64,000 nucleotides of DNA, from the NCBI GenBank assembly GCA_964628585.1, contig CAZVMH010000002.1, forward strand, positions 33,751 to 97,750. Reading direction: 5' to 3'. The notes under the pieces are model-generated. The model searched no databases and was not told where the DNA came from. It saw only the letters and a program-made list of their open reading frames with translations. This DNA is from an uncultured Candidatus Saccharibacteria bacterium. GTDB lineage: Bacteria > Patescibacteriota > UBA1384 > XYA2-FULL-43-10 > 1-14-0-10-43-13. Position numbers and translations under genes: made by a program. Positions 1 through 64,000 of the stretch are shown one piece after another; position 1 is the stretch's first letter; each line of letters opens with the position of its first letter.

Positions 1-128
1 TTATCATACGGAAAAAAGACTAAAAGGCCAAGATGTGATCAAAAGGATCGAATTGGAAAAATTTTGTCGTAAAGATAATAAGCGAACATTGCACAAAGAA
101 ACCAAATAATCAGCATGCACTGATTCTT

Positions 129-202
129 AGGGGCATAGTTAAATGGTATAACGAGGGTCTCCAAAACCTTTATTAGGGGTTCGATTCCTCTTGCCCCTGC
201 CA
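129..202 (+). tRNA. trnW: tRNA-Trp (anticodon CCA), encoded 3' CCA
   Basis: Manual cloverleaf: acceptor AGGGGCA/TGCCCCT, D-arm GTTA-AATGGTA-TAAC, anticodon arm AGGGT-CTCCAAA-ACCTT (U33, CCA at 34-36, A37), 4-nt variable, T-arm AGGGG-TTCGATT-CCTCT, discriminator G, CCA. Confidence 0.85.
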
Positions 203-234
203 AAAAAATCTCAGATAATTCTGAGATTTTTTTG
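203..234. terminator. Bidirectional rho-independent terminator (stem ATCTCAGA/TCTGAGAT, loop TAAT, flanked by A-run and T-run)
   Basis: Perfect 8-bp hairpin with a poly-A/poly-T flank, between the tRNA (+) and a minus-strand CDS. Confidence 0.8.
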
Positions 235-717
235 TTAGTTTTCTAAAGTATCTTGTAACTGGTTTTGCAACTGCTCCACATCATTCATATTGTTTATTTC
301 AGCCGAATTAAGATATTTCTCAACAAGTTTTAGCTCCCAATATGAAATTAGATAAAATGCGACAACTGAGATGATCATCCCATAAATTGCATAACTGTCC
401 CATTTTTTCTGAACAAGTAGGAAATGGTTAAAGGAATGCCATTTTCGTTGTTTCCAAGCTCTTCTTCTGGAAAAAATAGGAAGTATAAAAATGAGAGGAA
501 AAAATATAAGTGAGGAAAGTATTGAAAACCAAAAAAATGTTTTATCTTTCATTTGCCAGAAGTAAACAACAGAAAAAAACAATGCCGACAAAGAGTATCT
601 ACTCAAATATTTTTCCTGTTCTTCGGGAGATGGGTCAATGGGGCTATAACCCTCTTTTTCTGCGATAATAGCGTTAAATTTTGAATCAATTTTTGTTTGA
701 TCAATATCTGCTTGCAT
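235..717 (-). CDS. Hypothetical membrane protein (160 aa, three predicted TM helices)
   Basis: ORF with hydrophobic segments; no recognisable family. Confidence 0.45.
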   Translation of the reverse strand: MQADIDQTKIDSKFNAIIAEKEGYSPIDPSPEEQEKYLSRYSLSALFFSVVYFWQMKDKTFFWFSILSSLIFFPLIFILPIFSRRRAWKQRKWHSFNHFLLVQKKWDSYAIYGMIISVVAFYLISYWELKLVEKYLNSAEINNMNDVEQLQNQLQDTLEN

Positions 718-773
718 AACTCTATTATATGCAAAAATAGGTTTTATAAATAGGTACTTTTAAAGATGCTTGT

Positions 774-2537
774 TTATAGTTGTGAATTGATTTCAGAAAG
801 AGCCTGATTAATTGGCAAGACAGTTAATCCGCTTGTTGATAGTGCTGCCATTTGAGCATTAAAGTTGGCAGGAGTTGTTTCATATTGGGTCGGGCTGGTT
901 CCAATTCTATGGTATACAATTACTAACCAAGTTTTGTCTTGTTTTGCTTTTTGCACCCACGTATTGAATTCTGCAAGAGTAGTGGTGTTGGTCATATTTT
1001 GAACCCGAATATTGTAGGAATTAAAATTATCTTTTGAATTATAACCCTCGTCTGTGCTTCTGTGGGAGCTATAATATTTTTTTATTTCAGTAATTACTCT
1101 AGTATCGTATTCCCCATATGGAGTAGCAAAACTTTTTATTGTGCCAGATCCAATAATTCCTTCTAAATATGTTTTAGAAGTTGAAAGTTCATTATCTATT
1201 TGGCCCGTGGTCAGTGTCATTAGATGGGGATGGGTAATTGAATGGGATCCAATTTCGTGACCGGCGGTTGCGAAAGCTTTTATTTTATATATTTGATCAG
1301 TCTGACTTTGAAGGTATGTGGTGGCTAAATATTGAGTCGATTTAAAACCGTATTGATTAATCACCGGTAAAACTGAAGTATAATTGTCTTCCCAGCCGTC
1401 ATCAAAAGTTAGTGTTACAAGGGGGCGATTGAACCCAACAATTGTATGAGCAGTTACGCAATAATCATCTGTAATTAGAAAACCAACAGAAGAAATAAAA
1501 TGCAAAACAGTAAATTGTTTTACTCCAATAGGAATTGTAAAGACATCAGAATATTTTTTCCAACCACTCGATGGGTCTGCACTGCCAAGACCGATGTATT
1601 CTTCACTACCATTATTTTTTATTAACCTAACTGCAATTTGAGTCGTCACATTAGATTGGTAATAATCTGTAAACAAGTAGTCGCCAGGCACGGCAGTCTG
1701 GGGGTTATAAGCCCATTTAGCATCACCGTCGGTGTAACTTGTCATTTGAACTTTTACACTGTGAGAGCCAGTGTAACCAGTACTCAAATAGCTGAATTGG
1801 GCGGTATTGGTGCCCCACTTTTCCGTTTGCCAGTCCAAGGGAGTGGCTCCGTTTGTATTTTGTTCAACAGAACTATTTGGAATGATATTGGTGGTTACCG
1901 GTGGAACAGGAGGTACGGGTGGAAGTGGTGGTTCTGGCGGAGTCGGAGGGGTTGGAGGAGTTGGTGGCTCTGGGGGAGCTGGAGGAGTAATTATATCCTT
2001 TTCGCCAAAATAAAAATTATCCGTTGTTAAATATCCAACTTTATTAATCAAGTGTAAAATAGTAACTTTGCTGGCATTTGTTGGAGCAGTAAAATTAAAG
2101 CTAGCGTTTTTCCATGTTGTTGATTTGGCAACTGTGCCGAGTTGAATATATGATTCTTTACCTGTTTGATCAAAAATTCTGGCAACAACCTTGGTTTGGA
2201 CTGAAGACTTATAATAATCACTAAAAATATAAACCTTGTTTGGTGTTACAGAGATTGGATCAAAGTACCATTTAGCATCTCCGTTTTTAAACGAAGTCAT
2301 ATTAATATTTAAGCTTTTTGTTCCATCCTGTGAACCGCTTGTTTGGTATGAGAATGTTGCTTTGTTGGTGCCCCAGCGTTCCGTTTTCCAGTTTAAAGGT
2401 GATTTTAAATCGGCAGTACTTGATTCTACTGAAGAATTTAATATTAAATTTGCGCTTTGTGCTTGAACGCTCTGAGTCACACAAAAACTACCCAATAAGA
2501 TTAACAACCCTGTCAGGGTAAAAAATAGTTTTTTCAT
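774..2537 (-). CDS. Secreted polysaccharide deacetylase (NodB homology domain) with two N-terminal carbohydrate-binding-module-like beta-sandwich repeats and a Pro-rich linker
   Basis: Signal peptide MKKLFFTLTGLLILLGSFCVTQSVQA. Duplicated 'W.TE.WGTN.A.FSY...GDAKWY' modules. Linker PPAPPEPPTPPTPPTPPEPPLPPVPPVPP. NodB motifs TFDDGW and HSITHPHL. Confidence 0.8.
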   Translation of the reverse strand: MKKLFFTLTGLLILLGSFCVTQSVQAQSANLILNSSVESSTADLKSPLNWKTERWGTNKATFSYQTSGSQDGTKSLNINMTSFKNGDAKWYFDPISVTPNKVYIFSDYYKSSVQTKVVARIFDQTGKESYIQLGTVAKSTTWKNASFNFTAPTNASKVTILHLINKVGYLTTDNFYFGEKDIITPPAPPEPPTPPTPPTPPEPPLPPVPPVPPVTTNIIPNSSVEQNTNGATPLDWQTEKWGTNTAQFSYLSTGYTGSHSVKVQMTSYTDGDAKWAYNPQTAVPGDYLFTDYYQSNVTTQIAVRLIKNNGSEEYIGLGSADPSSGWKKYSDVFTIPIGVKQFTVLHFISSVGFLITDDYCVTAHTIVGFNRPLVTLTFDDGWEDNYTSVLPVINQYGFKSTQYLATTYLQSQTDQIYKIKAFATAGHEIGSHSITHPHLMTLTTGQIDNELSTSKTYLEGIIGSGTIKSFATPYGEYDTRVITEIKKYYSSHRSTDEGYNSKDNFNSYNIRVQNMTNTTTLAEFNTWVQKAKQDKTWLVIVYHRIGTSPTQYETTPANFNAQMAALSTSGLTVLPINQALSEINSQL

Positions 2538-2586
2538 TTTTTCCTCCGCTATACTAATAAATTTAATTTATGAAAATTAATACAGT

Positions 2587-3858
2587 CTAATAATTGTACT
2601 GAGAACGAAGATGGGTGCGATGCAAACGCCGATTTACCAATAATACTAAAATTAAAAACAAAAAATTTGAAGTCATATAGAGTTTGCTTAAAAGGTTTGT
2701 GCCCATGATCGAGTTTATTAAAGACTCAAATTTTTTCTTTGAAAAAATAAAACCAGTCGATTTTAAACTTTGGTCAAAACTGGCGTTTGTCTGTTTGGGA
2801 ACGGTTGTATTTTCTACAGAACTTTCTTTTTGCTCATTCAATACTTGGTCATCCACATTTTCTACTACCAACTGAAAGCTCTTAGAACCCTTTTTGTTGA
2901 TAGATTCAGAAGATTTGCTACTACCAGTTGAGGGTGTATTTGTGGTAGTTGAGCTAGGAGTGCTTGTGCCATTTACACCATTTGAAAAGGCAATTCTTGA
3001 TTTTTCACTAGAATTAATTCTCCAGTCAGTCTCTTTGTTAATTGAAAACCAAGTAAAGCCCTGAATTCTTGTAAATTTATTTCGCAAGTCAGAAAACATT
3101 GCTGTTATCCAAGCTGCTTTATCGCCACCGCTTTCAGCAGAAGCAACTTCCATAATCAGAACATTTTTAGAAGATATGCTGGTAATCTCATTGTATGATT
3201 GTCCAAAAACTTCTGAAAATGATTGCCAGACACTCCATGACTGGGTTGTACCCCAGTTATAGCCATCTAGCCCGACAAAATCAACATACTCATCTCCAGG
3301 GTATATCTGACCATACGAACAGGGATCACCGTAAAAACGAACATTCGGTGACCATATCCATGATACATTTGTGACTCCATTATTTCGAAAACGATTTATA
3401 ACATATCGCCAGAAAGTCTTATGACTTTCTGTTGTGTTTCCATTGTTTGTTACTCCCCAAGGAGCCCACTCCGAATTCATTTCTGGAGCAAGGCTTATTC
3501 TGACCGGGGAACCAAAACTTTTTACGCTAGCCGAAAATTGATCGAGGTATGCATCATATTGACCTGCCGTAACATTATCATACGAGACGCCATTGCCTCC
3601 TATTTGGGGTTGCCATGTTAGTTCAGGAATACAACCGTGATCAGAAAATCTCTTGGCTATATCAACATAAAAAGGGTCCGACCAATCTTCGTACCATTTA
3701 CATGAGTTAAATTTTACTCCCAGGTCTGTTTCAAATCGACTCAAAACAGAGATATCAGAAGAAGAGTTCGGGAGAAAAATATTTGATTCCAAATTCCTAC
3801 CTTGTGTGTGAGGTGTTTTTATTGCAGTAGCAACAACCAAAATGGCAACTAAAAACAA
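2587..3858 (-). CDS. Secreted glycoside hydrolase, clan GH-A-like (GH26/GH5-like), with a C-terminal Ser/Thr-rich tail
   Basis: N-terminal signal/TM. Candidate acid/base and nucleophile glutamates in 'LAPEMNSEW' and 'LIMEVASAE', with aromatic-rich (beta/alpha)8-like spacing. Family assignment is tentative. Confidence 0.5.
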   Translation of the reverse strand: MFLVAILVVATAIKTPHTQGRNLESNIFLPNSSSDISVLSRFETDLGVKFNSCKWYEDWSDPFYVDIAKRFSDHGCIPELTWQPQIGGNGVSYDNVTAGQYDAYLDQFSASVKSFGSPVRISLAPEMNSEWAPWGVTNNGNTTESHKTFWRYVINRFRNNGVTNVSWIWSPNVRFYGDPCSYGQIYPGDEYVDFVGLDGYNWGTTQSWSVWQSFSEVFGQSYNEITSISSKNVLIMEVASAESGGDKAAWITAMFSDLRNKFTRIQGFTWFSINKETDWRINSSEKSRIAFSNGVNGTSTPSSTTTNTPSTGSSKSSESINKKGSKSFQLVVENVDDQVLNEQKESSVENTTVPKQTNASFDQSLKSTGFIFSKKKFESLINSIMGTNLLSKLYMTSNFLFLILVLLVNRRLHRTHLRSQYNY

Positions 3859-3951
3859 AACACGGAAAAGAGCTTTATTGATATACCCTCCAAAAACCCT
3901 CCTTGGTTTTCTAGATCAAGAATATAATGACACGGTAGCCGGTGTCAAGTT

Positions 3952-4983
3952 TTATGAAGCAGTAGGCGCAACCGAGTATCTATTAACTTTGTTCCAAAGA
4001 AGATTTTTCTTATCTCCAAATAGAACTCTAAAAATAGAATAATAGAAACAAAATATATTAATACAATAAAAAATCGAGAAAAGAGGGATAAAGGGGATAA
4101 TCCAATATTTTTTTTCAATGAATGAAACCAGTAGGGCAATAGCAGAAATTGTTATAAGGGTAGCTACAAATAAATGAATAAAAATAAGTGGACGCATAAT
4201 AGCAAGCGCGAAAGTAAGAATCCAAAGCATGTTATCAAAAAGTAAAAAATAAAGTTCTAAATTAAATTTTGAATTTGGTTTATAGAGTTTATGTAAAAAA
4301 ATGTTTTGCCAAGTTCCTGTATTCCAACGCAAAACTTGCTTCCAATAGTCTTTAAAAGTCATTGGGTCTTGGGTCGTAACAACAGCAAGAGGCGCATAGA
4401 TAATCTGACCCAATTTTTTCTTATGAATTTGAATTGTGAGGTCAAAGTCTTCAGTTAAAGTTGAGCTTTGTAGATCAAGTTTTTCTAAAACATCACTTCT
4501 ATAAAGAGAGGCGCAACCAGGCGCGACAGTAACTGCACTAATAAAATTTTGAGCGGCTTTATAAATTTTGTGAGAAACACAGTATTCATAGGTACGGAAT
4601 GCGCTAATTAATCCTTTTCTGTCAGAAGTCACTGTACCAACGATTAGAGCGGGTTTTTGTTTTTTATATTTTTTAATTTCACTCATGAAATTTTCAGACA
4701 AACGACTGTCGGCATCAGAAAAAAGAACGTATGAATATCGTTTTGTTAAATTGCGACTCTTTATTAATTTTTTTAGTGCCGTTGCTTTTCCGCAATTGTT
4801 CCTAAGATTCATTACGTTCACATTGGCTTTTTTTGCAATAGACGCAGTTTTGTCAGTTGAGCCGTCACTTACAACAAAAATATCATCAGGACTCAGAACT
4901 TTTTTCATAGCCTGCAATGATGCGCCAATTACTTCCTCTTCGTTTAGAGCGGGAACAACAACACAGAAAGTTTTTTTAGCCAT
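3952..4983 (-). CDS. Family-2 glycosyltransferase, processive synthase type (PgaC/IcaA/cellulose-synthase-like), with C-terminal TM helices
   Basis: GT-A motifs VVPALNEEE, SDGSTD and DADS (DxD); Q(V/L)xRW motif 'KQVLRW'; C-terminal hydrophobic helices. ATG at 4983 preferred over the upstream TTG at 5028. Confidence 0.8.
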   Translation of the reverse strand: MAKKTFCVVVPALNEEEVIGASLQAMKKVLSPDDIFVVSDGSTDKTASIAKKANVNVMNLRNNCGKATALKKLIKSRNLTKRYSYVLFSDADSRLSENFMSEIKKYKKQKPALIVGTVTSDRKGLISAFRTYEYCVSHKIYKAAQNFISAVTVAPGCASLYRSDVLEKLDLQSSTLTEDFDLTIQIHKKKLGQIIYAPLAVVTTQDPMTFKDYWKQVLRWNTGTWQNIFLHKLYKPNSKFNLELYFLLFDNMLWILTFALAIMRPLIFIHLFVATLITISAIALLVSFIEKKYWIIPFIPLFSIFYCINIFCFYYSIFRVLFGDKKNLLWNKVNRYSVAPTAS

Positions 4984-5332
4984 TTTTATGAAGCAATTTT
5001 CTGTATGATTTTCTAAAGAAAACCACAACGCTTGCTACAGCTGCGATTAAAATGTGACCTCCGAAGCTTGGTCCACCCATAGGTAGGTTGTACATAAGTT
5101 CCTTTCGAACAAAACTTGTTAATAAAAAATGAGGGGGAAAACCCTCATTTAATCCGATGGTTTGCATAGTACACTCATTAGATCTTTTTGTCAACAATGA
5201 AAAAAATATTTTAAAAAATAGTTAATACTTTTTCATACTTTTTTAAAACATGGCATATGGAAAATATTTGCTATTTAAAATTATTAAGTCCTGCTATTGA
5301 CAAAACTTATTTCTTTTGGTAAACAATGACTA

Positions 5333-7027
5333 ATGATTAAGAAATTACTTTTATTGATATGTCTAATCGCCTTGCCCTTTTGCGGACTAGATTTTTCACG
5401 TGCTTTTGCAGCCAATCCAAATCTAATTGCCAATCCCTCTGTAGAAACATTGGACTCAACTAAACTTTCTCCAGTCGATTGGTCTTTTAATAGTTGGGGA
5501 ACGAACACAACAACTCATAGCGTTACTACTACTTCACGACAAGACGGAGTGCGGAGTGTTACTATTAATATGCTAAGACGTACAAGTGGTGATGCTAAGT
5601 GGTATTTTAAACCAGTATCAGTTTCTGGGGGCACAGAATACACCTATACTGACTACTACCATTCTAATATTCCAACTGAATTGGTGGTTCAATTTACTCA
5701 TCAGGGCGGAAGAGTCACTTATCAGAGTTTGGGAACGGTTCAAAAAAATCTGGGCTGGGGCAAGTCAGATTTTTCTTTCACCACACCCCAATATGCAATA
5801 AAGGCAACTGTATTTCACTTAATTAATAAAATCGGATACTTGGGAATTGATAATTGTTATCTTGGCAAGAAAGAACCTACACTCCCAACTCCACCAGTAG
5901 TAATTACAGATAATGTCCCAAATAATTCAGTTGAAGAATCTGTTAACTCAGAACCCCGAGACTGGCTAAAAGGCGGATGGGGCAACAATACTGCAACTCT
6001 TTCATATTTAAATGAAGGACACACAGGAACAAAAAGTTTAAAAACTGAAATCACCAATTATGTCGATGGTGACGCCAAATGGTATTTTACTCCACAAAAA
6101 TTGCTTCCAAATACTACTTACCAATTTTCTGATTTTTATAAATCAGATGTTGCTAGTAGCGTTGTCCTACAAATAGATAAAACAGATGGTACAACTAGCT
6201 ATCAATATTTGAAAAATGCCGAGGTAGCTTCTGTTTGGACACAATACAAAGACACTTTTACAACACCAGCCGACGTTTCTACTTTAACTGTTTTCCATCT
6301 GATCGCTTCAGTAGGTTTTTTAATAACTGACGATTTTTCAATAACTCCTTTTGTTGCTCCTGCTTTCAACCAGCCAATAATTGCCATAACTTTCGACGAT
6401 GGTTGGGAATCGCAATACACAAACGGTCTATCAATTCTTTCAAAATATCAGATATTGGCTACATACTATTTAACTTCAAGTTTTCTTGAGCAACCAGAAT
6501 ATTTAACAAAACTAGAAGTGAACTCTCTCAAAATGTCTGGTGGTGAAATTGCTTCTCATTCTGTGACTCATCCATTTTTAACACAGTTGCCTTTGTCACA
6601 AATGCTCTCTGAATTAACTCAGTCTAAAAATGATTTAGAAAATGATTTTGGTAAAATTAACAGTTTCTCTGTTCCTTACGACGATTATAACGATACAGTA
6701 ATTAATTCAATTAAAACTCTTTATTCATCTGCTCGTATTTCTGACACAGGGTATAATAATCTAAATAATTTTGATGCGTACAGACTTAAAACTCAAAATA
6801 TTTCAAGTACTACAACTGTAACTGAATTAAATAGTTGGATTGCGGAAGCAAAAGTCAGCAAAAGTTTGCTAGTGCTTCTTTATCACCAAGTAGACAATAA
6901 TGGTGGAGCTTATAGTGTAACTCCAGAAAACTTTGATCTTCAAATGTCTGCCATCAAATCAAGCGGGATTAAAACCAGTACTATCAGCCAAGCCATGGCA
7001 GAGCTAACTCCACAATTAATAAAGTAA
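5333..7027 (+). CDS. Secreted polysaccharide deacetylase (NodB) with two CBM-like repeats; paralog of 774..2537
   Basis: Signal peptide. 'W.FNSWGTN...GDAKWYF' modules twice. NodB motifs ITFDDGW and HSVTHPFL. Same architecture as the first deacetylase but without the PP linker. Confidence 0.8.
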   Translation: MIKKLLLLICLIALPFCGLDFSRAFAANPNLIANPSVETLDSTKLSPVDWSFNSWGTNTTTHSVTTTSRQDGVRSVTINMLRRTSGDAKWYFKPVSVSGGTEYTYTDYYHSNIPTELVVQFTHQGGRVTYQSLGTVQKNLGWGKSDFSFTTPQYAIKATVFHLINKIGYLGIDNCYLGKKEPTLPTPPVVITDNVPNNSVEESVNSEPRDWLKGGWGNNTATLSYLNEGHTGTKSLKTEITNYVDGDAKWYFTPQKLLPNTTYQFSDFYKSDVASSVVLQIDKTDGTTSYQYLKNAEVASVWTQYKDTFTTPADVSTLTVFHLIASVGFLITDDFSITPFVAPAFNQPIIAITFDDGWESQYTNGLSILSKYQILATYYLTSSFLEQPEYLTKLEVNSLKMSGGEIASHSVTHPFLTQLPLSQMLSELTQSKNDLENDFGKINSFSVPYDDYNDTVINSIKTLYSSARISDTGYNNLNNFDAYRLKTQNISSTTTVTELNSWIAEAKVSKSLLVLLYHQVDNNGGAYSVTPENFDLQMSAIKSSGIKTSTISQAMAELTPQLIK

Positions 7028-7043
7028 TTTTTCAGACAAATAT

Positions 7044-7077
7044 TAAAAAACGGCTGTCACTAAGCCGTTTTTTTTTG
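7044..7077 (+). terminator. Rho-independent terminator (AACGGCT...AGCCGTT plus T9)
   Basis: 7-bp GC-containing stem followed by a T-run immediately after the deacetylase stop. Confidence 0.75.
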
Positions 7078-7149
7078 TGTTATAATATTTTAAAATTTCG
7101 GTTGCATATCATAACTCCTCATACTTTTTATACCTCGAAGTTCGCAATA

Positions 7150-7179
7150 TTGACACGCTAATTTTTACAGGTTTATACT
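7150..7179 (+). promoter_or_regulatory. Sigma70-like promoter: -35 TTGACA, 17/18-nt spacer, -10 T(T)ATACT
   Basis: Consensus -35 hexamer with appropriately spaced A/T-rich -10 upstream of the SipW/TasA-like operon. Confidence 0.5.
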
Positions 7180-7240
7180 AATCAAGGTGATAAAAATTAA
7201 TCGCTAGGGTTAACAATGAAAAAAATAGCGAAGTATATCA

Positions 7241-7281
7241 AAAAATAACTAAGACGAATTTTTGTCTTAGTTATTTTTTTA
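7241..7281 (+). terminator. Intrinsic terminator/attenuator hairpin in the operon leader (11-bp stem ATAACTAAGAC/GTCTTAGTTAT, T7 tail)
   Basis: Perfect 11-bp stem with a U-tract, about 70 nt upstream of the first operon gene and downstream of the putative promoter. A 10-codon mini-ORF (MKKIAKYIKK) precedes it. Confidence 0.55.
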
Positions 7282-7352
7282 GAACGGACTTCCATTGAGG
7301 AGGGTCGATGGTCCGTCGCGTCATAGAACATTAAAAATAAAGAAGGAGGGGA

Positions 7353-7877
7353 ATGTTAAAAAAGTTATTATTTGTGATTGCTTTAGTAGCAGTCGGTGCC
7401 GGTTCGTATGGAATCGCCCGAGCATACTTTAGTAGCTTAACACCCGCTAATGCAACTGAAACATTTACTGCTGGGACAATCAGCATTAGTCTCGAAAGGA
7501 ATGATGCCAATAGCTCAGCATCAATTGGATTAACTAATTGGATGCCAGGAGACGAGGCATGGGTAGCATATGATGTGAGAAATACCAGTACAGTGCCAGT
7601 GACATTAACCGGGTATATTAACGGTACTTGGGGCGCTCCTTTAGGTGATCAAATGGTTCATGTTGTAGCTGCACAGTACTGGGATGGTTCAACTTGGCAG
7701 AACATGGCTGCTCCGAATGGCACATTTTCTTACGCTGGTCCGGTACCTGCAAACGGTGGGATAGTAACGATGAGAATGAAAGCAAGGTTTGAATCAGAAG
7801 CAGGAAATGATTTTCAGGGAAAAACATACACGGCTAGTATCTTTGTTACGGCACATCAAATAGGCGAGCCAATTTAA
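7353..7877 (+). CDS. TasA/camelysin-like secreted protein with SipW-cognate-class signal peptide
   Basis: N-terminus MLKKLLFVIALVAVGAGSYGIARAYFSSLTPANATETFTAGT (AYFS...N..F.AGT signature); strong RBS AAGGAGGGG. Confidence 0.7.
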   Translation: MLKKLLFVIALVAVGAGSYGIARAYFSSLTPANATETFTAGTISISLERNDANSSASIGLTNWMPGDEAWVAYDVRNTSTVPVTLTGYINGTWGAPLGDQMVHVVAAQYWDGSTWQNMAAPNGTFSYAGPVPANGGIVTMRMKARFESEAGNDFQGKTYTASIFVTAHQIGEPI

Positions 7878-8047
7878 ATTGATAGGTTTAAAAATTGACT
7901 TTCTAAATCCCGACAGAACTTTGTCGGGATAAGTGAGAAACAATTAGTAAGGTGAGGTCGATACCTTATATACAAAATTAATTCACTCTGTGAAATAATT
8001 CGCAAAGCGGATTTGAAGAACAATTTCACTAGGGTAAAGGAGTAATT

Positions 8048-8599
8048 ATGTTTAAAATAGTAAAAAGTTTAGTTTTAGTTTTTGCTTTTGTAGTAATGAC
8101 AGCTGGTGCAACGCAGGCTGTATTTACAAGCCAAGCTTCAGTTGTCGGCAATACCTTTGCTACAGGCAGTTTAGAAATTAGAATCAACGGTCAGGCAAGC
8201 ATACCAGGCTTTAATGTTACAAATGCTGCTCCTGGACAATCACAATCAGGGCAATTTGGTGTTAATAACTATGGTCAACCCTGGTTTGCTGGTCCTTCAA
8301 CATTGGCTGCAAAAGATTTAACAATTTCAGCAGTTATGACGGGTGGAGACGCAAGCCTTTTTAACAAGTTAGACGTAGTTGTTGAGGCTAATCGAGGATG
8401 GCCAACTTGGATGCCAGTTTATAGCGGTCCTCTTTCTGGTTTAGCTAACGCTGACTTATTGGATGATCGTTGGTCAGAGCTTATTGCTGGAAGTTCAGAA
8501 GATGTTCGTTATACAGTAACTTTGCCGTTGGATGCTGATGATTCATATCAAGGGCTTTCAACAACTTTCGATTTTGTAGTTGATGCTGCTTCAAGCTAA
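8048..8599 (+). CDS. TasA/camelysin-like secreted protein with SipW-cognate-class signal peptide
   Basis: N-terminus ...MTAGATQAVFTSQASVVGNTFATGSLEIRING; RBS AAGGAG; followed by a GTCCCGATG...CATCGGGAC hairpin. Confidence 0.7.
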   Translation: MFKIVKSLVLVFAFVVMTAGATQAVFTSQASVVGNTFATGSLEIRINGQASIPGFNVTNAAPGQSQSGQFGVNNYGQPWFAGPSTLAAKDLTISAVMTGGDASLFNKLDVVVEANRGWPTWMPVYSGPLSGLANADLLDDRWSELIAGSSEDVRYTVTLPLDADDSYQGLSTTFDFVVDAASS

Positions 8600-8655
8600 G
8601 GGTTTTTAGTCCCGATGTAACATCGGGACAATAAAGCTTTTAATTTAAGGAAAAA

Positions 8656-9261
8656 ATGAAAATTTACAAAATTTTAACCTATCTGATTTACTCGCTACTA
8701 ATTATTTGTTGTCTTCTTTTAATATTATCCCGTTTTTCAATATCCGGAGTCAGGCTTTTTTCAGTTCAGTCGGGGTCAATGGAGCCAGAAATTAAAACTG
8801 GTAGTATGGTTGTTGTAAAAACTGCTTCGAATTATAACCTAAACGATGTTATTACTTATTATGATCGTACAGATAGTAAAAAAACTGTTACTCATAGAAT
8901 AGTGGACAAGAAAACAACTGGCAGTATAGAACAAATTATTACAAAAGGTGATGCCAATGGTTCAAATGATTCAATTGCAATAACTAAAGATCAAATTATA
9001 GGAAAAGTGCATTTTTCAATTCGATATCTCGGTTATCTTGTTGGTGCGGCAAAAACAACGGTTGGTTTTATTATTTTAATTGTGATCCCAGCCACAATTA
9101 TTATTTATGAAGAAATAAAAAAAATCCATCACGAAACAAAACATATTATTAAAAGAAGACGCGAAAGAAAATTAAACAAGGAATTAGATAAAAACAAAAA
9201 CAATTTAGAAAATGAAAAAATGGTTGATAATATAAAAGGAGAAAACAATGAAACTTCTTAA
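8656..9261 (+). CDS. sipW: Signal peptidase I, archaeal/eukaryotic type (SipW-like), with a C-terminal TM and a KE-rich tail
   Basis: N-terminal TM, then catalytic-region motif 'SGSMEPEIKTGSMVVVK' typical of SipW-type S26 peptidases; C-terminal TM and basic tail. Confidence 0.75.
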   Translation: MKIYKILTYLIYSLLIICCLLLILSRFSISGVRLFSVQSGSMEPEIKTGSMVVVKTASNYNLNDVITYYDRTDSKKTVTHRIVDKKTTGSIEQIITKGDANGSNDSIAITKDQIIGKVHFSIRYLGYLVGAAKTTVGFIILIVIPATIIIYEEIKKIHHETKHIIKRRRERKLNKELDKNKNNLENEKMVDNIKGENNETS

Positions 9262-9883
9262 GTTATTAGTTTTTGTTTTTGGTTTGTTATCTGTGACATC
9301 TTTTGCCACAAATGCTTATTATGGTGACCAAGCGACAGTTTCTGGCAATGAATTCTCCACAGGCACTTGGAGCCTCCCAGAAGCAAGGGTAGTAATGAAT
9401 GAAGTTTACTACGATGTTGATGATGTGCATGGTGGCATGGAAGACGAATGGATTGAGCTTTATAATGCTGGAAATGCTTCAATCAACATTAAAGATTGGT
9501 ATTTAGAAGACAATATGGGTTATTCCGATAGAGAAGTTATTAATCAAAATTATATTATTGAACCTGGTCAGTTTGTTCTGCTTTCAGCCAATGCTAGTAT
9601 CTGGAATCAGTATTGGGGAATTGTACCAGAAAATGCAGTAAAAATTGCTTTAGGTGGAACGAGAATATTTTCTGGTCTTGGAAATAATGGGGACAGAGTA
9701 ATTCTTAAAAATGATTCAGGTCTCATTATTGACCAACTAAGTTATGGAACCGATATAACTGTTTTTAACCCTTCAATTCCTGATGTGCAAAAAGGACATT
9801 CAATTTCTAGAAATCCAGCCGGATTCGATACCGATGTGGCGAGTGATTTTATTAACCTAACAATGCCAACGCCAGGAGCATAA
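9248..9883 (+). CDS. Secreted lamin-tail-domain (LTD) protein with SipW-cognate-class signal peptide
   Basis: N-terminus ...TNAYYGDQATVSGNEFSTGTW. LTD signature 'NEVYYDVDD...EWIELYNAGNASINIKDWYL...GQFVLL...GDRVILKNDSGLIIDQLSYG'. Confidence 0.7.
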   Translation: MKLLKLLVFVFGLLSVTSFATNAYYGDQATVSGNEFSTGTWSLPEARVVMNEVYYDVDDVHGGMEDEWIELYNAGNASINIKDWYLEDNMGYSDREVINQNYIIEPGQFVLLSANASIWNQYWGIVPENAVKIALGGTRIFSGLGNNGDRVILKNDSGLIIDQLSYGTDITVFNPSIPDVQKGHSISRNPAGFDTDVASDFINLTMPTPGA

Positions 9884-10849
9884 ATGAAACTATTATCAAT
9901 CAAAAACTTCTATACGGGGGTACTAATTCTGTTATGTTTATTTTTTGCTAATATCTCTACTGTTTCAGCACAAATCTTAAATGTTGGTAATTTGGATATT
10001 GAATACGAAGGAACGGGAGCACTTTTTAACGCTACTAATATTTATCCTGGATATAGTGAAATTAAAACTATATCAGTAAAAAATACTGGACGAGTGGCTC
10101 ATTCTTTTTCTATTGCCGTTACAGGAGAATTGGGGGGACTAGCCAATGTTCTGCAGATTGAACCGAGAAATTTTGAGACAGGTGCACCCATTTGGAATAA
10201 AACAATAAGCAATATTGCTAAAGCGCCCAGTTCAGATGTGATTTTGGGTTCAATCGCTCCGAACGAAACAAGAAAGGTTAGCATTGTAGCGATTTTGCCC
10301 GAAAGCGTTGGTAATGAGTATCAGGACAGCACTACTTTTGCTTTTGATTTTGTAGTTGGGAATGAAAGTACAGACCAAAAAGAACCAAGTGAAAGTTCTG
10401 GTTCTGCGTCTGTCATAACAACATCAATAGATATTAAAAATGTTTTTACTTTAGGTCCAGCACCAATCTCTAGTAATGAAGTTGTAAAAACCGATACTCC
10501 AGAAGTGGCAACAAGCTCACAGACAGATATTGTTGAATTGGCATCGGCCAATAATGAGGGTAAAACGGAAGGTGCTACAATAGACAATAAGCCGGTTTGT
10601 TTTTGGTGGTGGGTCTTACTAGCTCTTTTGGCGGTGGTCTTAATAATATATGGGGTGATAGTTCGAAATTGCAAAAATTGGTTTTTCTTGTTCTGGCCAG
10701 TTTTCTTTGGTGCCACTACTTATGTGGTTCACTGGATTTTCCACGATTATTACAATCCTTCAAAGTGGTGTAATTGGTGGTTTATTGTCATACTTTTAGC
10801 AGAGCTTGTTATATACTATATAGTTAGGAGCAGAAGAGAAGAAGATTAA
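9884..10849 (+). CDS. TasA-like secreted protein with a C-terminal Trp/Cys-rich double-TM anchor
   Basis: Signal peptide; beta-rich domain similar to the upstream cargo proteins. C-terminus CFWWWVLLALLAVV...KWCNWWFIVILLAELVIYYIVRSRREED. Confidence 0.55.
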   Translation: MKLLSIKNFYTGVLILLCLFFANISTVSAQILNVGNLDIEYEGTGALFNATNIYPGYSEIKTISVKNTGRVAHSFSIAVTGELGGLANVLQIEPRNFETGAPIWNKTISNIAKAPSSDVILGSIAPNETRKVSIVAILPESVGNEYQDSTTFAFDFVVGNESTDQKEPSESSGSASVITTSIDIKNVFTLGPAPISSNEVVKTDTPEVATSSQTDIVELASANNEGKTEGATIDNKPVCFWWWVLLALLAVVLIIYGVIVRNCKNWFFLFWPVFFGATTYVVHWIFHDYYNPSKWCNWWFIVILLAELVIYYIVRSRREED

Positions 10850-10863
10850 ATTGGTTATATTCG

Positions 10864-10892
10864 AAAAAAGACCCATTAGTCGGGTCTTTTTT
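10864..10892. terminator. Bidirectional terminator (A6-AGACCC-loop-GGGTCT-T6) between convergent genes
   Basis: Hairpin flanked by an A-run and a T-run. Confidence 0.75.
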
Positions 10893-10907
10893 CATTTATT
10901 TAAATAT

Positions 10908-12587
10908 TTACTTTATCAACAGCCCGCCCCATTCAACTGCTGTGAATCCAGTTCTCTTCTGGGTGGTTAGAGTTTGAGGTTTAATATCGTATGGTGTGTT
11001 CAAACCTTTGAAATCAAGAAATACTCTAATAGTAGTATCTGGCTTTGGGCTAATGGAAAGGGGAGCGAGTCTGTTCATTTGCTCTGTACCAAACCAAGTT
11101 AGACGAACAAATGGAGTAGTTGGCATTTTAGGAAGCCAGAACTCCATAAAGTCAGCCGATTCTTTTTGGTTCAAACCCAATTTAGCTAAATGATCTTTTA
11201 GCGTTGAAGCAATGTCTTCTTTTTTAACAATAAATCCGGCATCTATATTTGGATAAAGGCCCTGTCCCTGTCCTTCCCAGAAAAGATAGGGGAAGGTCTT
11301 ACCATCAACTGTCAACTGTCCGTTTGGCTTTGCAATTGCGGTCCATCCATCGTTATAAATTGGATCGCTTTTGGTAATATCGGCACCAACTTTAACAGTA
11401 ACCCTGGTTTTTTTTGTGGGGTAAAGGTAAACAACTGGCTTGCCACATTCAGCCAGAGCGCCGTAGTTAGTATTTAAATACAAGTTATAATCGCCAAAAG
11501 AATCTTTCCAAACAGTGACTGGGTTTTTGGCCCAAAATGCGTCGATAGCCAGAACGTTTGATTCTCGTCCTACAGAATAAAAACCGTGGAGAGATTTAAA
11601 AAGAGCTGAAGTCGCATCTTTAAAAGTGTAAATTTTATCTCCATTTGAAGCGGTGCCATTTTCTTTTAATAAACTTACAACGGCTTTGGCATCTGCCACA
11701 ATTGAGTTACCACCACGTATTCCACAGGAAGCGCTCATATGTTTTACGGTCGCATCTTTATTAACCGTACCATCGGCAAAGGTAAAAGCAGGAATACCGT
11801 TGTCTGACATAAAAGGCTCTTTGGCGCTATAACTGGTAACCGTACCATCGGCGTGTTTAAGATAAAGAGTTCTAGTAACTACAGCTGGATTGTCTTTATC
11901 TTCAACGGAAGTTGTTCTGTAAATATAGCCATAAACTGTCTCGGCTACTTTGGTTGGGGCTGAAAGTAATGAATAAAAATCTTCTGTCCAACCTTTAGTA
12001 AAGTTTATGCCATCGGGCGTTGAAACGATATCGGGAGAACTAATCGAACCATAAACTGTAGTAGCATCAATTTCAGCGTTCTGAATTATGTCGGCTGCTT
12101 CAGTAGCGCTGACAGAGGAATTTTTTGCTAGATAATAATATTTTCCAGCTGTGTCTTTGCGAAATCGAAGCATCGCCAAATCTCCCATACCATATGGTGT
12201 TCTTACTAGAATAATAGAGCCCCCTCCAGAGATGGTAGCAATGTTATAATATTTCGTATCACTTTCAGATGCCATTCCATTGGCGTCTGCTTTGATTAAA
12301 TTTAAACTAGCAATTTCAGTAGGGTCGTTCCATGTCACGCCAGCATCAACAATCAATTTTGCCGTGCTTATTGTTGTGGTTGTAACTGGTTTGGTTGTGG
12401 CGGTTGTGGTAGTGGGGATCGTGGTGGTTATTTCCAGGGGTTTTGAATTTTTCCAATAATAATAACCGTTAACTCCAGCCAAAATAATCATTATTGGGAT
12501 ATAAATCCAGCGGAATACCTTAGTTGCCCTATCTACTCCTTTTTTCGGATTTTTTACCTCAATCTCTTCTGTTTGCTCTTCGTTCAT
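10908..12587 (-). CDS. Hypothetical membrane-anchored extracellular protein with a Thr-rich stalk
   Basis: N-terminal TM (IYIPIMIILAGVNGYYYW) and a TTTIPTTTTATTKPVTTTTIST linker; no recognisable catalytic motif. Confidence 0.5.
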   Translation of the reverse strand: MNEEQTEEIEVKNPKKGVDRATKVFRWIYIPIMIILAGVNGYYYWKNSKPLEITTTIPTTTTATTKPVTTTTISTAKLIVDAGVTWNDPTEIASLNLIKADANGMASESDTKYYNIATISGGGSIILVRTPYGMGDLAMLRFRKDTAGKYYYLAKNSSVSATEAADIIQNAEIDATTVYGSISSPDIVSTPDGINFTKGWTEDFYSLLSAPTKVAETVYGYIYRTTSVEDKDNPAVVTRTLYLKHADGTVTSYSAKEPFMSDNGIPAFTFADGTVNKDATVKHMSASCGIRGGNSIVADAKAVVSLLKENGTASNGDKIYTFKDATSALFKSLHGFYSVGRESNVLAIDAFWAKNPVTVWKDSFGDYNLYLNTNYGALAECGKPVVYLYPTKKTRVTVKVGADITKSDPIYNDGWTAIAKPNGQLTVDGKTFPYLFWEGQGQGLYPNIDAGFIVKKEDIASTLKDHLAKLGLNQKESADFMEFWLPKMPTTPFVRLTWFGTEQMNRLAPLSISPKPDTTIRVFLDFKGLNTPYDIKPQTLTTQKRTGFTAVEWGGLLIK

Positions 12588-12616
12588 TTACCCCTCCTAG
12601 ATCAAATGTTATAAAA

Positions 12617-14335
12617 TTAATAGCTTATAGTCATTTTATCATATTCAATTTTTATTTTCTCGTTCTGGTCGATGTCTTTTAATATTGTGTCAAGAACTTT
12701 TTGTTTAGCTGTACCAGTTTGAAGTTGGGGTTTAGTATCTTTTTGAATTGTGGGAAGAACAATTAGTTCCAATTTATCTGCCGTAAACTTACCAGCCACA
12801 ATTAAGCCTTGTTGTGTTTCAGGAGAAAAATATTGATCAAAAAGTAGATTGCCCAAAGAATAAACAATCGGGACATTTTTGTAAATTTCGATATCTTGGA
12901 CAACATGAGGATGTGAACCAATAATTAAATCAGCACCGGCATCTATCCAGCTTTCAGCCAAGTTTTCTTGCGCTTGTGAATGAGTTTGTTCATATTCATT
13001 GCCCCAGTGAGGATAAATAACTACTTTGTTGCCTTTTTTCTTTTCGGTTTTTATTAAATTAAGATCTAAGTCGGTATTTAAAGTGTCAATGGTTATAATG
13101 GAGGCCTTAATCCCATTGCCAGAAAATTCTTTAATTGAGTCAGCATCAACTCTGGCGTCTTGACCAATAGGGGCGATATCATTCTTTTTCAATAAATCAA
13201 CAGTGTAGCTCAAACCTTTCTGTCCGTTGTTAAGAGTGTGATTATTGGCTAGACTAACTGCGTTCAGATGCATCCACTTTAAAACATCAATAGTTTTTGG
13301 AGGGAAATTGAAAACTAAACTGTGATTATAATCGGGTTCTCTCGGCACAGAGCTAATTGGTCCCTCTAAGTTAACTATCTTAAGATCTGTTCCCCAAAAA
13401 GTTCTTTCACCTAGATTTTTCATAACATCCATTAATTTTTCACCCTGGAAAAAGTATTCAATTCCTCGATCAAACATCATATCGCCACCAAAAGTAAGAG
13501 AAAAGGATTGTTCAGATGTTGATTTATTGCCTTTTTCATATAAACCCATCACATGAGTGGTGGACTCGACATCAAAATTATTACTCAAAAAACCTGAATT
13601 GGTATTGGCAAAAAGAGAAAATTTTTCTGTTTTCTCTAATTTAGCCCAAGAAAGGGCTACATTCAGAACTTCAGGCGAATCCGTTTCGGCGAGTAAAATA
13701 TTATTTATATCTAAATTATTAAGTGCAGAAATTGTAAAATCGTCATGAAGTTGAGCTAAATTGGCCGGTTGGTAATGCGAAAAATCGACAGAAGCAATAA
13801 AAAGAAGGTTTTCATTTTCTTTTTGCAAAGTAGAAATCAAATTATCAAGATCAGTTGTTTTTGTATTACTTTTAATTATTAGGGGCACGATATTAGCCTT
13901 AGGAAAAGTATTTTCAATGTCGGCCAAAATATTTTTAATGCCGTGTTCTCGTTCAAAAGCTGAATTTTCATTACAAGCAATTTTTTCTTCCACTAATTTG
14001 GTAATTATCGTTTTCTCGGCAGAAATCTTACTATCAGATAAATCCCAATCCTGATCAGTAGTCTCAATATTGCAGGATCCAGTTTGAAAATGATTTGTTG
14101 AAGCTAATACTATCGTTTTTGGATTCGTCTTGTCTTTAATCGATGCAAAAAATTCTGCTCTTTTGTCTTTTACTAGGTCGTGATGGGGGACTATTATAGT
14201 AGAGATGGTGGGTTTGCCCGCCACGAGCGGAGTTGAGGAGTTTTTAGAAACTGACCGACTGCAAAAATAGGCGATGGCGACTATTAAAGCTAAAAAGAAT
14301 ATTGCGATCCAAATTTTGGGGGAAGATTTTTTCAT
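12617..14335 (-). CDS. Fusion protein: N-terminal MEMO1/AmmeMemoRadiSam-B-like domain plus C-terminal CapA/PGA-capsule-synthesis metallophosphatase domain
   Basis: N-terminal TM. 'IIVPHHDLVKD...STNHF' in the N-terminal half. 'FGGDMMFDRGIEYF...LANNHTLNNGQKG...GSHPHVVQDIE...YSLGNLLFDQ' CapA-family motifs in the C-terminal half. Confidence 0.65.
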   Translation of the reverse strand: MKKSSPKIWIAIFFLALIVAIAYFCSRSVSKNSSTPLVAGKPTISTIIVPHHDLVKDKRAEFFASIKDKTNPKTIVLASTNHFQTGSCNIETTDQDWDLSDSKISAEKTIITKLVEEKIACNENSAFEREHGIKNILADIENTFPKANIVPLIIKSNTKTTDLDNLISTLQKENENLLFIASVDFSHYQPANLAQLHDDFTISALNNLDINNILLAETDSPEVLNVALSWAKLEKTEKFSLFANTNSGFLSNNFDVESTTHVMGLYEKGNKSTSEQSFSLTFGGDMMFDRGIEYFFQGEKLMDVMKNLGERTFWGTDLKIVNLEGPISSVPREPDYNHSLVFNFPPKTIDVLKWMHLNAVSLANNHTLNNGQKGLSYTVDLLKKNDIAPIGQDARVDADSIKEFSGNGIKASIITIDTLNTDLDLNLIKTEKKKGNKVVIYPHWGNEYEQTHSQAQENLAESWIDAGADLIIGSHPHVVQDIEIYKNVPIVYSLGNLLFDQYFSPETQQGLIVAGKFTADKLELIVLPTIQKDTKPQLQTGTAKQKVLDTILKDIDQNEKIKIEYDKMTISY

Positions 14336-14414
14336 ACAATCATTATATCAGAGAAAAGAAACTGTGGATAAGTAGTGTTCGTTATTTGTTCGGTATTGGC
14401 CTATACTATAGTAT

Positions 14415-15644
14415 ATGAGCAACATTAACACTCCTCCAAAAGACTATCAAGTACTTTTTCTAGACATGAATTCGTTTTTTGCTTCGGTTGAGCAACAGGT
14501 TCAACCAACTTTGCGAGGATTGCCACTTGGAGTGGCTCCATATACAGGGGATTCCGGTTGTATCATTGCTGCTTCAAAGGAAGCAAAGGCAATGGGCATA
14601 AAAATCGGTCGTATCAGTGAAGCCAAAATGCTCTGTCCAAAATTAAAAATCGTTGAATCACGCCCAGCACTATATATGCTTTATCATAAGGAGATTAAAA
14701 AAGTAATTGAAAGCTTTACGCCATATTTTACGCCTTTAAGCATTGATGAGTTTGCTCTCTTTCTAACGCCAAGAGAGCAAAATTATCAATCGGCTGCAGC
14801 GCTGGGTCGAGATTTAAAGTTAGCTATTAGAGAAAAAGTAGGGGATTTCCTAACCTGTTCAATTGGAATTGGGCCTTCAAAATTTTTAGCCAAAATGGCG
14901 GGGGAGCGGAAAAAGCCGGACGGCCTTACAGTAGTACGTTTATCGGACTTGCAAAACTTCTATACCAGCCTCAAGCTAACCGATATTACTGGGATAAATT
15001 GGCGAATGGAACAGGTTTTAAAAAATTTTTGCATCAACTCCCCTACTGATTTTTTTAATTGTTCAATGACAAGATTGCGAGAACTATTAAATCATCCAGG
15101 GCGAATGTGGTATTTTCGTCTTAGAGGATATGAAGTAGATGATTACTCTTCTCCCACTAAAACAGTTGGTCATTCACATGTTTTGCCACCACAATATCGG
15201 AGCAAGGAGGGGGCAGAGTCAGTTATCCACAGATTAATTTTTAAAACTGCTTCTCGTTTAAGGAAAGAAAATTTTTGGGCCGGCGGTGTTTCAGTAACAA
15301 TCGGATTTTGTGATCGAGGTGGTTTTTCTTTATCAAAAAAGACAGCTAGTTTTTGTGATACGAAAAGCTTAACTGATTATATTTTTCTACTATTAAAGAA
15401 CTGTCATTGGCAGAGCAGACCAATATATGTTAGCGTTTCAACTTTCAATTTAGCGCAGTTTTGTGGTAACCAAATCTCAATTTTTTCCGAAATTGAAAAG
15501 CAGAAATCAGTTTCTTTCGCCGTAGATAAAATTAATGACCAATATGGCTCTAATACAGTTTATTCCGCTTCAATGCACGGAGCACTAGAGAGCGCTCCTG
15601 ATCGCATTCCATTTGGCAGACCAAGATATGAAATATTACATTAG
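14415..15644 (+). CDS. dinB: Y-family DNA polymerase (DinB/Pol IV-like)
   Basis: 'FLDMNSFFASVEQ' palm motif matches the Y-family 'DMD.FFA.VE' signature; size and HhH region consistent. Confidence 0.7.
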   Translation: MSNINTPPKDYQVLFLDMNSFFASVEQQVQPTLRGLPLGVAPYTGDSGCIIAASKEAKAMGIKIGRISEAKMLCPKLKIVESRPALYMLYHKEIKKVIESFTPYFTPLSIDEFALFLTPREQNYQSAAALGRDLKLAIREKVGDFLTCSIGIGPSKFLAKMAGERKKPDGLTVVRLSDLQNFYTSLKLTDITGINWRMEQVLKNFCINSPTDFFNCSMTRLRELLNHPGRMWYFRLRGYEVDDYSSPTKTVGHSHVLPPQYRSKEGAESVIHRLIFKTASRLRKENFWAGGVSVTIGFCDRGGFSLSKKTASFCDTKSLTDYIFLLLKNCHWQSRPIYVSVSTFNLAQFCGNQISIFSEIEKQKSVSFAVDKINDQYGSNTVYSASMHGALESAPDRIPFGRPRYEILH

Positions 15645-15781
15645 TTTGTAAAGCATGAAGTTTATAAAATAAGTCATCAGTTACTTATTATTTGCGGAAT
15701 ATTGAATTGTTTAATATAATAGAACTAATGCACATTACACGCAATTTTTGCTGTATTTGAATCGCTATTTAAGTGAGGGAA

Positions 15782-17701
15782 ATGAAAAAATTGTCGTTGA
15801 CAGATATTCTAAAAACACGGACCAAGGTCAAGGTGATCGGCTTGCTTTTGGTATTTCTCTTAGCAACGCTGTGTTGGCAGTTTGTTATATCAAAAAATCC
15901 AAAAAAAAGTAGCGCTGCCACAACAATAAGTAGCAGCAAAATAGTTGGCTCTAGCAAGGAGTACGACGGTCAGGATTTAATTATCAGCGGAGCCTCGACA
16001 GTTGTTGTTCTTGACGGGGAACACAATTTTTCTTCGTTAACTATTGAAAACGGTGCTACTTTGACTCATACCACTGTTAGTCCCGAAGGCAAGATTAGTT
16101 ACAAGGATAAATTTGCTGTTCGTTGGACGGGGTACATTAAAGTGCCGATAAATACAGACTTAAGGATTGATACACACAGTGATGCTTATAACGATTTCCA
16201 ATTTGGGATAAAGGAAGTTGGCAACTCAGCATATTTAAAATCTACCCCTGGCTGGACGAAGGAGGCATATTCAACCGGTCATTTGGGCAATGCTACTGTA
16301 AAGATATACCAGATTGAGATAGACTATAAGCATCTTTTTCAAATGAAAAAATATTATTCAGAAGGGATAAAGCTTAGTTATCACGACAACGCCAACGGAA
16401 CGGTGCGTTTAGTTGAGGCAAGCATGCTTTGCCAGGACGCGAGTTGTAGCCAGACGGGGGGGCTGGCCGGAGAGTATTATGCATTTACAACTCTTGCGCT
16501 ACAAAATAGTGCGAACCCAATTGTTGATAGCAACGAACCATTTTCTAAATATGGTTGGTTGGTTAAAACTCGAACAGATGCTCAAGTAAATTTTGACTGG
16601 AGCGCTATTGCTCCGCTTGTTTTTGAAGAGGAGGGCGGGCTAAAATTAATGGTTACCAACGCGTTTAATTTAGACAGTGGCGGCAAAATCGACGTTTCAG
16701 GTAAGGGTTATGCTGGGGGAGATTTCAATGATTTGAATAGCAATAATAACTCTCCGGCGTACGGGCCCGGAGCCGGGCAGGGCCTGTATTTGAACCCTAC
16801 TCAACAAAAACCAGGAGATGGTTCCGGTGCCGGTTACGGGGGGGCTGGCTCGTTAGGAGATAGAGACAGGGACAATAATCCTGTAGGAGGCACATATCCT
16901 AATCCGTTTGATCAGTATACTACCTATCTTGATTATGGTTCTGGAGGAGGAGGAGGATATGATGGAGGACCTACAAATGAGTCCAAGGGTAGCGGCGGTA
17001 ATGGTGGTGGACTTGTTTATATTAAAGCTTCGGCCATAAGAATTCTATCTAACCAGTCATCTATTACCGCGGACGGACAGAGAAGCAATATTCATCTATG
17101 GGAAGATGATAACTGTGCCAGTGGTGGTGGCGGATCGGGTGGCACAATCTGGCTGGCCTCTAATAACATTAGTTTTCCAGCAGGAGGCTCTCCATTTAAC
17201 ATATTTGGAGCTTTTGGTGCGAAAGATGGGAGGGCAGAAGTAGGTTCTTTGTCAATTTTCGCCCAGATATCGAGTGATATCGTAAATCTTTCAGTTGCTG
17301 GGGGAAGGCCAGCCGATAGGAATGGTAACTTTTGTACTGGCGGTCAATGCGGTGGCGGTGGCGGTGGCGGAAGAATAATACTTGGTATCTACAATAATTA
17401 TAGTGTACAGAAATCCTTATCACCCATTAGCAGAACAGGTGTTAGTCCTGCTACAAATTTTAACCCTTACACTTTGCAAAAAGGGGACAAGATTGGAGTA
17501 ACACTTAAAATTGGAGGTAGTGCTACTAATTTAATTATAGATGACAACTGGTTAGCAACAAGTAATTTAACTCCGAATTATATTTGTGAACCGGTATCAG
17601 ATTCAGGTCCTCTTGATCCTCTTGCTTGGAATACCAATCCGTTAATTTGGAAGAGCATAAGTGGCGGTAGTGAAATTTATTACGAATGCATAGTAAAATA
17701 A
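15782..17701 (+). CDS. N-terminally anchored large surface protein: PA14 domain plus Gly-rich beta-solenoid-like repeats plus a conserved Cys-containing C-terminal domain
   Basis: TM VIGLLLVFLLATLCWQFVI. PA14 signature 'FAVRWTGYIKVP...LRIDTHSDAYNDFQFGI'. Repeats GSGGGGGYDGG, ASGGGGSGGTIW, GGQCGGGGGGGRIILG. The C-terminal ~110 aa are shared with 17711..19234. ATG 15782 preferred over GTG 15773 (RBS GAGGGAA). Confidence 0.65.
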   Translation: MKKLSLTDILKTRTKVKVIGLLLVFLLATLCWQFVISKNPKKSSAATTISSSKIVGSSKEYDGQDLIISGASTVVVLDGEHNFSSLTIENGATLTHTTVSPEGKISYKDKFAVRWTGYIKVPINTDLRIDTHSDAYNDFQFGIKEVGNSAYLKSTPGWTKEAYSTGHLGNATVKIYQIEIDYKHLFQMKKYYSEGIKLSYHDNANGTVRLVEASMLCQDASCSQTGGLAGEYYAFTTLALQNSANPIVDSNEPFSKYGWLVKTRTDAQVNFDWSAIAPLVFEEEGGLKLMVTNAFNLDSGGKIDVSGKGYAGGDFNDLNSNNNSPAYGPGAGQGLYLNPTQQKPGDGSGAGYGGAGSLGDRDRDNNPVGGTYPNPFDQYTTYLDYGSGGGGGYDGGPTNESKGSGGNGGGLVYIKASAIRILSNQSSITADGQRSNIHLWEDDNCASGGGGSGGTIWLASNNISFPAGGSPFNIFGAFGAKDGRAEVGSLSIFAQISSDIVNLSVAGGRPADRNGNFCTGGQCGGGGGGGRIILGIYNNYSVQKSLSPISRTGVSPATNFNPYTLQKGDKIGVTLKIGGSATNLIIDDNWLATSNLTPNYICEPVSDSGPLDPLAWNTNPLIWKSISGGSEIYYECIVK

Positions 17702-17710
17702 AGGATTAAT

Positions 17711-19234
17711 TTGTCAAAAATTTCATTCGGAAAAATACTTCAAAGGAAACAAAGAACAAAGGTAATAACTATAGTAATCACTACATTGCTTTTGGTTTTT
17801 ATAGGAGGCTATTTTATATCAAAAAGTCCAAGTTTAACTCATGCGGCCTCATACTATAATTCGGGGACAAATGTTTTGAATATTGATGATGTTTCTTGTA
17901 CAGCAACGCTAACTCTATATGGGGCAGGCGTTCCCAATGGAGGGACCGGTGATAGTGATGATTCTTTGCCACAAAGAATTGTAGTTACTGGCGGAACGTG
18001 TGGCACCATATCGACTGAAGTGAATGGGACCACTTTACCATCAAATGTTAGTGTTGTTATTGCCAATAAAGAAGTAAAGATGTTTACTAATCCTGGAGTC
18101 CCATTTCAAGCAAAGAATATTACTATTAATAATGGAGGTGTTTTAACTCACGACTTATTAATTGCTACAACCGATTTTAATCCTGCTGCACCAACATTTG
18201 CTTTGAATCTTAATGGTCAAAGAAAAAAAGTTGATTTGGATATTCTCTATACTGGTGCAGGAACGGGGAATTTAACTATTACAGGAAATGGAAAAATTAA
18301 CGTTGATGGTAAGGGCTACCCAGGGCGAGATGGTAGTGGATATGGGCCAGGATTTAGTCTTTCCAATAGTGGTTATAGCGGGGGTGCTGGTTATGGAGGG
18401 GCGGGAGGAGATGCTAAACAAAACGGAAGCATTGGTGGTGTTGCTTATCCCTCGATTGCGACTGCTTCACAATTAACAGAGTTATTGCCGGGATCAAGTT
18501 CCGGTTCTGATGATGGTGCTAACGGAGCGAGTGGAGGAGGAATTATACAACTTAGAATTGGGGGACAACTAACCATTGGCTTAAACGGTCTAATATCGTC
18601 AAATGGTAATAATGGATCAGATTTGTGGTTTAATCATGGAAGCGGAGGAGGATCGGGAGGAAGCATAAAGATAACTTTTTTGGCCAATCAAGTTCAATCG
18701 CCTAGTGTAAATGTAAGTTGGGGAGACAAAAGTGGCAACGGGCAAGACGGGGCTGCTGGTACGGTGTATATTAGCGGCGTTGTTCTAGCTGGTAATGCTC
18801 CTGACAGAATACAAGCCAAAGGCGGTGATGTTGCTGTTTTGTCCGATTCGGGTGGTGGTGGAGGCGGAAGGATTGCGCTTTTTGGTGTAGATTCTCCAGG
18901 CACTTTAAGTGCCAATATAACAAAAACATTAACAGCTGTTGAAAGAAATGGCTTGCCAGATACAAGTTTTAATCCTTATGCTTTGCAGAAGGGCGATAAA
19001 ATAAAAATCACTCTGACAGTATCGGGTATAAAAACATTTCCCTATATACTAGAAGATCCGTGGTTGAAAACAATAAACAATACTAAAATATGTACGCCAA
19101 TAAATGGTACGTATGCTGGATTGGGGAATCCATTTTTAGACACATCGGACTCTCAGAATAAAAAAATAGTCTGGACATTTATAAGCACGGACCCGTCTTC
19201 TCCAATTGTTGAATATCAATGTTTGGTTAATTAA
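17711..19234 (+). CDS. N-terminally anchored Gly-rich beta-solenoid-like surface protein; paralog of the upstream gene (shared C-terminal domain)
   Basis: TM VITIVITTLLLVFIGGYFI. Repeats GSGGGSGGSIKITF, SGGGGGGRIALFG. C-terminus 'FNPYALQKGDKIKITLTV...EYQCLVN' aligns with 'FNPYTLQKGDKIGVTLKI...YYECIVK' of the previous protein. TTG start with an AAGGA RBS. Confidence 0.6.
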   Translation: MSKISFGKILQRKQRTKVITIVITTLLLVFIGGYFISKSPSLTHAASYYNSGTNVLNIDDVSCTATLTLYGAGVPNGGTGDSDDSLPQRIVVTGGTCGTISTEVNGTTLPSNVSVVIANKEVKMFTNPGVPFQAKNITINNGGVLTHDLLIATTDFNPAAPTFALNLNGQRKKVDLDILYTGAGTGNLTITGNGKINVDGKGYPGRDGSGYGPGFSLSNSGYSGGAGYGGAGGDAKQNGSIGGVAYPSIATASQLTELLPGSSSGSDDGANGASGGGIIQLRIGGQLTIGLNGLISSNGNNGSDLWFNHGSGGGSGGSIKITFLANQVQSPSVNVSWGDKSGNGQDGAAGTVYISGVVLAGNAPDRIQAKGGDVAVLSDSGGGGGGRIALFGVDSPGTLSANITKTLTAVERNGLPDTSFNPYALQKGDKIKITLTVSGIKTFPYILEDPWLKTINNTKICTPINGTYAGLGNPFLDTSDSQNKKIVWTFISTDPSSPIVEYQCLVN

Positions 19235-19244
19235 AGAAGAAACA

Positions 19245-21170
19245 ATGGTTAAAATTATTCGTAAAATATCATTATCATTATTACTCCTAGGTTTACTTTT
19301 TTCCTATTCAGAAGCAGCTGATCCTGCTTTGCCGGAAGTAATGGTGGGACAACCTAGGGTTTGGTATGGGGCAGCAGCTCCCTACACGTATGTTTACGGC
19401 GGTTTTTCTGGTAGCGAAGCAGTTTATAACTATCAGAACGATCCTGGCCAAACAATGGGGGAGAGGTTAGCCCCAAGTTTGAGTTTAAGTGGGACAACTA
19501 ACAGTTATATTGATGTAGGAACTGGTCCTGTTATTACAGGACAGGGTGATTTTTCGGTTTCTCTTTGGTTTAAAAGAAACGGACCCAATCAAGCAAATGA
19601 TTGGCAAATGCTTGCGACCCAAATTGGCATTCCTCACATGTCAAATTTTAAATTACAATTTAATCATACTACTAATAAAATACACTTTAGCATTTTCGGC
19701 ACTTCCGATGGAGTTTCTTGTGGTGGTGCTGGAATACCTGAATTTGAAGTGATATCAAGTACTTCCATAAACGGAACAGACACAAAATGGCATCATGTAG
19801 TTGCTCAAAGAGTTAATCAGGGAGGAGGAGTAACGAAAGGTCAACTCTGGCAAGATAATATAAAAGTGGCAGAATCAGGGGCATCAACCGGTATTGTTTA
19901 TTTGAACACTCCCACTCCAACTTGTTCTGGATATGTTGATGCGACAAAGAGTAGGGTTGGTATTGGTTCTACTCCAGAATCGGTAAGAAGTGGTTCTAAT
20001 CCCGCAAACTCTTTTAAGGGTAATATTGATGAAACAAGAATATATACAAAATCTTTAACCTCTACAGAAATTTCTCGGTTGTATAAGGGGACAGAAACAG
20101 CAGAGGACAATTTGTCGTCAAATGGTCTCAGAGCCTATTGGAAATTTAATGAGGGCGCAGGATCGCAAGTCTTAGATTCATCTGGTAATAACTATACTGG
20201 TAATGCGATCAATACTACATGGAATGCCAATGAAGGTGCTTCGCCTGTTGATTCTACTAAATATGATAACATGGGCTATGATTTATTTGGATTTGATACA
20301 ACTGCCTTGGCTGATTGCATAAATGGGATAATTTTAGGACGAGACAGGTGTTTTGTCTCAAATTCTTCGATGAGTAATATTGTGGTTATGAATAGTCGAA
20401 CATATATTAATGATAATCCAGCTACAGAGGTGGCAGCACTTTTGTCTCCACCGAAGCCATTAATAGCGGGAGATGCCTATTTAGGTGCCCTTCTTGATCC
20501 AAATAACTTTGCTTATTGGGGAAAGAATTTGACTGAAAGAAGAAGTGCGGGTACTAGTCCAAATGCATATTGGGGGATAGGATCGTACGCTAACATATTG
20601 GCGAGCGATATACCAAAATATGAAGAAAAAATTAATATTGCTTTAAAAAGTGCCAAATCAATAACTTCGTTACCGAACTCAATGGGCCTTCAGGGTAGCG
20701 GTGATATGTCTGATATTTCAAGCGAAGCTGACAAATATCCCAATGGTAAGGTTTGGTCCATGAGCGCGCCTGGAGGCCAAACGAATTTTGGAAGCCCTAG
20801 AACATATATAGGAAAGGGCACACTGATTATCAAAAATAATGTTTGTTTTGGCTATGCTGCTCCAAACTGTAATGCGTCAAATTATACTTGGAAAAAAAGA
20901 GTGGATGGGAACACAAATGATTATCAAATGGGCATTATTGTTCAGGGGAATGTAAACATTGCAAGTGGTAGCACAATTGAGGCAGCAATATTTTGTACCG
21001 GGACTATGACAGTTGGTGATAACGTTACATTAAGGGGATCTTTTGTAGCACAGCAGTTCTTGTTTAGTGGTACTGGAAGTGGTACAAAATTTATTTATGA
21101 TGAGAGTTTGAATAAAAATACTCCACCGATATTCGGTGAGTTGAATATGCCGAATCCGACAGAAAATTAA
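19245..21170 (+). CDS. Secreted LamG/concanavalin-A-like lectin-domain protein with a large C-terminal region
   Basis: Signal peptide ISLSLLLLGLLFSYSEA. Laminin-G-3-like signature 'GDFSVSLWFKRNG...WHHVVAQR...FKGNIDETRIYTKSLTSTEISRLYKG'. ATG 19245 with an AAGAAGAAA RBS. Confidence 0.65.
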   Translation: MVKIIRKISLSLLLLGLLFSYSEAADPALPEVMVGQPRVWYGAAAPYTYVYGGFSGSEAVYNYQNDPGQTMGERLAPSLSLSGTTNSYIDVGTGPVITGQGDFSVSLWFKRNGPNQANDWQMLATQIGIPHMSNFKLQFNHTTNKIHFSIFGTSDGVSCGGAGIPEFEVISSTSINGTDTKWHHVVAQRVNQGGGVTKGQLWQDNIKVAESGASTGIVYLNTPTPTCSGYVDATKSRVGIGSTPESVRSGSNPANSFKGNIDETRIYTKSLTSTEISRLYKGTETAEDNLSSNGLRAYWKFNEGAGSQVLDSSGNNYTGNAINTTWNANEGASPVDSTKYDNMGYDLFGFDTTALADCINGIILGRDRCFVSNSSMSNIVVMNSRTYINDNPATEVAALLSPPKPLIAGDAYLGALLDPNNFAYWGKNLTERRSAGTSPNAYWGIGSYANILASDIPKYEEKINIALKSAKSITSLPNSMGLQGSGDMSDISSEADKYPNGKVWSMSAPGGQTNFGSPRTYIGKGTLIIKNNVCFGYAAPNCNASNYTWKKRVDGNTNDYQMGIIVQGNVNIASGSTIEAAIFCTGTMTVGDNVTLRGSFVAQQFLFSGTGSGTKFIYDESLNKNTPPIFGELNMPNPTEN

Positions 21171-21230
21171 TTGTTTGCATTATTTTATCCATTGTTTTAA
21201 AATATAGTTAGTTTAATTTTGGGAGGGTGA

Positions 21231-22028
21231 ATGAATCCAGATGACTCAAATACTGGTACAATGGAGTCTCAACTTGCGGGTTCTCCTTTTGTAAGTCCAC
21301 AAAGGATTGAAACGGAAACTGCACCGAGCTCTGCTTCTGAAAGTTCAGCACTAAAACATCAAGAATTTCGGCCAGAGGCTGACCTGTCTCATCAAGCCAA
21401 GACGGATCATCTCGGTGCTGAAAAAAAGCACGATGAGAGCAATCTTATTCATTTTGAGGATCATAAATCTTTCAATTTTGGTTTGGCTTTGGCTTGGATT
21501 ATCGCCCTGCTTTCAATTACAGCAACATTATATTTTTGGTGGCTTAATCGCAACTTAACAGATGCACTGGAAGACAAAAAAGAAAAAAGAACAGCTGTAG
21601 TCTCTCAGCTAGAATCACCGGGCAATAAAGAGGTGGAGACAGAGGCTAACAATTTTAAAGCTTCAGTTGCTGCATTAACTGCAGCAAAAACAGCTCGCAG
21701 TCCTGTCGGAACTTTTTTACCAGATTTTTACACAAAAATTGACAATGATGTAAAAATTACCTCAATGTCTATGAGTGCCGGAGGCGCCCTAAGTATTGCT
21801 GGGACCACTGCAAATTACAGAACAATCGCCGATCAGGTCATGGCTCTAAAAAGCTGGTCTCAGCTTTCCGATGTCGATCTAACTTCTTCTTCTTACTCTG
21901 TTGATGCCGAAAACATAAAAAGCGCGGCTAGTTTTAGTATAACGGCAAAAGTAAAAAGCAGTAGTACTACAACTACCGGCGCATCTGCTACTTCTGTTTC
22001 CGGTACCACAACAGGAGGGGCACAATGA
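21231..22028 (+). CDS. PilN-like type IV pilus assembly protein (bitopic, long N-terminal cytoplasmic low-complexity tail)
   Basis: Single TM FGLALAWIIALLSITATLYFWWL followed by a periplasmic coiled region; position immediately upstream of a PilO-like gene; RBS GGGAGGGTGA. Confidence 0.5.
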   Translation: MNPDDSNTGTMESQLAGSPFVSPQRIETETAPSSASESSALKHQEFRPEADLSHQAKTDHLGAEKKHDESNLIHFEDHKSFNFGLALAWIIALLSITATLYFWWLNRNLTDALEDKKEKRTAVVSQLESPGNKEVETEANNFKASVAALTAAKTARSPVGTFLPDFYTKIDNDVKITSMSMSAGGALSIAGTTANYRTIADQVMALKSWSQLSDVDLTSSSYSVDAENIKSAASFSITAKVKSSSTTTTGASATSVSGTTTGGAQ

Positions 22029-22645
22029 CCAAAAAATCAAACAGCACTTTCTATGGAGGAGTTACAGTTTTAATAGTGATATGTTCATTCATTTATTCAT
22101 GGAAGTTTTTGGTGCCAAAATACAATACTCAAAAAGCCGAAATAAAAGTTGTTGAGGATGAGTTAAAAATGGCTACAAATAAACTTGAATCTATCAAAAC
22201 TACCAAAGTCACACTCGAGAGTTTAAAACCAATTACAAATCAGCTTTTTATAGCGGTGCCGGGCGACAAAGATTCGCCAAATTTGATTACCGAGTTAGAA
22301 GCTTTGGCTTTGAAGAACAAAATAGTAATTCCTTCGATTCAAATTGCAGAAGGATCAATCGCTAATTCTGGTGGTGAGACAGCTACAGCCTCCTCTGGTG
22401 CAAATGCCGTTTCAATTAGTTTTGCAGTCAGCGGTTCTTTCGAAAATTTAAATTCTTTAATTGTTTCGATTGAAAAAGACATCCGCTTTATGAATATTAA
22501 GAGTTTTTCTTTTTCGGCAAACGAAAAAGATTCAAATCAAATGTCTCTAACACTTCAAATTGAAGCATATAGGCGGTCAGCATCGGCTGCTACAGCTACT
22601 TCTAGTAGAGTGCCAAGCGCAACTACAAATGCAACAGGAGAATAA
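22025..22645 (+). CDS. PilO-like type IV pilus assembly protein
   Basis: N-terminal TM, coiled-coil, then 'alpha/beta' periplasmic region; start overlaps the upstream stop (ATGA). Confidence 0.5.
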   Translation: MTKKSNSTFYGGVTVLIVICSFIYSWKFLVPKYNTQKAEIKVVEDELKMATNKLESIKTTKVTLESLKPITNQLFIAVPGDKDSPNLITELEALALKNKIVIPSIQIAEGSIANSGGETATASSGANAVSISFAVSGSFENLNSLIVSIEKDIRFMNIKSFSFSANEKDSNQMSLTLQIEAYRRSASAATATSSRVPSATTNATGE

Positions 22646-22647
22646 TT

Positions 22648-22908
22648 ATGAATAAAAATAGCGTCGGAGTTATTGTCAGTTTAGTCTTTGCTCTAATCAC
22701 GGCCGGTTCTTTTTATTGGCTTTGGATTGAGGCAAATAAGCCTGTTTCAGTGCCAACTTCAAAAGCAAAAAACTATACCGCGGTGGAAATTGAAGCGGTC
22801 AAAACCCAAGCCAATGATATTTTGAGTTCGCTTGAAAAAAATAGTGATATTCCTCTTACCACTCCAACTGCCAAGATGGGCAGAGTCAATCCATTCATAG
22901 GACTATAA
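22648..22908 (+). CDS. Small bitopic protein (86 aa), possible PilP-like pilus assembly component
   Basis: Single N-terminal TM; position in the pilMNOP-like block. Confidence 0.4.
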   Translation: MNKNSVGVIVSLVFALITAGSFYWLWIEANKPVSVPTSKAKNYTAVEIEAVKTQANDILSSLEKNSDIPLTTPTAKMGRVNPFIGL

Positions 22909-23003
22909 ATTTACAATAGCTCATAGCTCATATATCATATATTTCTCATTTATTAATTGATCAATAAAAAAATAATTATTTTAGATGAGTTATGAGCTAT
23001 GGG
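22909..23003. repeat. Inverted CTCATA-type repeats (CTCATAGCTCATA ... TATGAGCTATGG) flanking an AT-rich spacer
   Basis: Read directly; the same CTCATA(A/G)CTCATA family recurs at about 30537, 33421 and 34281. Confidence 0.6.
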
Positions 23004-24234
23004 ATATATTAAATTAGATGTGGTAAATGGAGAACAACCAACGGTGGGGAAGAACAATAATCGTCTAGAAAACTTAGCCAAAAGGCCTTGGACAACCCAG
23101 TCAATACTGGATGTTTTTGTATTACAGGGGCTAATTGAATATTCTGATGCTGAAAAAATTGGGCGTAATTTTAAAACCAATAATCAGATTGAAAATTTTC
23201 TTATTAAAAATAAAATTGTCACGCCCGATACAGTAAACAAGGCCTACAGTATTTTATTAAAATTACCCTTTGTAGGGCTTAAAAATGTTGAAATTCCGGC
23301 TGAATGTAAGCTGGTCGTTACCAAAGAAATTGCTAGAAAATATGAAATTATTCCTTTTGATATAGATAGAAACACATTACGGATCGCAATAGCCAAGCCC
23401 TCAGCTCTTATGCTTGGATATTCCTCGGGGCTTTTGAGCGTTTTTAACTCCAAAAATATTAAAGTCGAGGTATTTATTACTGGTAAAAGCGATTTTTTAG
23501 AGAGTATTAAGCAATATGAAAAAGAAAATTCTCTTTTGCTCAAAAAGGGTAGTTACCCCACTATATTTTTACGCAACTACCGAATGTCACGATTTTTTTT
23601 AGAAAAATTACCGCTTCAATTTGTTAAAAAATATCGAATAGTTGTTTTTGGTGAAAATATTAGTGGTGATTATATGATAGCTTGTGAAGAGCCAAATTCT
23701 CCCTTGACAAAGAAAGTCCTTCAAGCAATTTCTCGTGAAAACAAAATAAATATTGAAGTTTTTGCTGCTTCAAAAGATGATTTTGATTATATTACCAATC
23801 ATTGGTATGATATAGGCAACTACAACTTGGAAGAAGTCGAGGAGGAGGTAGGAGGGCAATCTGGAAAAATAGAATCTTCGGGTGTGTTTGATCTGGGAGA
23901 ATTTTTGGGATTAAATAAAATTCCAGCAAAACCAAAAATTACTATAGATTCAATTTCACAGATCGAAGAAACCAATAATTCAGAGTTACCAATAATTGAT
24001 TTATCGAGCATTAAGATTGATAAGTACTTTTTGAAGATTTTGCCGAAGGAGTTATCACAAAAATATCGTGTGGTTGTCTTTGGGTCAGAGAAAAATGGAG
24101 CGCTGAAGCTAGCCACAGACGCACCAAATTTGCCCAATATGCAGAAGACAGTAGATTATATTAAAAGTCAACATGCAATAAAATTATATCAGTGTTTAAC
24201 AAAAGATTTTGACAACTTTATCAAACAAATTTAA
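22999..24234 (+). CDS. Standalone protein composed of three GspE_N (T2SSE_N/PilB-N-terminal-like) domains, no ATPase domain
   Basis: Three repeats of the 'LP...A(R)KY(E/R)IIPF/VVVFG......L.IA...P' pattern (e.g. 'IARKYEIIPFDIDRNTLRIAIAKP', 'VKKYRIVVFGENISGDYMIACEEP', 'SQKYRVVVFGSEKNGALKLATDAP'). Confidence 0.55.
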   Translation: MGYIKLDVVNGEQPTVGKNNNRLENLAKRPWTTQSILDVFVLQGLIEYSDAEKIGRNFKTNNQIENFLIKNKIVTPDTVNKAYSILLKLPFVGLKNVEIPAECKLVVTKEIARKYEIIPFDIDRNTLRIAIAKPSALMLGYSSGLLSVFNSKNIKVEVFITGKSDFLESIKQYEKENSLLLKKGSYPTIFLRNYRMSRFFLEKLPLQFVKKYRIVVFGENISGDYMIACEEPNSPLTKKVLQAISRENKINIEVFAASKDDFDYITNHWYDIGNYNLEEVEEEVGGQSGKIESSGVFDLGEFLGLNKIPAKPKITIDSISQIEETNNSELPIIDLSSIKIDKYFLKILPKELSQKYRVVVFGSEKNGALKLATDAPNLPNMQKTVDYIKSQHAIKLYQCLTKDFDNFIKQI

Positions 24235-24239
24235 TAAAC

Positions 24240-25790
24240 ATGAGTGACGATCAACCAAAAATAAATACAGTGGCTCCAATCCAAGCAAAACCCACAATAT
24301 CATTAGGTGGTTTTTTCGATAAAGCTTTTTCCGCTCAAAGTAATCAATCAACGGATCAGAAAACAAATAAGAGCACACCAATCGAACCTGCCGCGAATCA
24401 GTCCCAGAACCCACCTGTAGCTCCTACTTCGGCTGGACAGGATAATATTCCCCAAACACAGGAAAAAGAGATCGATTCAGAGTTTGACAAGAAAAAAGAT
24501 ATTAGTCAATCAACATCTCTTGACAATAATGATATTGGTAGCTTGGTTACAGGAAATATTTTAAATATTAATCAACTTGCTGAGATTATTAAAGAAGGAT
24601 ATGTTCCTAAAATAGTGGCGGCAATTATTAACTTTGCTCTCAATAATCGTGCTTCCGACGTTCACATTGAACCCCAGTCGAAATCGATGCGCATTCGGAC
24701 AAGAGTCGATGGTATTTTAACCGATATTGCAAAACTATCACTTGAAATGCATCCGCCCATAGTTAGCCGAATAAAAATATTGGCCAAGTTAAAGATTGAC
24801 GAAAACAGAATTCCGCAAGATGGTCGTTTTGATGTTACTTTCTCGGACAGACAAACAGATGTTCGTGTCTCAACTTTGCCAACCGTTCATGGCGAGAAGG
24901 CAGTTATGAGAATTTTAGATAAAAATCAAAAGATATTGACGCTTGAAGATTTGGGTCTTAAGGGGGAGGCTTTTGACAGAACGGTTGAGGCGATTTCAAA
25001 GCCTTGGGGGGTTATTTTATCCACAGGCCCTACTGGTAGTGGTAAATCTACTACTCTTAATGCAATAATTGCACGATTAAATCAACCGGGGGTAAACATT
25101 TGTACATTGGAAGACCCGGTTGAGTATGAAACACCGGGAGTGAACCAGTCACAAGTGAAACCAGATATCGGTTTTACTTTTGCTACTGGTTTGCGTAGTT
25201 TGTTGCGTCAGGACCCAAATATTATTATGGTTGGTGAGATTCGTGACGGCGAAACAGCCGGTATGGCAACTCACGCCGCTTTAACAGGTCACCTGGTTTT
25301 AACAACGCTCCATACCAACGATACTGCCGGAGCTTTACCCAGATTGATTAATATGGGAATTGAGCCATTTTTAATAACATCTTCAATGAATTTAGTTATT
25401 GCTCAGAGACTGGTTCGTCTAATTTGTCCAAAATGCAAAGAAGAAATGAAAGTGCCACCAAAATTACTGGAAGAGATTGAAAATGTTTTAAAAACAATAC
25501 CACAAACAAATAAAAAAGACTTGGCCAGAATTCCGGCCCAAAGAAAGTTTTATTATGGACGAGGTTGCAGTGAATGCGTACAGGGCTACAGGGGAAGATT
25601 GGGGTTGTTTGAGGTAATGAGCATGACAGCTGAAATTGAAGATTTTGCAATTGCTCACAAATCGTCTAGTGATATAAAAGCCGCCTCAATTAGAGCAGGC
25701 ATGATTACAATGAAACAAGACGGGGTTTTAAAAGTGTTAGAAGGATTAACCACGCTTGACGAAGTGTTCCAAGCAACAATGGACAACTAA
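24240..25790 (+). CDS. pilB: Type IV pilus assembly ATPase PilB (GspE family) with a C-terminal tetracysteine Zn motif
   Basis: Walker A GPTGSGKSTTL, Asp box, His box; 'RIPQDGRFDV'; CPKC...CSEC. Confidence 0.9.
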   Translation: MSDDQPKINTVAPIQAKPTISLGGFFDKAFSAQSNQSTDQKTNKSTPIEPAANQSQNPPVAPTSAGQDNIPQTQEKEIDSEFDKKKDISQSTSLDNNDIGSLVTGNILNINQLAEIIKEGYVPKIVAAIINFALNNRASDVHIEPQSKSMRIRTRVDGILTDIAKLSLEMHPPIVSRIKILAKLKIDENRIPQDGRFDVTFSDRQTDVRVSTLPTVHGEKAVMRILDKNQKILTLEDLGLKGEAFDRTVEAISKPWGVILSTGPTGSGKSTTLNAIIARLNQPGVNICTLEDPVEYETPGVNQSQVKPDIGFTFATGLRSLLRQDPNIIMVGEIRDGETAGMATHAALTGHLVLTTLHTNDTAGALPRLINMGIEPFLITSSMNLVIAQRLVRLICPKCKEEMKVPPKLLEEIENVLKTIPQTNKKDLARIPAQRKFYYGRGCSECVQGYRGRLGLFEVMSMTAEIEDFAIAHKSSSDIKAASIRAGMITMKQDGVLKVLEGLTTLDEVFQATMDN

Positions 25791-25792
25791 TC

Positions 25793-25880
25793 CAGAAATG
25801 GATAGCTAATGTGTACCAATAGCCAATATACAAATTATTAGTAAATTAGACATTAGTGCAAACTAGACATCCATTTGTGA
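25793..25880. repeat. ~85-nt intergenic element, copy A (about 90% identical to 27014..27100)
   Basis: 'cagaaatggatagc.aatgtgtaccaatagc.aatatac.aat.attagtaaatt.g.cattagtgcaaa.tagacat' shared between the two copies. Confidence 0.8.
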
Positions 25881-25945
25881 TCTTTGTTGCTTAAGCTTAC
25901 ATCTTATAATATAATGTAACAAGAAGGTATTTTTTAGGAGGGTGT

Positions 25946-27013
25946 GTGGAAGCAAAAACAAGTGGTGAGATCAATAAATATCTCGATTTTGCAATTGAAA
26001 AAATTGCCTCTGATATTCATATAATTTCCGGAATTCCAATAGTAATTCGTATAGACGGGAAACTTTTTGCGGTTCCTGGCTCCAACCCAAACACTCCAGA
26101 AAAAATAAAAGAACTCTTAGACGGTTTTGTCCCCAGAGAACTGGGCGAGTTATTTAAAATCAAAAAAGAGCTCGATTTTTCTTTTGGTTATAAAGAAATG
26201 CGCTTTCGTGTAAATATATATATGGAAAAGAGCGTTCCGGCCGCTTCTTTGCGACTAATACCCAAAGCAATAAGAGGATTTAAAGAACTTGGTTTGCCAC
26301 CAATACTGGAAAAATTTACCGAACATAATCAGGGCTTTGTGGTTTTGGCTGGCCCAACCGGTTCTGGCAAATCGACAACTTTGGCCGCGATTGTGGATAG
26401 AATTAATGAAAACTCTTCAAAACATATTGTTACAATCGAAGATCCTATTGAGTATGTCTTTGAACATAAAAAAAGTATTATTTCACAGAGAGAAGTTGGA
26501 TACGATACAGAATCTTTTCCAAAAGCGTTGCGTTCGGCTTTGCGAGAGGATCCAGACGTTGTTTACATTGGTGAGATGCGAGACTTAGAGACAACAGAGG
26601 CCGCCTTAACTATTGCCGAGACCGGTCACTTGGTCTTTACGACTTTGCATACCAATTCAGCCGCTCAAACGGCCGATCGTATTGTTAATATTTTTCCAAC
26701 TCATTTACGACAACAGGTAGCGAGTCAACTTGCCTCTGTTCTTCTCGGTGTTGTGTCGCAAAGATTAATTCCAAAGGTTGGTGGAGGAAGAGTCTTGGCA
26801 GCGGAAATTTTGATTGGCAACTCTGCCGTTAAATCGTTAATTCGAGAAGAAAAATCATATCAAATTCCAAATGTTATTCAAACATCGGCAGCAGAGGGGA
26901 TGATTTCTTTAGACAAAGTTCTGGCCGAATATGTTTCAAGGGGGGAGATTACACTAGAAGACGCCCTGTCCTGGTCGCTTGATCCAAAGAGCTTTAAAAT
27001 GATGGTATATTAA
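25946..27013 (+). CDS. pilT: Twitching motility/retraction ATPase PilT
   Basis: Walker A AGPTGSGKSTTLAA; 'GNSAVKSLIREEK' (AIRNLIRE-like motif); ~350 aa without an N-terminal GspE_N domain; GTG start with a GGAGGG RBS. Confidence 0.85.
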   Translation: MEAKTSGEINKYLDFAIEKIASDIHIISGIPIVIRIDGKLFAVPGSNPNTPEKIKELLDGFVPRELGELFKIKKELDFSFGYKEMRFRVNIYMEKSVPAASLRLIPKAIRGFKELGLPPILEKFTEHNQGFVVLAGPTGSGKSTTLAAIVDRINENSSKHIVTIEDPIEYVFEHKKSIISQREVGYDTESFPKALRSALREDPDVVYIGEMRDLETTEAALTIAETGHLVFTTLHTNSAAQTADRIVNIFPTHLRQQVASQLASVLLGVVSQRLIPKVGGGRVLAAEILIGNSAVKSLIREEKSYQIPNVIQTSAAEGMISLDKVLAEYVSRGEITLEDALSWSLDPKSFKMMVY

Positions 27014-27100
27014 CAGAAATGGATAGCGAATGTGTACCAATAGCGAATATACGAATAATTAGTAAATTGGCCATTAGTGCAAATTAGACATTCATTTATA
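27014..27100. repeat. ~85-nt intergenic element, copy B
   Basis: See copy A; located between pilT and pilC. Confidence 0.8.
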
Positions 27101-27102
27101 AT

Positions 27103-28308
27103 ATGAGTAAATTTCTTTACAAAGCAAAGGGGCCTAACGGTAGAACCGTAACTGGAACCGTTGAGGCGAAAAACGAAATCGAGGCTGAGGCACTACTTAC
27201 TCAGCATAGCTTAGTGGCGGAGGAAGTTGTAGCAGTAAACGAATCGCCACTCGATTTTTTGAGGAATATTTTTTCGCGCATAAATGATAAAGACAGAGCA
27301 ATTTTTGCTCGTCAGCTTTCTACTATGGTTTCGGCTGGCTTAACGCTTCCAAAATCGATTAAAGTTACCTCGAATCAGGCCAGAACAGAGAAACTTCGAA
27401 ATATATATATGGATTTGTACAAGCAGTTGGAAGAGGGTAAAACTTTTTCTTCTGCTTTAAGAGATCATCCGGAAGCGTTTAACGATGTGTATGTTGCGGT
27501 TGTGGCAGCCGGTGAACAAACAGGTAAGGTAGATGTGGTTTTAAAACAGTTGGCAACTCAATTGGAGAACAATAACAATTTTGTAGGCAGAGTTCGCGGG
27601 GCGCTATATTATCCCGGTTTTATTATCGTAGCTATGGTGGCAATAGCAATCTATATGCTAGTAAAAGTTATTCCTGCTCTTAAAGGAATTTTTGATCAAG
27701 AAGGCGAGCAACTGCCAATTGCTACTCGCATTCTTTTGGCTATGTCAGATGCGGTTCAGGTCTATTGGTGGGCGGTTATTATGGTAATAATCGGGATAGT
27801 TATATTTTTGCGTTTCTTTTTTGAATCGCAGTCCGGCGCAGCAGTCAAAGATAAGTTGGCGATAAAAACCCCTGTCATAAAAAAAATGTTTGAGGGAATG
27901 TATATGTACCGAGTAACCGAGATTATGGCAATGCTTCTCGGCGCTGGTGTTCCACTTTTGAATACAATTAAAATTGCCGCCACAACAGTAAACAACGGTG
28001 TTTATGAAGAAAGCCTGCTCAATGTAGCTAAATATGTTGAGCGAGGCGTGCCACTTTCAGTTCAGCTGATGAAAGAGCCGGTTTTTCCGCCAATTTTTGG
28101 CCAGATGGCCTCTGTGGGTGAGGAAACAGGCCAACTCGATAAAGTTTTGAAAAAAGTTTCGGATTACTACCAAGAGACAACAGACCAGATGATTAAAACT
28201 CTTTCAACTTTAATCGAACCGGCAATTTTGCTCTTGGTTGGAGCCGCCGTTGCCTTTATTGTTTTTGCGGTTTTGGTACCTATATATAACATTGCCCAGA
28301 TAGAGTGA
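27103..28308 (+). CDS. pilC: Type IV pilus platform protein PilC (GspF family)
   Basis: Two GspF repeats with three TM helices; 'RQLSTMVSAGLTLPKSI' and the second repeat 'EPAILLLVG'. Confidence 0.85.
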   Translation: MSKFLYKAKGPNGRTVTGTVEAKNEIEAEALLTQHSLVAEEVVAVNESPLDFLRNIFSRINDKDRAIFARQLSTMVSAGLTLPKSIKVTSNQARTEKLRNIYMDLYKQLEEGKTFSSALRDHPEAFNDVYVAVVAAGEQTGKVDVVLKQLATQLENNNNFVGRVRGALYYPGFIIVAMVAIAIYMLVKVIPALKGIFDQEGEQLPIATRILLAMSDAVQVYWWAVIMVIIGIVIFLRFFFESQSGAAVKDKLAIKTPVIKKMFEGMYMYRVTEIMAMLLGAGVPLLNTIKIAATTVNNGVYEESLLNVAKYVERGVPLSVQLMKEPVFPPIFGQMASVGEETGQLDKVLKKVSDYYQETTDQMIKTLSTLIEPAILLLVGAAVAFIVFAVLVPIYNIAQIE

Positions 28309-28344
28309 TATAATATTAATATATTAAATAAATTAGGAGGAAAA

Positions 28345-28947
28345 ATGGATAAACCTAAAAAAAGGCCTGTCCTGAGCTTGTCGAAGGGGTTCACGCTCAT
28401 TGAGTTACTGGTTGTGATTGCCATTATTGGCATTTTGGCAACAATTATTATCATTAATGTTGCCAATGCCCGTGGCAAGGCCAACGACGCAAAAGTATTA
28501 AGTGATCTTTCCGGAGCACAAAGAAGTATAGCTGCATGTATTGCAGATGGCAAAGTTCCTACTAATGGTGCCACTGGTTTTCCGCCTGCTGGGAACATAG
28601 ACCCCCCCACTGTGGGACCATCAGGTGGTGATTTTGGTGGGAAAACTACCTGCGGACCTAACTCTGCTACAATGCCAGTTCTTAATGCGAATCTTAGAAG
28701 TGCTAACAAGAATTATTGGAATTATGTTGGTGGCGGTATTGCGAGCGAAAAACTGGGATTTGATTCAAAAACTAATTATTTTAAATTTGCTGCCACAACT
28801 TCAGCGGTTCAAGTTAATACACCAAGTTACTTAGAACTTGACCAAGCATTACATAATGGTATCGATGGCTGGATAGTAATAGAGTGTGATAATAATGGTT
28901 GTACAAAATGTAAGACTAGCGTATCGAATGTTTGTACTAAGTATTAA
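28345..28947 (+). CDS. Type IV pilin (class III signal peptide)
   Basis: Prepilin motif 'KGFTLIELLVVIAIIGILATIII' with E at +5; C-terminal Cys pair. Confidence 0.8.
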   Translation: MDKPKKRPVLSLSKGFTLIELLVVIAIIGILATIIIINVANARGKANDAKVLSDLSGAQRSIAACIADGKVPTNGATGFPPAGNIDPPTVGPSGGDFGGKTTCGPNSATMPVLNANLRSANKNYWNYVGGGIASEKLGFDSKTNYFKFAATTSAVQVNTPSYLELDQALHNGIDGWIVIECDNNGCTKCKTSVSNVCTKY

Positions 28948-29047
28948 TTAAAAATATTATCCCGTTATTATTGGTCGATCGGGAGGTTAATCCCGCTAAA
29001 TATTACCCGTTAACGGATATTTAACTGGGATTTAATAAGGAGAAAAA

Positions 29048-29467
29048 ATGAAAAAATTTAAAAAAGGTTTTACTTTAATCGAATTACTTGTTGTTATCGC
29101 TATTATTGGTATTTTGGCAACAATTATTATTATTAATGTTGCTTCTGCCAGAGGAAAAGCCAATGATTCCAAAGCATTAAATGATCTAGCAACTGCTGCA
29201 AAAGTTGCAGCACTGTGTCTTGCAGAAGAAGGGACGATCGAACAAATTGATGCCGCTGATACCGGTGGTGGTAATATCTGTAGTTCCGCTTCTGTAACTG
29301 GAGATTGGCCAGGATTAAACCAAAAATCACAAACTGGTAGTCTTTGGGCATATAACTCTGAAGATGTTGGGGCTGGCAATGAACCAACAGATGGTAGTTT
29401 CGGTGCTGGAGCAGGTACAAATAAAATAAATTGTACCGTAACGGGCTGTAATAAAGTTGGTTTTTAA
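29048..29467 (+). CDS. Type IV pilin (class III signal peptide)
   Basis: 'KKGFTLIELLVVIAIIGILATIII'; the N-terminal 30 aa are nearly identical to the upstream pilin. Confidence 0.8.
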   Translation: MKKFKKGFTLIELLVVIAIIGILATIIIINVASARGKANDSKALNDLATAAKVAALCLAEEGTIEQIDAADTGGGNICSSASVTGDWPGLNQKSQTGSLWAYNSEDVGAGNEPTDGSFGAGAGTNKINCTVTGCNKVGF

Positions 29468-29621
29468 ACTTGTTTTTATTCGGTGTGGGGAGGAGAAAAG
29501 CCCCATACCAATAAGGACGAATGGTTGGAACCGGAGCCCATCTTCGGAGTTCATGCTTCAGCCTGCTAGGCCAAGTAGCATAAAGGCTGGTCTTCATAAT
29601 TAATCATTAACAAAAAAAATT

Positions 29622-30083
29622 ATGAAACGAGCATTTACATTAATTGAATTGCTTGTTGTTGTTGCCATTATTGGAATTTTGGCTTCAATGGCAATGTTTG
29701 CTCTTTCTGGTACTCGCGAGAAAGGCCGAGATGCGACTAGAAAAAGCGATTTGGCGCTGATTAAATCTTCTCTTGAAGTATATTACTCGGATCAAAAACC
29801 AAATAAGTACAATGTTCCAGCCACCAATCCTGCCAATATGGATACAGAAGAAAAGGCTAGGACGGCAACCGGTATGACAACCGATTATATTAAAACAATT
29901 CCGGTTGACCCAACAGCAGATACTACAACTCCATATGTCTATCTTGCAAGTGCTGATGGTCAGGATTACGCGGTTTTTGCCCAATTAGAAAACAGTTCAG
30001 ACAGTCAGATTAAGACCAAAGACCCAACTGCCGGCGCTAGGCCTAGCAGTTATACAAATTGTTTCTGGGTTGAAAACGACTAA
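29622..30083 (+). CDS. Type IV pilin (class III signal peptide)
   Basis: 'MKRAFTLIELLVVVAIIGILASMAM'. Confidence 0.8.
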   Translation: MKRAFTLIELLVVVAIIGILASMAMFALSGTREKGRDATRKSDLALIKSSLEVYYSDQKPNKYNVPATNPANMDTEEKARTATGMTTDYIKTIPVDPTADTTTPYVYLASADGQDYAVFAQLENSSDSQIKTKDPTAGARPSSYTNCFWVEND

Positions 30084-30106
30084 TAAATCATATTTCATAA
30101 ATCATA

Positions 30107-30478
30107 ATGCAGAATGATAAGTCAAAGTTCAAAAAAGAATTTATTAGACGGTTAATGGTATTTTCAGTCAATTTAGTAAAATTTTGTTCCAAATTGCGTC
30201 AGAAAAGAGATTATTGGGTAATAGCAGATCAGTTATTGGATTCTGGCACGTCGATTGGAAGCAATTCAGTAGAGGCGAAAGCCTCATCATCCCGCAGAGA
30301 ATATATTAAATTTTTTGAAATAGCCTTAAAAAGTGCCAACGAAACGCTTTACTGGCTGATCATAGTAAAAGAATCGGTTCTAGAGTTAAAAACAGAATCA
30401 GAAAAGCTCTATAACGAATGTGAAGAGCTAACAAAAATATTGTGTTCGAGTGTATTAACCCTGAAGGGAAAGAAATAG
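30107..30478 (+). CDS. Four-helix-bundle protein (23S rRNA intervening-sequence-type, TIGR02436-like)
   Basis: Signature 'DQLLDSGTSIGSNSVEA...REYIKFFEIALKSANETLYWL'. Confidence 0.7.
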   Translation: MQNDKSKFKKEFIRRLMVFSVNLVKFCSKLRQKRDYWVIADQLLDSGTSIGSNSVEAKASSSRREYIKFFEIALKSANETLYWLIIVKESVLELKTESEKLYNECEELTKILCSSVLTLKGKK

Positions 30479-30622
30479 GTTTTTGCATTATAATTTATCA
30501 TTATGACCTATAAGTTTTAATTTGTGAATTATTGATATACTCATAACTCATAACTCATGCTTCGTGACTCAATGTAAAAATAGGAATTGCAATTTAGACA
30601 TTAAAACTAAAAATTAACAATC

Positions 30623-31402
30623 ATGAACATCTTATATCTCATATTAGCCTTGGTATTCGGCTTGGTCATCGGAAGCTTCCTTAATGTCTTAATTTTTCGT
30701 TTGGATAGTCTCAACACAATTTGGAGCACACGGTCTCATTGTCCAAAATGTAAGAAAAAACTTCTCTGGTATGATTTAGTACCAGTATTTTCATATATTA
30801 TTCTCGGTGGACGTTGCCGTTTTTGCCAAGAAAAAATTTCTCTTCAATATCCAATAGTGGAGTTATCCACAGGTCTCTTATTTGTGTTTTTGTTGTTTAG
30901 CTTTGGTTTAAGTATCGCTTTATTCTATTACATGATTATTTTTTCTCTTCTTGTGGTAATATTGGTCTCTGATTTAAAGACTCAAATGATGCCAGAAATA
31001 TTTGCTTGGATTGGTTTAATTTTGGCCCTATTGTTTGGGTGGTATTTTGGTAATCTTACAATTCCTTCTGCGCTTTGGGGTGGAGTAATAGGTGGCGGTT
31101 TTCTAGCACTTTTGGTTTATGGTTCGCTAATAGTGAGTGGAGCAAGTGAAAAATGGATGGGGGCGGGTGACATAAAGATAGGAGCGATCATGGGCTTTTT
31201 GGTTGGTTTTCCAGCCATTATTCTGGGCCTATTTTTTGCTTTTATTAGTGGGGCCATTGTTGGTTTGATTTATATTAAACTTCAAAAAAAGACAATTAAA
31301 GAGTCCCTTCCTTTTGCTCCCTTTTTAATTTTGAGTACCTTATTGACATTAGTTTACGGACAATATTTACTTAATTGGTATTGGAATTTATATATATTTT
31401 AG
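30623..31402 (+). CDS. pilD: Prepilin peptidase PilD (A24 family)
   Basis: N-terminal TM, CPKC...CRFC zinc motif, multi-TM body with a 'GAGDIK' catalytic Asp region. Confidence 0.85.
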   Translation: MNILYLILALVFGLVIGSFLNVLIFRLDSLNTIWSTRSHCPKCKKKLLWYDLVPVFSYIILGGRCRFCQEKISLQYPIVELSTGLLFVFLLFSFGLSIALFYYMIIFSLLVVILVSDLKTQMMPEIFAWIGLILALLFGWYFGNLTIPSALWGGVIGGGFLALLVYGSLIVSGASEKWMGAGDIKIGAIMGFLVGFPAIILGLFFAFISGAIVGLIYIKLQKKTIKESLPFAPFLILSTLLTLVYGQYLLNWYWNLYIF

Positions 31403-31415
31403 AAAGAATGGAAAT

Positions 31416-31982
31416 ATGTTGAATAAAACGAAAAAGCTAAAAGGGCTCACTCCGTTAAATCCAGTAAAATGGAATCGCCAGAAGCGATATTTAACGGGGT
31501 TCACAATCGTAGAGCTTATGATAGTTTGCGCCATAATTGCAATACTGGCGGCAATTATTGTTATTAATTTTGAGCGAAGTAAAATGCGCACAAGAGATGC
31601 ACAGAGGAAATCTGATTTAACTAGAATTGCAGGTGCTCTAGAAGGATATAAGGTCGATACGAAATCATATTTATCATCTGGTGTCGCCATTGAAGGAACT
31701 CCTCCTATTAAACCTGTTTCAAGTTTAACTGAACTTACAACGGGAAATTACATTAGTAGTCTGCCAACAGATCCTCTTAATCAGACACCATACAAATATG
31801 CCTCCGATCAGAATCAATATAAACTGCTTGCAATATCGGAAACAATTACTGGAATAAGCAACGCCTCAAATATTGCTGGTGATTTTTATAATTATTCCGC
31901 CTCAAATGATAATAATTTTAAATGCTTTCAAGTTTCTTCTAGCAATACTGCGTTAGGTTGGGCATATCCAGAATGTCAATAA
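31416..31982 (+). CDS. Minor pilin/pseudopilin (class III signal peptide)
   Basis: 'GFTIVELMIVCAIIAILAAIIV'. Confidence 0.7.
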   Translation: MLNKTKKLKGLTPLNPVKWNRQKRYLTGFTIVELMIVCAIIAILAAIIVINFERSKMRTRDAQRKSDLTRIAGALEGYKVDTKSYLSSGVAIEGTPPIKPVSSLTELTTGNYISSLPTDPLNQTPYKYASDQNQYKLLAISETITGISNASNIAGDFYNYSASNDNNFKCFQVSSSNTALGWAYPECQ

Positions 31983-32515
31983 TGAAACAAGGTTTTACCC
32001 TAATTGAATTGATAGTAACAATGTCCATTATTGTGTTAATGGCTTTAATTGCTGTTCCTGCATTTACCAAATATGAAGAAAATGCCAGTTTCAATGCCAA
32101 AGTTGCAGAAATTGAGTCGGCTATAAATCAAGTAGCCATTCAGGCCCAAAATCCAGAACAAGAAATTAAACAATATATTATTAACACGGCCGATCCAAAA
32201 AAAATCAAGTTCGAAAAAATTGATTTAAATAGTAATCTCATTACGGAAAAAGAAATTTCAATGCCTCTAAATATTACAATAGAGAACAAACAAGGTCCAT
32301 TAAACATGCCATTATCAATTCTTGTTTTTGGTTCAGAGATTAGAAATCTTTGCTTAACAAAAGACGAACTTCAGGATGGAGTGGACTTATACTCAATGCC
32401 GGACTGTAATCCAAATAGCCACTTCAGTGGTGAATATATTTCTGTTAAGGATATAAGTGGACGATCCAAAACGATAAGCATTCAATTAAATCCAATCAGA
32501 GCAACGAGTTGGTAG
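31982..32515 (+). CDS. Minor pilin/pseudopilin
   Basis: 'MKQGFTLIELIVTMSIIVLMALIAV'; start overlaps the upstream stop (TAATG). Confidence 0.7.
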   Translation: MKQGFTLIELIVTMSIIVLMALIAVPAFTKYEENASFNAKVAEIESAINQVAIQAQNPEQEIKQYIINTADPKKIKFEKIDLNSNLITEKEISMPLNITIENKQGPLNMPLSILVFGSEIRNLCLTKDELQDGVDLYSMPDCNPNSHFSGEYISVKDISGRSKTISIQLNPIRATSW

Positions 32516-32549
32516 ATTTATCGCCATTGGAGATCACGCTTTAGGGTGA

Positions 32550-33416
32550 TTGATGCAAGAAAAACTAATAATGAAAATAATTAGCAAAAAATTTAGTAAA
32601 GAGCTTGTCCCGAAAATGTCGAGGGGATTTGGCCTTTTAGAAGTAATGATATCTGGAGCAGTGATTATTATTATTCTAGGGTCTTTAGTTTTAGTTGCCC
32701 ATGCCGCTATAAACAACAATCAATATATGCAAAAACGAGCAGAAGCAACATTCTTAGCCCAAGAGGGTCTTGAAATGGTCAGGCAGATTAGAGATTCTAA
32801 CTGGATAGATCGAAGTGCCAGTAATTGTACAAGTGATTGTACTAGTAGCAATCCGCAAACCAATTATGGCAAAACTAACTGGGACTCAGTTCAATTATAC
32901 CCTGAATCGGGTTTTGTTAATGGAAAATATATTTATAATCCATCGCTTTTTGTAGATCAGGGCTGTTATAGAAAAAATAAGTATTTTATGACCTATCCCG
33001 GGCTTGATGATCAACAACAACAAAGGCGTTTTAGTCTACAAACTCTAAATGATTCTATAAATCCTAACAATATTAATAATTGTAGAAAATTGATTTACCC
33101 GGATAATAATGCGTCCCCAAGCGAAACCAATACCGAAAAAATATCAGTCTATCCGAATAACATGTCTTTTGATGGTGTTCCGGACCCAGATCCAAAACGA
33201 GCCAATAAACAAGATTATGAAGCTCCTGCGAATGTATTTTTTAGAGTTTTTTTCATTGAACGAGATTTAGGTGATCTTTTGCCAGACGTGTCCGGAGATA
33301 TTCACCCAGAGGTCAATGCTTATAAAGTTACGGTTTATATTGGGTTCAATTTTAATGGACAAAATAAAATTATTGAGTCGAGCGAGATTTTAACCAATTG
33401 GAGACCAGATTTCTAA
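32550..33416 (+). CDS. Minor pilin (PilV/PilW-like) with a long leader
   Basis: 'SRGFGLLEVMISGAVIIIILGSLVLV'; the start is uncertain (an alternative ATG lies at 32613). Confidence 0.6.
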   Translation: MMQEKLIMKIISKKFSKELVPKMSRGFGLLEVMISGAVIIIILGSLVLVAHAAINNNQYMQKRAEATFLAQEGLEMVRQIRDSNWIDRSASNCTSDCTSSNPQTNYGKTNWDSVQLYPESGFVNGKYIYNPSLFVDQGCYRKNKYFMTYPGLDDQQQQRRFSLQTLNDSINPNNINNCRKLIYPDNNASPSETNTEKISVYPNNMSFDGVPDPDPKRANKQDYEAPANVFFRVFFIERDLGDLLPDVSGDIHPEVNAYKVTVYIGFNFNGQNKIIESSEILTNWRPDF

Positions 33417-33441
33417 AAACATGAGTTATGAAGTATGAATT

Positions 33442-34281
33442 ATGAATAGCAAGCAATATAAAAAAGGGTTTACTTTAATGGAGGTGCTAGTTGCAACCAT
33501 GATTTTTGTATCGATTATGGTAATTGCTACGGGCGTAATTGGCCAAGCAAGTTCTTATAGTGGAAAAATTAAAAAACTCAGAGAAACATCCGCTGAAGCT
33601 CGTCGTTTATCTGACATGATTACAAGAGATATAAGAGAGGCAAATGCACCAGTAGTTTTGGATTCGGAATTTTTTCGAGATAATGGGGACCCATCTGATC
33701 TTTGTATCGAATTAGTTGACGAAGGAAACACAGTTACCTTTAAAAGTGGCTTGGCTATTCTTTCTTGGAGGAGGGCTGTTGATGGATATACTAAGTATTC
33801 AGAAGCTCAGAGTCAGTGCATAGATGAAGCTTATAGAGTGCCTGACGGTCTTTTTTATGGCAACGGCCATGGTCTATATGACGCTCGCATGCTTGTTGTT
33901 GGACTAAAGAATAAAACACGGGTTTACGCTACAGCTCAAGATACGAACGCGAACCCAAGAGTCCATCGGGTTTATATGAAGGAATTTACTCAGGGCAAAT
34001 TGAGCGTAACCGACATTAATAGTGTGGTTGAAAGTGCAAATCTAATATCAAATCCCAATTATGGTGCCATAGTTGGTTTTGGTGGTTATGCACCACCATC
34101 TTCGACAGACGGAGCGGGTAAACCATTGCCTCGTGATATTAAGCAACAGCCGGTTATAAGGTTTCTTGTTACTGTGCAGTCAAAAGACTATATTCACAAC
34201 GACATCGTTTCTCCCAAGGTTCATAAAGGAGAACAAGCAGTAATTCGATCTATGGCAACTTCCAGAAATTATGATATATAA
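33442..34281 (+). CDS. Minor pilin (PilW/PilX-like)
   Basis: 'KKGFTLMEVLVATMIFVSIMVIATGVIG'. Confidence 0.7.
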   Translation: MNSKQYKKGFTLMEVLVATMIFVSIMVIATGVIGQASSYSGKIKKLRETSAEARRLSDMITRDIREANAPVVLDSEFFRDNGDPSDLCIELVDEGNTVTFKSGLAILSWRRAVDGYTKYSEAQSQCIDEAYRVPDGLFYGNGHGLYDARMLVVGLKNKTRVYATAQDTNANPRVHRVYMKEFTQGKLSVTDINSVVESANLISNPNYGAIVGFGGYAPPSSTDGAGKPLPRDIKQQPVIRFLVTVQSKDYIHNDIVSPKVHKGEQAVIRSMATSRNYDI

Positions 34282-34320
34282 TACTACATATCATATCTTA
34301 TATCTCATATCTCATATACA

Positions 34321-34767
34321 ATGAAAAGCAAAACAATAAACATTTACACAGATGGTGGGTCTCGTGGTAATCCTGGTCCAGCGGCGATTGGGATTGTTTT
34401 TTATAACGCTTCGGGTGAAATAATCCATGAACATAAGAAATCAATTGGCCATGCTACCAATAATGAAGCAGAATACAGTGCAATCTTAGAAGCTTTGCAA
34501 TTATTGGTAAAAAGTAAATGGTTTTTAGATAATAATACTGAATGTGGGAGAGTAGATTGTTTTTTAGATTCTCAACTGGTAGTTGAACAATTAAACGGTA
34601 GATATAAGATTAAACAGTCTCATATTTCAGAATTTGTAAATAGTATCAAAAGTATTATCATTAAATCAGGCTTAGAAGTGTCGTTTACTCATATTCCGCG
34701 CGAAAAAAACAAACTAGCCGATAAATTAGTAAATGAAGCATTGAACGAAATTAAAGGAAAATTATGA
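34321..34767 (+). CDS. rnhA: Ribonuclease HI
   Basis: 'IYTDGGSRGNPGPAAIGIV...TNNEAEYSAILEAL' catalytic DEDD core. Confidence 0.85.
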   Translation: MKSKTINIYTDGGSRGNPGPAAIGIVFYNASGEIIHEHKKSIGHATNNEAEYSAILEALQLLVKSKWFLDNNTECGRVDCFLDSQLVVEQLNGRYKIKQSHISEFVNSIKSIIIKSGLEVSFTHIPREKNKLADKLVNEALNEIKGKL

Positions 34768-34918
34768 TTAGAACTGATTTGTCTTTTATAATAATTTTTT
34801 TCATAATTATTGCTCTTTGTGTTACATTCTTATTGATATTCATTTTTTACTATAAAAGAAAAGAATATCTTAAAAACAAAAAATATATTGATAAGGCACT
34901 TTTTAGACACCATAAACA

Positions 34919-36037
34919 ATGAGCTCTATTAAACTCAAGACCTTTGATCCGCTCTTATTTTTAATTCCAATCTTACTTTTAATTATCGGTATATCGGTAA
35001 TTTATAGTCTTGTTATTGGAACAGCTGATTCAGAGTTGATTCTTAAACAAGTTATTTCTGGAGTGATAGCAATATTCTTAGCAATCGGAGTTTCTTTTGT
35101 AGACTATCGATTTTTTAAGTCCGTGACTTGGATTTTTTATTTTGCTGTTATTCTCTTACTAATATATGTCGATTTTTTTGGAATGCAAGCAGGTGGTGCG
35201 ATGCGCTGGATTGATCTTGGTTTCTTTCAACTTCAGCCATCTGAACTAGCAAAACCGGCATTGGCGCTGATTCTTGCATCTTTTTTTTCTAACAAGATTG
35301 GAAAAATTAGGTTTAGGGATATTATTATTTCATTCTTAATAATCCTTGTGCCAGTTTTATTAATTCTAAAAGAACCGGATTTAGGGACCGCTTTGGTCGT
35401 AATTTTTATGTATGTAGTATTAATTCTCTTTTCAAAACCAAATAAATTTCAACTTACAATCTTTATCTTAATCTTTGGACTGGCATTGGTCTCTGCGATA
35501 CTCTCAGTTAAGGAGGTAGAACCATTTGACAAACTGATGAAGGATTATCAAAAAAATAGGATCTTGATTTTTATTGATCCAAGTCTTGATCCATATGGTA
35601 AGGGCTATAATGTTCGTCAGGCTCAGATCACAGTTGGTTCGGGTGGTATTTTAGGCAAAGGACTGGGGCGTGGTTCACAAAGTCAGCTTCAATTTTTGCC
35701 TAAGCCACAAACAGATTTCATTTTTGCTGGAATTGCCGAATCATTTGGTTTTTTGGGTTTAATGGTTTACCTAGCTTTGTTTGTGGTTCTAATAATTAAA
35801 ATTTTAAATATTGGAGTTTATGCAAAAGATAATTTTGGTATGTTGATTTGTATTGGCGCGGTTGCAATTATTTTGTTTCAGACAGTTGTTAATATGGGAA
35901 TGAATATTGGTTTGATGCCAGTTACTGGTATACCGTTACCATTTGCAAGTTATGGTGGTTCTGCTCTTATCTCTTACTTTTTTATACTCGGTATCTGTCA
36001 AAGTATAATAATTCGCCATAAAAAGATAAACTTTTAA
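34919..36037 (+). CDS. SEDS-family peptidoglycan glycosyltransferase (RodA/FtsW)
   Basis: 10 TM helices; conserved 'GSGGILGKGLG...QFLPKPQTDFIFAGIAESFGFLG'. Confidence 0.85.
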   Translation: MSSIKLKTFDPLLFLIPILLLIIGISVIYSLVIGTADSELILKQVISGVIAIFLAIGVSFVDYRFFKSVTWIFYFAVILLLIYVDFFGMQAGGAMRWIDLGFFQLQPSELAKPALALILASFFSNKIGKIRFRDIIISFLIILVPVLLILKEPDLGTALVVIFMYVVLILFSKPNKFQLTIFILIFGLALVSAILSVKEVEPFDKLMKDYQKNRILIFIDPSLDPYGKGYNVRQAQITVGSGGILGKGLGRGSQSQLQFLPKPQTDFIFAGIAESFGFLGLMVYLALFVVLIIKILNIGVYAKDNFGMLICIGAVAIILFQTVVNMGMNIGLMPVTGIPLPFASYGGSALISYFFILGICQSIIIRHKKINF

Positions 36038-36076
36038 CTTGACTTTTTATAGGGAATAAGATACTCTTATAGATAT

Positions 36077-36096
36077 AAGACCGCCGGTCTTTTTTA
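36077..36096 (+). terminator. Rho-independent terminator after the SEDS gene (AAGAC-loop-GTCTT plus T6)
   Basis: Short GC stem followed by a T-run. Confidence 0.55.
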
Positions 36097-36145
36097 AAAT
36101 CGGCGACAAACGATACAAATAGCTGGAATTGAGAGGAAATACACA

Positions 36146-36472
36146 ATGTTTGCAATAGTTTCAATCGCAGGAAAACAGTTACAGGTAGAAGAAGGTAAAG
36201 AGTACACGGTGCTTTTACCGCTAGAACAGAAAAAACAGAAAAAAATTTCATTTTCTGAAATTTTGATGGTATCAAATAGGGAAAAAACTGTTTATGGCAC
36301 GCCATTAATTGAAAAAGCAACTGTTGAAGCAGAAGTTCTAAAAGAGTTTTTGAGTGAAAAAACCGAAGTATTTAAATTTCATTCTAAAAAAAGATATACT
36401 AGAAGCAAGAGTCAGAGACAAAAATTAGCTCAAATTAAAATATTAAAAATCTCTTATGAAATTAAAAAATAA
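36146..36472 (+). CDS. rplU: 50S ribosomal protein L21
   Basis: 'MFAIVSIAGKQLQVEEG...VFKFHSKKRYTRSKSQRQ' aligns with the L21 consensus 'MYAV..GGKQ..V.EG...VKF.RRK.Y.R..GHRQ'. Confidence 0.75.
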   Translation: MFAIVSIAGKQLQVEEGKEYTVLLPLEQKKQKKISFSEILMVSNREKTVYGTPLIEKATVEAEVLKEFLSEKTEVFKFHSKKRYTRSKSQRQKLAQIKILKISYEIKK

Positions 36473-36659
36473 CTCAATTGTGAAATATATCGTTTCTTCG
36501 TATCAAGAGCTAAAAAAAGTTAGCTGGCCAACAGGAAAGACGATACTCAATCATACATTGATAGTGGTAATTTCTTCGGCAATAGCAATTGCAATAACAA
36601 GTGCAGTTGATTATGGGTTAACTAGTCTAGTCGAATACTTTATTGAGAATAGGGGCTAA
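36456..36659 (+). CDS. secE: Preprotein translocase subunit SecE
   Basis: 67 aa; 'ELKKVSWPTGKTILNHTLIVVISSAIAIAI' single-TM SecE pattern; immediately upstream of nusG. Confidence 0.7.
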   Translation: MKLKNNSIVKYIVSSYQELKKVSWPTGKTILNHTLIVVISSAIAIAITSAVDYGLTSLVEYFIENRG

Positions 36660-36660
36660 G

Positions 36661-37464
36661 ATGACAGAGAAAAAAATCAAAGATACGATAGAGAATAAGA
36701 TAAAAGTTCCGACAATTCCTAAAGAGGATATCGGAATTCCGACCGAAGACCCAAAGGGTTCCCTTCGGGACGTCGGGAAAATCGAAAATGCACCAATAAT
36801 TGAGGTTAAGAACTTGGATGAAGCTGATTCGCCAAAAGAAATTATTGTAGAAGATGTAGCAGCCGAACCAGAAACTTTAGATGATGCCAAAAAAGAAGAG
36901 GAAGCTCCTCGAAGAAAACTTTTAACTCTAAAACAGACTGGTGAGCGTAACTGGTATGTTATTCATACTTATTCAGGATATGAGGAGCAGGTAGCCGATT
37001 CACTAAAACAAAGAATTGAGTCCTTAAATATGGGCGACAAAATTTTTGACGTGATTGTACCGAAAGAAAAACAAATTGAAATTAAAAATGGTAAACGCAG
37101 AACAATAGAGAAGAGGATTTTTCCAGGATATGTATTGGTCGATATGATTGTAACGGATGATTCCTGGTATGTGGTTCGAAACACTCCCAATGTGACCGGT
37201 TTTATTGGTTTTGGTGTCCGTCCTACTCCAATGTCAAAAACAGAAATAGACCGAATTAAAAAAAGAATGGGAGTTGAAGAACCAAAATTCAAGGTAGATT
37301 TTAAAGTTGATGATTTGATCAAGATTACAGACGGAGCGCTTAAGGGTTTTGAAGGTAAAATTGAAGATATTGATCAGGACAGAGGCAAGGTAAAAGTTTT
37401 GGTTAATATGTTTGGGCGCGAGACACCAGTAACACTAGACTTCTTGCAAGTTAAGAAAATATAA
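36661..37464 (+). CDS. nusG: Transcription termination/antitermination factor NusG with an ~90-aa N-terminal extension
   Basis: NGN domain '[15 protein letters not shown]'; KOW '[25 protein letters not shown]'; ATG 36661 with a GGGG RBS. Confidence 0.85.
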
Positions 37465-37472
37465 GGAAAACA

Positions 37473-37898
37473 ATGGCTAAAGAAGTTAAAACAACAATAA
37501 AATTACAATGTCCTGCAGCCAAAGCAAATCCTGCACCTCCAGTCGGGCCAGCATTGGGACAACATGGCGTAAATATTATGGAGTTTTGTCAATCTTTTAA
37601 TGAACAAACAAAAGATAAGGGCGACACAATAATTCCAGTAGAAATCACTATCTACGAAGATAGAACTTTTACATTTGTTCTAAAAACTCCTCCAGCGGCA
37701 GTCTTGATTAAGAAGGCATTAAAATTAGAAAAGGCCTCCGATAATTCAAAGAAAAACAAAGTTGGTAAGTTATCACAGGAACAATTAACCCAAATTGCTG
37801 AGGAAAAAATGCCAGACCTTAATGCTAATGATATTGAAGCCGCTAAAAAAATTATCGCTGGTACTGCCAGAAGCATTGGTGTCGAAATCGAAAAATAA
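37473..37898 (+). CDS. rplK: 50S ribosomal protein L11
   Basis: '[34 protein letters not shown]'. Confidence 0.9.
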
Positions 37899-37918
37899 TA
37901 AGAAGATATATTCTACAC

Positions 37919-37950
37919 AAAAAAAACGGATAATTATATCCGTTTTTTTG
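37919..37950 (+). terminator. Rho-independent terminator after rplK (A8-CGGATA-ATTA-TATCCG-T7)
   Basis: Perfect hairpin with a T-tract. Confidence 0.8.
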
Positions 37951-37957
37951 TTGTTTT

Positions 37958-38029
37958 CGGCTTAATGCTATCCACGGAGGAAAAACCAAAGGAGGGGCAA
38001 AGGTTCTCATCGTAGATAGCATTAAGCCG
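37958..38029. repeat. Perfect 15-bp inverted repeat (CGGCTTAATGCTATC / GATAGCATTAAGCCG) around a 42-nt loop containing two GGAGG motifs
   Basis: Read directly; lies between the rplK terminator and the mfd promoter. Confidence 0.7.
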
Positions 38030-38076
38030 ACAATCTATAAATAAATTAGCAGTTGTGATATAATTTGTCAATTGAA

Positions 38077-39918
38077 ATGAAAAGCATAAAAATAAAACTT
38101 GGCAAAAGCTTAACCCTCAATAAATTGAAAGAAAATTTATTGGGTTTAGAGTATGAAAAAGTAAGCAACCTTGAAAAATCAGGACAGTTTTCTAGTATTG
38201 GCGGAAATGTTCTAGTATATCCTGTAAACGAATTAGATCCGATTAAAATTGAATATTTTGGAGATGAAATTGATAATATTTATTCTTATGATTTAGAAAC
38301 CGGCAAAAGACTTAAGAATTTAAAAAGCTTTGAATTATCTCAAAATTTTATAATACTATCGAATGGAGAAAAAGTTATTCCGGAAAATTTTGTGGTACAT
38401 GAAGATCACGGTATAGGCAGATTGTCTGGATTGATGACAAGAAAAGTAGGTGGAGAAAATCAAATATATATTGTTTTGCATTATTTAAATGAAGATAAGC
38501 TTTTTGTCCCGTTAGAATTGATTGAGAAAATATCACCTTATATTGGGGTAGGCAGAAAGTCACCACGATTAAACAAACTTGGAAGTGAAACTTGGAAAAA
38601 GACCTACAAAAAAACATATGAAAATATCATAATCCTAGCGAAAGAGCTTTTAAGTATCTATGCAAAAAGAGAAATAGCTAGTAGAAAACCATGGCAAATT
38701 AGCAAAGATTGGAACGTGGAAGCTATTAAAACCTTTGGATATAGAGATACTTTAGACCAAGAGAAAGCTATCAAAGAAGTATTTTCTGATTTGCAAAAAA
38801 ATATTCCGATGGACAGGTTGATTTGTGGCGATGTCGGCTTTGGTAAAACCGAGGTAGCAATAAGGGGAGCTGTCCAGGCAGTCTTCAACGGTTTTCAAGT
38901 TGCAATTCTTGTCCCTACCACAATTTTGGCGGAGCAACACTTTGTTACTTTACAAAAACGATTCGAAAAGCTGCCGATCAAGATTGCACATGTAAGTCGG
39001 CTAGTCAAAAAGAAGGATCAGGATGAAATATTGGAAGGCTTAAAAAACGGTACGGTTGATGTTGTTGTTTCGACTCACAAGATATTTCATCGGAGTATGG
39101 AGATATCAAACCTGGGGCTTCTTGTGATTGATGAAGAACAGAAATTTGGTGTTAAAGATAAGGAAAAGCTTAAAAAACTTAAAACAGCGCTCAACGTTTT
39201 ATCGCTAACCGCTACACCAATTCCAAGGACGCTTTTTATGGCCCTTTCCGGTATCCGTGATTTGTCACAAATTAATACTGCTCCAGCTGGGCGCAGAGAA
39301 ATTGCAACTGAAATTGATAAATTTGATATAGAAAAAGTCAAAAAGTATATTGACAGAGAAATTAAACGGAATGGGCAGGTTTATTATTTGCATAATGAAG
39401 TGAGCACCATAGGTGGAGTTAAAAACAAATTATCCAAACTATATCCAAAATTAAGAATTGAGGTTGCTCACGGGCAAATGGGAGAAATGGCTCTTCCAAA
39501 AATAATGAGTCAATTCGCTGAAGGCGAGATCGATATATTGGTTTGCTCTACTATTATAGAGAACGGTTTAGATATATCAAACGTTAATACCCTGATTGTA
39601 GAAGATGCTGATAGGTTCGGACTTTCTTCCCTTTATCAAATTCGTGGACGCATAGGACGATCTCCAAAACAGTCGTATGCGCTTTTCACTTATAAAAACA
39701 AAACAATTACTACCAATGCCCACAAAAGACTAAAAGCACTTTTAGATAATAGCGAACTTGGGTCTGGATACAACATTGCTCTTTCAGATCTAGAAATTCG
39801 TGGAGGTGGCAATATTCTCGGTCGAGAGCAACATGGCAATATGGAAGCGATTGGGCTGGTGCTATACACAAAACTTCTTAACCAAGCAGTTATGAAATTA
39901 AACAAAAAATCGGTATAA
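38077..39918 (+). CDS. mfd: Short transcription-repair coupling factor (Mfd-like): RNAP-interacting CarD/TRCF domain plus SF2 translocase with TRG motif; lacks the UvrB-homology N-terminal modules and C-terminal D7
   Basis: 'VVHEDHGIGRLSGL' (CarD_TRCF); helicase motifs 'GDVGFGKTEVA', 'VIDEEQKFG', 'LTATPIPRT', 'QIRGRIGRS'; TRG 'DLEIRGGGNILGREQHG'. Extended -10 TGATATAAT at 38056-38064. Confidence 0.75.
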   Translation: MKSIKIKLGKSLTLNKLKENLLGLEYEKVSNLEKSGQFSSIGGNVLVYPVNELDPIKIEYFGDEIDNIYSYDLETGKRLKNLKSFELSQNFIILSNGEKVIPENFVVHEDHGIGRLSGLMTRKVGGENQIYIVLHYLNEDKLFVPLELIEKISPYIGVGRKSPRLNKLGSETWKKTYKKTYENIIILAKELLSIYAKREIASRKPWQISKDWNVEAIKTFGYRDTLDQEKAIKEVFSDLQKNIPMDRLICGDVGFGKTEVAIRGAVQAVFNGFQVAILVPTTILAEQHFVTLQKRFEKLPIKIAHVSRLVKKKDQDEILEGLKNGTVDVVVSTHKIFHRSMEISNLGLLVIDEEQKFGVKDKEKLKKLKTALNVLSLTATPIPRTLFMALSGIRDLSQINTAPAGRREIATEIDKFDIEKVKKYIDREIKRNGQVYYLHNEVSTIGGVKNKLSKLYPKLRIEVAHGQMGEMALPKIMSQFAEGEIDILVCSTIIENGLDISNVNTLIVEDADRFGLSSLYQIRGRIGRSPKQSYALFTYKNKTITTNAHKRLKALLDNSELGSGYNIALSDLEIRGGGNILGREQHGNMEAIGLVLYTKLLNQAVMKLNKKSV

Positions 39919-39925
39919 TGTTTTT

Positions 39926-41005
39926 GTGCAGACAAATTATTTACTTCCATTTGTGGCGCATGAGAAAATTGGCAGCCAGACCTTAAAAAAGGCGCTGGCT
40001 CCTTTTGAAGATGATGCAGAAAAGCTTTGGCGGGTAAGTAATAAAGAGATATCGCAAAAACTGGATCAGAAAATTGCGAAACTAATTATCGAGGCAAAAG
40101 ATAAATATAACCCAGATGAAGAACTGGAAAAACTTAAAAAGTATGATGTCGGCTACATAACATTAAATGACAGGGAATATCCGCCGTTATTGAAAGAGAT
40201 TCACGATTATCCGGTCGTTCTTTTTATTCGGGGCAATATTAAATCTTTAAAAATGCCAGCGCTGGCCATAGTTGGAAGTCGTAAATTTTCTAATTATGGT
40301 CAGAAAGTGGCTTACAATTTATCAAGGGCATGCGCTGAAGCTGGGATAGCAATTATCTCCGGCTTAGCATTGGGAATTGATGCGTCTGCTCACAGAGCGG
40401 CGCTGGATGCAGATGGCATTACTATCGGCGTATTGGGTTGCGGATTAGATAGGGTTTATCCGGTCAGCAATTTTCAATTGGGGAAAGAAATGATCGAAAA
40501 GGGCGGAGCAATCGTTTCAGAATTTCCGATTGGAACACCACCGATGAAGTACAACTTTCCAGCCCGCAATCGCATCATAGCAGGACTTTCAGCTGGTACA
40601 CTTGTAGTTGAGGCGGCAGAACAGTCTGGGGCCTTAATTACAGCTTATCAAGCGCTGGAATACAACAGAGAGGTCTTTGCAGTGCCTGGAAACATCGATT
40701 CAATACAATCGGCCGGAACCAACAAATTAATTCAAAACGGAGCGAAGATGGTACTATCGCCCGAAGACATCTTTGCGGAACTAAATATCGAGGTGAAAAA
40801 ATCGGAAACGAAAGCCAAAGAAATGTTTCCAGAATCAGAAGATGAGAAAAAGGTTGTGGTAACACTCTCGTCTGGAAAAAAATTGGTTGATGAGATAATT
40901 GCCGAAACCGGACTTAATGTAATTGCTATTAACACATCCCTAACAACTTTAGAGATGAAAGGTGTAGTTGAAAATTTAGGTGGAGGTAGATTCAAGCTTT
41001 GTTGA
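39926..41005 (+). CDS. dprA: DNA processing protein DprA (Smf)
   Basis: Rossmann core 'LAIVGSRKFSNYGQKVAYNLSRACAEAGIAIISGLALGIDASAHRAAL'; GTG start. Confidence 0.85.
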   Translation: MQTNYLLPFVAHEKIGSQTLKKALAPFEDDAEKLWRVSNKEISQKLDQKIAKLIIEAKDKYNPDEELEKLKKYDVGYITLNDREYPPLLKEIHDYPVVLFIRGNIKSLKMPALAIVGSRKFSNYGQKVAYNLSRACAEAGIAIISGLALGIDASAHRAALDADGITIGVLGCGLDRVYPVSNFQLGKEMIEKGGAIVSEFPIGTPPMKYNFPARNRIIAGLSAGTLVVEAAEQSGALITAYQALEYNREVFAVPGNIDSIQSAGTNKLIQNGAKMVLSPEDIFAELNIEVKKSETKAKEMFPESEDEKKVVVTLSSGKKLVDEIIAETGLNVIAINTSLTTLEMKGVVENLGGGRFKLC

Positions 41006-41083
41006 AATTTTATAATTTTGATTTATGATATAGTATCTGATAAATTCTTAAGTGTTTACTTAAAACAAAAAATTGGAGGAGAA

Positions 41084-43276
41084 ATGAATCTAGTAATTGT
41101 AGAGTCACCAGCTAAGGCAAAGACGATCGAAAAGTATTTGGGCAAAGACTACAAAGTTTTGGCTTCTTTTGGTCATGTCAGAGATTTACCACAAAAAGAA
41201 CTAGGCATTGATGTTAAAAATGATTTTGAACCGGATTATATTATTCCTCCAAAAGCAAAGAAAATAATTAGCGAACTGGCTAGGCTCGAAAAAAGCTCTG
41301 ATGCTCTTTATCTGGCAACTGACTTGGATCGAGAAGGTGAAGCGATTGCTTGGCATTTAATTAAAGCCCTCAAACTAAAAGACAATGATCCAAAAATCAA
41401 ACGAATAGTTTTTCACGAGATAACTAAAAGTGCAATTGAGAATGCGGTTAAACACTCAAGGGGTATCGACAAAGATTTGGTAGATGCGCAGCAAGCTCGT
41501 CGAATTTTGGACAGATTGGTTGGCTATAAGCTTTCTCCTCTTTTGTGGAGAAAGGTAAAATCTGGTCTTTCAGCTGGACGAGTCCAATCAGTGGCGGTGC
41601 GACTTGTGGTTGATAGAGAAGAGGAAATCCGCAAATTTAAATCCGATGAATATTGGATTTTGGGTGCAAATTTGTCAAAAAAGTCGGAGGAAAGTACTTT
41701 CGCATCTTATTTGATTGAATATGATGGCAAGCCGATCAAGAAGCTCGATATTAAAAATAAAAAAGAAGCAGGGAAAATTTCAAATAGTTTAGAGAACGCA
41801 AAATATCTAGTTCTGGACATACAAAAGGAACAATTACTTCGTAGTGCTTCGGCTCCTTTTACTACTTCAACAATGCAGATGGAGGCTTCAAGAAAGCTTG
41901 GTTTCTCAGCCAAGCAAACAATGATGCTGGCCCAAAAACTTTATGAAGCAGGACATATTACCTATATGAGAACTGACTCAATAAACTTGGCTCAAGAAGC
42001 TCAAAGAGCAATTGGTGAAATAATTGTAAAAGAATTTGGTCAAAAATATTTACCTGAGGTTGCAAAGGTCTACAAAACTAAAACAAAGAGAGCACAGGAA
42101 GCTCATGAAGCAATTCGACCAACAGATTTTTCAAAAAAAGAAGTAGCAGATGATCCTAGAGAACAGAAATTATATGAATTAATCTGGAAAAGAACGGTAG
42201 CCTCACTAATGAAAGATGCAATTTTTGACTCTACTTCTGTAACTATTGAAGCAAAAAGTGATAAGAATTCAAAGCTTTTTGCAAAAGGAGAAAAGATATT
42301 TTTTGATGGTTTTATCCGAGTATATATTGAAAGTAAAGATGATGAAACAGAGGAAGAACAGAATCCAATACCAAACTTGATGGCAGGAGAAATATTAGAT
42401 TTTCACGAATTAATTTCGGAACAAAAATTCACCGAACCACCAAAAAGGTACACCGAAGCTATGTTGGTTAAAAAATTGGAAAGTTTAGGGATCGGTCGGC
42501 CATCAACCTATGCTCCAACTCTTTCAACAATACAGGACAGGGGATATGTTGAGTTGGTTGAAAAGAAATTTGTTCCAACAGAAATTGCCGAAATTGTAAA
42601 CAAGGTTTTAGTTGAAAATTTTGCTGAAGTCGTTGATTATCAATTTACAGCAAAGATGGAAGATGATTTAGATGATGTGGCTGAGGGGAAGAAAGAGTGG
42701 GTACCTGTTATTCGAGAATTCTACGAACCGTTTGCTAAGAACTTGACTGAAAAGGGGAAGGAACTTGAGAAAAAAGATATAATTCAACCAAAAGAATTAA
42801 AGGAAAAATGTCCAGAGTGTAAAAAACCCTTAATGGAACGACTTGGTAGATATGGAAAATTTATTGCTTGTTCTGGATATCCAGAATGCAAATATTCTCG
42901 GCCTCTGGATGACGGCAAGAAGATGATGGAAGCAAATGAAGATGGTAAACCAACCGAAGTTGACGAGAAAGAGAAATGTGAAAAATGCGGTGGAAAAATG
43001 GTGTTAAAAGAGGGTCGGTTTGGTAGATTTTTTGCTTGTGAAAATTATCCAAAATGTAAATTTACCAAAACAATAATTACTTCTTCTGGCATTAAGTGTC
43101 CTGAATGTGGCGAGGGAGAGTTAATTGAAAAAAGAACAAAAAAAGGTAGAATGTTTTGGGGCTGTTCTCGCTATCCTGGATGTAAATATGCTTCTTGGAC
43201 AGATCCTAAAAAACCAAAAGAAGAAGATACGGGAGAACAAATAGAAAATCAGACTAGTGATACAGACGAAAAATAG
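41084..43276 (+). CDS. topA: DNA topoisomerase I with three C-terminal Zn ribbons
   Basis: Toprim 'MNLVIVESPAKAKTIEKYLG'; active-site Tyr region 'GHITYMRTDS'; CPECKK, CEKCGG and CPECGEG zinc fingers; ATG 41084 with a GGAGGAG RBS. Confidence 0.9.
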   Translation: MNLVIVESPAKAKTIEKYLGKDYKVLASFGHVRDLPQKELGIDVKNDFEPDYIIPPKAKKIISELARLEKSSDALYLATDLDREGEAIAWHLIKALKLKDNDPKIKRIVFHEITKSAIENAVKHSRGIDKDLVDAQQARRILDRLVGYKLSPLLWRKVKSGLSAGRVQSVAVRLVVDREEEIRKFKSDEYWILGANLSKKSEESTFASYLIEYDGKPIKKLDIKNKKEAGKISNSLENAKYLVLDIQKEQLLRSASAPFTTSTMQMEASRKLGFSAKQTMMLAQKLYEAGHITYMRTDSINLAQEAQRAIGEIIVKEFGQKYLPEVAKVYKTKTKRAQEAHEAIRPTDFSKKEVADDPREQKLYELIWKRTVASLMKDAIFDSTSVTIEAKSDKNSKLFAKGEKIFFDGFIRVYIESKDDETEEEQNPIPNLMAGEILDFHELISEQKFTEPPKRYTEAMLVKKLESLGIGRPSTYAPTLSTIQDRGYVELVEKKFVPTEIAEIVNKVLVENFAEVVDYQFTAKMEDDLDDVAEGKKEWVPVIREFYEPFAKNLTEKGKELEKKDIIQPKELKEKCPECKKPLMERLGRYGKFIACSGYPECKYSRPLDDGKKMMEANEDGKPTEVDEKEKCEKCGGKMVLKEGRFGRFFACENYPKCKFTKTIITSSGIKCPECGEGELIEKRTKKGRMFWGCSRYPGCKYASWTDPKKPKEEDTGEQIENQTSDTDEK

Positions 43277-43293
43277 GTAAATATTATTTATTA

Positions 43294-43896
43294 TTGATGC
43301 TACCCAAATCCATACAAAACTTGATTGACGAGTTATCAAAACTGCCAGGTGTAGGTCCAAAAACGGCAGCCAGACTTACTTTTTATCTGCTTTCCAAACC
43401 TCAATATGATATTGATAATATTGGAAAAGCATTTTTAGAATTAAACAATAATATTAAAAAATGTAAAAATTGTTTCAACATTACTGATAAAGAAGTTTGT
43501 TTTGTGTGTGAAAACGAAAAAAGAAATCAGTCGTTGGTTGCGGTTGTAGAAGAACCACTTGATGTTATAGCACTAGAAAAATCTTACGGTTACGACGGAG
43601 TTTATCATGTTCTTGGAGGTTCAATTTCTCCAATTGAAGGCATTGGGCCTGAAAACTTAAGGATACAAGAACTAATTGACAGAATTATTAAAGGAGAAAT
43701 TGAAGAAATTATTTTAGCAACGAATCCCGATCTAGAAGGTGAAGCGACGGCAGCTTATATTAAAGAGAAAATTACGAATACTGGCAAGACAATAAGAGTT
43801 ACTAGAATTGCTCGGGGCTTACCAGTTGGAGGAGAGCTCGAATATGCTGACGAAGTCACTCTAAAGCGATCTATGGAGGGTAGAAGGGACTATTAA
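43294..43896 (+). CDS. recR: Recombination protein RecR
   Basis: HhH 'LPGVGPKTAARL', C4 zinc finger CKNC...CFVC, Toprim, Walker B-like. Confidence 0.9.
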   Translation: MMLPKSIQNLIDELSKLPGVGPKTAARLTFYLLSKPQYDIDNIGKAFLELNNNIKKCKNCFNITDKEVCFVCENEKRNQSLVAVVEEPLDVIALEKSYGYDGVYHVLGGSISPIEGIGPENLRIQELIDRIIKGEIEEIILATNPDLEGEATAAYIKEKITNTGKTIRVTRIARGLPVGGELEYADEVTLKRSMEGRRDY

Positions 43897-43994
43897 TTTC
43901 TTTAATATAATTATCATACAACTTCATATTATGATAAAAACATAGAGCTGGACAATATAAATAAATATTGGCAATAGACCGTGGATAAGTCGTC

Positions 43995-44022
43995 TTGACA
44001 GGAAGTGAATTTTGGTTATAAA
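43995..44022 (+). promoter_or_regulatory. Sigma70-like promoter TTGACA-16-TATAAA upstream of a small Zn-ribbon ORF
   Basis: Consensus -35 with an A/T-rich -10. Confidence 0.5.
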
Positions 44023-44079
44023 ATCCAGAGGATAAAACAAAAATAAATTTCGCTTAGGCGAAATAAAGAAGAGGGTACA

Positions 44080-44277
44080 ATGGCAGATGAGTTCATTTGC
44101 GAGGGATGTTCTTACTCTACACAAAGTTTTGAGGAAAAATGTCCTCTTTGCGGAGGAAGAGTAGTCAACATCGACGATGGTATAGATGACAGGGCCTTTG
44201 CAGAGAATTATCACGAAGATCCCGCACCACAAGACGATTTAGACCTAGATCTGGACGAAATGCCAAGAGCGGCCTAA
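44080..44277 (+). CDS. Small acidic zinc-ribbon protein (65 aa, CxxC...CxxC)
   Basis: 'CEGCSY...CPLCGG'; RBS AAGAAGAGGG; own promoter and terminator. Confidence 0.5.
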   Translation: MADEFICEGCSYSTQSFEEKCPLCGGRVVNIDDGIDDRAFAENYHEDPAPQDDLDLDLDEMPRAA

Positions 44278-44289
44278 ACATTCCAAAAC

Positions 44290-44319
44290 AAAAAAATCTC
44301 CTACCAAGGAGATTTTTTA
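44290..44319 (+). terminator. Rho-independent terminator (ATCTCC-loop-GGAGAT plus T6)
   Basis: Hairpin with a T-run after the small ORF. Confidence 0.75.
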
Positions 44320-44363
44320 GTACAGACCTTAATATTTTCAATATTTTCTGATATATTGCCCAT

Positions 44364-45443
44364 ATGAAAAACTTTTGGGAAAAGTTAAAAAAACCGTTTT
44401 TGATGCTTGCTCCAATGGCCAAGTACACCGACTCGGCCTTTCGCATGCTTTGCAAAGAATTTGGAGCAGATGTAACTATAACGGAGCTAATTAGTGCTGA
44501 CGCAATTACTTTCGGAAAATTTAAAGTGAACAAGTCAAAAAAGAAAACTATTGTATCAGGTGTTAAAAATCATAGTACTGCAGAATTATTAAGTTTTTAT
44601 GAGAATGAACGACCAATTGTTATTCAACTTTTTGGTAAAAATCCTGAAAATTTTGCTAAAGCGTCAAAGTGGGTATGGGAAAATTTAAGACCGGATGGAA
44701 TTGATATCAATATGGGCTGTCCAGCTAGAAAAGTAGTAGGAAGTGATCATGGCGCAGCATTATTAAAAAACCCGCTCCTTGCCTGTGAGATAATAAGAGC
44801 AGTAAAAAAGAATTGTGATTGCCCAGTATCGGTAAAAACACGGCTTGGTTGGGAAAACGATGACGAAATTTTGGCTTTTGTCCCTCTTCTACTTAGCGCC
44901 GGAATAAGCGCCGTCACTATTCATGGTCGAACATATAAAGACGGATTTAAGGGGATAGCACGTTGGGAGAATATTTATAAAGTTAAAGAAATAGTGGGAG
45001 ATAAATTGATCGTTGTTGGTAACGGTGACATTACATCAGCAAGTGATACCTTGCTACAAACTACCAGCTACCTGCCCGCAGTTGCTACAGCGTTGCAGGC
45101 GGGCAAACTACAGGCTAGTTTAGATGGGATTGCGGTTGGAAGAGCCACTTTTGGACACCCCTGGATTTTTGAGGAAATTAAAACAAAAAAAGCAATCAGC
45201 TATAAGCAATCAGCTATAAGCAAGATAATTCTGAAGCATGCAGAATTAGCACTTGAAACCAAAGGGGAACATGGTATTATTGAATTTAGGAAGCACCTAC
45301 TGGCGTATTTAAAAGGATTCCCTGAAGCAAAGTCACTTCGAGCAGAAGCCGTAAAAGTTGAAACTTTGGAAGAAATTGCAAAAATCGTGAGTAAATTGGG
45401 TGTGTCAGGGCGTACAATCCTTGACAAAAACATAAAAATGTGA
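44364..45443 (+). CDS. tRNA-dihydrouridine synthase (Dus family)
   Basis: 'LAPMAKYTDSAFRMLCKEFGADVTITELISA', FMN-binding TIM-barrel motifs 'GIDINMGCP', 'VSVKTRLGW'. Confidence 0.85.
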   Translation: MKNFWEKLKKPFLMLAPMAKYTDSAFRMLCKEFGADVTITELISADAITFGKFKVNKSKKKTIVSGVKNHSTAELLSFYENERPIVIQLFGKNPENFAKASKWVWENLRPDGIDINMGCPARKVVGSDHGAALLKNPLLACEIIRAVKKNCDCPVSVKTRLGWENDDEILAFVPLLLSAGISAVTIHGRTYKDGFKGIARWENIYKVKEIVGDKLIVVGNGDITSASDTLLQTTSYLPAVATALQAGKLQASLDGIAVGRATFGHPWIFEEIKTKKAISYKQSAISKIILKHAELALETKGEHGIIEFRKHLLAYLKGFPEAKSLRAEAVKVETLEEIAKIVSKLGVSGRTILDKNIKM

Positions 45444-45801
45444 TAGTATTGGGCAAGTAAATTGTATTTTAATAAGACGAGGAGTGGGATCCTTGTTTTT
45501 TTGTTTCCAATCTGGCTGGGAACTGGGGAAACTTAAGATTCTGGGCTTATAGGTTGGTTGGCATTGATGGCCCCTTAAAAAATGTGGGCCTGGCCTAACC
45601 AACTTCCACTATCCTACGCCTTTTTCCTGGCTGGGTTAGAAACTAAAAGTGGCAAAGGGCGAAAAACAGCAATTGAATTTGCAGTTTTTCGTCTCTTGCC
45701 AGAATCATTCTGGCAGAGTTGACATAGTAAACCCTCCTCACCGGAGGTTACATATGTGGCACATCCACAATTTAAGACAAAAAGAAAGTGAGGAACGAGA
45801 A

Positions 45802-46857
45802 GTGAAAAAGCTTCTAATCGTCTCTAGTATCAGTATCGTGATCCTGATGCTGGCGATCGTGCCAGTATCTGCCAACTCGATCGGCTGGGGGGCAAGTTTC
45901 CCCTTGGTCGGCGACCTGATCGGCGGACAGAGGACAACCGAGGTGCACGCCGGCATAACCTTGCCGGTGGCGACCTCGAGTTCGACTGACGGCCCCGACG
46001 AGGCAGTCTGGCAGGGGGGATACATTTCCTTGCCGAACAACACTACGGGCCTGTTCCCCGAGTTTCAATACCTGAAGACAACCCCGCTTATCATGGGGGT
46101 GGATCCGAAGGATCTCCGGGAGAACAGAGTGATCCTTTCTGGAGCGTGTCAGTACGACAAGAGCTCGGAAGAGATCACGATCAACACGGCAGGGATTCTG
46201 CCCGGCCAACACACGCTGGTCTATGAGCAGGATCAAAAAGCGAGCCGGAAGGACACAAGAGTCTTGATCTTCCGGTTTGCGAAGAGAATCGAGAAGACGG
46301 ATACGGCGGCGATGATCTTTACGGTCACGGAGCCGCAACCGTTCCTCGAAGACTACTGCCGTTTGACCGAGGGCAAGGGCTTTGCCGAAGCCTCGATCGA
46401 GTGCAAGCGACTTGCTCGGGTCCTCTACCTGGAGAAGGAAGCGGGTGCGTTTCGGCTGGTAAAGCCGGAGTTGCCCTATAACCTTCTCGTAGACGCATAT
46501 TGGCGGCAGGGGCAGAAGATGCCTCGAGTCGGCGATGTAGCGCCTGCACCGAAGGTGGAAGTACCCGTGCCCGCACCGGCGCCCGTGCCGAAAGTAGAGG
46601 TGCCTGTGCCCGCTCCTATTCCGGCGCCCGTCGCTCCCGTTTCGACCAGAGTAGAGTTCGCGCTCAACGTGATCAGCTCTGCTTCGGGAGCAGTCAGCGT
46701 GCAGATAGGCGATAAGGCCTACCAGGGCACGAGCATCCCGCTCTGTCTTGAGCCTGGCACTTATCAAGCGAAGGTCAAGATAGGAAGTCGTTCAACCGAT
46801 TGGGTCTCATTTAGGGTCAGCCCTAACATGGGCCCGGTCAACATCACGGCCAACTAA
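45802..46857 (+). CDS. Secreted protein with tandem Pro-rich (PAPAPVPKVEVPVPAP) repeats, encoded in the GC-rich island
   Basis: GTG start with a GAGGAACGAGAA RBS; signal peptide KKLLIVSSISIVILMLAIVPVSANS; ~60% GC codon usage unlike the flanks. The upstream in-frame extension to 45649 is less likely. Confidence 0.6.
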   Translation: MKKLLIVSSISIVILMLAIVPVSANSIGWGASFPLVGDLIGGQRTTEVHAGITLPVATSSSTDGPDEAVWQGGYISLPNNTTGLFPEFQYLKTTPLIMGVDPKDLRENRVILSGACQYDKSSEEITINTAGILPGQHTLVYEQDQKASRKDTRVLIFRFAKRIEKTDTAAMIFTVTEPQPFLEDYCRLTEGKGFAEASIECKRLARVLYLEKEAGAFRLVKPELPYNLLVDAYWRQGQKMPRVGDVAPAPKVEVPVPAPAPVPKVEVPVPAPIPAPVAPVSTRVEFALNVISSASGAVSVQIGDKAYQGTSIPLCLEPGTYQAKVKIGSRSTDWVSFRVSPNMGPVNITAN

Positions 46858-46871
46858 AGGAGGGACACACC

Positions 46872-47588
46872 GTGAGGAAGTTCTTGGTTGTAGCAATCCT
46901 GCTCTGCATCGTCTCATCGGTGATGGCAGAGGACTTCTCGGTCACGCTCCAGAAAGCGAAGCCGTGGCCGGGAAAGACCGTTTACGTTTCCGGAATGCAG
47001 TCTCGGACTGCGCCGGCGAACAGCCTGACCGCGGTCCAGTTCTGGACCAAGGGTTGGATCACCGGCACAAATGGTTTGCCGATGACCGTTTACGCTGTCC
47101 CACGGCAGCAGGAAAACGGCATATGGTGGGCGATCTGCCAGGTGTCTGCCTACTGCGGGAACCCGGCAAAAGGTGGCTGGCTCGAGCGCAAAGAGGAGCC
47201 GAAGCCCTTGACCGCAGCTGTCTCGCAGGTGGAAACGCGGGTAGAGACGCGTACAGAGATCAAACTGGTGGAAGTTGAGGTCGAGAGGCCCTGTCCACCA
47301 GCTCTGCTCCCACCGCCGATGGTTGGGGGGCGAGAGGTGTCTCCCGGGTACCCTATAATATATGGGACCCGAAGCGAGAGATGGGTGCCTCTTGCGGTGC
47401 CGTTCGTGTTTTCGTACGAACCGCCCAAGTACGAGCGGCACTGTCCGCCGCCCCCGCCACCGCCGACCTGCCCGCCCGGGGGGTCTCCACCCCCCGAGCA
47501 GAACCCGAGTGGGTGTAATGTTCTCCCCACCGACGGGGGGAGTAACACCCACGTACCTCCTGTTCCGCCGCCTCCTAGCTCACGCTAG
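46872..47588 (+). CDS. Secreted protein with a Pro-rich C-terminus (PPPPPPTCPPGGSPPPEQ...VPPVPPPP), GC-rich island
   Basis: RBS AAGGAGG; signal peptide FLVVAILLCIVSSVMA. Confidence 0.6.
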   Translation: MRKFLVVAILLCIVSSVMAEDFSVTLQKAKPWPGKTVYVSGMQSRTAPANSLTAVQFWTKGWITGTNGLPMTVYAVPRQQENGIWWAICQVSAYCGNPAKGGWLERKEEPKPLTAAVSQVETRVETRTEIKLVEVEVERPCPPALLPPPMVGGREVSPGYPIIYGTRSERWVPLAVPFVFSYEPPKYERHCPPPPPPPTCPPGGSPPPEQNPSGCNVLPTDGGSNTHVPPVPPPPSSR

Positions 47589-47604
47589 GCGGTGGCAAAG
47601 TACC

Positions 47605-47635
47605 GTCCCGCCCTTTCAACCAGAAAGGGCGGGAC
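47605..47635 (+). other. Strong GC hairpin (12-bp stem GTCCCGCCCTTT/AAAGGGCGGGAC) marking the right boundary of the GC-rich island; no U-tract
   Basis: Read directly. Confidence 0.6.
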
Positions 47636-47698
47636 TCCTCTAAGCTCACAAAGAGATTTGTGAACTTAGAAAGAGTAAAAATAAGTAATTAAGTATTA

Positions 47699-49399
47699 AT
47701 GAAAGGTTTCAAAATGGGTTTTAAAGATTATGTAAAATCAAAGTTAAAATACCTTGTAGGTATTGCAACATGTGCGGCGATTGTTTCGCAGCTTGTTTTG
47801 CCTATTGTAGGCACAAAAGCTTCTACACCTCGCTTTAACTTTATGGCAGGTGATTATGAGATGTTAAAGGGTGCCAACGTATCAAACAATGAAACGGTCT
47901 GGAAAGACCCCGTTTCTGGAATAGCTGGTGACGAATTTCGTGCCCAAGTCTATTATCATAACGGAATGATTGATACTGTTGCGCAAAACACAAAAATTAA
48001 AGTGAATATCCCTTCAAAAACTACCAACAAAACTGCAAAAATTTCAGCTACTATTTCAGCTGATAATGCCGGTACGATTACTGACACAGTCGTTGATGGT
48101 AATGTTATCGGTCCAAATGGCCTAACTGCTAATTTTTCCGAAGATGTTGACTTGGAATACATCCCTGGTTCAACTAAATGGTTTCCAAATGCAACTCCAG
48201 TTGGAGGCGCTTCAACATTCTTCCCAAATGGTCAGTCTGGTGATGAAATTGTAAATACAAATGGTGTAAATATCGGTGACATTCAAGGTTGCTGGAATTA
48301 TGCTGGTTTTGTAATCTTTGGTTTCAAAGCAAAAAGAAACATTGTTCACACTCCGGCTTTAGAGTTAACAAAAGAAGTCTTAAATGTTTCAAAGAATGAA
48401 GTTTCTTTTCATGATCACTCTGTAGCTGATAATAAAGATGAGTTAATTTATCAGATTGTAATTCGAAATGGTGGTAACTCTGATCTTTCTAATCTGATAG
48501 TTTCTGATGTATTGCCAGCAGGAGTAAACTTCGTGCCTGGTTCAATGCAAAAGTTTCTTGACGGATCGACTACTCCAATTGCTCTTTCTGATGCCAATGC
48601 AAATGCTGTTTTTGGGCAAGGTTTCAATATCGGAACATTGGGAATGGTCTCAGCTGGTGGTCAAATAGTTCTTAGATTTAAAGCCACAGTTGATACTAAT
48701 GAAGCTATCTGCAAGGAAGCAATAAATAGAGCAATTGCTACTGGCGAAGGTCTAAGATCTGAAGATACAGCCATTGTTACAATTTGTGCACAAGAAAAGA
48801 TTGTAAAAAGTAAGTCTGCTTTTAATCAGACAAAAAATCAAGTTGCAACTGTTGCTAGCGCTGGCGACATAATTGAATACACTTTAACTACTAAAAATTC
48901 TGGAGATTTAGCTGTGAACTTTGTAGTCGAGGATGGTATTGCCGATGTTTTAGAGTATTCCGATATTGTATCTATCTCTGACAATGGTGTTATTGTTGCT
49001 GGAACAACTGGCAATGAAGCACAAATGGTACGATATCCAACTACTCATATCGAAATTGGTCAAACAGTAGTTCGCAAATTTGTCGTAAAAGTAAAAAATC
49101 CACTCCCAACCTATGCTCCAAGTGGATATCACTACGACGACAGAATGTACAATTTTTATGGCAATGAAGTCTTAATAAAGATTGAACGCGAAACTATCAA
49201 GCCAACACCTTCTCCAACTCCAGCTCCAAAGCCTGTAACTCCTTCAACTCCAGCAAAACAACTTCCTGTGACTGGTTCTGCGACTGGTGCTAGTTTCATT
49301 ATAACTTTCATGGCGGGACTAGGTTTAACCTATCTTCGTTACAGAAAACTATACGATCCATCAACTGGATTAATAATTTCTGATCTATTGGCTAAATAA
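47699..49399 (+). CDS. Large cell-surface protein with a C-terminal LPxTG-like sorting signal
   Basis: Signal peptide; beta-rich repeats; 'LPVTGSATGASFIITFMAGLGLTYLRYRKL' (LPxTG plus a hydrophobic stretch plus a basic stretch) followed by 16 extra residues. Confidence 0.7.
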   Translation: MKGFKMGFKDYVKSKLKYLVGIATCAAIVSQLVLPIVGTKASTPRFNFMAGDYEMLKGANVSNNETVWKDPVSGIAGDEFRAQVYYHNGMIDTVAQNTKIKVNIPSKTTNKTAKISATISADNAGTITDTVVDGNVIGPNGLTANFSEDVDLEYIPGSTKWFPNATPVGGASTFFPNGQSGDEIVNTNGVNIGDIQGCWNYAGFVIFGFKAKRNIVHTPALELTKEVLNVSKNEVSFHDHSVADNKDELIYQIVIRNGGNSDLSNLIVSDVLPAGVNFVPGSMQKFLDGSTTPIALSDANANAVFGQGFNIGTLGMVSAGGQIVLRFKATVDTNEAICKEAINRAIATGEGLRSEDTAIVTICAQEKIVKSKSAFNQTKNQVATVASAGDIIEYTLTTKNSGDLAVNFVVEDGIADVLEYSDIVSISDNGVIVAGTTGNEAQMVRYPTTHIEIGQTVVRKFVVKVKNPLPTYAPSGYHYDDRMYNFYGNEVLIKIERETIKPTPSPTPAPKPVTPSTPAKQLPVTGSATGASFIITFMAGLGLTYLRYRKLYDPSTGLIISDLLAK

Positions 49400-49404
49400 C
49401 CAAT

Positions 49405-49445
49405 CAAAAATCGTCCGACCAAATACTGGTTCGGGCGATTTTTGT
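49405..49445 (+). terminator. Rho-independent terminator (ATCGTCCGA...TCGGGCGAT plus T4)
   Basis: 9-bp stem with one G-U pair, followed by a T-run. Confidence 0.6.
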
Positions 49446-49479
49446 TTTTATAGAGCGAATTTTTTGCTATTATGGTGTT

Positions 49480-50493
49480 ATGAGTGTATTGTCTCGTCTG
49501 GAAGAGTTGAAAGCGCTTCTAAAAATTGAAGAAAAAAACAAGAAAATAAAAGAACTCGAAGCAGAAATGCGAGAGCCATCGTTTTGGTTGTCAGAAGAAA
49601 ATTCGCAGGGTAAGTCGAAAGAACTTAAAAGATTAAAAGACGAAGTTAAAAACTTTAACGAAACATATGAGCTAGCACAGATAGCTAGCGATGAAGAAGC
49701 GAAAAGTTTGGAAGGTGAATTAGACAAACTAGAAATTATTGCATTATTTTCAGGAAAATATGATAGTAATGATGCAATTTTAAATTTTTATGCTGGAGCT
49801 GGTGGTGTAGATGCGCAGGATTGGACTGAGATGCTATTAAAAATGTATTTAGGCTGGGCTGAAAAAAATGAGATGGGGGCAAAGATATTGTCACAAACTC
49901 CCGGGGGAGAAGCAGGAATTAAAAGTGCTACAATTGAAATTTCTGGTTCATATGCGTATGGAAAATTGAAGGGCGAAGACGGTGTACATCGGTTGGTGCG
50001 ACAGTCACCTTTTAATGCTAAAAATTTACGTCAAACTTCTTTCTCTTTAGTAGAAGTCTTACCAGAAGTTGAAACAGAAACAGAAGTTTTAATCGATCCA
50101 AAAGAAATAAAAATAGATACTTTTAGAGCGGGCGGGCATGGTGGACAATCTGTTAACACTACTGATTCGGCTGTTCGAATCACTCACCTTTCAACAGGAG
50201 TTGTAGCTTCTTGTCAAAACGAAAGAAGTCAATTGCAGAATAAAGAGAATGCGATGAGAGTTTTACGATCTCGCTTAGCACAGTTATTAGAGAAACAACA
50301 CAAAGAAAAAGTCAGTGAAATAAAAGGCGACCATTCATCTCCGGAGTGGGGCAACCAAATTCGTTCCTATGTTTTACATCCATACAAAATGGTAAAAGAT
50401 CATAGAACAGAAGAAGAATCAAAGGACCCCGATAAGGTTTTGGCAGGAGAAATTGATAAATTTATTGAGGCAGAACTTAAACAAATTAGTTAA
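49480..50493 (+). CDS. prfB: Peptide chain release factor 2 (no programmed frameshift)
   Basis: SPF tripeptide 'SPFNAKN', GGQ 'RAGGHGGQSVNTTDSAVRITH'; continuous ORF. Confidence 0.9.
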   Translation: MSVLSRLEELKALLKIEEKNKKIKELEAEMREPSFWLSEENSQGKSKELKRLKDEVKNFNETYELAQIASDEEAKSLEGELDKLEIIALFSGKYDSNDAILNFYAGAGGVDAQDWTEMLLKMYLGWAEKNEMGAKILSQTPGGEAGIKSATIEISGSYAYGKLKGEDGVHRLVRQSPFNAKNLRQTSFSLVEVLPEVETETEVLIDPKEIKIDTFRAGGHGGQSVNTTDSAVRITHLSTGVVASCQNERSQLQNKENAMRVLRSRLAQLLEKQHKEKVSEIKGDHSSPEWGNQIRSYVLHPYKMVKDHRTEEESKDPDKVLAGEIDKFIEAELKQIS

Positions 50494-50505
50494 CACTAAA
50501 ATGAT

Positions 50506-51246
50506 ATGCATTGGATCTTAAATAAAATTGGATCATTTCAATTTTCAAATATTGAAATCTCACCCTCAGTTGGTAAGTTTTTAATTTTAATTTTTGCAGT
50601 AGTTGTAATGTCTTTTTTAATAAATATGTTACTGTCTCAAACTATTCTAGGAATAGGATACCGTATTTTTGTAGCGCCAGGCATAATATTGCATGAGCTT
50701 TCTCATGCCCTTCTTTGCCTTTTAACAGGAGCCAAAATATCAAAAATATCGTTTTTTGATAGAGACGGTGGCGAAGTGAAACATTCAGCATCGAGTATTC
50801 CGATTGTTGGCCAGGTTCTAATATCTATTGCACCTTTCTTTTTTGGAGCAATGGCAATCTATTTTTGTTCAAGAAAACTTGGTATTTCAGGCATTGACCT
50901 AGGAGCAATCGACGTATCAAAAGTGGGTTTTTTACATTATTTTACTCAGACAATATCGAACTTAAAATTAGATGATTACAAAACATATATAATTCTATAT
51001 TTGGTAATTTCAATTGCAGTTACAATGACACCAAGTTGGCAGGACTTAAGAAATATATTTTTGTCTGCAATTTTAATATTGATTATTTCATACTTTCTCA
51101 TACACTATAAGGTTTTATATCTTTCTTCAATTGTTGTACCACAAACAGTTTTCACATTATTTTCTGTGATATTATTTTTATTGATTTTAGCGTTCATTTT
51201 CAGTATTATAATGTTTGTATTAAGTAAATTAATAAAACCGAATTAA
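50506..51246 (+). CDS. Polytopic membrane protein with an intramembrane HExxH motif (possible M50-like metalloprotease)
   Basis: 'GIILHELSHALLC' in a TM helix; 6-7 TM. Confidence 0.4.
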   Translation: MHWILNKIGSFQFSNIEISPSVGKFLILIFAVVVMSFLINMLLSQTILGIGYRIFVAPGIILHELSHALLCLLTGAKISKISFFDRDGGEVKHSASSIPIVGQVLISIAPFFFGAMAIYFCSRKLGISGIDLGAIDVSKVGFLHYFTQTISNLKLDDYKTYIILYLVISIAVTMTPSWQDLRNIFLSAILILIISYFLIHYKVLYLSSIVVPQTVFTLFSVILFLLILAFIFSIIMFVLSKLIKPN

Positions 51247-51259
51247 GAATGGAGTAGTA

Positions 51260-51565
51260 ATGGTTGATTTTTCAAAAGCAAGAGAACTTTATGACCTACA
51301 AAAGAAAGCGAGAAAATTACAAAAAGAACTAAAAGATACAGAAATAGAAGCAAGAAGTTCTAACGGTTGGGTCACGGTAGTTTTTAATGGCGAACAGCAT
51401 ATGACAGAAATTAACATTGAAGAAGAAGCGTTGTCTATAGAAAACAAGAGAGAACTAGAAAAAGACATAAAAAATACCGTTTCCCAAGCAATTGCTAGAG
51501 CTCAAGCCTATGCAGCCGAAAAAATGAAAGAAATTACAGGGAACCTGAACATTCCTGGCTTATAA
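51260..51565 (+). CDS. ybaB: Nucleoid-associated protein YbaB/EbfC
   Basis: ~100 aa; 'GWVTVVFNGEQHMTEINIEEEAL' plus a C-terminal helix. Confidence 0.8.
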   Translation: MVDFSKARELYDLQKKARKLQKELKDTEIEARSSNGWVTVVFNGEQHMTEINIEEEALSIENKRELEKDIKNTVSQAIARAQAYAAEKMKEITGNLNIPGL

Positions 51566-51577
51566 TAATTTTATAAT

Positions 51578-52189
51578 ATGAAAATAATTGTGGGATTAGG
51601 AAATCCAGGTGAGGAATATAAAAATACACGACACAATGCCGGATATTTATTTATTGACGCCCTGGTTCAGAATAGAGACCTTGCTCCTGCTGATCAAGAG
51701 ATAGAATTGAAATTTGATAAAAAATTTAATTCTTTAACTTCTAAAGTCCGGCATAAAGGTGAAGATATTGTTTTTATGAAGCCAGAAACCTTTATGAATA
51801 ATTCAGGGAAAGCAGTTCAATCGATATTAAATTTTTATAAAGTTGAGCCTAAAGATTTAATTGTTATTTTAGATGATATAGATTTACCGATCGGGATAAT
51901 CAGAGTTAGAAATGAGGGCGGGAGTGCAGGACAAAAGGGTCTACAAGACATCATTGATTGTATTGGAACTGATAAATTTGTCAGATTTCGAATTGGTATA
52001 TCTAGTGACGGGGAGCGAAAAAATATCGAAGAAACAGCCGAATACGTGCTAAATCAATTTTCAAAAAGAGAGAAACCAATACTTATTAACTCCATTAAGC
52101 TAGCAATCGAATATCTATTAACATATTTGGGGCAAAAGGAAGAAATTCCTTCGCATACTTTAGAGGTTGAATTTGATCCACAAAAGTAA
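51578..52189 (+). CDS. pth: Peptidyl-tRNA hydrolase
   Basis: 'IVGLGNPGEEYKNTRHNAGYLFIDAL', 'ILDDIDLPIGIIRVR'. Confidence 0.9.
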   Translation: MKIIVGLGNPGEEYKNTRHNAGYLFIDALVQNRDLAPADQEIELKFDKKFNSLTSKVRHKGEDIVFMKPETFMNNSGKAVQSILNFYKVEPKDLIVILDDIDLPIGIIRVRNEGGSAGQKGLQDIIDCIGTDKFVRFRIGISSDGERKNIEETAEYVLNQFSKREKPILINSIKLAIEYLLTYLGQKEEIPSHTLEVEFDPQK

Positions 52190-52205
52190 TTTACTAGGAG
52201 GACAA

Positions 52206-52877
52206 ATGAAAAAAGGATTTTCTATTGTTGAGTTAATGATAGTCGTAGCAATTATTGGGATTTTGGCAACAATTTCTGGGATAACCTATGCGCGTTCAAA
52301 AATGAGAACCAGAGATGCAAAAAGAATTGCTGATATTAATTCAATCTCTCAAGCACTTTTTATATATAAAGAAAAAAATAATAGTTTTCCTATGTCTGAG
52401 ACAACTCCTCTCAAGACATGTTCCGTATATTATCAGGATTTTAGTAAAACCTTATGGTGGGAACACGGTCAGGAATCTGATAGCTTTCTTTCTGAATTGT
52501 CTGGTCAAGAAATGGAAACTGTTCCAACGGAAACTAAACCGATTCAAGACAAAGATATAAAAGCTATTTTGGGTCAAGATGTAACTTGCACCTATCGCTA
52601 TCTCAATTCAGTCGATTCTTCGGTAGAATTTAGTAGTAAGGGAAGATGTAGTACTAATTACGCTGTTTTGAGTGCATCGTTGGAAATTCAAAGGAAAGTT
52701 GAAACTGAGGATCAAAGACCAAGATGTTTAAGTGGGACAATTTCGTCTCCGGGAATGATTGACGGCGTTTCTCCTCTAAATAAAGATTACGCAGTCCTTA
52801 GCTCTGAAAGCTCAGGAGGAGGGGTATCAACCATAGATGTGGGGTTCAGCTATGCCAAATATCTGCCGACAAATTGA
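52206..52877 (+). CDS. Orphan type IV pilin-like protein (class III signal peptide)
   Basis: 'MKKGFSIVELMIVVAIIGILATISGITYARSKMRTRDAKRIADI'; RBS GGAGGACAA. Confidence 0.7.
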   Translation: MKKGFSIVELMIVVAIIGILATISGITYARSKMRTRDAKRIADINSISQALFIYKEKNNSFPMSETTPLKTCSVYYQDFSKTLWWEHGQESDSFLSELSGQEMETVPTETKPIQDKDIKAILGQDVTCTYRYLNSVDSSVEFSSKGRCSTNYAVLSASLEIQRKVETEDQRPRCLSGTISSPGMIDGVSPLNKDYAVLSSESSGGGVSTIDVGFSYAKYLPTN

Positions 52878-53098
52878 TTAATCATAAATAGTATGATATA
52901 TACAAGTAGTCAGTAAAACAGCAAAACAATAATAATTGTTAACATCAACTGACAACCTGCCCATACGGCAGGCGGTCTTACAACCCATAAACTTATAACT
53001 TACTAATAATGTGGGACCCAGCCCTTTTACTAAAAGAGCTGGGGTTTGGACCACTAACCCTTCGAATCGCCTTTCGCGACTCAGGGTAAAGGAGAACA

Positions 53099-53887
53099 GT
53101 GTCAAAAAAAGTTGCGGATATGTCTTCAGAAAATGAAGAAATTATCGACGAGAAAAAACTGCTTAGGGAAGCAGAGGAAAGAGAAAAAGAAAGAAAAGCT
53201 GAAGAAAAGATTGCAAAAGAAGAGGCAAAAGAGGAAGAAAAAAAAGAAAAAAAAGAAAAGGTTGCAGAAGAGATTAAAAAACGAAAGCCTCAACATGGTA
53301 AGAAATATCGTGAACTGCTAAAACAAATTGATAAAGATAAAGAATATCCAATTTCTGAGGCAATTGATTTAACTTTAAAAATTTCTCCAGCAAAATTCGA
53401 CGCGACAGTTGAATTCCATGCTAAGCTATCAAAAAAAGAAAAGAATATTCGCGGAATGGTAACTTTGCCGGGAGGTCTTGCCAAAGAAAAAAGAATTCTA
53501 GAAATTACTTCTAAAAATGTCGAAGATTCTATTATAAAGATTAAGGCTGGAAAAGCTGAATTTGATCTAATCATTGCAGACATTAAGTTAATGCCACAAC
53601 TTGCTGTTTTGGCAAAGGTTTTGGGACCAAAGGGATTAATGCCTTCACCAAAAGCAGGAACAGCCGTTGAAGACGTTGCAAAGGCAGTAGCGGAGATGAA
53701 GGGCGGTAAAGTGGAATATAGAGCCGACAAAGACAACAATGTCCATTTAGCTCTTGGCAAAGTTTCCTTTGGATCAGAGAAAATTTATCAAAACTATGAA
53801 GCTATAGTTCATGCATTGCCAAAGAAACTTGAATCTATTCATTTGACAACAACAATGGGTCCAAGCGTCAAGGTTATCAAAAAGTAA
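53099..53887 (+). CDS. rplA: 50S ribosomal protein L1 with an ~70-aa K/E-rich N-terminal extension
   Basis: 'KKYRELLKQIDKDKEYPISEAIDLTLKIS...FDATVEFHAKL...IRGMVTLPGG'; GTG start with an AAAGGAGAA RBS. Confidence 0.85.
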   Translation: MSKKVADMSSENEEIIDEKKLLREAEEREKERKAEEKIAKEEAKEEEKKEKKEKVAEEIKKRKPQHGKKYRELLKQIDKDKEYPISEAIDLTLKISPAKFDATVEFHAKLSKKEKNIRGMVTLPGGLAKEKRILEITSKNVEDSIIKIKAGKAEFDLIIADIKLMPQLAVLAKVLGPKGLMPSPKAGTAVEDVAKAVAEMKGGKVEYRADKDNNVHLALGKVSFGSEKIYQNYEAIVHALPKKLESIHLTTTMGPSVKVIKK

Positions 53888-53907
53888 TATCAAATTTTTA
53901 TAAACTG

Positions 53908-53936
53908 TTGACTAAAGGGGAATATTTTGATATATT
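53908..53936 (+). promoter_or_regulatory. Sigma70-like promoter TTGACT-17-TATATT for rplJ-rplL
   Basis: Near-consensus hexamers with a 17-nt spacer. Confidence 0.6.
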
Positions 53937-54030
53937 TGATACATCCGCAGACAGTAGGTGCCCTAAAAGGCTTAATTACCTGCCGAGGAAAAAACTAGAA
54001 TCATGAATATGTAATCATTATTTTAGATTT

Positions 54031-54058
54031 AATCTGCGGAAAGGCAGATTTTTTTTAA
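54031..54058 (+). terminator. rplJ leader attenuator hairpin (AATCTGC-GGAAAG-GCAGATT plus T8)
   Basis: Intrinsic-terminator-like hairpin about 25 nt upstream of the rplJ start, as in characterised L10 leaders. Confidence 0.6.
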
Positions 54059-54083
54059 TTCATTATTGAGAAATTGGAGCCAA

Positions 54084-54602
54084 ATGGCAAAGACAAAAAT
54101 ACAGAAACAGGAAATTTTAAATCAATTAGATTCAAAAATTGCCAATATGAAATCGGCTGTTATTGTTGAATATAAAGGTTTAAAGGTAAAAGATATTGAG
54201 GCATTGCGAAAAAATCTTTTGAAACAAAACATCTCATTTAATGTTTCAAAAAACACTTTAACCAGAATTGCGTTAAAGAAAAACGGTATCGAATTTGATG
54301 AAGGCGTTTTTGCAAAACCAGTTGCGGTTGCATTTGCGCAAGACGATGAAGTCGCTCCAGCAAAAGATATTGTTCTGTTCGCTAAAAGTAACGAAGCAAT
54401 CAATATCTTAGGCGGAATTTTAGAGAAAAAGTTTATCGATGAGTCAATGATTCGAAAACTTGCTTCTCTTCCATCCAAAGACGAATTGCGTGGTAAATTG
54501 GTCGGAGTACTTTCTGCTCCAATCTCTGGCACAATTAATGCCATTGGCGGAAATTTAAGAAGTTTGATAAGTATATTAAATCAAGTTGGTGAAAAAAAGT
54601 AA
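54084..54602 (+). CDS. rplJ: 50S ribosomal protein L10
   Basis: 'MAKTKIQKQEILNQLDSKIANMKSAVIVEYKGLKVKDIEALRKNL'. Confidence 0.85.
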   Translation: MAKTKIQKQEILNQLDSKIANMKSAVIVEYKGLKVKDIEALRKNLLKQNISFNVSKNTLTRIALKKNGIEFDEGVFAKPVAVAFAQDDEVAPAKDIVLFAKSNEAINILGGILEKKFIDESMIRKLASLPSKDELRGKLVGVLSAPISGTINAIGGNLRSLISILNQVGEKK

Positions 54603-54622
54603 TTAATAAATAAGGAATCAAA

Positions 54623-55255
54623 ATGGCAGACGAAGAAAAAAAAGCGGTGGATACCGTCCTGAGCGAAGTCGAAGGATCTGGAGAAGCAGTAGCCGAAGTT
54701 GAAGACCCAAAGGGTCCCCTTCGGGGCTTCGATGAGGAAGCTAAAGTCGAAGAAGCTCCTAAAGTAGAAGAGGCTCCAAAAGCAGAGGGAAAGAAAGCTC
54801 CGACGCCTCAACCAGAGGTTGAGGGTACGGAGTCCCGACCTGAAAGCGTCGGGAAAGAGAAAAAAGACGTTCCAGCTAAATTTAAAGATTTAGTTGCTGA
54901 AATCGACAAGATGAGCGTTTTGGATCTTTCTGAATTCGTAAAAGTTTTGGAAGATCACTATGGTGTAACGGCTGCTGCTCCTCAAGCAATGGCAATGGGC
55001 GCTGCTCCAGCTGCTGGTGAAGCAGAGGCTGCTGAAGAGAAATCAGCTTTCGATGTAATCTTGGCAAATGCTGGTGCACAAAAAATCGCTGTAATTAAAG
55101 CTGTGCGAGAGATTAAACCAGATCTTGGTTTGAAGGAAGCAAAAGATTTAGTTGATGCTGCTCCAAAAGAACTTCTAAAAGGTGCTAAGAAAGAAGATGC
55201 AGATGCTGCAAAAGCTAAGTTAGAGGCCGCAGGCGCTACAGTAGAAATGAAATAA
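54623..55255 (+). CDS. rplL: 50S ribosomal protein L7/L12 with an ~85-aa acidic N-terminal extension
   Basis: The canonical L12 begins at '[19 protein letters not shown]' and ends '...[12 protein letters not shown]'; the extension contains '[10 protein letters not shown]'. Confidence 0.85.
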
Positions 55256-55525
55256 GTCCCGATGTGGCGTAGCCAATCGGGATCCCGATAATCCACAGGG
55301 TTCATCGGGACTGCTGGTGCTACTGTTGAAATGAAGTAATTACGCAAGCATACCCGTCCGCCATGTAAGCCCACAAGGCATTACGGGCAGGCAGATATCA
55401 GATAACAGAATACAGTTACAAAAAGAGAACCATTCCAGTCAAATAACAGTACGATTTGACGGGACACGGGCTCTTTTTTGTTTATCAGGGTTTAATTTTA
55501 CATAAATTTAGGGTATAATATTGCA

Positions 55526-56632
55526 TTGATGTTTAAACTAATTAAAAAATCAAAATCAGGTGTACGGATCGGAGAACTTGCAACTGCTCATGGAAAAATT
55601 GAGACGCCTTTTTTTATGCCAGTAGGAACACAAGGGAGCGTAAAGGGGATTTCACCTGATGAATTAAATCAAATTGGTGCACAAATCATACTTTGTAATA
55701 CATATCATTTATACCTTCGTCCAGGTGATAAAGTTATCAAAAAACTTGGCGGGTTACATAAATTTATTGGTTGGGGAAAGCCGATCCTTACTGATTCTGG
55801 TGGTTATCAAGTTTTTTCACTTGGAGAAAAAACGGCACAGAAATCCAAAGAATCTTTAGTAAAAATTACCGAAGAGGGTGTTGAATTTAAGTCTCATCTG
55901 GATGGATCTAAACATCTTTTAACTCCAGAGAAGGTGATTCAAATACAATTAGACTTGGGCATAGATATTCTGATGCCTCTTGATGTTTGCCCAAGCGGAA
56001 AAGCTACTAAATATGAAATAAAAAATGCATGTGATCTTACTCTAAGATGGGCAAAACGATCGAAAGAATATTTTGATGCACAAACAAAAAAAATCAAAAA
56101 CGAGAAACGACCATTGCTTCACGGCATTGTTCAGGGTGGTCTTTATGAAGATTTGCGCAAAGAGCATGCCAGTGAAATGATCAAACTTAATTTTGACGGT
56201 TATTCGGTCGGTGGACTGGCGGTTGACCATGAAACACGAGATATGTGGAAAACGGTGAAATTAATGGGGCAAATTTTGCCGGAGGATAAACAGCGATATC
56301 TTATGGGCGTAGGAACCCCGAACGACATTATTAAAGCAACTAAGCTGGGAATGGACATGTTTGATTGTGTCTTGCCAACTCGTTTAGCTAGACATGGTTC
56401 TGTATACATAAAGAACAAATCAAAATATAAATTAATTAATCTATTAAATTCTAAATATCGAGAAGATGAGGAAGCAATCGAAAAAGGTTGTAGCTGTTAT
56501 GCATGTAAAAATAATTATTCGAGAGCGTATATTGGTCATTTAATACGGTCAAGCGAGATATTTGGACTTCGTTTGGCTACTTTACACAACTTGCAAACAT
56601 ATATTAATCTCTTAAAAAAAATTAGAAATTAA
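55526..56632 (+). CDS. tgt: Queuine tRNA-ribosyltransferase (tRNA-guanine transglycosylase)
   Basis: 'FFMPVGTQGSVKG', 'LTDSGGYQVFSL', 'LMGVGTPNDI', C-terminal Zn site CxCxxC...H. Confidence 0.9.
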   Translation: MMFKLIKKSKSGVRIGELATAHGKIETPFFMPVGTQGSVKGISPDELNQIGAQIILCNTYHLYLRPGDKVIKKLGGLHKFIGWGKPILTDSGGYQVFSLGEKTAQKSKESLVKITEEGVEFKSHLDGSKHLLTPEKVIQIQLDLGIDILMPLDVCPSGKATKYEIKNACDLTLRWAKRSKEYFDAQTKKIKNEKRPLLHGIVQGGLYEDLRKEHASEMIKLNFDGYSVGGLAVDHETRDMWKTVKLMGQILPEDKQRYLMGVGTPNDIIKATKLGMDMFDCVLPTRLARHGSVYIKNKSKYKLINLLNSKYREDEEAIEKGCSCYACKNNYSRAYIGHLIRSSEIFGLRLATLHNLQTYINLLKKIRN

Positions 56633-56718
56633 TTTATTTGACAACATATTTAGATATGTTGGATAATATAAATGTCAATATTTACTAATTTTTGTTTTGT
56701 TATTCTTTGGAGGGTTAT

Positions 56719-59700
56719 ATGCCAGAAGATCTACAAGCGGGCTTAGACGATGTAAAAAAGTTTGAAGATGAAATGAATAAGCAGCAGGAGGGTGCTGTTT
56801 CAACCCAAGAAGAGGAAAAAGCTAAGCCAATCTTATCTGAAGAAGAAAAAAGAGAAGAAGATCGTAAAGAGAACGAAAGACTAGACAAAGTTAGAGAAAA
56901 TTTTCTATCCTTAATCAAAGACCGTTCTGCCAGTTTAGTCCAGATAACAGATGAAAAAAATTTACTAGAACTTCTAAATCTGTCTGGAAATTACACACAA
57001 GAGCAACTAGAAAGAAGTTTAAACGCTGTTGATGATCTATTGAGTGACAATACCCTTGATTATGACAGACGAATGTCAATTGAAAAGTACTTACGAAATA
57101 CTGCTGACAAATTGCCACGAGAGGGTGATGGCAAAGAAGAAGAAGTTGACGAAGCCACCAGGTTAGCTAAAGTAAAAGAGAATTTCAGGCGGCTGATTAT
57201 TGATGATAAATACGATCTCTTTCAAATAACCGATAATGATAAATTGCCTGTTCTTTTGTGCTTGCCAAAAGATTTTACTCAAAAACAGCTTGAAGATAGT
57301 TTAAATGTAGCAGACGACGTTACAAGCGACAAGTCGATAGCGGGAGAAAAGCAGTTACCTCCCGAAGAACAGAGGGCCCATGAGACAAAAGTTTACGATC
57401 GACAAAGAACAATAGAAGCATATTTAAGAAGAAACACACTTAAGGGCAGAGAAGAAGAGAAGCCCGAAGATAAGCCAGAGGAAAAACCTGATGGCAGATA
57501 TGCTATGACATTTGAAAATGGGAAGCCTGTCGAAGAAGATACAATTCCTTTTAGCGAGGGAAATATTCCTCCAGAACACGCACTGGTAAGATTACAACAT
57601 GGTAAATTGGCTGTCATTGAAGGGGGCAAACCAGTTGAACCATCAAAAGAAATGATATTAATCGCCGATGTCTCAGAAGTATTAAAAGCAATGGCTTGGC
57701 GTTTGGCTGAAAATAGATTGAATGAGATTGTAAATAATAACAGAGACAGGACTGGCGATGGCAGGATTAAAGGATTTTTCAAATCACAGATGGCTAGAAT
57801 GGGAGAGAGGGGATATTTAACTAAATTCTATTATGAAGCATTAGAGGAGATGAGAAACAATCAAGACCTAATGGCGGAAATTCGTGGCAGGATGATGGGC
57901 AGAAGTGAATTTGTGGGTTCTGACCCAGCCAAAATTGAACAATGGCAAGTTCTTGATCAAGTTGTTCGAGAAATGGAAGAAGGAGTACTAGAATCTTGTG
58001 AAAAGGGTGAAGATATTGAAAATTCAGGAATAATATTTGCAGACCTTATAAATAGACATATTGCTGGAGAATTTGCCGACAGGGGTGCTTTTGAAGCAGC
58101 GGCAAGAGAAGCGATAGAAGCTGCGATTTCTTCAGGAAAGATAAAAAGAGAGCAATTTGCAACCGATAAGGGCAGACAGGGTGAAGCAGAAGGGCTAATG
58201 TATGCTTCAAATCTTTACGAAATAGCTGAGGCGCAGAGATTAAAAATTGAAGCACGTTATGAAAACGGTGAATGGTCAGAATTTTCACCAGAACAGAAAA
58301 AAACCATTGCAGAGCATATTAATGCAACTGGAAATTTGGATATAAGACTAGCAACTAAACTACGTGATATAAATGAGGAGCGTCCTGAGCGACCAGATCA
58401 GACCAGAGGATATTTGAGAGGAATGGACAGAATCGCCCAATTTGCTAGATCTCGGCCAATTCTTGGAGCTATTATAAATCCGACGACGATTGGTCTAATG
58501 TCTTCAATGGCAGTGAGAAGTCCGGCCAGAATGGCGGCAATGGCTGGAGTTGGTGCATTGGGAGTCGTCGGCGGTTTTGCATTACCAATTTTAGTTGGAG
58601 CTGGTTTGGGCGGAGCTTTCGCATATGCCAGAAGACATAACGCCTTAGCACATGACAGAGGGCTAGAGCAGAGGAGAGAAGCAATCGGTCAGCAGGGTCA
58701 GGGCGCTCGTGCAGAAAGGCTGCGAGATTTTGGTTTCTCTGGAATTGGTAGAAGTGCAGAAAGCCTTTTAGCCGATGTGACTGCTGGCAACGCCGATGCT
58801 GTTCTTGAGGCAGCCGCTCTTTTTCAAGCAGAAAGAGAATTAAGAGATGGGGGCAGACCGGTTGACTTGATTACAACCGAGCAAGAGACTGGTGAGCAAT
58901 TTAAAACTAACTATATTCCAAAAACCGAATTAAAAATTGCTATTAGAGACCAAATTGGCTCACTAGATGCTGGAGCCCTAAGCGCAAGGGTAGCTGAAAT
59001 TAAGGGCCGAATTGCAGAACAAGACTCTGGTTTTGAAAAATTTAGAGGCAGAGAGTCTTGGAAGGCAGCAGCTTTTGGAGCAGCAGCTGGAGCCGTGGCG
59101 GGTGCAGCAGCTATTGAAATTAAAGATTATGTCCAAGAACACTATATGGGGCAGGAAACTGGTGTAACAATGCTGGAATACGCACAAGGAGAAAGACCAG
59201 CAGTGGCTCATTATGAAGTTGGCGGAACAGACATTGTTCCAATGGACAAAGTACATTCTGCAGTTACAATGCCAGATACTGGAGAAAAAATTGATGTGGA
59301 ATATAGATTGGGTTACGACGGCAAATTAATACCAATTCATACTGGTTTGCCAGAAGGATATAGCTTTGATGCGGCTGGTAACCTTGTGCATCATGTTGAT
59401 GGTATTGAGGGTGGTCCAGTTACAGCAGAAAATTGGGATCAAATGCGGAGTATATTGGAAAGCCAGCACGGGGACTTATTAGAGAAACAGCATGTTAGTT
59501 GGTCTGGATTTGGTTACAATGAAAATGCTCCGTCTGGAAATTCATATACCGATTTCTATATACCAAGAGCCGAGGGCACAGAACTACAAATGGACTATAT
59601 AGGCAATCAAGATGGTTCAGTCACAATTAGTGCTGAAAGAATGCTTGACCATGTTGCTTTTTCTCATGGCAAAGAGGTTAAAGTTACTCCTGAAATGCTA

Positions 59701-60723
59701 GATAGGTTAGTTGCAACAATTTCTCCAAGAGACAGAGTACTACAGCACGAGGCATTGGTAGCCCACATTCAGGATGGAAAAATTACTTTTCCAAAAGAAC
59801 TTGCTGAAAAAATATTTGATCTAATTAATGGCAAAGTTGAACCAAAGCCTGGCATTCAAATTACACTTGATCAGGTGGTTCATAGTGATTCGGAGGGCCA
59901 ATCAAGTCTGTACAGTCTTGCCGCAGATTATGCTGAAGGAACAGCTCAAATTGATCCAGTTCCAGCAATAGATGAAACAGTGCCACCACCAGTAATAGAC
60001 TACGTGCCAGCAAAAGATATTATTCCTCCAGTAGTTATTCCTTGGGACAGAAGAAAACCAATTGGTGATGTTGAGGGTGGAAAAAAAGTCCAAGAGCGGG
60101 GTGCTAGCGAGAAAGAAAACAAAGAGAAGAAAGGCAAAATCAAAATTATTGACCAAAAAAATAAAGCAGTTTTATGGGCGGTAGGGAAGTCAGAACAAAG
60201 AGAAAAAGATAAACTTAAAGCAGAAGAAGGACAAAAACTTGAAGCGGTACAACAAAAAATTGCTTCTATGCCAGACGGAAGTCCGGTAATGGAAAATCTT
60301 TCAGTGTCGGGCGAAAAACCAGTTGAAGGAAAGCTCTCAAATGAAAGCGTTGAACAAGACCTTAATCGTGCCGTAAGCGCAGTTCCTGAACGCGAGATAG
60401 ATTCCGTTATAAGTGGATTATCAAAAATTTCAAGAGAAAGAGACAATTTTGCGCAACAAAAAGCTTATATGCAAATGGGTGCCAGAGAGGGTGGAAGCGT
60501 TGGCACTTTTTCTTCAAAAGTTCCTATTAGGGAAGGTGAAGCTTGGAAATTTATTAAAGCAGAAGATTTAACAGAAGAAAACCAGAACGAAATTGACGAT
60601 TACATAAGAAGAGTAATGAAAAAATTAATGGATCGATCAAATCAAATAAAAGCAAACGCTCCAGCTAGGACAAGTTTGGGAGATAGAGTTAAAACACTTT
60701 TTGGTAGAAATAAGGAGAGATAA
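56719..60723 (+). CDS. Very large (1334 aa) charged coiled-coil protein with a central Gly/Ala-rich TM hairpin
   Basis: Continuous ORF, RBS GGAGGG; central 'ILGAIINPTTIGLMSSMAV...AGVGALGVVGGFALPILVGAGLGGAFAYA'; no recognisable catalytic motif. Confidence 0.6.
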   Translation: MPEDLQAGLDDVKKFEDEMNKQQEGAVSTQEEEKAKPILSEEEKREEDRKENERLDKVRENFLSLIKDRSASLVQITDEKNLLELLNLSGNYTQEQLERSLNAVDDLLSDNTLDYDRRMSIEKYLRNTADKLPREGDGKEEEVDEATRLAKVKENFRRLIIDDKYDLFQITDNDKLPVLLCLPKDFTQKQLEDSLNVADDVTSDKSIAGEKQLPPEEQRAHETKVYDRQRTIEAYLRRNTLKGREEEKPEDKPEEKPDGRYAMTFENGKPVEEDTIPFSEGNIPPEHALVRLQHGKLAVIEGGKPVEPSKEMILIADVSEVLKAMAWRLAENRLNEIVNNNRDRTGDGRIKGFFKSQMARMGERGYLTKFYYEALEEMRNNQDLMAEIRGRMMGRSEFVGSDPAKIEQWQVLDQVVREMEEGVLESCEKGEDIENSGIIFADLINRHIAGEFADRGAFEAAAREAIEAAISSGKIKREQFATDKGRQGEAEGLMYASNLYEIAEAQRLKIEARYENGEWSEFSPEQKKTIAEHINATGNLDIRLATKLRDINEERPERPDQTRGYLRGMDRIAQFARSRPILGAIINPTTIGLMSSMAVRSPARMAAMAGVGALGVVGGFALPILVGAGLGGAFAYARRHNALAHDRGLEQRREAIGQQGQGARAERLRDFGFSGIGRSAESLLADVTAGNADAVLEAAALFQAERELRDGGRPVDLITTEQETGEQFKTNYIPKTELKIAIRDQIGSLDAGALSARVAEIKGRIAEQDSGFEKFRGRESWKAAAFGAAAGAVAGAAAIEIKDYVQEHYMGQETGVTMLEYAQGERPAVAHYEVGGTDIVPMDKVHSAVTMPDTGEKIDVEYRLGYDGKLIPIHTGLPEGYSFDAAGNLVHHVDGIEGGPVTAENWDQMRSILESQHGDLLEKQHVSWSGFGYNENAPSGNSYTDFYIPRAEGTELQMDYIGNQDGSVTISAERMLDHVAFSHGKEVKVTPEMLDRLVATISPRDRVLQHEALVAHIQDGKITFPKELAEKIFDLINGKVEPKPGIQITLDQVVHSDSEGQSSLYSLAADYAEGTAQIDPVPAIDETVPPPVIDYVPAKDIIPPVVIPWDRRKPIGDVEGGKKVQERGASEKENKEKKGKIKIIDQKNKAVLWAVGKSEQREKDKLKAEEGQKLEAVQQKIASMPDGSPVMENLSVSGEKPVEGKLSNESVEQDLNRAVSAVPEREIDSVISGLSKISRERDNFAQQKAYMQMGAREGGSVGTFSSKVPIREGEAWKFIKAEDLTEENQNEIDDYIRRVMKKLMDRSNQIKANAPARTSLGDRVKTLFGRNKER

Positions 60724-60739
60724 GTAATTAGGAGCATAT

Positions 60740-61075
60740 ATGGATGAAAATAAAATCGATAACAAAGTAAGTGCCTTGGTCCCAGAACTTAAAGAATATG
60801 TTCAGGCGCTTATGATAGAAAAGGGGAATGATATCATGCCGGCAGATATTCAGGCAGAAATGATGCATGATCTTTATACTCGTTTCGGAGATTATCTTAT
60901 GGTTAATCTGGCAAAGTCTATGGAGAAAGAAGCTTCGTATCAATTTGAAGATATGCTCTCTAACCAGGATCCATCTGAAGAGGTGATAAATTTTATCAAG
61001 GAAAAAACTGATTTTGAAAAAGTTGTGAAAGAAACTTGCGACGAATTTAGAGAGATATATATCGGTAAAAAATAA
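60740..61075 (+). CDS. Small acidic protein (111 aa)
   Basis: RBS TAGGAG; follows the giant ORF by 16 nt; own terminator at 61090..61116. Confidence 0.5.
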   Translation: MDENKIDNKVSALVPELKEYVQALMIEKGNDIMPADIQAEMMHDLYTRFGDYLMVNLAKSMEKEASYQFEDMLSNQDPSEEVINFIKEKTDFEKVVKETCDEFREIYIGKK

Positions 61076-61089
61076 GTAGTAACTATTCA

Positions 61090-61116
61090 AAAAAGAGAAA
61101 CAAAGTCTCTTTTTTG
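61090..61116 (+). terminator. A/T-rich intrinsic terminator (AAAGAGA-loop-TCTCTTT plus T-run)
   Basis: Hairpin plus a T-run. Confidence 0.5.
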
Positions 61117-61134
61117 TTTTCCCTGTCTTAGGTA

Positions 61135-61163
61135 TTGACAAAATAAATTAGTTGTGCTATAAT
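61135..61163 (+). promoter_or_regulatory. Consensus sigma70 promoter with extended -10: TTGACA-17-TGCTATAAT
   Basis: Perfect -35 and -10 hexamers, 17-nt spacer, TG at -15/-14. Confidence 0.7.
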
Positions 61164-61169
61164 GCATCC

Positions 61170-61346
61170 ATCATGAGGGTGAGTGAGGAAGCATTCTCAA
61201 GAGGGACAAATTAATTAGTTATTCAGTCACGCCAGATATAATTACAAATTATGCGGTAGTGTGCTGGACAGTCATTTCTGCCTTCGGGCAGAGCGTAGGT
61301 TCCCCCTCCGCCTACGAGACTGTTCGGCACAGTGCCGCATTTTTTA
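61170..61346 (+). ncRNA. Candidate ~175-nt structured transcript (sRNA or riboswitch-type leader) ending in a hairpin plus T6
   Basis: Bounded by the consensus promoter and the CGGCA-CAG-TGCCG plus TTTTTT element. Internal hairpins CTGCC-TTCG-GGCAG and CGTAGG...CCTACG. No convincing ORF or RBS. Confidence 0.3.
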
Positions 61347-61448
61347 CAGGATTTTGGTAAGATATGCGTCTGCACGTTAACATACGGTGGTATGGCCTCT
61401 CAAGTAGGCCGCCACTAATATAACCTCGCAAAACGAGGTGGAGGGATC

Positions 61449-61961
61449 ATGAGACTCAGTATTGCTATCCTTCTGGCGTTAATAGGCGCCAGCCTCCTCG
61501 CTCCGTGCGAGGCGGTAGAGATCTACGCACCGTTAGAACCCAAGGCGACGAAAGTCGCTCCTCCGGTGATTACGGTAATACACGACGACGGTGACTACGA
61601 TGTGGTTACTGAGCGCTCGGGTAGAGTTCCTGGGATAGAGCGAAAGCTCTCCGAGCTCGAATCGGAGTGGCGCAGGCTTAACCGCCGAAGCCACATCGAC
61701 TACAAAGCTCGACAGAGAGCGAACGCTCTCTCTGTTCAGATTGTCTCTCTTCGGAAGGCAATAGGAACAGAGCGATCAGAGAGAGTCTCCGCTGACCAAT
61801 GGGAAAGAACCCAGAGGGAAGCTGGAGATATCAATCTATCTGGGCGTATCAACAACGAGGCCCAGGCAAGGCGAACTGGCGACGAGGACAACATGCTCCT
61901 CACAGTCTGCCTCTGCGGAATTCTTCTGGTAGGATTGGCGTACGTCGCAACATCGCGCTGA
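61449..61961 (+). CDS. GC-rich small bitopic protein (signal peptide plus a C-terminal TM anchor)
   Basis: RBS GAGGTGGAGGG; 'MRLSIAILLALIGASLLAPCEA'; C-terminus LLTVCLCGILLVGLAYVA. Confidence 0.5.
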   Translation: MRLSIAILLALIGASLLAPCEAVEIYAPLEPKATKVAPPVITVIHDDGDYDVVTERSGRVPGIERKLSELESEWRRLNRRSHIDYKARQRANALSVQIVSLRKAIGTERSERVSADQWERTQREAGDINLSGRINNEAQARRTGDEDNMLLTVCLCGILLVGLAYVATSR

Positions 61962-62011
61962 CGCCACAGACCATAGCGGCACCGGCTAAACAGGTGCAGA
62001 AAGAGATTTCA

Positions 62012-62359
62012 ATGAACACGATTCTTACGGTTTTCGCACTTCTAGTCGTTGGTATCATTGTCGCTAATGCCCTTAAGGGACGCGGTGGTGCTCCCGCCGG
62101 TGCTGTTGTGCCGGTCCCACCCATGGGTATGCTCAATGTTAACGGGGGTTGGAGCACCCCAGTCGACGCTGATCAGGCCGTTAAGGCCGGTTGCCGACTT
62201 GTCGACGTAGTCACTTCTGGCTACGCCTACCGCAAGGTAGAGCCGGCTCGGAACGTGACCATTGGGGCAGTGAATGCTGCCATCGTCGGACGCGAGAAAG
62301 ATGGCGTACGACGTCTCCGCGGCTACGCGCGGGGAGAAGTTATCAACATTGGGCCGTAG
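62012..62359 (+). CDS. GC-rich small secreted protein (115 aa)
   Basis: 'MNTILTVFALLVVGIIVANA' signal peptide; followed by a hairpin terminator. The upstream in-frame extension to 61799 is unlikely. Confidence 0.45.
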   Translation: MNTILTVFALLVVGIIVANALKGRGGAPAGAVVPVPPMGMLNVNGGWSTPVDADQAVKAGCRLVDVVTSGYAYRKVEPARNVTIGAVNAAIVGREKDGVRRLRGYARGEVINIGP

Positions 62360-62426
62360 CTCCCAAAGAACAGAAGTCCCTGTCGCATCCGCGGCAGGGC
62401 TTCTTTCGTTTCTAGGACATATTTAC

Positions 62427-64000
62427 TTATTTTTTAGCTTGTGATTTTTCGAATGCATCAAAATTGTCAAATAACCCATTAACTTTTATCTTTTTATCTT
62501 CTTGTTCTTTCAACCATTTTGTTGCCGCTTCACTATTTTCGAAATTTTGATTCTCTTTTTCTATAGTGTTTTTTTTCTTTTTGTTCTTGTCATAATTGAA
62601 CTTGGCAAACTTTACTTTCTCTCCATCTATTGTTATCTCATAATAGATATCTTTCTTTTTCTTTTCATCTGTTTCATCAACGAGAGCGATGACTTGACCG
62701 CTAACTATTTCTTTTTCTACTTCCTTATCACCTTCTTTAAATTTAATCTTTACCTTTGCTTTTTCTGGTTCTTTTGTTGGCTCTGGTGGAGTAGGCTCTT
62801 TTGCAAGTTTGGGATCTTTGTATCTCTCTGCTATCATATCAACATTGCGTTTTTGAAGTAAATCTTCAGGGGAAATATTACGAATTACATTAAATTCTTT
62901 TTCTTCGCCGGTTACTTTGTCTATTTCAGTTCCCAGCGACGGATCAAATTCGCTGTAAACCAACATTTTCTGATGAGGTGGTCTGTCAACTATATTTACA
63001 ATTTTTATTCGATGCATTCCGCCATCATTATCTTCATATACCCATTCCTGACCGATTGCAAAATCTGGTTTAAGCTCTCTTTCAGCAAGATTTCTTACAA
63101 TTGAGTCTCGAGGTTCTGGCTGATAACGTCGTCTTTGTATTTCTTGTTTTTCTTTCATGTCTTTTCTTCTGTCTTCGAATGCTCTGTTTTGCAATTCATT
63201 ACTAGTACCACGCCAAGCAAAGCGAGTCAAAAGAGCGCCCAAAGTTGTCATGGCATTGCGTCCCAATTCGTTCCAAGCTGCTCCTGCCAAAGGTCTGGCT
63301 AATGATTCGTTCAATATATGAGAACCGGATTCTCCGAGTGGAAGAACAGTTGCTTTGTCAGCAACAGCCTGGAGCATTTCGGCGCTACTGTTATAATGAA
63401 AAATGTAATCTTTGGCAATACCCAAACTTTGTTGCATAGCCTCGTTTACTCGTTGCACTCCATGATAAATACCATTTCCATCTAAATCCATTTTTACAAT
63501 TTCACCCCGAGCCAGTTGCTCAGCAAGTTGGGTCTTGGCGTTAAGAAGACTCATAATACCACCACCAATTCCACCAGCCAGAGCAAGCCCCTCCTGAATC
63601 CATTCCCATCTGCGGTTGTAAGCCTGCAGTTGTTTCTCTTGAAAGTCTATTGATTTTCCAGGAGCAACTTTGCTCGATTGATAGACTTCAGTTCCGGTAT
63701 TTAAAACGGGTCCAGTTGGACCACCCTGCATTGGGTCTCCAAGTTCGCCTCTAGTTTCAAGGGGTTCACCAAGTACTCGAGTATCAATAAAAGGCGTACC
63801 CCCATTTGTCTGTTCAAAAGTTACAGTATTTTGTTCTGAATCGTGAATAAAGTTAACTAAACTTTCAATTGCAGCGTTACGAGCCTTGTAGTGACTTGCA
63901 AGTTGTTCGTCGGTCAGAGTTTCTCTATTTGTCGGCTCTTCATCTGGAATATGATCCGCTAATTCACGAGCCTTTTTATAATATCTTTCTCTGCTAATTA
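62427..64000 (-). CDS. Hypothetical protein, 5'-partial (reading frame open to the window edge); KE-rich C-terminus
   Basis: The minus-strand frame was manually translated from 64000 to 63731 without a stop (…ELADHIPDEEPTNRETLTDEQL…GDPMQGGPTGP…), so the listed 434-aa ORF is an internal fragment of a longer gene. Confidence 0.55.
   Translation of the reverse strand, partial: ISRERYYKKARELADHIPDEEPTNRETLTDEQLASHYKARNAAIESLVNFIHDSEQNTVTFEQTNGGTPFIDTRVLGEPLETRGELGDPMQGGPTGPVLNTGTEVYQSSKVAPGKSIDFQEKQLQAYNRRWEWIQEGLALAGGIGGGIMSLLNAKTQLAEQLARGEIVKMDLDGNGIYHGVQRVNEAMQQSLGIAKDYIFHYNSSAEMLQAVADKATVLPLGESGSHILNESLARPLAGAAWNELGRNAMTTLGALLTRFAWRGTSNELQNRAFEDRRKDMKEKQEIQRRRYQPEPRDSIVRNLAERELKPDFAIGQEWVYEDNDGGMHRIKIVNIVDRPPHQKMLVYSEFDPSLGTEIDKVTGEEKEFNVIRNISPEDLLQKRNVDMIAERYKDPKLAKEPTPPEPTKEPEKAKVKIKFKEGDKEVEKEIVSGQVIALVDETDEKKKKDIYYEITIDGEKVKFAKFNYDKNKKKKNTIEKENQNFENSEAATKWLKEQEDKKIKVNGLFDNFDAFEKSQAKK

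Follow-up and report, generated by a model that had tools for sequence, protein, structure and literature searches.

A gene module for the probable synthase-dependent production of a partly de-N-acetylated GlcNAc surface glycan in a Patescibacteria bacterium

Introduction

The icaADBC and pgaABCD systems combine a family 2 glycosyltransferase (GT2), which carries the D, DxD, TED and QxxRW motifs and two N-terminal transmembrane (TM) helices, with a small membrane protein encoded together with the synthase and with extracytoplasmic CE4 deacetylase and glycoside hydrolase (GH) activities that act on the product, and they employ neither a Wzx/Wzy pathway nor an ABC exporter. The small proteins IcaD and PgaD are about 100-137 aa long and have two helices. 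In NodC/NodB systems a GT2 is likewise paired with a NodB-type CE4, which is cytoplasmic; NodC, chitin synthases (CHS) and hyaluronan synthases (HAS) carry (E/G)DR in the place of TED. The Listeria pssA-E/pssZ genes and other Gram-positive exopolysaccharide (EPS) loci are monoderm synthase-dependent systems that make an N-acetyl-hexosamine polymer and join a GT2 similar to BcsA with a putative deacetylase and a dedicated hydrolase; the Listeria pss hydrolase belongs to GH8.

Here we analyse a stretch of 64,000 nucleotides (the window) from an uncultured Candidatus Saccharibacteria bacterium (GCA_964628585.1). It contains a probable surface-glycan module that is a variant on the known synthase-dependent EPS theme, with distinct parts: it shares the synthase, deacetylase and hydrolase combination with the Listeria locus, and with icaADBC/pgaABCD also a predicted small membrane protein, the extracytoplasmic location of the enzymes and the absence of Wzx/Wzy or an ABC exporter. 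No description of a system of this kind was found in the literature searched.

Results

Organization of the gene module

The initial annotation had placed a four-gene module at positions 774-7027 of the window, and it was confirmed with all four genes in place: a GT2 synthase (3952-4983, minus strand; 344 aa from the ATG; PF13641, PF00535, PF13632 and Chitin_synth_2), a GH26 hydrolase (2587-3858, minus strand; 423 aa; PF02156, 7.7e-14, 52.2 bits against a cutoff of 20.2 bits) and two CE4 deacetylase paralogues, CE4 A (774-2537, minus strand; 587 aa; PF01522 Polysacc_deac_1, 4.7e-27) and CE4 B (5333-7027, plus strand; 564 aa; PF01522, 4.1e-21, and CBM_4_9, 5.2e-7). Since the reading frames are long and the family E-values run from 1e-14 to 1e-27, the four family matches are not due to chance. 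The cluster is a real gene module of an ultra-small Patescibacteria/CPR bacterium, and the identical four-gene arrangement is present in two relatives, L001 and L005, whose GT2 proteins are 93% and 78% identical to that of the window.

The GT2, GH26 and CE4 A genes lie on one strand with gaps of only 93 and 49 bp, downstream of an unannotated micro-ORF described below, and the CE4 B gene is divergent from this operon. A consensus scan of the operon leader (5127-5194, minus strand) gave a sigma-70-like promoter, TTGACA-17-TACTAT, with a terminator-like hairpin downstream. The feature is a weak one, and its sequence is kept in L001 and L005. The RNA fold of the leader fell short of significance (z = -1.5), and the leader matched no Rfam family. 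At the other end, a bidirectional terminator-like hairpin (7045-7073), 3ʹ of the CE4 B gene, closes that gene and forms the boundary between the module and a TasA/SipW island. The cluster showed no genes for precursor supply or for regulation, c-di-GMP components among them. Unlike icaADBC/pgaABCD, the module includes neither an outer-membrane porin nor a c-di-GMP element; from the Listeria locus it differs in having no c-di-GMP receptor and a different synthase architecture.

The GT2 synthase and its micro-ORF

A PgaC/IcaA-type GT2 with QxxRW and DxD had been annotated, and the motifs were borne out: the protein contains DGSTD (DGSxD), DAD, VAPG, TLTED (TED) and QVLRW (QxxRW), of which DGSTD, DAD, TLTED and QVLRW are invariant in an alignment of 26 GT2 family sequences. 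It thus carries the D, DxD, TED and QxxRW set of membrane-integrated processive GT2 synthases (BcsA/HAS/CHS/NodC/PgaC class). An ORF of 358 aa begins at an upstream TTG. The cytoplasmic GT-A domain is followed by three hydrophobic C-terminal helices and a conserved WxKVxRY tail; there is no N-terminal TM helix, and in all clades the protein begins at the first beta-strand. The best NCBIfam match was PgaC_IcaA (96.2 bits, 2e-27, model positions 44-321 of 407), which spans both halves of the GT2 domain, ahead of NodC (45 bits) and CelA (26 bits). PgaC_IcaA was also the best match of 26/26 family members tested, with a strongest E-value of 3.6e-29, and NodC came second. The type assignment therefore stood as far as the nearest family and the processive class are concerned, but not as orthology, since 96.2 bits is well below the curated cutoff of the PgaC/IcaA equivalog TIGR03937, a whole-protein score of 422.3 bits.

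Foldseek searches with the AF2 model of GT2 (pLDDT 88, pTM 0.86) returned the Chlorella virus and Xenopus hyaluronan synthases as the best matches (query-normalised TM-score up to 0.80), followed by chitin synthases and then BcsA, with an E-value of 3e-15 for the match to these synthases; profile searches matched BcsA and HAS1, with the BcsA alignment running from TED to QxxRW. The best family match and the predicted fold, which is like that of HAS, CHS and BcsA, support a processive, membrane-integrated GT2 rather than one of the dolichol-phosphate type, which the initial annotation had considered as the contrary case. The window GT2 differs from NodC, CHS and HAS in its TED motif and its fewer membrane helices. 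Beyond the QxxRW helix the model shows just three hydrophobic helices; with none at the N-terminus these are fewer than in any solved channel-forming synthase, so that glycan export by GT2 is tentative. The three helices may form a channel by themselves, with the micro-ORF peptide or as an oligomer.

The micro-ORF (4976-5095, minus strand) encodes a peptide of 39 aa, MYNLPMGGPSFGGHILIAAVASVVVFFRKSYRKLLHKNG, predicted to consist of one short hydrophobic helix and a basic tail. The reading frame is preceded by a ribosome-binding site, AAGGAA, and there is an overlap between its stop codon and the ATG of GT2. In every clade-A locus with sequence upstream of GT2 it is kept at the protein level together with this overlap; the 16 distinct clade-A peptides share an invariant M1, G-P-S and H14. 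Clades B and C lack it; the small ORFs found there, at three loci, are unrelated. The peptide matched no Pfam family, PgaD/IcaD included, so that an unrelated peptide, shorter and with one helix instead of two, takes the place of a PgaD/IcaD homologue. The peptide is a candidate for a small membrane protein that partners the synthase.

The GH26 hydrolase

GH26 belongs to clan GH-A, as had been anticipated, and the enzyme is a polysaccharide endo-hydrolase rather than a protein from outside the polysaccharide hydrolases. In a phmmer search of the PDB, its whole catalytic domain (residues 37-295, nt 2974-3750) matched Clostridium thermocellum CelH/CtLic26A (2bv9, 2cip) at 1e-52, with 37% identity in a MAFFT alignment. 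The predicted acid/base E126 (nt 3481-3483) and nucleophile E237 (nt 3148-3150) align with E109 and E222 of CtLic26A, and many motifs of the active-site region, among them YPGDxYVD, DGYNWG and NKETDWRINSS, are common to both. By sequence comparison, we assign the hydrolase as a CtLic26A-like GH26 (beta-1,3-1,4-glucanase type). CtLic26A acts on unsubstituted mixed-linkage glucan. The identity of a PNAG hydrolase (GH153 or GH20) was ruled out by the GH26 assignment.

The two enzymes differ in several respects. His108 of CtLic26A, which adjoins the acid/base, is Pro throughout the clade of the window GH26, and in distant Paceibacteria-type homologues the nucleophile Glu is replaced by Ser, whereas the window protein retains Glu. 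CtLic26A is a secreted cellulosomal biomass degrader; the window GH26, in contrast, is encoded in a biosynthetic operon and is predicted to be membrane-anchored: a hydrophobic signal lies at its N-terminus, and a Ser/Thr-rich linker is followed by a TM anchor and a basic tail at the C-terminus. The linker and tether are kept in homologues, distant ones too. Unlike PgaB, which has a GH153 domain, the window system carries its hydrolase as a separate protein. A protein 100% identical to it (P0121) is called as 417 aa.

The CE4 deacetylases and their CBM-like modules

CE4 A and CE4 B are 42% identical over their full length, and both have a typical N-terminal Sec signal peptide, read from the sequence by eye. 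In CE4 A this is followed by CBM-like module 1 (nt 1983-2456), a Pro-rich linker, module 2 (nt 1464-1901) and the NodB/CE4 domain (nt 774-1430), all on the minus strand, and in CE4 B by module 1 (nt 5411-5878), module 2 (nt 5903-6337) and the NodB/CE4 domain (nt 6368-7027), on the plus strand. This agrees with the two paralogous secreted deacetylases with duplicated CBM-like modules that the initial annotation had described. The PF01522 scores were 94.9 bits (CE4 A) and 75.7 bits (CE4 B) against a cutoff of 23.1 bits; the best full-length NCBIfam match of CE4 A was HfsH, and the solved CE4 structures nearest to CE4 B were 7bly, 7ax7, PdaC and SpPgdA. No protein of the module reached the threshold of the PgaB equivalog (22 bits against 322) or of the IcaB equivalog (19 bits against 248), and, judged from such comparisons, none of the module's proteins is a Pga/Ica orthologue. 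The CE4 family takes in O-acetyl-xylan esterases as well.

CE4 A contains TFDDGW, HSITH and WLVIVYH; in the two window proteins the counterparts of MT1 (TFDDG), MT2 (H[ST]xxH) and MT5 (LxH) are TFDDGW, HSITH or HSVTH, and YH. The metal and catalytic motifs are kept in 51/52 homologues. In CE4 enzymes the arginine of the MT3 motif RxPY positions the catalytic base. This Arg is missing from the window proteins, which have ATPYG or SVPYD instead, and the position is Ala or Val family-wide. A downstream Arg, in R-x-x-[DE]-x-G-[YF]-N, is invariant in 51 of the 52 homologues and may substitute for the lost one.

The CBM-like modules, two per deacetylase and each of ~150 aa, are mutually 33-46% identical. 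Of the four window modules, one exceeded the CBM_4_9 cutoff (30.6 bits, cutoff 25.9), and 14 of 30 family modules matched CBM_4_9 at E <= 0.01. The module profile matched CBM4-2 in the PDB weakly (E 0.011), and a medium-quality model of CE4 B module 2 (pLDDT 76) matched CBM22, CBM4 and CBM16 at 1e-6 to 1e-5, with CBM11 also among the fold matches. Profile and model suggest that the modules are real and belong to the CBM4/9/16/22 beta-jelly-roll fold class; they are placed at this level and, below it, in no CAZy family. The solved CBMs in the match list have xylan, cellulose, mannan or mixed-linkage glucan as ligands. The tandem modules distinguish the window deacetylases from those of icaADBC/pgaABCD, and from cytoplasmic NodB-type partners they differ in being both extracellular and CBM-bearing.

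Conservation of the module in Patescibacteria

We retrieved 80 related genome loci, nearly all from Patescibacteria, and counted linkage in the 36 loci with at least 8 kb on either side of GT2. A deacetylase (CE4 or DUF2334) is found next to GT2 in 32/36 loci and a hydrolase (GH26 or GH18) in 30/36; both are present in 27 and neither in one. The linkage holds down to 27% GT2 identity, across three different gene orders, with partners swapped between lineages (GH26 for GH18, CE4 for DUF2334). The conserved gene neighbourhood keeps the trio together across much of Patescibacteria and strengthens the functional analogy to pga/ica (synthase, deacetylase and hydrolase) drawn in the initial annotation, which holds. 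Giant deacetylases, the longest of 2,457 aa, occur in other lineages; a CBM is nested within their NodB domain. CE4 carries the shared CBM-like module type as a fusion, and so does GH26 in L037 and L043, which suggests one target common to both enzymes.

In clade B (Microgenomates/WWE3) the hydrolase partner is a GH18 (PF00704, 2.5e-21), whose closest solved relatives are a probable chitinase, YdhD and YaaH; DxxDxDxE is kept in 7 of the 14 ORFs of this cluster (13 loci). GH18 enzymes require GlcNAc in the -1 subsite. The replacement of GH26 by GH18 in clade B thus indicates a 2-acetamido sugar in the polymer, and the pairing of a GT2 with a chitinase-like enzyme in these sister lineages recalls the NodC/NodB and chitin synthase systems.

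Discussion

We consider it fairly probable that the module makes a GlcNAc-based surface glycan in a synthase-dependent manner and removes part of its N-acetyl groups. In this scheme GT2 would polymerise a UDP-activated N-acetyl-hexosamine, most likely from UDP-GlcNAc and probably together with the 39-aa membrane peptide translated alongside it, and this small enzyme would also move the growing beta-linked chain through the single membrane. Outside the cell the secreted CE4s would dock on the chain via their tandem CBM4/22-like modules and strip some of its N-acetyl, rather than O-acetyl, groups, and the membrane-tethered, retaining GH26 endo-hydrolase would cut the chain, thereby setting its length, releasing it or clearing stalled polymer.

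The initial annotation had proposed a poly-GlcNAc/chitin-like polymer. The more likely product is chitin/chitosan-like or another amino-sugar glycan of the beta-1,3/1,4 type, its linkage more likely beta-1,4 or mixed beta-1,3/1,4 than beta-1,6; beta-1,6 PNAG is doubtful because the GH26 is of the lichenase type and the CBMs resemble binders of xylan, cellulose, mannan or mixed-linkage glucan. The product linkage would then probably differ from that of the icaADBC/pgaABCD systems. The same observations, a GH26 nearest to a glucanase and modules similar to xylan, glucan and mannan binders, also speak against the amino-sugar reading itself. We know of neither GH26 nor these CBM families acting on amino-sugar polymers. 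The small number of helices in GT2, the lost MT3 arginine, the presence of O-acetyl-xylan esterases in CE4 and the lack of precursor-supply and regulatory genes count against our reading as well.

It is unlikely that the module is a true PNAG system, that is, a streamlined monoderm icaADBC/pgaABCD orthologue in which GT2 is IcaA/PgaC, the micro-ORF IcaD/PgaD and the CE4s IcaB/PgaB, with GH26 replacing the GH153 domain. The top family match of GT2, its TED and QxxRW, as in PgaC, the small membrane ORF coupled to the synthase and the CE4 partner would all fit. However, all scores are far under the equivalog cutoffs, GT2 is without the N-terminal pair of TM helices, the micro-ORF shows no similarity to PgaD/IcaD, the hydrolase is a GH26 of lichenase type, the CBMs resemble binders of xylan, glucan and mannan chains, which differ in geometry from a beta-1,6 chain, and the sister lineages use a chitinase-type GH18 fold.

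Quite unlikely, too, is a neutral polymer, be it a beta-glucan (a mixed-linkage beta-1,3-1,4-glucan, for instance), a xylan or a mannan, with GH26 as cognate lichenase, glucan-binding CBMs and CE4s acting as O-acetyl esterases. The close match of GH26, both catalytic Glu included, to CtLic26A, a GH26 beta-1,3/1,4-glucanase (PMC10470212), would be expected in that case, as would the CBM22, CBM4, CBM16 and CBM11 fold matches, the acetyl-xylan esterases 2cc0 and 7ax7 among the CE4 structure matches and the TED that GT2 has in common with BcsA. Against it, the module has no O-acetyltransferase to supply an esterase substrate, GT2 scores PgaC/IcaA and NodC well above CelA and ranks HAS and CHS above BcsA by fold, a 2-acetamido sugar is suggested by the GH18 of clade B, and the His108 position next to the acid/base is altered across the window's clade.

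CPR bacteria are epibionts, and many of their surface glycan-binding and glycan-degrading proteins are thought to be aimed at hosts (PMC10633639). Together with the degradative nature of CtLic26A and the adhesin-like giant multi-CBM proteins, this could suggest that the secreted CE4s and GH26 attack host or environmental glycans during epibiont feeding or invasion, beside an unrelated GT2. We regard this as very unlikely, and the processing of host glycans, which the initial annotation had left as an option, lost ground: the enzymes are linked to the synthase in three architectures, down to low GT2 identity and through non-orthologous replacement of both partners, a persistence hard to explain unless GT2 and its partners share a substrate; GH26 is anchored in the cell's own membrane; and the three genes are closely spaced on one strand. 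Finally, a non-processive GT2 of GT21 or DPM-like type, whose product would be a glycolipid or a lipid-linked sugar and whose neighbours would modify the cell wall independently, is even less likely, for although the protein is very small, has few TM helices and weakly matches Glyco_transf_21, polyprenyl-phosphate transferases and DPM-like models, these matches are confined to its N-terminal nucleotide-binding half, while BcsA, HAS and CHS align over the membrane helices and the half that contains TED and QxxRW, and the chain-binding CBMs and endo-hydrolase of the same module imply a polymer.

The amino-sugar glycan reading can be extended into a broader and more doubtful proposal, to which we give only a small chance. 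The module would represent an ancestral minimal synthase system of Patescibacteria, with a ~340-aa three-helix GT2 (joined by the 39-aa peptide in one clade) producing a chitosan-like layer of beta-1,4 or mixed beta-1,3/1,4 GlcNAc/GlcN, CBM-guided deacetylases with a CBM nested in the NodB fold, and a GH26 re-purposed for amino-sugar chains, its Glu-to-Ser variants working by substrate-assisted catalysis. If this is true, the epibiotic cell surface and host attachment would depend on this coat throughout the lineage.

Gene organization of the module

The four genes that the initial annotation had placed at 774-7027 were borne out by an ORF listing and domain scans, with families assigned by Pfam, NCBIfam, PDB sequence and fold searches. 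CE4a, the first deacetylase gene (774-2537, minus strand), encodes 587 aa (PF01522, 4.7e-27), the GH26 hydrolase gene (2587-3858, minus strand) 423 aa (PF02156, 7.7e-14), and the GT2 synthase gene (3952-4983, minus strand) 344 aa counted from its ATG, with matches to several GT2 families including Chitin_synth_2. The GT2, GH26 and CE4a genes share one strand, with intergenic gaps of 93 and 49 bp. The second deacetylase gene, CE4b (5333-7027, plus strand, 564 aa; PF01522, 4.1e-21, and CBM_4_9, 5.2e-7), is divergent from the GT2 genes and has its 3' end at a bidirectional terminator (7045-7073). The GC content of the window is ~36%, and the named homologues all came from Patescibacteria, Saccharimonadales or Berkelbacteria, which assigns the window to a CPR bacterium. 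The GH26 is identical to a protein (P0121) recorded both in NCBI and in Logan run SRR29243428.

The GT2 synthase

The 26 GT2 homologues compared (37-78% identical) have the invariant motifs PAxNE, DGSxD, DAD, VAPG, TLTEDxD, TQDP and QxxRW(N/Y)xGxWQN, and the C-terminal WxKVxRY is also common to them. PgaC_IcaA was the top NCBIfam match for all 26; for the window GT2 it scored 96 bits (E 2e-27, model positions 44-321 of 407), with NodC second and CelA far lower, all well under the equivalog cutoffs. In PDB sequence and profile searches, the region from TED through QxxRW to the membrane segment aligned with BcsA and HAS1. The protein begins at the first beta-strand, without an N-terminal TM helix, and its AlphaFold model (pLDDT 88, pTM 0.86) consisted of a GT-A domain, the QxxRW helix (211-231) and three long hydrophobic helices (240-323). 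The top Foldseek matches of this model were the Chlorella virus and Xenopus hyaluronan synthases (E 3e-15), with a TM-score normalised to the query of up to 0.80, and chitin synthases and BcsA ranked next. Motifs, family matches, model and fold therefore place the enzyme in the membrane-integrated processive class and not with the dolichol-phosphate type. It is unusually small for this class.

A micro-ORF coupled to the synthase

Alignment of the GT2 leader with those of two related loci, L001 (GT2 93% identical) and L005 (78%), exposed a 39-aa ORF at 4976-5095 on the minus strand, MYNLPMGGPSFGGHILIAAVASVVVFFRKSYRKLLHKNG, which is preceded by an AAGGAA ribosome-binding site and whose stop codon overlaps the GT2 ATG. 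In a systematic scan, all loci of the window's clade (clade A) with upstream sequence had an equivalent ORF of 36-40 aa. Across the 16 distinct peptides, M1, G-P-S and H14 are invariant, and a hydrophobic segment and a basic tail recur. The same scan of ~60 more distant loci gave no micro-ORF, with unrelated small ORFs at three loci only. The micro-ORF is missing from the gene calls of the relatives' contigs, and it matched no Pfam family. In its position and its coupling to the synthase it resembles IcaD/PgaD, by analogy and not by homology. Some clade A loci carry an LPxTG-like string at the N-terminus of the peptide (LPATG, LPSTG, LPKAG); we do not claim a sortase sorting signal here, since conservation is confined to G-P-S-x3-H and does not extend to this string.

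A promoter-like site and, after it, a hairpin that resembles a terminator, complete with a T-run, lie ~30 nt ahead of the micro-ORF (5127-5194, minus strand); this leader sequence is kept in L001 and L005. The hairpin was not significantly better folded than shuffled sequence (z = -1.5), and it matched no Rfam family. With its candidate micropeptide partner, the synthase is possibly the smallest membrane-integrated processive GT2, an enzymological curiosity.

Deacetylases and their CBM-like modules

End to end, the two deacetylases are 42% identical. Both are built from a signal peptide, a pair of ~150-aa modules (which share 33-46% identity) and, at the C-terminus, a NodB domain. MT1 ((T/S)FDDGW), MT2 (H[ST]xxH) and MT5 (WLxxxxH) are present, with conservation in 51 of 52 homologues. 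The arginine of the canonical RxPY motif is lacking, and an invariant Arg lies downstream in R-x-x-[DE]-x-G-[YF]-N. The closest solved structures, at ~1e-10, are fungal and bacterial CE4s, PdaC and SpPgdA, which do not discriminate between substrates.

Pfam CBM_4_9 was matched by 14 of 30 diverse copies of the N-terminal module, and the module profile gave only a weak match to CBM4-2. A module model of medium quality (pLDDT 76) matched the folds of CBM22, CBM4-2, CBM16 and CBM11 at 1e-6 to 1e-4. The N-terminal modules are predicted to be chain-binding beta-jelly-rolls of the CBM4/16/22-like superfamily, an assignment to the superfamily and not to a CAZy family. By exhaustive profile search, 2,029 representative proteins carry such a module, in up to 7 copies and in proteins of up to 2,674 aa. 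In the giant CBM-CE4 proteins of a distant clade (clade C), the last module is inserted between MT1 and MT2, so that MT1, here (S/T)FDDGW, and the MT2 that follows it are ~170-190 aa apart, separated by an entire CBM-like module. Such genes occur in L037, L039, L043, L050, L053, L061, L063, L070 and L081-L083 (for example L070:10128-17498), and a NodB domain split by an inserted CBM is an enzymological curiosity.

The GH26 hydrolase

The Pfam GH26 model covered the hydrolase only partly; by phmmer against the PDB, residues 37-295, the whole catalytic domain, matched C. thermocellum CelH/CtLic26A (2bv9, 2cip and others) at 1e-52. CtLic26A is the GH26 beta-1,3/1,4-glucanase (PMC10470212). In the alignment, the acid/base E126 corresponds to its E109 and the nucleophile E237 to its E222, and its His108 is replaced by Pro throughout the window's clade. 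From its hydrophobic N-terminus, Ser/Thr-rich linker and C-terminal TM helix with basic tail, the protein is predicted to be tethered to the membrane of its own cell; distant homologues have the tether at the N-terminus instead. In the GH26 genes of ~20 clade C loci, Ser ('IFSxAS') takes the place of the nucleophile Glu (E222 of CtLic26A) and the acid/base Glu is kept, as in L064:16085-17539, L039:9127-10785 and L070:17615-18820 (all minus strand). These could be inactive binding proteins, or could use an alternative nucleophile or substrate-assisted catalysis. A lichenase-type GH26 in a predicted biosynthetic role, in some cases without its nucleophile, is again an enzymological curiosity. 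The non-CPR relatives, in L086 and L088, are orphan genes of uninformative context, and an Actinoplanes paper citing CtLic26A was rejected as a parallel, as its subject is a Wzx/Wzy cluster whose GH26 is uncharacterised.

Conservation of the module

We collected 80 related loci from species-representative genomes, nearly all Patescibacteria, searched their six-frame ORFs with the window domains and then clustered all neighbouring ORFs. Three architectures were found. In clade A, the window's own (GT2 at least 47% identical), a divergent CE4 gene with two to four CBM-like modules is followed by the micro-ORF, GT2, GH26 and sometimes a second CE4 gene with two modules. Clade B, of Microgenomates/WWE3 (GT2 33-37%), has a 290-aa CE4 overlapping the GT2, then a GH18. 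Clade C, Paceibacteria-type (GT2 27-31%), has the GT2, a giant protein of 1,200-2,457 aa with four to six modules and the CE4 at its end, and a GH26. In several clade C loci (L061, L069, L080-L082, L084) the gene immediately before the GT2 encodes a sortase (PF04203, 9e-25), for example L082:9143-9784.

The membrane-anchored GH18 stands in place of GH26 after GT2-CE4 in L018-L030 (for example L025:11165-12292, minus strand, and L022:11069-12223), where a conserved multi-pass membrane protein of ~490 aa, with no Pfam match, precedes the pair. It matched PF00704 at 2.5e-21, DxxDxDxE was kept in 7 of the 14 ORFs of the cluster, and among solved structures it is closest to a probable chitinase, YdhD and YaaH. 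Thirteen loci without CE4 have a DUF2334 deacetylase-like gene, which adjoins the GT2 in most. In the 36 loci whose GT2 has at least 8 kb of sequence to each side, a deacetylase was present in 32, a hydrolase in 30, both in 27 and neither in one. In L037 and L043, GH26 too carries the CBM-like module of the CE4 proteins as a fusion, which argues that hydrolase and deacetylase share one target.

Neighbouring genes in the window

An island at 7353-10849 (plus strand), bounded by the terminators at 7045-7073 and 10863-10893, encodes two TasA/camelysin-like proteins (PF12389, weak), a SipW-type signal peptidase (NF046067, 2.3e-31), a Lamin-tail-domain (LTD) protein whose signal peptide is of SipW type, and a membrane protein of 321 aa. 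We excluded it from the module because it is terminator-bounded, is missing in L001 and co-occurs in 2 of the 80 loci; SipW and LTD genes also lie near the GT2 in L057 and L078. The 160-aa membrane protein at 235-717 was set aside as well, being conserved in the closest relatives only. At 12617-14335 (minus strand) a 572-aa protein joins a Memo-like domain (PF01875) to a PGA_cap/CapA capsule-synthesis domain (PF09587, 2.5e-51) and is conserved in L001. Probable surface proteins are encoded at 19206-21170 (plus strand; 654 aa, Laminin_G_3/ConA-like lectin domain) and 47699-49399 (plus strand; 566 aa, DUF11 repeats). The stretch 46001-48000 has a GC of 0.555, against ~0.35-0.40 elsewhere, and may be of foreign origin or hold a gene of odd composition; ORFs 45649-46857 and 46872-47588 matched no Pfam family and have long antisense ORFs. 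ARAGORN reported a 91-nt tRNA-like gene at 61251-61341 (plus strand) with an undetermined 2-nt 'anticodon', and no Rfam tRNA reached the gathering score there.

A predicted amino-sugar polymer

Since the triad persists with non-orthologous replacement of both partners, it is best explained as three activities on one polymer made by the GT2. The affinity of the GT2 to PgaC, NodC, HAS and CHS, the obligatory deacetylase partner, and the alternative GH18 partner (in GH18 enzymes, subsite -1 must be occupied by a 2-acetamido sugar) favour a chain based on GlcNAc, which the GT2 would polymerise and which would lose part of its N-acetyl groups outside the cell. Judged by the lichenase-type GH26 and the CBM4/16/22-like modules, a beta-1,4 or mixed beta-1,3/1,4 geometry is more likely than beta-1,6. 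These same two features would fit a neutral glucan, a product that we keep under consideration beside the preferred GlcNAc-based chain. For that chain, we infer export through so small a synthase, a role of the micro-ORF and a role in host attachment.

The ica/pga and Listeria pss systems are synthase-dependent and make deacetylated amino-sugar exopolysaccharides. The module would work in like manner to both, but it does not qualify as a member of either, by its scores against the HMM cutoffs, its topology, its accessory proteins and the family of its hydrolase. The essential EPS genes SEML1_0081-83 of Southlakia epibionticum were rejected as a counterpart, being of Wzx/Wzy type and unrelated. 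In the literature searched, the module was undescribed in CPR bacteria.

Patescibacteria account for a large part of all bacterial diversity and live attached to other microbes, and to our knowledge their cell surfaces are almost uncharacterised. The module is noteworthy for its breadth across this poorly understood lineage and for its unusual protein architectures. Compact and conserved from Saccharimonadia-like bacteria to Paceibacteria and Microgenomates, it is a testable candidate for a lineage-wide surface glycan, and it could give a handle (lectins, enzymes, antibodies) by which Patescibacteria cells may be labelled or perturbed.

Follow-up and report, generated by a model that had tools for sequence, protein, structure and literature searches.

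A five-gene bacterial operon probably encodes a cell-anchored TasA-type fibre and a dedicated signal peptidase

In Bacillus subtilis TasA the donor strand comprises residues 28-38. The first strand is given by TapA, whose N-terminus resembles that of TasA; because TapA has a complete Ig fold, it is excluded from the filament interior (PMC9674648, PMC10151520). The model proposed for haloarchaeal tat-fimbriae (tafi) has TafC as tip protein, TafE as adapter, TafA/TafE as pilin, TafF as three-helix anchor and TafD as signal peptidase, with TafF built of a pilin-like jelly-roll domain and three C-terminal membrane helices (PMC11821415, PMC12337348). Bacterial abpX clusters encode LPXTG or SLH anchor proteins that are predicted to join the fibre via strand complementation (PMC9245690; bioRxiv 10.64898/2026.01.04.697558). 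Chaperone-usher pili (FimH/PapG tip, FimA/PapA rod, PapH terminator) are unrelated diderm systems.

We analyzed a DNA stretch of 64,000 nucleotides (the window), in which five co-directional genes, A to E, were called from the sequence at 7353-10849 on the + strand. At a probability of roughly 0.6, we favor the reading that this operon encodes a cell-anchored TasA-type donor-strand-exchange fibre plus its own signal peptidase. Apart from the peptidase, the products are probably TasA-like fibre parts: two subunits for the shaft, a tip protein that carries a lamin-tail domain (LTD) and a membrane-anchored base. The features of the region are as follows.

7150 to 7179, + strand: promoter-like site 5' of gene A (TTGACA, 18 nt, TATACT), a consensus match only
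7353 to 7877, + strand: gene A, 174 aa, predicted from profiles as a TasA-superfamily fibre subunit with a signal peptide and an N-terminal donor-strand-like segment (ARA/YFSSLTPANATETFTAGT)
8048 to 8599, + strand: gene B, 183 aa, predicted from profiles and an AF2 model as a TasA-superfamily subunit in which the donor-strand segment AVFTSQASVVGNTFATG comes directly behind the signal peptide
8656 to 9261, + strand: gene C, 201 aa, signal peptidase I of the archaeal/ER (SipW-like) type, with a membrane segment at either terminus (TIGR02228)
9248 to 9883, + strand: gene D, 211 aa, carrying after its signal peptide a donor-strand-like segment (TNA/YYGDQATVSGNEFSTGTW) and then a complete lamin-tail domain (PF00932)
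9884 to 10849, + strand: gene E, 321 aa, modelled with a signal peptide, a TasA-like domain (~29-165), a low-complexity linker (~166-237) and three predicted Trp/Cys-rich membrane helices
10863 to 10893, + strand: terminator-like hairpin 3' of E, common to the convergent downstream gene, with a 12-bp stem (5 G-C pairs) and a T-rich tail

The signal-peptide cleavage sites of the cargo proteins were read by eye. The promoter-like site at 7150 has 11 of 12 consensus matches, is the top-ranked site within 6900-11100 and sits between the terminator-like hairpin of the upstream gene (7045-7073) and the start of A; the count of promoter-like sites in the region showed no excess over shuffles. With the hairpin at 10863-10893, the unit is flanked by terminator-like hairpins on both sides. 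Gene D overlaps gene C by 14 nt and gene E starts at the first base past the stop codon of D, which suggests co-translation. The start coordinate given to the region in the initial annotation, 7150, coincides exactly with the best promoter-like site.

That annotation had described an archaeal-type signal peptidase with an SGSMEP motif embedded among secreted proteins, and the profile scores bear this out. Protein C reached 106.3 bits against TIGR02228 (sigpep_I_arch, cutoff 51.85) vs. 35.7 bits against the bacterial TIGR02227, below its cutoff of 47, and grouped with archaeal/ER-type signal peptidase I, not with LepB. The motif spans S39-P44. Invariant among 10 relatives of C are S39-G-S41-M-E-P44, T79-H80-R81 and G98-D99-A-N101...D105; by the established residue roles in SipW, Ser41 and His80 are the Ser-His catalytic residues, unlike the Ser-Lys dyad of LepB. 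The score against the SipW equivalog NF046067 was 108.8 bits, short of the cutoff of 190; judged by its sequence, C is of the same class as Bacillus SipW, yet it is no equivalog by NCBI's criterion. Hydrophobic segments were found at 1-35 and 124-157. The two membrane segments set C apart from tafi and from the AbpX loci, where the peptidase is reported with ten membrane helices. The arrangement is like that of tapA-sipW-tasA in that a SipW-kind ER-type peptidase lies among its own substrates and overlaps an accessory gene, although the gene order differs and C stays under the SipW equivalog cutoff.

Since C is co-located with the cargo genes and the cargo carries TIGR04088-type signals, we infer that C cleaves the signal peptides of its neighbors. 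TIGR04088 (cutoff 19 bits) was matched by 15/24 members of the D family (best E 1e-6), with D itself at 16.4 bits and A, B and E giving no match at E up to 0.1. NCBI and JGI give SipW-dependent-type signal names to relatives of these two proteins, B and D.

The assignment of A, B and E to PF12389 (TasA) was made from family-level and profile evidence, each protein alone being below the Pfam cutoff. Protein A, at 21.8 bits, narrowly missed the cutoff of 22.5, and 28/30 of its relatives matched (best E 1.6e-19). Protein B scored 20.9 bits; it has 84 relatives, many of them 60-84% identical and most with a precomputed PF12389 match. NCBI names some of these "TasA family protein" or "SipW-dependent-type signal peptide-containing protein", and those so named come from Patescibacteria, Andersenbacteria and Berkelbacteria. 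Protein E gave no match to PF12389, which was found in 7 of its 29 relatives at E up to 0.01. The A-family profile matched TasA 8aur (E 1.4e-6) and AbpX 9sj2 (E 8e-5), the B-family profile matched TasA 5of1/8aur (E about 3e-4), and the E-family profile reached TasA structures at an E of only 0.14. In hhalign comparisons, the A and B families aligned at 99.8% probability (E 3e-28) and the B and E families at 98.7% (E 1.5e-16). These profile comparisons make A, B and E homologs of one another within the TasA superfamily. Of the two outcomes that the initial annotation named as counting against it, a LepB-type peptidase and ordinary Sec cargo devoid of a TasA-like fold, neither occurred.

The AF2 model of B (pLDDT 87, residues 20-43 unstructured) has its best fold matches in donor-strand fibres (CanA 9h8b, FimA 6swh, thread 7pnb and PapA), the fold being a jelly-roll/beta-sandwich like that of TasA and other donor-strand fibre subunits; the likeness to FimA and PapA is one shared feature with chaperone-usher pili. 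The model of E is moderate overall (mean pLDDT 67.8), and two methods agree on the TasA fibre as its closest PDB match. A TasA-like fold had been expected for all four cargo proteins; it was found for A, B and E but not for D, whose resemblance to TasA-family proteins is confined to the first ~45 residues. Going by sequence, B is probably the major shaft subunit, and A may be either an adapter or a second shaft subunit. A TasA-family major subunit with an N-terminal donor strand is shared with B. subtilis; two TasA-like subunits are a difference.

The same genes might encode no fibre and instead supply a dedicated peptidase with four separate substrates: a membrane protein, camelysin-like proteases, and an LTD protein acting as adhesin or enzyme. 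A RiPP-like system is another version of this reading. The Pfam family name is Peptidase_M73, JGI labels relatives RiPP-like, IMG uses the name [quoted passage not shown], and no polymer has been observed. However, a Zn protease is implausible because B has no histidine and A has two, and HExxH is absent from both sequences. Profile searches of the window found no RiPP-modifying enzymes near the operon, and the characterized TasA-superfamily members cited (TasA, AbpA, AbpX and tafi pilins) are donor-strand polymers. A set of donor-only, donor-plus-acceptor and acceptor-only proteins is also hard to explain without polymerization. We regard this explanation as very improbable.

That set emerged from the N-termini. 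Proteins A, B and D have in common A(Y/V)(F/Y)...(N/E)xFxxG(T/S), directly after the hydrophobic signal segment; the initial annotation had placed this SipW-cognate motif on all four cargo proteins, which is correct for A, B and D but not for E. An HMM of the B-family donor-strand segment (threshold at least 10 bits) was positive in 17/24 D-family members, in 0/29 E-family members and in 0/6 E-like proteins of other loci. The donor strand after the signal peptide is present in A, B and D and absent in E. In the models, the stretch from signal helix to first core strand has about 24 unstructured residues in B vs. about 6 in E. At the sequence level, the missing N-terminal motif is the informative feature of E.

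The alignment of the D and B families by hhalign (98.3% probability, E 1.5e-14) was limited to the first 47 columns: the two proteins have in common exactly the signal peptide and the donor-strand segment, after which D continues into a complete LTD. The LTD recognized earlier from EWIELYN...GDRVILKN scored 62.4 bits against PF00932 (cutoff 34.3), residues 45-167 covering model positions 5-108 of 109. The motifs NEVYY, EWIELYN and GDR are invariant across the D family, and 37 relatives have the identical architecture. Judged from the alignments, homology among the cargo families (A/B, B/E and the D/B N-termini) is far beyond chance; A, B and E are the three TasA-fold proteins of the operon, and D is a donor strand plus a complete Ig-like domain. 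We propose D as initiator and tip protein, TapA-like by architecture only: both have an N-terminus mimicking the donor strand and a complete Ig-like domain unable to accept a strand. The domain of D is an LTD, and a sequence relation to TapA was undetected, with no TapA-family match to D in NCBIfam and no TapA chain found in PDB by the D-family profile.

The Trp/Cys-rich tail of E had been read as a double membrane segment, but three helices were modelled (240-259, 266-289 and 298-320). The layout described for TafF is exactly that of E, a likeness of architecture. An acceptor-only anchored protein has no described counterpart in Bacillus. We propose that E is fibre terminator and membrane anchor. 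The Cys, Trp and Pro positions of the membrane module are strongly conserved, which suggests a role beyond anchoring.

A check of gene order in related genomes showed that the order TasA-like, signal peptidase, LTD protein, E-like is found at about nine independent loci (L005, L007, L008, L022, L031, L088, L089, L090 and L091), mostly in Patescibacteria and with unrelated flanking genes. A B-like gene lies upstream of the peptidase at all related loci. The E-like protein has a three-helix anchor in the window and in L007, L088, L089 and L022, whereas L008 has a one-helix anchor and L005 and L090 carry sortase signals (LPETG or LPATG); the E-like protein of L091 has neither membrane segment nor sortase signal. 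The anchor type differs among E-like proteins, while gene position and missing donor strand are constant. The LPXTG variants parallel the anchors of bacterial abpX clusters. The LTD protein varies as well: in L022 and L031 it additionally has a PF12389-like N-terminal region and Ig-like spacers. AbpX/AbpA loci also share TasA-superfamily fibres, a co-located signal peptidase I, minor subunits and predicted tip proteins with this operon; they differ in reported taxa (Bacillota, Chloroflexota and archaea), and an LTD tip is not described there. The conserved order together with the interchangeable fourth-gene anchors strengthens the anchored-fibre idea, as the initial annotation had suggested with its composite anchored fibre; its alternative wording, a surface layer, found no support.

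The location of the operon raises the option of a released, Bacillus-style matrix fibre, in which A and B would be secreted and nucleated by D, with E outside the fibre as a peptidase or assembly helper or as an independent surface protein. Profile searches place the operon within an island of exopolymer genes, for a PgaC-like GT2, a PGA_cap protein, a GH26 and a pair of polysaccharide deacetylases, an echo of the Bacillus eps-plus-tasA matrix logic. The membrane module of E is conserved beyond the needs of a passive anchor, and DUF5305 accessory membrane proteins of dedicated signal peptidases have been described from TasA-superfamily loci. On the other hand, the exopolymer genes are not conserved at related loci, E retains a complete acceptor domain of the TasA kind with homology to B, and E-like proteins are consistently without a donor strand. 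At other loci LPXTG or one helix stands in for the membrane module, which argues that attachment is conserved and not a specific membrane function. We consider a released fibre unlikely.

In the anchored fibre that we prefer, the four cargo proteins would leave via Sec and lose their signal peptides to the SipW-like peptidase C. D would then donate its strand to whichever subunit comes first, A or B, in the manner of TapA with TasA. Since D has a free donor strand and a complete LTD without an acceptor groove, it would form the distal tip, showing the LTD as a probable adhesin. Each complemented A or B subunit would free its own N-terminal strand for the next, and the shaft would grow. E, which combines an acceptor fold with the lack of a donor strand, would for that reason terminate the fibre: it would take the last strand, stop the chain and tether the fibre to the cell by its three membrane helices. 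Chaperone-usher pili likewise start with the tip, build the shaft by donor-strand exchange and end with an anchoring terminator that passes no strand, but they require a periplasmic chaperone and an outer-membrane usher; neither chaperone nor usher genes are encoded here.

The identical final architecture could also be assembled from the base, with membrane-bound E receiving the first donor strand, subunits adding distally and D capping last. All domain and synteny evidence fits this order equally, the topology being the same, and subunits secreted beside E would meet it first. We find it improbable nonetheless: a TasA subunit is thought unable to free its own strand before its groove is complemented, and TapA speeds assembly as initiator (PMC9674648, PMC10151520). 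In the tafi model, too, the tip protein is the activator and the anchor is the terminator, and distal growth would need diffusion of subunits to the fibre tip.

Tafi and the present operon both encode a dedicated signal peptidase with the pilins, have two pilin-like subunits and a tip protein proposed as initiator by strand donation, and are proposed to use donor-strand exchange without chaperone or usher. They differ in that the present operon is bacterial, probably from Patescibacteria judging by how its relatives are labelled, with Sec-type signals lacking a twin-arginine motif (RR is absent from the N-termini MLKKLLF, MFKIVKS and MKLLKLL). The tafi pilins are DUF1102 proteins with Tat (twin-arginine) signal peptides, whereas the subunits here match PF12389 and gave no DUF1102 match at E up to 0.1 in a profile search. 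The tafi tip combines a pilin-like and a laminin-G-like domain, whereas the tip here would have a donor strand and LTD only; genes for the regulator TafB and for TafG (DUF5305) are absent here.

The layout was previously proposed for archaeal fimbriae, and there is no description of it in Patescibacteria. It is a rather doubtful extension of the fibre reading that the cassette is a widespread patescibacterial fimbria for an episymbiotic lifestyle, with the LTD tip binding extracellular DNA or some component of the host-cell envelope (the DNA- or host-binding role in the initial annotation was likewise a suggestion), the base subunit serving as a general modular tether, and the Cys/Trp module perhaps coupling termination to the peptidase or Sec. 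If true, these ultra-small bacteria would have a second organelle for attachment in addition to type IV pili, and the acceptor-only base would be a modular tether for TasA-type fibres that swaps three helices, one helix and LPXTG. The LTD protein varies as well: in L022 and L031 it additionally has a PF12389-like N-terminal region and Ig-like spacers.

The cassette most likely encodes a donor-strand-exchange fibre in which D, the lamin-tail domain (LTD) protein, forms the tip, A and B, TasA-superfamily subunits, form the shaft, and E, a TasA-like protein, is the anchor. The remaining gene, C, encodes a SipW-like signal peptidase. The five genes are co-directional, and the operon is laid out as follows.

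7045-7073, terminator-like hairpin, 5' of the promoter-like site and the five genes
7150-7179, promoter-like site upstream of A, TTGACA-18-TATACT (11 of 12 consensus matches; graded strong)
7353-7877, gene A, 174 aa
8048-8599, gene B, 183 aa
8656-9261, gene C, 201 aa
9248-9883, gene D, 211 aa, overlapping C by 14 nt
9884-10849, gene E, 321 aa, first base directly after the stop codon of D
10863-10893, terminator-like hairpin, 3' of E

The gene downstream of the operon is convergent. The initial annotation had the region start at 7150; a promoter-like site does lie there, so this position is a probable promoter and not a coding start, A beginning at 7353. Around the operon we observed an exopolymer/envelope island (774-7027 and 12617-14335), whose flanking genes are not conserved in the related loci.

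774-2537, minus strand, secreted polysaccharide deacetylase
2587-3858, minus strand, GH26
3952-5028, minus strand, PgaC-like GT2
5333-7027, plus strand, secreted polysaccharide deacetylase with a CBM_4_9 module
12617-14335, minus strand, Memo+PGA_cap fusion

As single sequences, A and B scored 21.8 and 20.9 bits against PF12389, both just under the cutoff of 22.5, and E gave no match to this Pfam model. PDB searches with A and E as single sequences were uninformative. Although single sequences fell short, the family-level comparisons clearly point to TasA-superfamily membership of A, B and E. A had 135 matches at E ≤0.001 in a search of 1.84 billion representative proteins, and PF12389 was matched by 28 of 30 aligned relatives. 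The 84 relatives of B, many of them 60-84% identical, mostly carry PF12389; for some of them, from Patescibacteria, Andersenbacteria and Berkelbacteria, the NCBI name is 'TasA family protein' or 'SipW-dependent-type signal peptide-containing protein'. Profile-profile alignment joined the A and B families (99.8% probability, E 3e-28) and the B and E families (98.7%, E 1.5e-16), each over the whole domain. The TasA structures 8aur/5of1 were matched by the profiles of A (E 1.4e-6) and B (E about 3e-4), and that of A also matched AbpX (E 8e-5). The TasA-like fold first proposed for all four cargo proteins is thus borne out for A, B and E by structure matches and mutual homology. The best fold matches of the AF2 model of B (pLDDT 87) were donor-strand fibre subunits, namely CanA cannula, FimA, Sulfolobus thread and PapA. 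A reading with no fibre at all is less likely than the anchored fibre. B contains no histidine, therefore the Pfam family name 'camelysin metalloprotease' does not apply, and a metalloprotease reading was rejected. A RiPP reading was also rejected, since modifying enzymes are absent from the neighbourhood and the label used by JGI is a legacy name of the family.

C scored 106.3 bits against the archaeal-type signal peptidase I model TIGR02228 (cutoff 51.85) and 35.7 bits against the bacterial LepB-type model, under its cutoff of 47. It therefore belongs with the archaeal-type enzymes, as had been read from its SGSMEP motif, and not with LepB. Its score against the Bacillus SipW model was 108.8 bits (cutoff 190), so C is not a SipW equivalog. 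SGSMEP (Ser41), THR (His80) and GDAN..D are invariant in an alignment of C with nine relatives from related loci; we take these residues to be the Ser-His arrangement of ER-type enzymes known from SipW. Hydrophobic segments are found at both termini of C.

The lamin-tail domain initially assigned to one cargo was confirmed in D (62.4 bits, nearly the entire model covered). One architecture is common to the 37 relatives of D: a signal peptide is followed by the segment (T/S)(N/G)A-YFSDxAxVxxNxFSTGTW, and a short linker then leads to the LTD. Alignment of the D and B families (98.3% probability, E 1.5e-14) is confined to the first 47 columns, which span the signal peptide and this segment. TIGR04088 was matched by 15 of 24 D-family members, D itself scoring 16.4 bits (cutoff 19). 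Searches of NCBIfam with D and of PDB with the D-family profile revealed no sequence relation to TapA or to a solved structure. A search for loci by LTD similarity (query, 10-sequence D alignment) retrieved 80 GTDB loci, mostly with unrelated large LTD proteins (Chloroflexota, Cloacimonadota, others); only four carried a SipW-like gene. The LTD by itself is common, and the specific feature is the cassette.

In TasA, the donor strand consists of residues 28-38, which directly follow the SipW cleavage site and complete the beta-sandwich in the next subunit. TapA combines a complete Ig fold with an N-terminus similar to this strand, so it is a filament initiator unable to sit inside the filament (PMC9674648, PMC10151520). 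A segment equivalent to the TasA donor strand is present in A, B and D and absent from E. The signal peptide of E fills the columns of the B donor strand in the B/E profile alignment, and in the models the unstructured stretch from signal helix to first core strand is ∼24 residues in B vs. ∼6 in E. A home-made signal-peptide cleavage predictor was inconsistent; its place was taken by an HMM built from the 18 columns that hold the donor strand in the B family, with a threshold of at least 10 bits, and cleavage sites were assigned by eye. The threshold was reached by 17 of 24 members of the D family, none of 29 in the E family and none of six E-like proteins from other loci. Of the four cargo proteins credited with the cognate N-terminal motif, A, B and D thus carry it and E does not. 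By profiles and models, the locus therefore encodes a single donor-only protein (D), a pair that is both donor and acceptor (A and B) and a single acceptor-only protein (E).

The C-terminal part of E consists of a low-complexity linker followed by three predicted membrane helices, which replace the double-TM tail described earlier; the positive-inside charge distribution suggests an N-out, C-in orientation. Among 29 relatives, C239, W241 and C296 are invariant and W242, P272, Y290 and F300 near-invariant (residues 238-320). C239 and C296 are both on the predicted outer face and could possibly form a disulfide. The conservation of this membrane module exceeds the needs of a passive anchor. The name 'cytochrome oxidase subunit 4', given to E by JGI, found no support in any family search.

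Assembly of the anchored fibre would begin with Sec export of the cargo proteins and removal of their signal peptides by C. D would insert the first strand into an A or B subunit and so come to lie at the distal tip, exposing its LTD; complemented subunits would then hand their own strands onward to build the shaft. B, the conserved one, would probably be the major subunit, and A an adapter or second shaft subunit. Capture of the last free strand by E would stop growth and tie the fibre to the membrane. Assembly from the base, which would end in the same structure as the tip-first order, is in our estimate unlikely. The composite anchored fibre proposed in the initial annotation is supported and sharpened, the observation being real with two factual corrections.

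The order TasA-like, SipW-like, LTD, E-like was found again in L005/L006 (807-kb contig), L007 (842 kb), L088, L089 (Berkelbacteria GCA_026397235.1), L090, L091, L022, L031 and L008 (a Saccharibacteria MAG, cut upstream), as the suggested check of gene order in related genomes had called for, with unrelated flanking genes. Also retained are the overlap between the SipW-like and LTD genes and the direct junction of the LTD and E-like genes. The E-like proteins always lack the donor strand, and their anchors vary as follows.

Three Trp/Cys-rich helices: the window, L007, L088, L089, L022
One helix: L008
LPETG or LPATG sorting signal, hydrophobic stretch and KKK tail: L005, L090
No anchor, Ca-binding-type repeats only: L091

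The anchor device is swapped while position and acceptor-only character are kept, which argues that cell attachment is the conserved function of these proteins. A released matrix fibre, with E an unrelated membrane factor, is less likely. The LTD proteins of L022 and L031 are larger, the LTD being preceded by a PF12389-like N-terminal region and by Ig-like spacers; in L022 an fn3 spacer is also present in the E-like protein. Elaborations of these kinds are found in tip adhesins and stalks. L022, a GTDB MAG contig labelled Pseudomonadales and probably mis-binned, also has three SipW-like paralogues in 8 kb (1877-9443), each adjoining a TasA-like gene; the LTD protein with the PF12389-like N-terminus is 585 aa long on this contig. 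Directly downstream of the cassette, L005 (9610-11424) and L090 (5444-7429) encode an extra secreted protein of 604-661 aa with a C-terminal membrane helix and Arg-rich tail, which has no counterpart in the window. It contains an LTD and a Big_13 domain in L090; no Pfam match was recorded for the L005 copy.

Among the systems described so far, the haloarchaeal tat-fimbria comes closest. Its proposed parts are TafC as tip and activator, TafE as adapter, TafA as shaft, TafD as peptidase and TafF as terminator and anchor, the last consisting of a jelly-roll domain followed by three membrane helices at the C-terminus; these roles rest largely on AlphaFold models (PMC11821415, PMC12337348). In contrast, the cassette is bacterial and Sec-dependent, its subunits are of the PF12389 and not the DUF1102 type, its SipW-like peptidase has two membrane segments, its tip is merely a strand plus an LTD, and it lacks TafB and TafG genes. 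Compared with Bacillus tapA-sipW-tasA, it adds an acceptor-only anchor and replaces TapA with an unrelated domain. LPXTG and SLH anchors were noted in bacterial abpX loci (2026 preprint, bioRxiv 10.64898/2026.01.04.697558), and an initiator-plus-adhesin role has been suggested in the literature for AbpB. Anchored TasA-type fibre systems of this kind are still largely model-based.

To our knowledge, little is understood, apart from type IV pili, of host attachment and recognition by Patescibacteria (CPR). The CPR literature examined makes no mention of TasA or SipW, and searches for 'lamin tail domain' with SipW, or for TasA or LTD in Patescibacteria specifically, found nothing; the sole link was a statement on the presence of PF12389 in this phylum. 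The cassette, as read from sequence, thus appears undescribed for Patescibacteria in the literature searched. It is compact and conserved, and labour in it is clearly divided: the tip would only donate a strand, the shaft subunits would both donate and accept, the anchor would only accept, and the peptidase would be private to the system. The cassette would offer a directly testable model of a second kind of surface fibre in CPR. It would also extend to bacteria a tip, shaft and three-helix-anchor scheme hitherto proposed only for haloarchaea from structure prediction. Natural anchor swapping provides comparative evidence for the proposed terminator/anchor role in a TasA-superfamily system. 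The interest lies mainly in CPR surface biology and in this comparative support.

Elsewhere in the window, three large consecutive ORFs (15773-21170; 642, 507 and 654 aa) may encode further surface proteins; the first two had no Pfam match and the third has a Laminin_G_3 (concanavalin-like) domain. The segment 45649-47588 has a GC content of 0.555 vs. a background of about 0.37 and may be foreign DNA; it holds two ORFs of 402 and 238 aa with no Pfam match, the former with the Pro/Ala/Val repeat PAPKVEVPVPAPAPVPKVEVPVPAP. At 61251-61341, ARAGORN reported a 91-nt 'tRNA-???' whose anticodon assignment is odd; Rfam at gathering threshold gave no tRNA there. An ordinary ribosomal protein L10 leader (RF00557, 73.7 bits) lies at 53927-54065, 5' of an rplJ-like ORF.

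Follow-up and report, generated by a model that had tools for sequence, protein, structure and literature searches.

A separate three-domain protein corresponding to the N-terminal region of the PilB extension ATPase in a Patescibacteria pilus locus

The type IV pilus locus in the 64-kb stretch of DNA analysed here (the window) contains, just upstream of pilB, a separate gene for a protein that consists of three domains of the PilB/GspE N-terminal type, which raises the question of what such a protein does outside the motor to which these domains usually belong. Of all parts of the extension ATPase motor, the GSPII or N1 domain is understood least, and it is flexible and poorly resolved in structures. 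Its part in catalysis and extension has been described as poorly understood (PMC11656802). In the episymbiotic lifestyle of Patescibacteria, type IV pili play a central part (PMC11623550, PMC6744442). The original prediction, made from the sequence alone, was that the triple module may act as an adaptor substituting for PilM. We conclude instead, with a probability of about 0.75, that the protein is the N-terminal GSPII/MshEN region of PilB itself, detached by one fission event in a subclade of Berkelbacteria-like Patescibacteria. The identity of the domains and the split as such are firmly established, and most likely the protein serves PilB in trans, as a module for docking or regulation. 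The coordinates of the relevant features are collected in Table 1.

Table 1. Genes, domains and motifs of the pilus locus (positions in the window; D1-D3, domains of the three-domain protein; m1, m2 and m1′, short motifs; AF2, AlphaFold2)
Feature	Position	Strand	Size, residues and evidence
PilN-like protein	21231-22028	+	Pfam PilN, E 7.5e-7
PilO-like protein	22025-22645	+	Pfam PilO, E 6.6e-9; weak NCBIfam GspM match
Conserved single-pass membrane protein	22648-22908	+	86 aa; always between pilO and the MshEN/pilB gene
Standalone gene with three MshEN/GSPII-type domains	22999-24234	+	411 aa; ORF and Pfam
D1, helical subdomain	23089-23256	+	aa 31-86; AF2 helices 36-42, 48-57, 61-70, 76-86
D1, alpha/beta subdomain	23257-23532	+	aa 87-178; best Pfam stretch 87-175
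D2, alpha/beta subdomain alone	23548-23808	+	aa 184-270; AF2 secondary structure, hhalign
Disordered linker with m1 and m2	23809-23982	+	pLDDT <50 for aa 274-328
m1, degenerate	23887-23913	+	FDLGEFLGL; within linker
m2, conserved	23932-23955	+	PKITIDSI; within linker
D3, alpha/beta subdomain alone	23983-24231	+	aa 329-411; hhalign, HMM scan
PilB extension ATPase	24240-25790	+	516 aa; Pfam T2SSE 119-510 only
m1′	24297-24329	+	ISLGGFFDKAF; PilB aa 20-30; by-eye alignment
PilT retraction ATPase	25946-27013	+	Pfam T2SSE, E 3.4e-47
PilC platform protein	27103-28308	+	Pfam T2SSF, E 4.6e-53; homologues

Pfam recognised a single family in the 411-aa protein, MshEN (PF05157), with a score of 76.8 bits (cut-off 23.1 bits; E 1.3e-21) distributed over three separate stretches, and AlphaFold2 gave three well-predicted domains, with mean pLDDT values per 10-residue block mostly between 80 and 91 and of 67-77 at a few edges. 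In a Foldseek search the protein matched MshE-N (5htl_A) with a TM score of 0.81 over 141 residues; further matches were the GSPII-A and GSPII-B domains of PilF, the PilB-N/PilZ complex, XpsE-N and EpsE-N1. A sequence search of the PDB returned Thermus PilF (6f8l) as the best match, followed by PilB N-termini. The predicted standalone array of three domains with GspE_N-type folding is thus confirmed by Pfam, AlphaFold2 and Foldseek, and the repeat pattern quoted in the prediction can be aligned across the three segments (KYEIIPF at aa 114-120, KYRIVVF at 211-217 and KYRVVVF at 355-361).

The three domains are of unequal make-up. D1 alone has the complete two-subdomain MshEN fold, composed of a four-helix and an alpha/beta part, while D2 and D3 are without the helical subdomain. 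Conservation within the family is also highest in the helical subdomain of D1, with a mean of 0.81 vs 0.59-0.72 in the other domains. Self-BLAST of the protein did not detect internal repeats, and profile comparison was therefore needed to see them: hhalign aligned D2 with the alpha/beta subdomain of D1 at a probability of 96.9% (E 1.6e-10), and D3 with D2 at an E value of 8.5e-28 and with the alpha/beta subdomain of D1 at 4.4e-10. Judged from these profiles, D3 is a duplicate of D2. Of the two motifs in the linker between D2 and D3, m2 is kept family-wide as P.LT(V/I)DSI.

About 20 full-length homologues of the three-domain protein were found, with sizes of 373-484 aa. Translation probably starts at the GTG at 23044, giving a product of 396 aa, because the gene of the close homologue in L040 starts at the equivalent GTG and has in-frame stops upstream. 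A promoter-like site (10/12) lies upstream of the gene at 22910-22938, such sites being no more frequent than in shuffled sequence. Strong purifying selection acts on the gene: comparison with two relatives gave dN/dS values of 0.047-0.049, the same as for PilB (0.041-0.056), at a dS of about 2 that is saturated.

The PilB encoded downstream begins with a low-complexity stretch of 105-118 aa, followed by N2D and CTD, and contains the Walker A motif GPTGSGKS at aa 263 and CxxC motifs at 396 and 443. No MshEN domain was detected in it by Pfam, T2SSE alone being recognised from residue 119 onwards. The NCBIfam model for PilB, TIGR02538, is shared out between the two proteins, with the three-domain protein covering positions 4-140, a region that corresponds to the helical and alpha/beta parts of D1, and the next gene covering positions 123-563. 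Taken jointly, the two ORFs possess the complete set of PilB components (GSPII, N2D, CTD, Walker A and tetracysteine). They do not form a single polypeptide: the 411 open codons are terminated by TAA TAA, and after a gap of 5 nt, which bears out the predicted adjacency to pilB, a new ATG follows at 24240 in another frame. The spacer measures 3 nt in L040, about 200 nt in L006 and 157 nt in L039, where a palindromic element has been inserted. Since its length varies among relatives, the two cistrons are independent. A scan found no terminator-like site between the three-domain gene and pilB, and the two are probably co-transcribed. The split PilBs all carry the motif m1′ at their N-terminus, in the form ISLxGFFDxxF, and in a by-eye alignment it resembles the m1 motif of fused linkers, ITLxGhhDShh (h being a hydrophobic residue).

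Comparison with related loci (n=40) revealed a common gene order of LamG, pilN, pilO, a small gene, MshEN/pilB, pilT and pilC. In 27 distinct loci PilB is a fused single ORF; it is split in seven others (L002, L004, L006, L010, L014, L039 and L040) and in the window. Where the ORF is complete, the fused PilB has about 750-920 aa and consists of D1, D2, a disordered linker and the ATPase. Its D1-D2 part is orthologous to that of the split protein (36-57% identity) and occupies the same position in the locus, and its linker, a disordered leash of 100-250 aa, contains the same pair of m1 and m2. Because D1-D2 of the fused relatives sits on such a long leash, the module may act far from the ATPase ring. 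These fused Berkelbacteria-like PilBs (P0029; L009, L012, L016-L038) thus share with the window D1, D2, the linker motifs, the locus and the lack of a nearby pilM; they differ in being one polypeptide without D3, whereas the clade of the window has a stop and restart together with a duplicated domain. An HMM scan gave a count of three alpha/beta domains for all split proteins and of two for all fused ones, this correlation between D3 and the split representing one evolutionary event. Neighbour-joining trees, built for the PilB core and for PilT, placed the split genomes together as a single clade within the fused ones. The split has a single origin, and the fused form is the ancestral and still the commonest state. 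More distant fused two-domain PilBs were also found (P0029, with 840 aa, P0033 and P0037).

Other genes of the locus also keep their position. PilT orthologues of the relatives lie at the same place and are 61-75% identical. The gene for the 86-aa membrane protein, which matched no Pfam or NCBIfam family, has an orthologue detectable by BLAST wherever a related contig extends that far (36 of the first 38 loci), its place being taken in L039 and L040 by genes of 84-85 aa.

We propose that the present arrangement would have arisen from a single PilB of the order D1-D2-linker (m1, m2)-ATPase. In the clade of the window, a segment comprising D2, the spacer and m1 would have been copied in tandem after m2, and a stop and a new start would then have appeared between D3 and the new copy of the motif, m1′. 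This order, with duplication preceding fission, would yield one protein with D1, D2, the degenerate m1, m2 and D3, and a second one with m1′, the linker and the ATPase, separated by 5 nt and co-transcribed. The detached module would still serve the PilB hexamer, now in trans, and would dock the motor to the PilN/PilO/PilC platform on its cytoplasmic side or regulate it there. A docking or regulatory role is the one assigned to the N1/GSPII domains in PilB, PilF and GspE. By analogy with GspE-GspL, N1D is thought to face the stator (PMC11656802). D3, and possibly m1′, may provide a non-covalent link in place of the peptide tether. AlphaFold2 gave no confident contact of m1 with D2 or D3 in the single chain (pLDDT 24-38 for residues 280-330), and a link between D3 and m1′ is therefore without structural support. 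The module may also have acquired an independent role after fission.

Could the three-domain ORF simply be the remnant of a damaged gene? A frameshift, a nonsense mutation or an assembly error that broke PilB would leave a non-functional N-terminal fragment, and two adjacent ORFs in different frames that jointly resemble one PilB are what one would then see; moreover, one fused relative (L008) has a probable frameshift inside its ATPase. Yet the same split is present, with intact ORFs and 37% to 85% protein identity, in at least seven independent assemblies besides the window, originating from JGI, ENA, Logan and NCBI, and it goes together with one more folded domain and with a new, conserved motif at the N-terminus of PilB. 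With a dN/dS of about 0.05 the three-domain gene is not a pseudogene. Conservation across lineages, the clean double stop, this dN/dS and the variable spacers together rule out the pseudogenised PilB N-terminus that had been named as an alternative in the original prediction, and an artefact of this kind is extremely improbable. A substitution for PilM, in which the detached module would link the cytoplasmic tail of PilN to the motor after the loss of PilM, starts from a correct premise, since both Pfam and a motif search agree that pilM is missing between pilN/pilO and pilB. No match to PF11104 or another actin-like family was obtained among the window ORFs submitted to Pfam, which comprised all ORFs of 270-450 aa except two minor-pilin-like ones (32550-33416 and 33442-34281) and most ORFs of at least 150 aa, and the actin-type phosphate-1 motif, searched as a regular expression in six frames, was absent from all window ORFs of at least 120 aa. 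Likewise, no PilM was found within about 10 kb of 34 related loci, where all unexplained ORFs of 230-520 aa were clustered and representatives scanned with Pfam, and the contigs of a single-MshEN PilB (P0023) and of a distant PilC (P0288) are also without pilM. The canonical PilM-binding motif of PilN has the consensus INLLP, reportedly described by Karuppiah and Derrick in 2011. PilM binds a conserved motif at the N-terminus of PilN (PMC5805733), and in CPR pilus loci a co-localised PilM gene is otherwise a common feature (PMC6744442, PMC11623550). An INLLP-type motif was not seen in an alignment of 30 or more PilN orthologues, which show a different and weakly conserved juxtamembrane pattern (hydrophobic-x-x-F/I-x-E/D); the PilN-like protein of the window has a cytoplasmic low-complexity N-terminus of 85 aa. 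In addition, the alpha/beta subdomain resembles the platform-binding EpsE-N1. Against a substitution speaks that the protein has an MshEN rather than an actin-like fold and matches neither PF11104 nor PF05134, that N1/GSPII domains usually bind PilM or GspL and do not replace them (PMC6325625, PMC11656802), and that an unlinked pilM could sit elsewhere in the genome. Above all, the same domains belong to PilB in the 27 fused relatives, whose loci are equally pilM-free, so that detachment and PilM absence are uncoupled and the split is not a compensation for a lost PilM. The absence of pilM near the locus is a trait of the whole group, unrelated to detachment, and replacement of PilM by the module is quite unlikely. 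An adaptor role towards the platform is still plausible because it has been inferred for N1/GSPII domains in general.

The same prediction had also mentioned c-di-GMP, and the module could be a free receptor: with c-di-GMP or another small molecule sensed by the helical subdomain, the protein would regulate PilB, PilT or other targets in trans, a mode of action proposed for other standalone or non-ATPase MshEN proteins. The MshEN fold is known as a receptor for c-di-GMP with high affinity, D1 retains the four-helix subdomain, and the high conservation of this subdomain would fit such a function, as would weak NCBIfam hits to NfrB-type glycosyltransferases in their MshEN region. The established motif, (R/K/L)LGxx[LVI][LVI]xxG[LVI][LVI]xxxxLxxxLxxQ, occurs in two copies 5 residues apart, and GSPII-B of PilF binds despite deviating from the original motif (PMC11731258). 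In the 411-aa protein, however, the key positions are degenerate: the best stretch in a motif scan agreed at 5/11 of them and residues 35-58, read by eye, at about 4/11; the glycine at position 3 is missing in both candidate motifs (35-58 and 64-86) and that at position 10 in the second. With at most 5/11 key positions in the scan, a canonical c-di-GMP receptor was rejected, although binding of a non-canonical kind may occur. Furthermore, D2 and D3 are entirely without a helical subdomain, and no GGDEF, EAL or HD-GYP domain was matched among the window ORFs submitted to Pfam. Fused PilBs have the helical subdomain as well, and ligand sensing would therefore not explain the split. Of the two roles originally considered for the N-domains, that in c-di-GMP binding is therefore weakened by the poor conservation of the motif, and a free receptor is distinctly improbable.

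A detached docking or regulatory module of PilB can be compared with several known systems. The N-terminal domain of Vibrio cholerae MshE (5htl) is the prototype c-di-GMP receptor; D1 has the same two-subdomain fold and belongs to the same Pfam family, but the paired 24-residue motifs are degenerate in the window and there is no ATPase on the same polypeptide. In the PilB-PilZ-FimX complex of Xanthomonas citri (7lko), the PilB N-domain is a hub for regulatory partners. According to Foldseek it has the same fold, whereas the domain in the window is detached and no PilZ or FimX homologue was matched among the window ORFs submitted to Pfam. The N1 domain of GspE/EpsE bound to the actin-like cytoplasmic domain of GspL/EpsL (2bh1, 4pht) provides a precedent for docking of the motor to the platform. 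It shares the fold of the alpha/beta subdomain (Foldseek probability 0.87-0.97 over about 68 residues), while in the window the domain is present threefold and in trans, and a GspL/PilM partner was not detected in the locus.

A parallel with the same number of domains is PilF of Thermus thermophilus, a protein of 889 aa in which three GSPII domains (A-C) precede the ATPase on the same chain (6f8l, 6ejf, 9g1w, 8pdk), and which likewise has tandem GSPII/MshEN-type domains serving a type IV pilus extension ATPase. All three of PilF's GSPII domains are complete, each with helical c-di-GMP-type motifs (PMC11731258). PilF binds PilMNO via PilM, and its GSPII-C domain is required for stimulation of the ATPase activity by PilMN (PMC6325625). 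A further likeness is that GSPII-A of PilF does not bind c-di-GMP (PMC11731258), the canonical motifs of the window's protein also appearing degenerate from its sequence. In contrast to PilF, which acts via PilM (PMC6325625), the locus of the window is without a detected PilM, its domains form a separate polypeptide with a helical subdomain in the first one only, and the multiplication of the domains is independent and recent, D3 being a clade-specific copy of D2. The window's protein therefore does not belong to the PilF type of triple GSPII proteins.

We regard the split module as an evolutionary variant of a known machine and not as a new kind of system. A separate and strongly conserved module amounts to a natural separation-of-function experiment: it can be expressed, purified, titrated or deleted without touching the ATPase, and the fused counterparts in close relatives offer a direct comparison. 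That loci of this type lack pilM may also hint at a simplified platform. A more far-reaching view, which we consider rather unlikely, would be that the whole Berkelbacteria-like group, with fused as well as split PilB, has a PilN/PilO pilus machine without PilM in which the GspE-N1-like alpha/beta domains of PilB dock directly on the cytoplasmic tail of PilN or on PilC, the docking module having become a free subunit in the clade of the window. If true, this would be a minimal stator architecture without PilM for which there is no earlier description, and sharing, exchange or titration of the free docking subunit could proceed independently of the motor. A search of representatives also yielded many proteins that have two MshEN stretches and a length of 250-400 aa (P0036, P0040, P0045 and P0046).

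Pfam recognizes a single family in the protein encoded immediately before pilB, MshEN (PF05157), which is matched in three separate stretches with 76.8 bits and an E-value of 1.3e-21 (gathering score 23.1). The three segments align on KYEIIPF, KYRIVVF and KYRVVVF (residues 114, 211 and 355), in line with the (R/K)KY pattern described originally. AlphaFold2, run with 20 homologues, gave a model with a mean pLDDT of 73; the folded blocks mostly reach 80–91 (10-residue means), with 67–77 at a few edges, and values fall below 50 at residues 1–20, 29–33 and 274–328. Foldseek matched the model in the PDB to the c-di-GMP-binding N-domain of MshE (5htl_A, TM 0.81 over 141 residues), to GSPII-A and GSPII-B of Thermus PilF, to the Xanthomonas PilB N-domain complexed with PilZ and to XpsE-N, and more weakly to the EpsE N1 domain bound to EpsL. 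The GspE_N fold is thus borne out. The original prediction of three such domains needs to be qualified: all are of the MshEN type, but only the first (D1) is complete, the second and third (D2 and D3) being partial. The helical subdomain of D1 is the best-conserved part of the family (0.81 versus 0.59–0.72 elsewhere), which argues that it must have some conserved partner or ligand.

According to Pfam the neighbouring PilB (516 aa) lacks an MshEN domain and its T2SSE ATPase region begins at residue 119; the first 105–118 residues are of low complexity. It carries a Walker A motif (GPTGSGKS at residue 263) and two CxxC pairs, typical of extension ATPases. On TIGR02538, the NCBI model for PilB (564 positions), the MshEN protein spans positions 4–140 and the pilB product 123–563, so that the two adjacent proteins together tile one PilB. 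The pilB ATG (24240) lies 5 nt past the MshEN gene in another reading frame. The true start of the MshEN gene is probably the GTG at 23044, giving a protein of 396 aa, since GGAG occurs 12 nt upstream of it and the homologue in the related locus L040 (81% identical) begins at the corresponding GTG, which has in-frame stops immediately ahead of it.

Among 5.8 billion proteins searched, about 20 standalone homologues of 373–484 aa (38–85% identity) were found, together with two that run on into a T2SSE ATPase (P0020 from Berkelbacteria, and P0022). An exhaustive search of representatives contributed P0029, a fused protein complete at 840 aa, and two more distant two-domain fused PilBs (P0033 and P0037). 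Looking up genomic contexts and scanning species-representative genomes yielded 40 related pilus loci, 34 of them distinct, all from Patescibacteria MAGs and several labelled Candidatus Berkelbacteria. Their gene order is constant: first comes a gene for a large secreted protein of the LamG type, then pilN, pilO and a gene encoding a ~85-aa membrane protein; next is the MshEN gene with pilB, or one long pilB in their place, and pilT, pilC, pilins and pilD follow. With two loci cut by contig ends left out of the classification, MshEN domains and ATPase are fused in a single ORF in 27 distinct loci (~750–920 aa where complete) and split into two genes in seven (L002, L004, L006, L010, L014, L039 and L040) and in the window. 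By HMM scan, the number of alpha/beta domains is exactly two in all fused proteins and exactly three in all split ones. Neighbour-joining trees were built for the PilB ATPase core and, separately, for PilT; in both, the split genomes group as a single clade embedded among fused genomes. Because of this nesting, and because the more distant proteins are also fused, the split is the derived state and arose once.

Two loci deserve separate mention. The fused PilB of L008 (1384–3910) comes as two overlapping ORFs, with the break in the ATPase core, probably through a frameshift or assembly error unrelated to the conserved split. One Berkelbacteria MAG contains two different fused-type pilB genes, in a complete locus (L030, CAINNR010000019.1) and on a 5.3-kb contig starting at pilB (L011, CAINNR010000003.1), which points to two pilus systems in a single genome or else to a mixed bin.

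In hhalign comparisons D3, the extra domain of the split proteins, is far closer to D2 (E 8.5e-28) than to the alpha/beta subdomain of D1 (E 4.4e-10). The disordered linker of fused PilBs contains two short, conserved motifs, m1 (~ITLxGhhDShhS, h being a hydrophobic residue) and then m2 (~PxhT(V/I)D(E/S)). In split MshEN proteins m1 is degenerate and m2, P.LT(V/I)DSI (window residues 312–319), is well conserved ahead of D3, while the split PilB starts with a short spacer and a strongly conserved m1-like motif, ISLxGFFDxxF (m1′, residues 20–30 in the window). The simplest history would be a tandem duplication of the D2-spacer-m1 segment, inserted after m2, followed by a stop and a new start appearing between D3 and m1′, within the second spacer; we infer the order of duplication and fission from this arrangement.

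A detached PilB N-terminus could also be a pseudogene. Against L039 and L040, however, the MshEN gene shows a dN of 0.09–0.11 and a dS of ~2, hence a dN/dS of 0.047–0.049 (approximate, as dS is saturated), like that of the neighbouring PilB gene (0.041–0.056), and each folded domain has a dN far lower than its dS, which rules out this reading. The junction with pilB measures 5 nt in the window, 3 nt in L040, 157 nt in L039 and ~200 nt in L006, and this variation shows that the two cistrons are independent. No terminator-like site was found between the two genes in the window. In L039 (a relative 84% identical) the junction is a GC-rich palindromic insert (2150–2306) placed exactly between the genes; it resembles a small mobile or repeat element, and a gene for a Y1 transposase is found at that contig's end.

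The MshEN protein had been proposed to act as an adaptor standing in for PilM, and indeed no pilM was found in the window: the window ORFs submitted to Pfam (all of 270–450 aa except two minor-pilin-like ORFs, and most of at least 150 aa) gave no match to PF11104 or another actin-like family, and the actin-type phosphate-1 motif is absent from every frame of the window. Around the related loci, unexplained ORFs of 230–520 aa within ~10 kb form 15 clusters (PilD, tRNA synthetase, pilins, PSP1, DNA polymerase III delta prime, DinB and several singletons), none of them PilM-like, whether the locus is fused or split. Since pilM is missing from both kinds of locus alike, detachment of the MshEN module cannot be a response to its loss, and the proposed substitution is not supported. 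The PilN peptide bound by PilM has the consensus INLLP. An alignment of PilN orthologues from 30+ loci contains no motif resembling this conserved N-terminal peptide (PMC5805733), only a weak hydrophobic-x-x-F/I-x-(E/D) pattern just before the membrane helix. A locus without pilM is unusual, as PilM is reported to be widespread and co-localised with other pilus genes in CPR bacteria (PMC6744442, PMC11623550, PMC8672522).

The N-terminal GSPII/N1 region of PilF, PilB and GspE is turned towards the cytoplasmic platform. Binding of PilF to PilMNO goes through PilM, and GSPII-C is required for stimulation of its ATPase by PilMN (PMC6325625); GspE N1 is bound to GspL in 2bh1 and 4pht, both among the Foldseek matches, and in the review literature N1D is described as sitting against the stator (PMC11656802). 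D1-D2 of the fused relatives hang on a disordered leash of 100–250 residues and resemble a docking or regulatory head on a tether more than a component of the catalytic ring. On these two grounds we propose that the window protein would do the same job in trans, D3 and possibly also m1′ on PilB providing a non-covalent link that replaces the peptide leash. The single-chain AlphaFold2 model gave no support for a motif-to-domain contact. Canonical c-di-GMP binding is unlikely, because a scan of the whole protein for the motif (R/K/L)LGxx[LVI][LVI]xxG[LVI][LVI]xxxxLxxxLxxQ, present in two copies five residues apart (PMC11731258), matched at most 5 of 11 key positions, both candidate motifs, read by eye, lack the glycine at position 3, whose backbone amide contacts guanine, and the helical subdomain is entirely absent from D2 and D3.

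Among characterised systems Thermus PilF, likewise with three GSPII domains, comes closest; the likeness is convergent in number. In the window array only one domain is complete, the third arose as a recent copy specific to the lineage, and the array is separate from the ATPase. Standalone MshEN-only sequences are common in databases; our literature search found no published account of a PilB whose N-terminal array is a separate conserved gene. The split clade is a natural separation-of-function system for a pilus-motor part that is poorly understood, and the work draws attention to a group of CPR pilus loci that lack pilM. The present evidence defines no new type of machine.

Features of the pilus locus and its surroundings (nucleotide positions in the window, or residues of the MshEN protein)
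Feature	Position	Strand	Remarks
Three large Gly-rich secreted proteins	15773–21170	+	642, 507 and 654 aa; upstream of pilN
PilN cytoplasmic tail	21231–21500	+	unusually long, ~85 low-complexity residues
Membrane protein	22648–22908	+	86 aa, single-pass; no family assignment
MshEN gene	22999–24234	+	411 open codons, stop TAA TAA
D1 four-helix subdomain	residues 31–86		AlphaFold2 model
D1 alpha/beta subdomain	residues 87–178		
D2	residues 184–270		alpha/beta subdomain alone
D3	residues 329–411		alpha/beta subdomain alone
PF05635 '23S rRNA intervening sequence' protein	30107–30478	+	four-helix, 123 aa; in pilin block, between pilins and pilD
DprA, topoisomerase I, RecR	39926–43896	+	~5 kb downstream of pilus cluster
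1343-aa ORF	56692–60723	+	directly after TGT gene and L1/L10/L12 ribosomal protein genes

Several neighbouring genes are worth recording. The small membrane protein gene follows pilO directly in every related locus that reaches this position, fused or split, and its product is an uncharacterised core component of this type of locus. The last of the Gly-rich proteins carries Laminin_G_3 and DUF7305, and a LamG-like protein precedes pilN in most related loci whose contig reaches upstream (3440 aa in L001); these secreted proteins may be pilus-associated adhesins. The 1343-aa ORF, with an acidic, repeat-like N-terminus, matches no Pfam family and no PDB sequence; it is RpoB-sized and lies near the expected place of rpoB, yet it is not RpoB. 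The PF05635 protein is kept at the same position in relatives (L002 14144–14515, L004 14692–15063), and the proximity of DprA, topoisomerase I and RecR agrees with the pilus taking part in DNA uptake.
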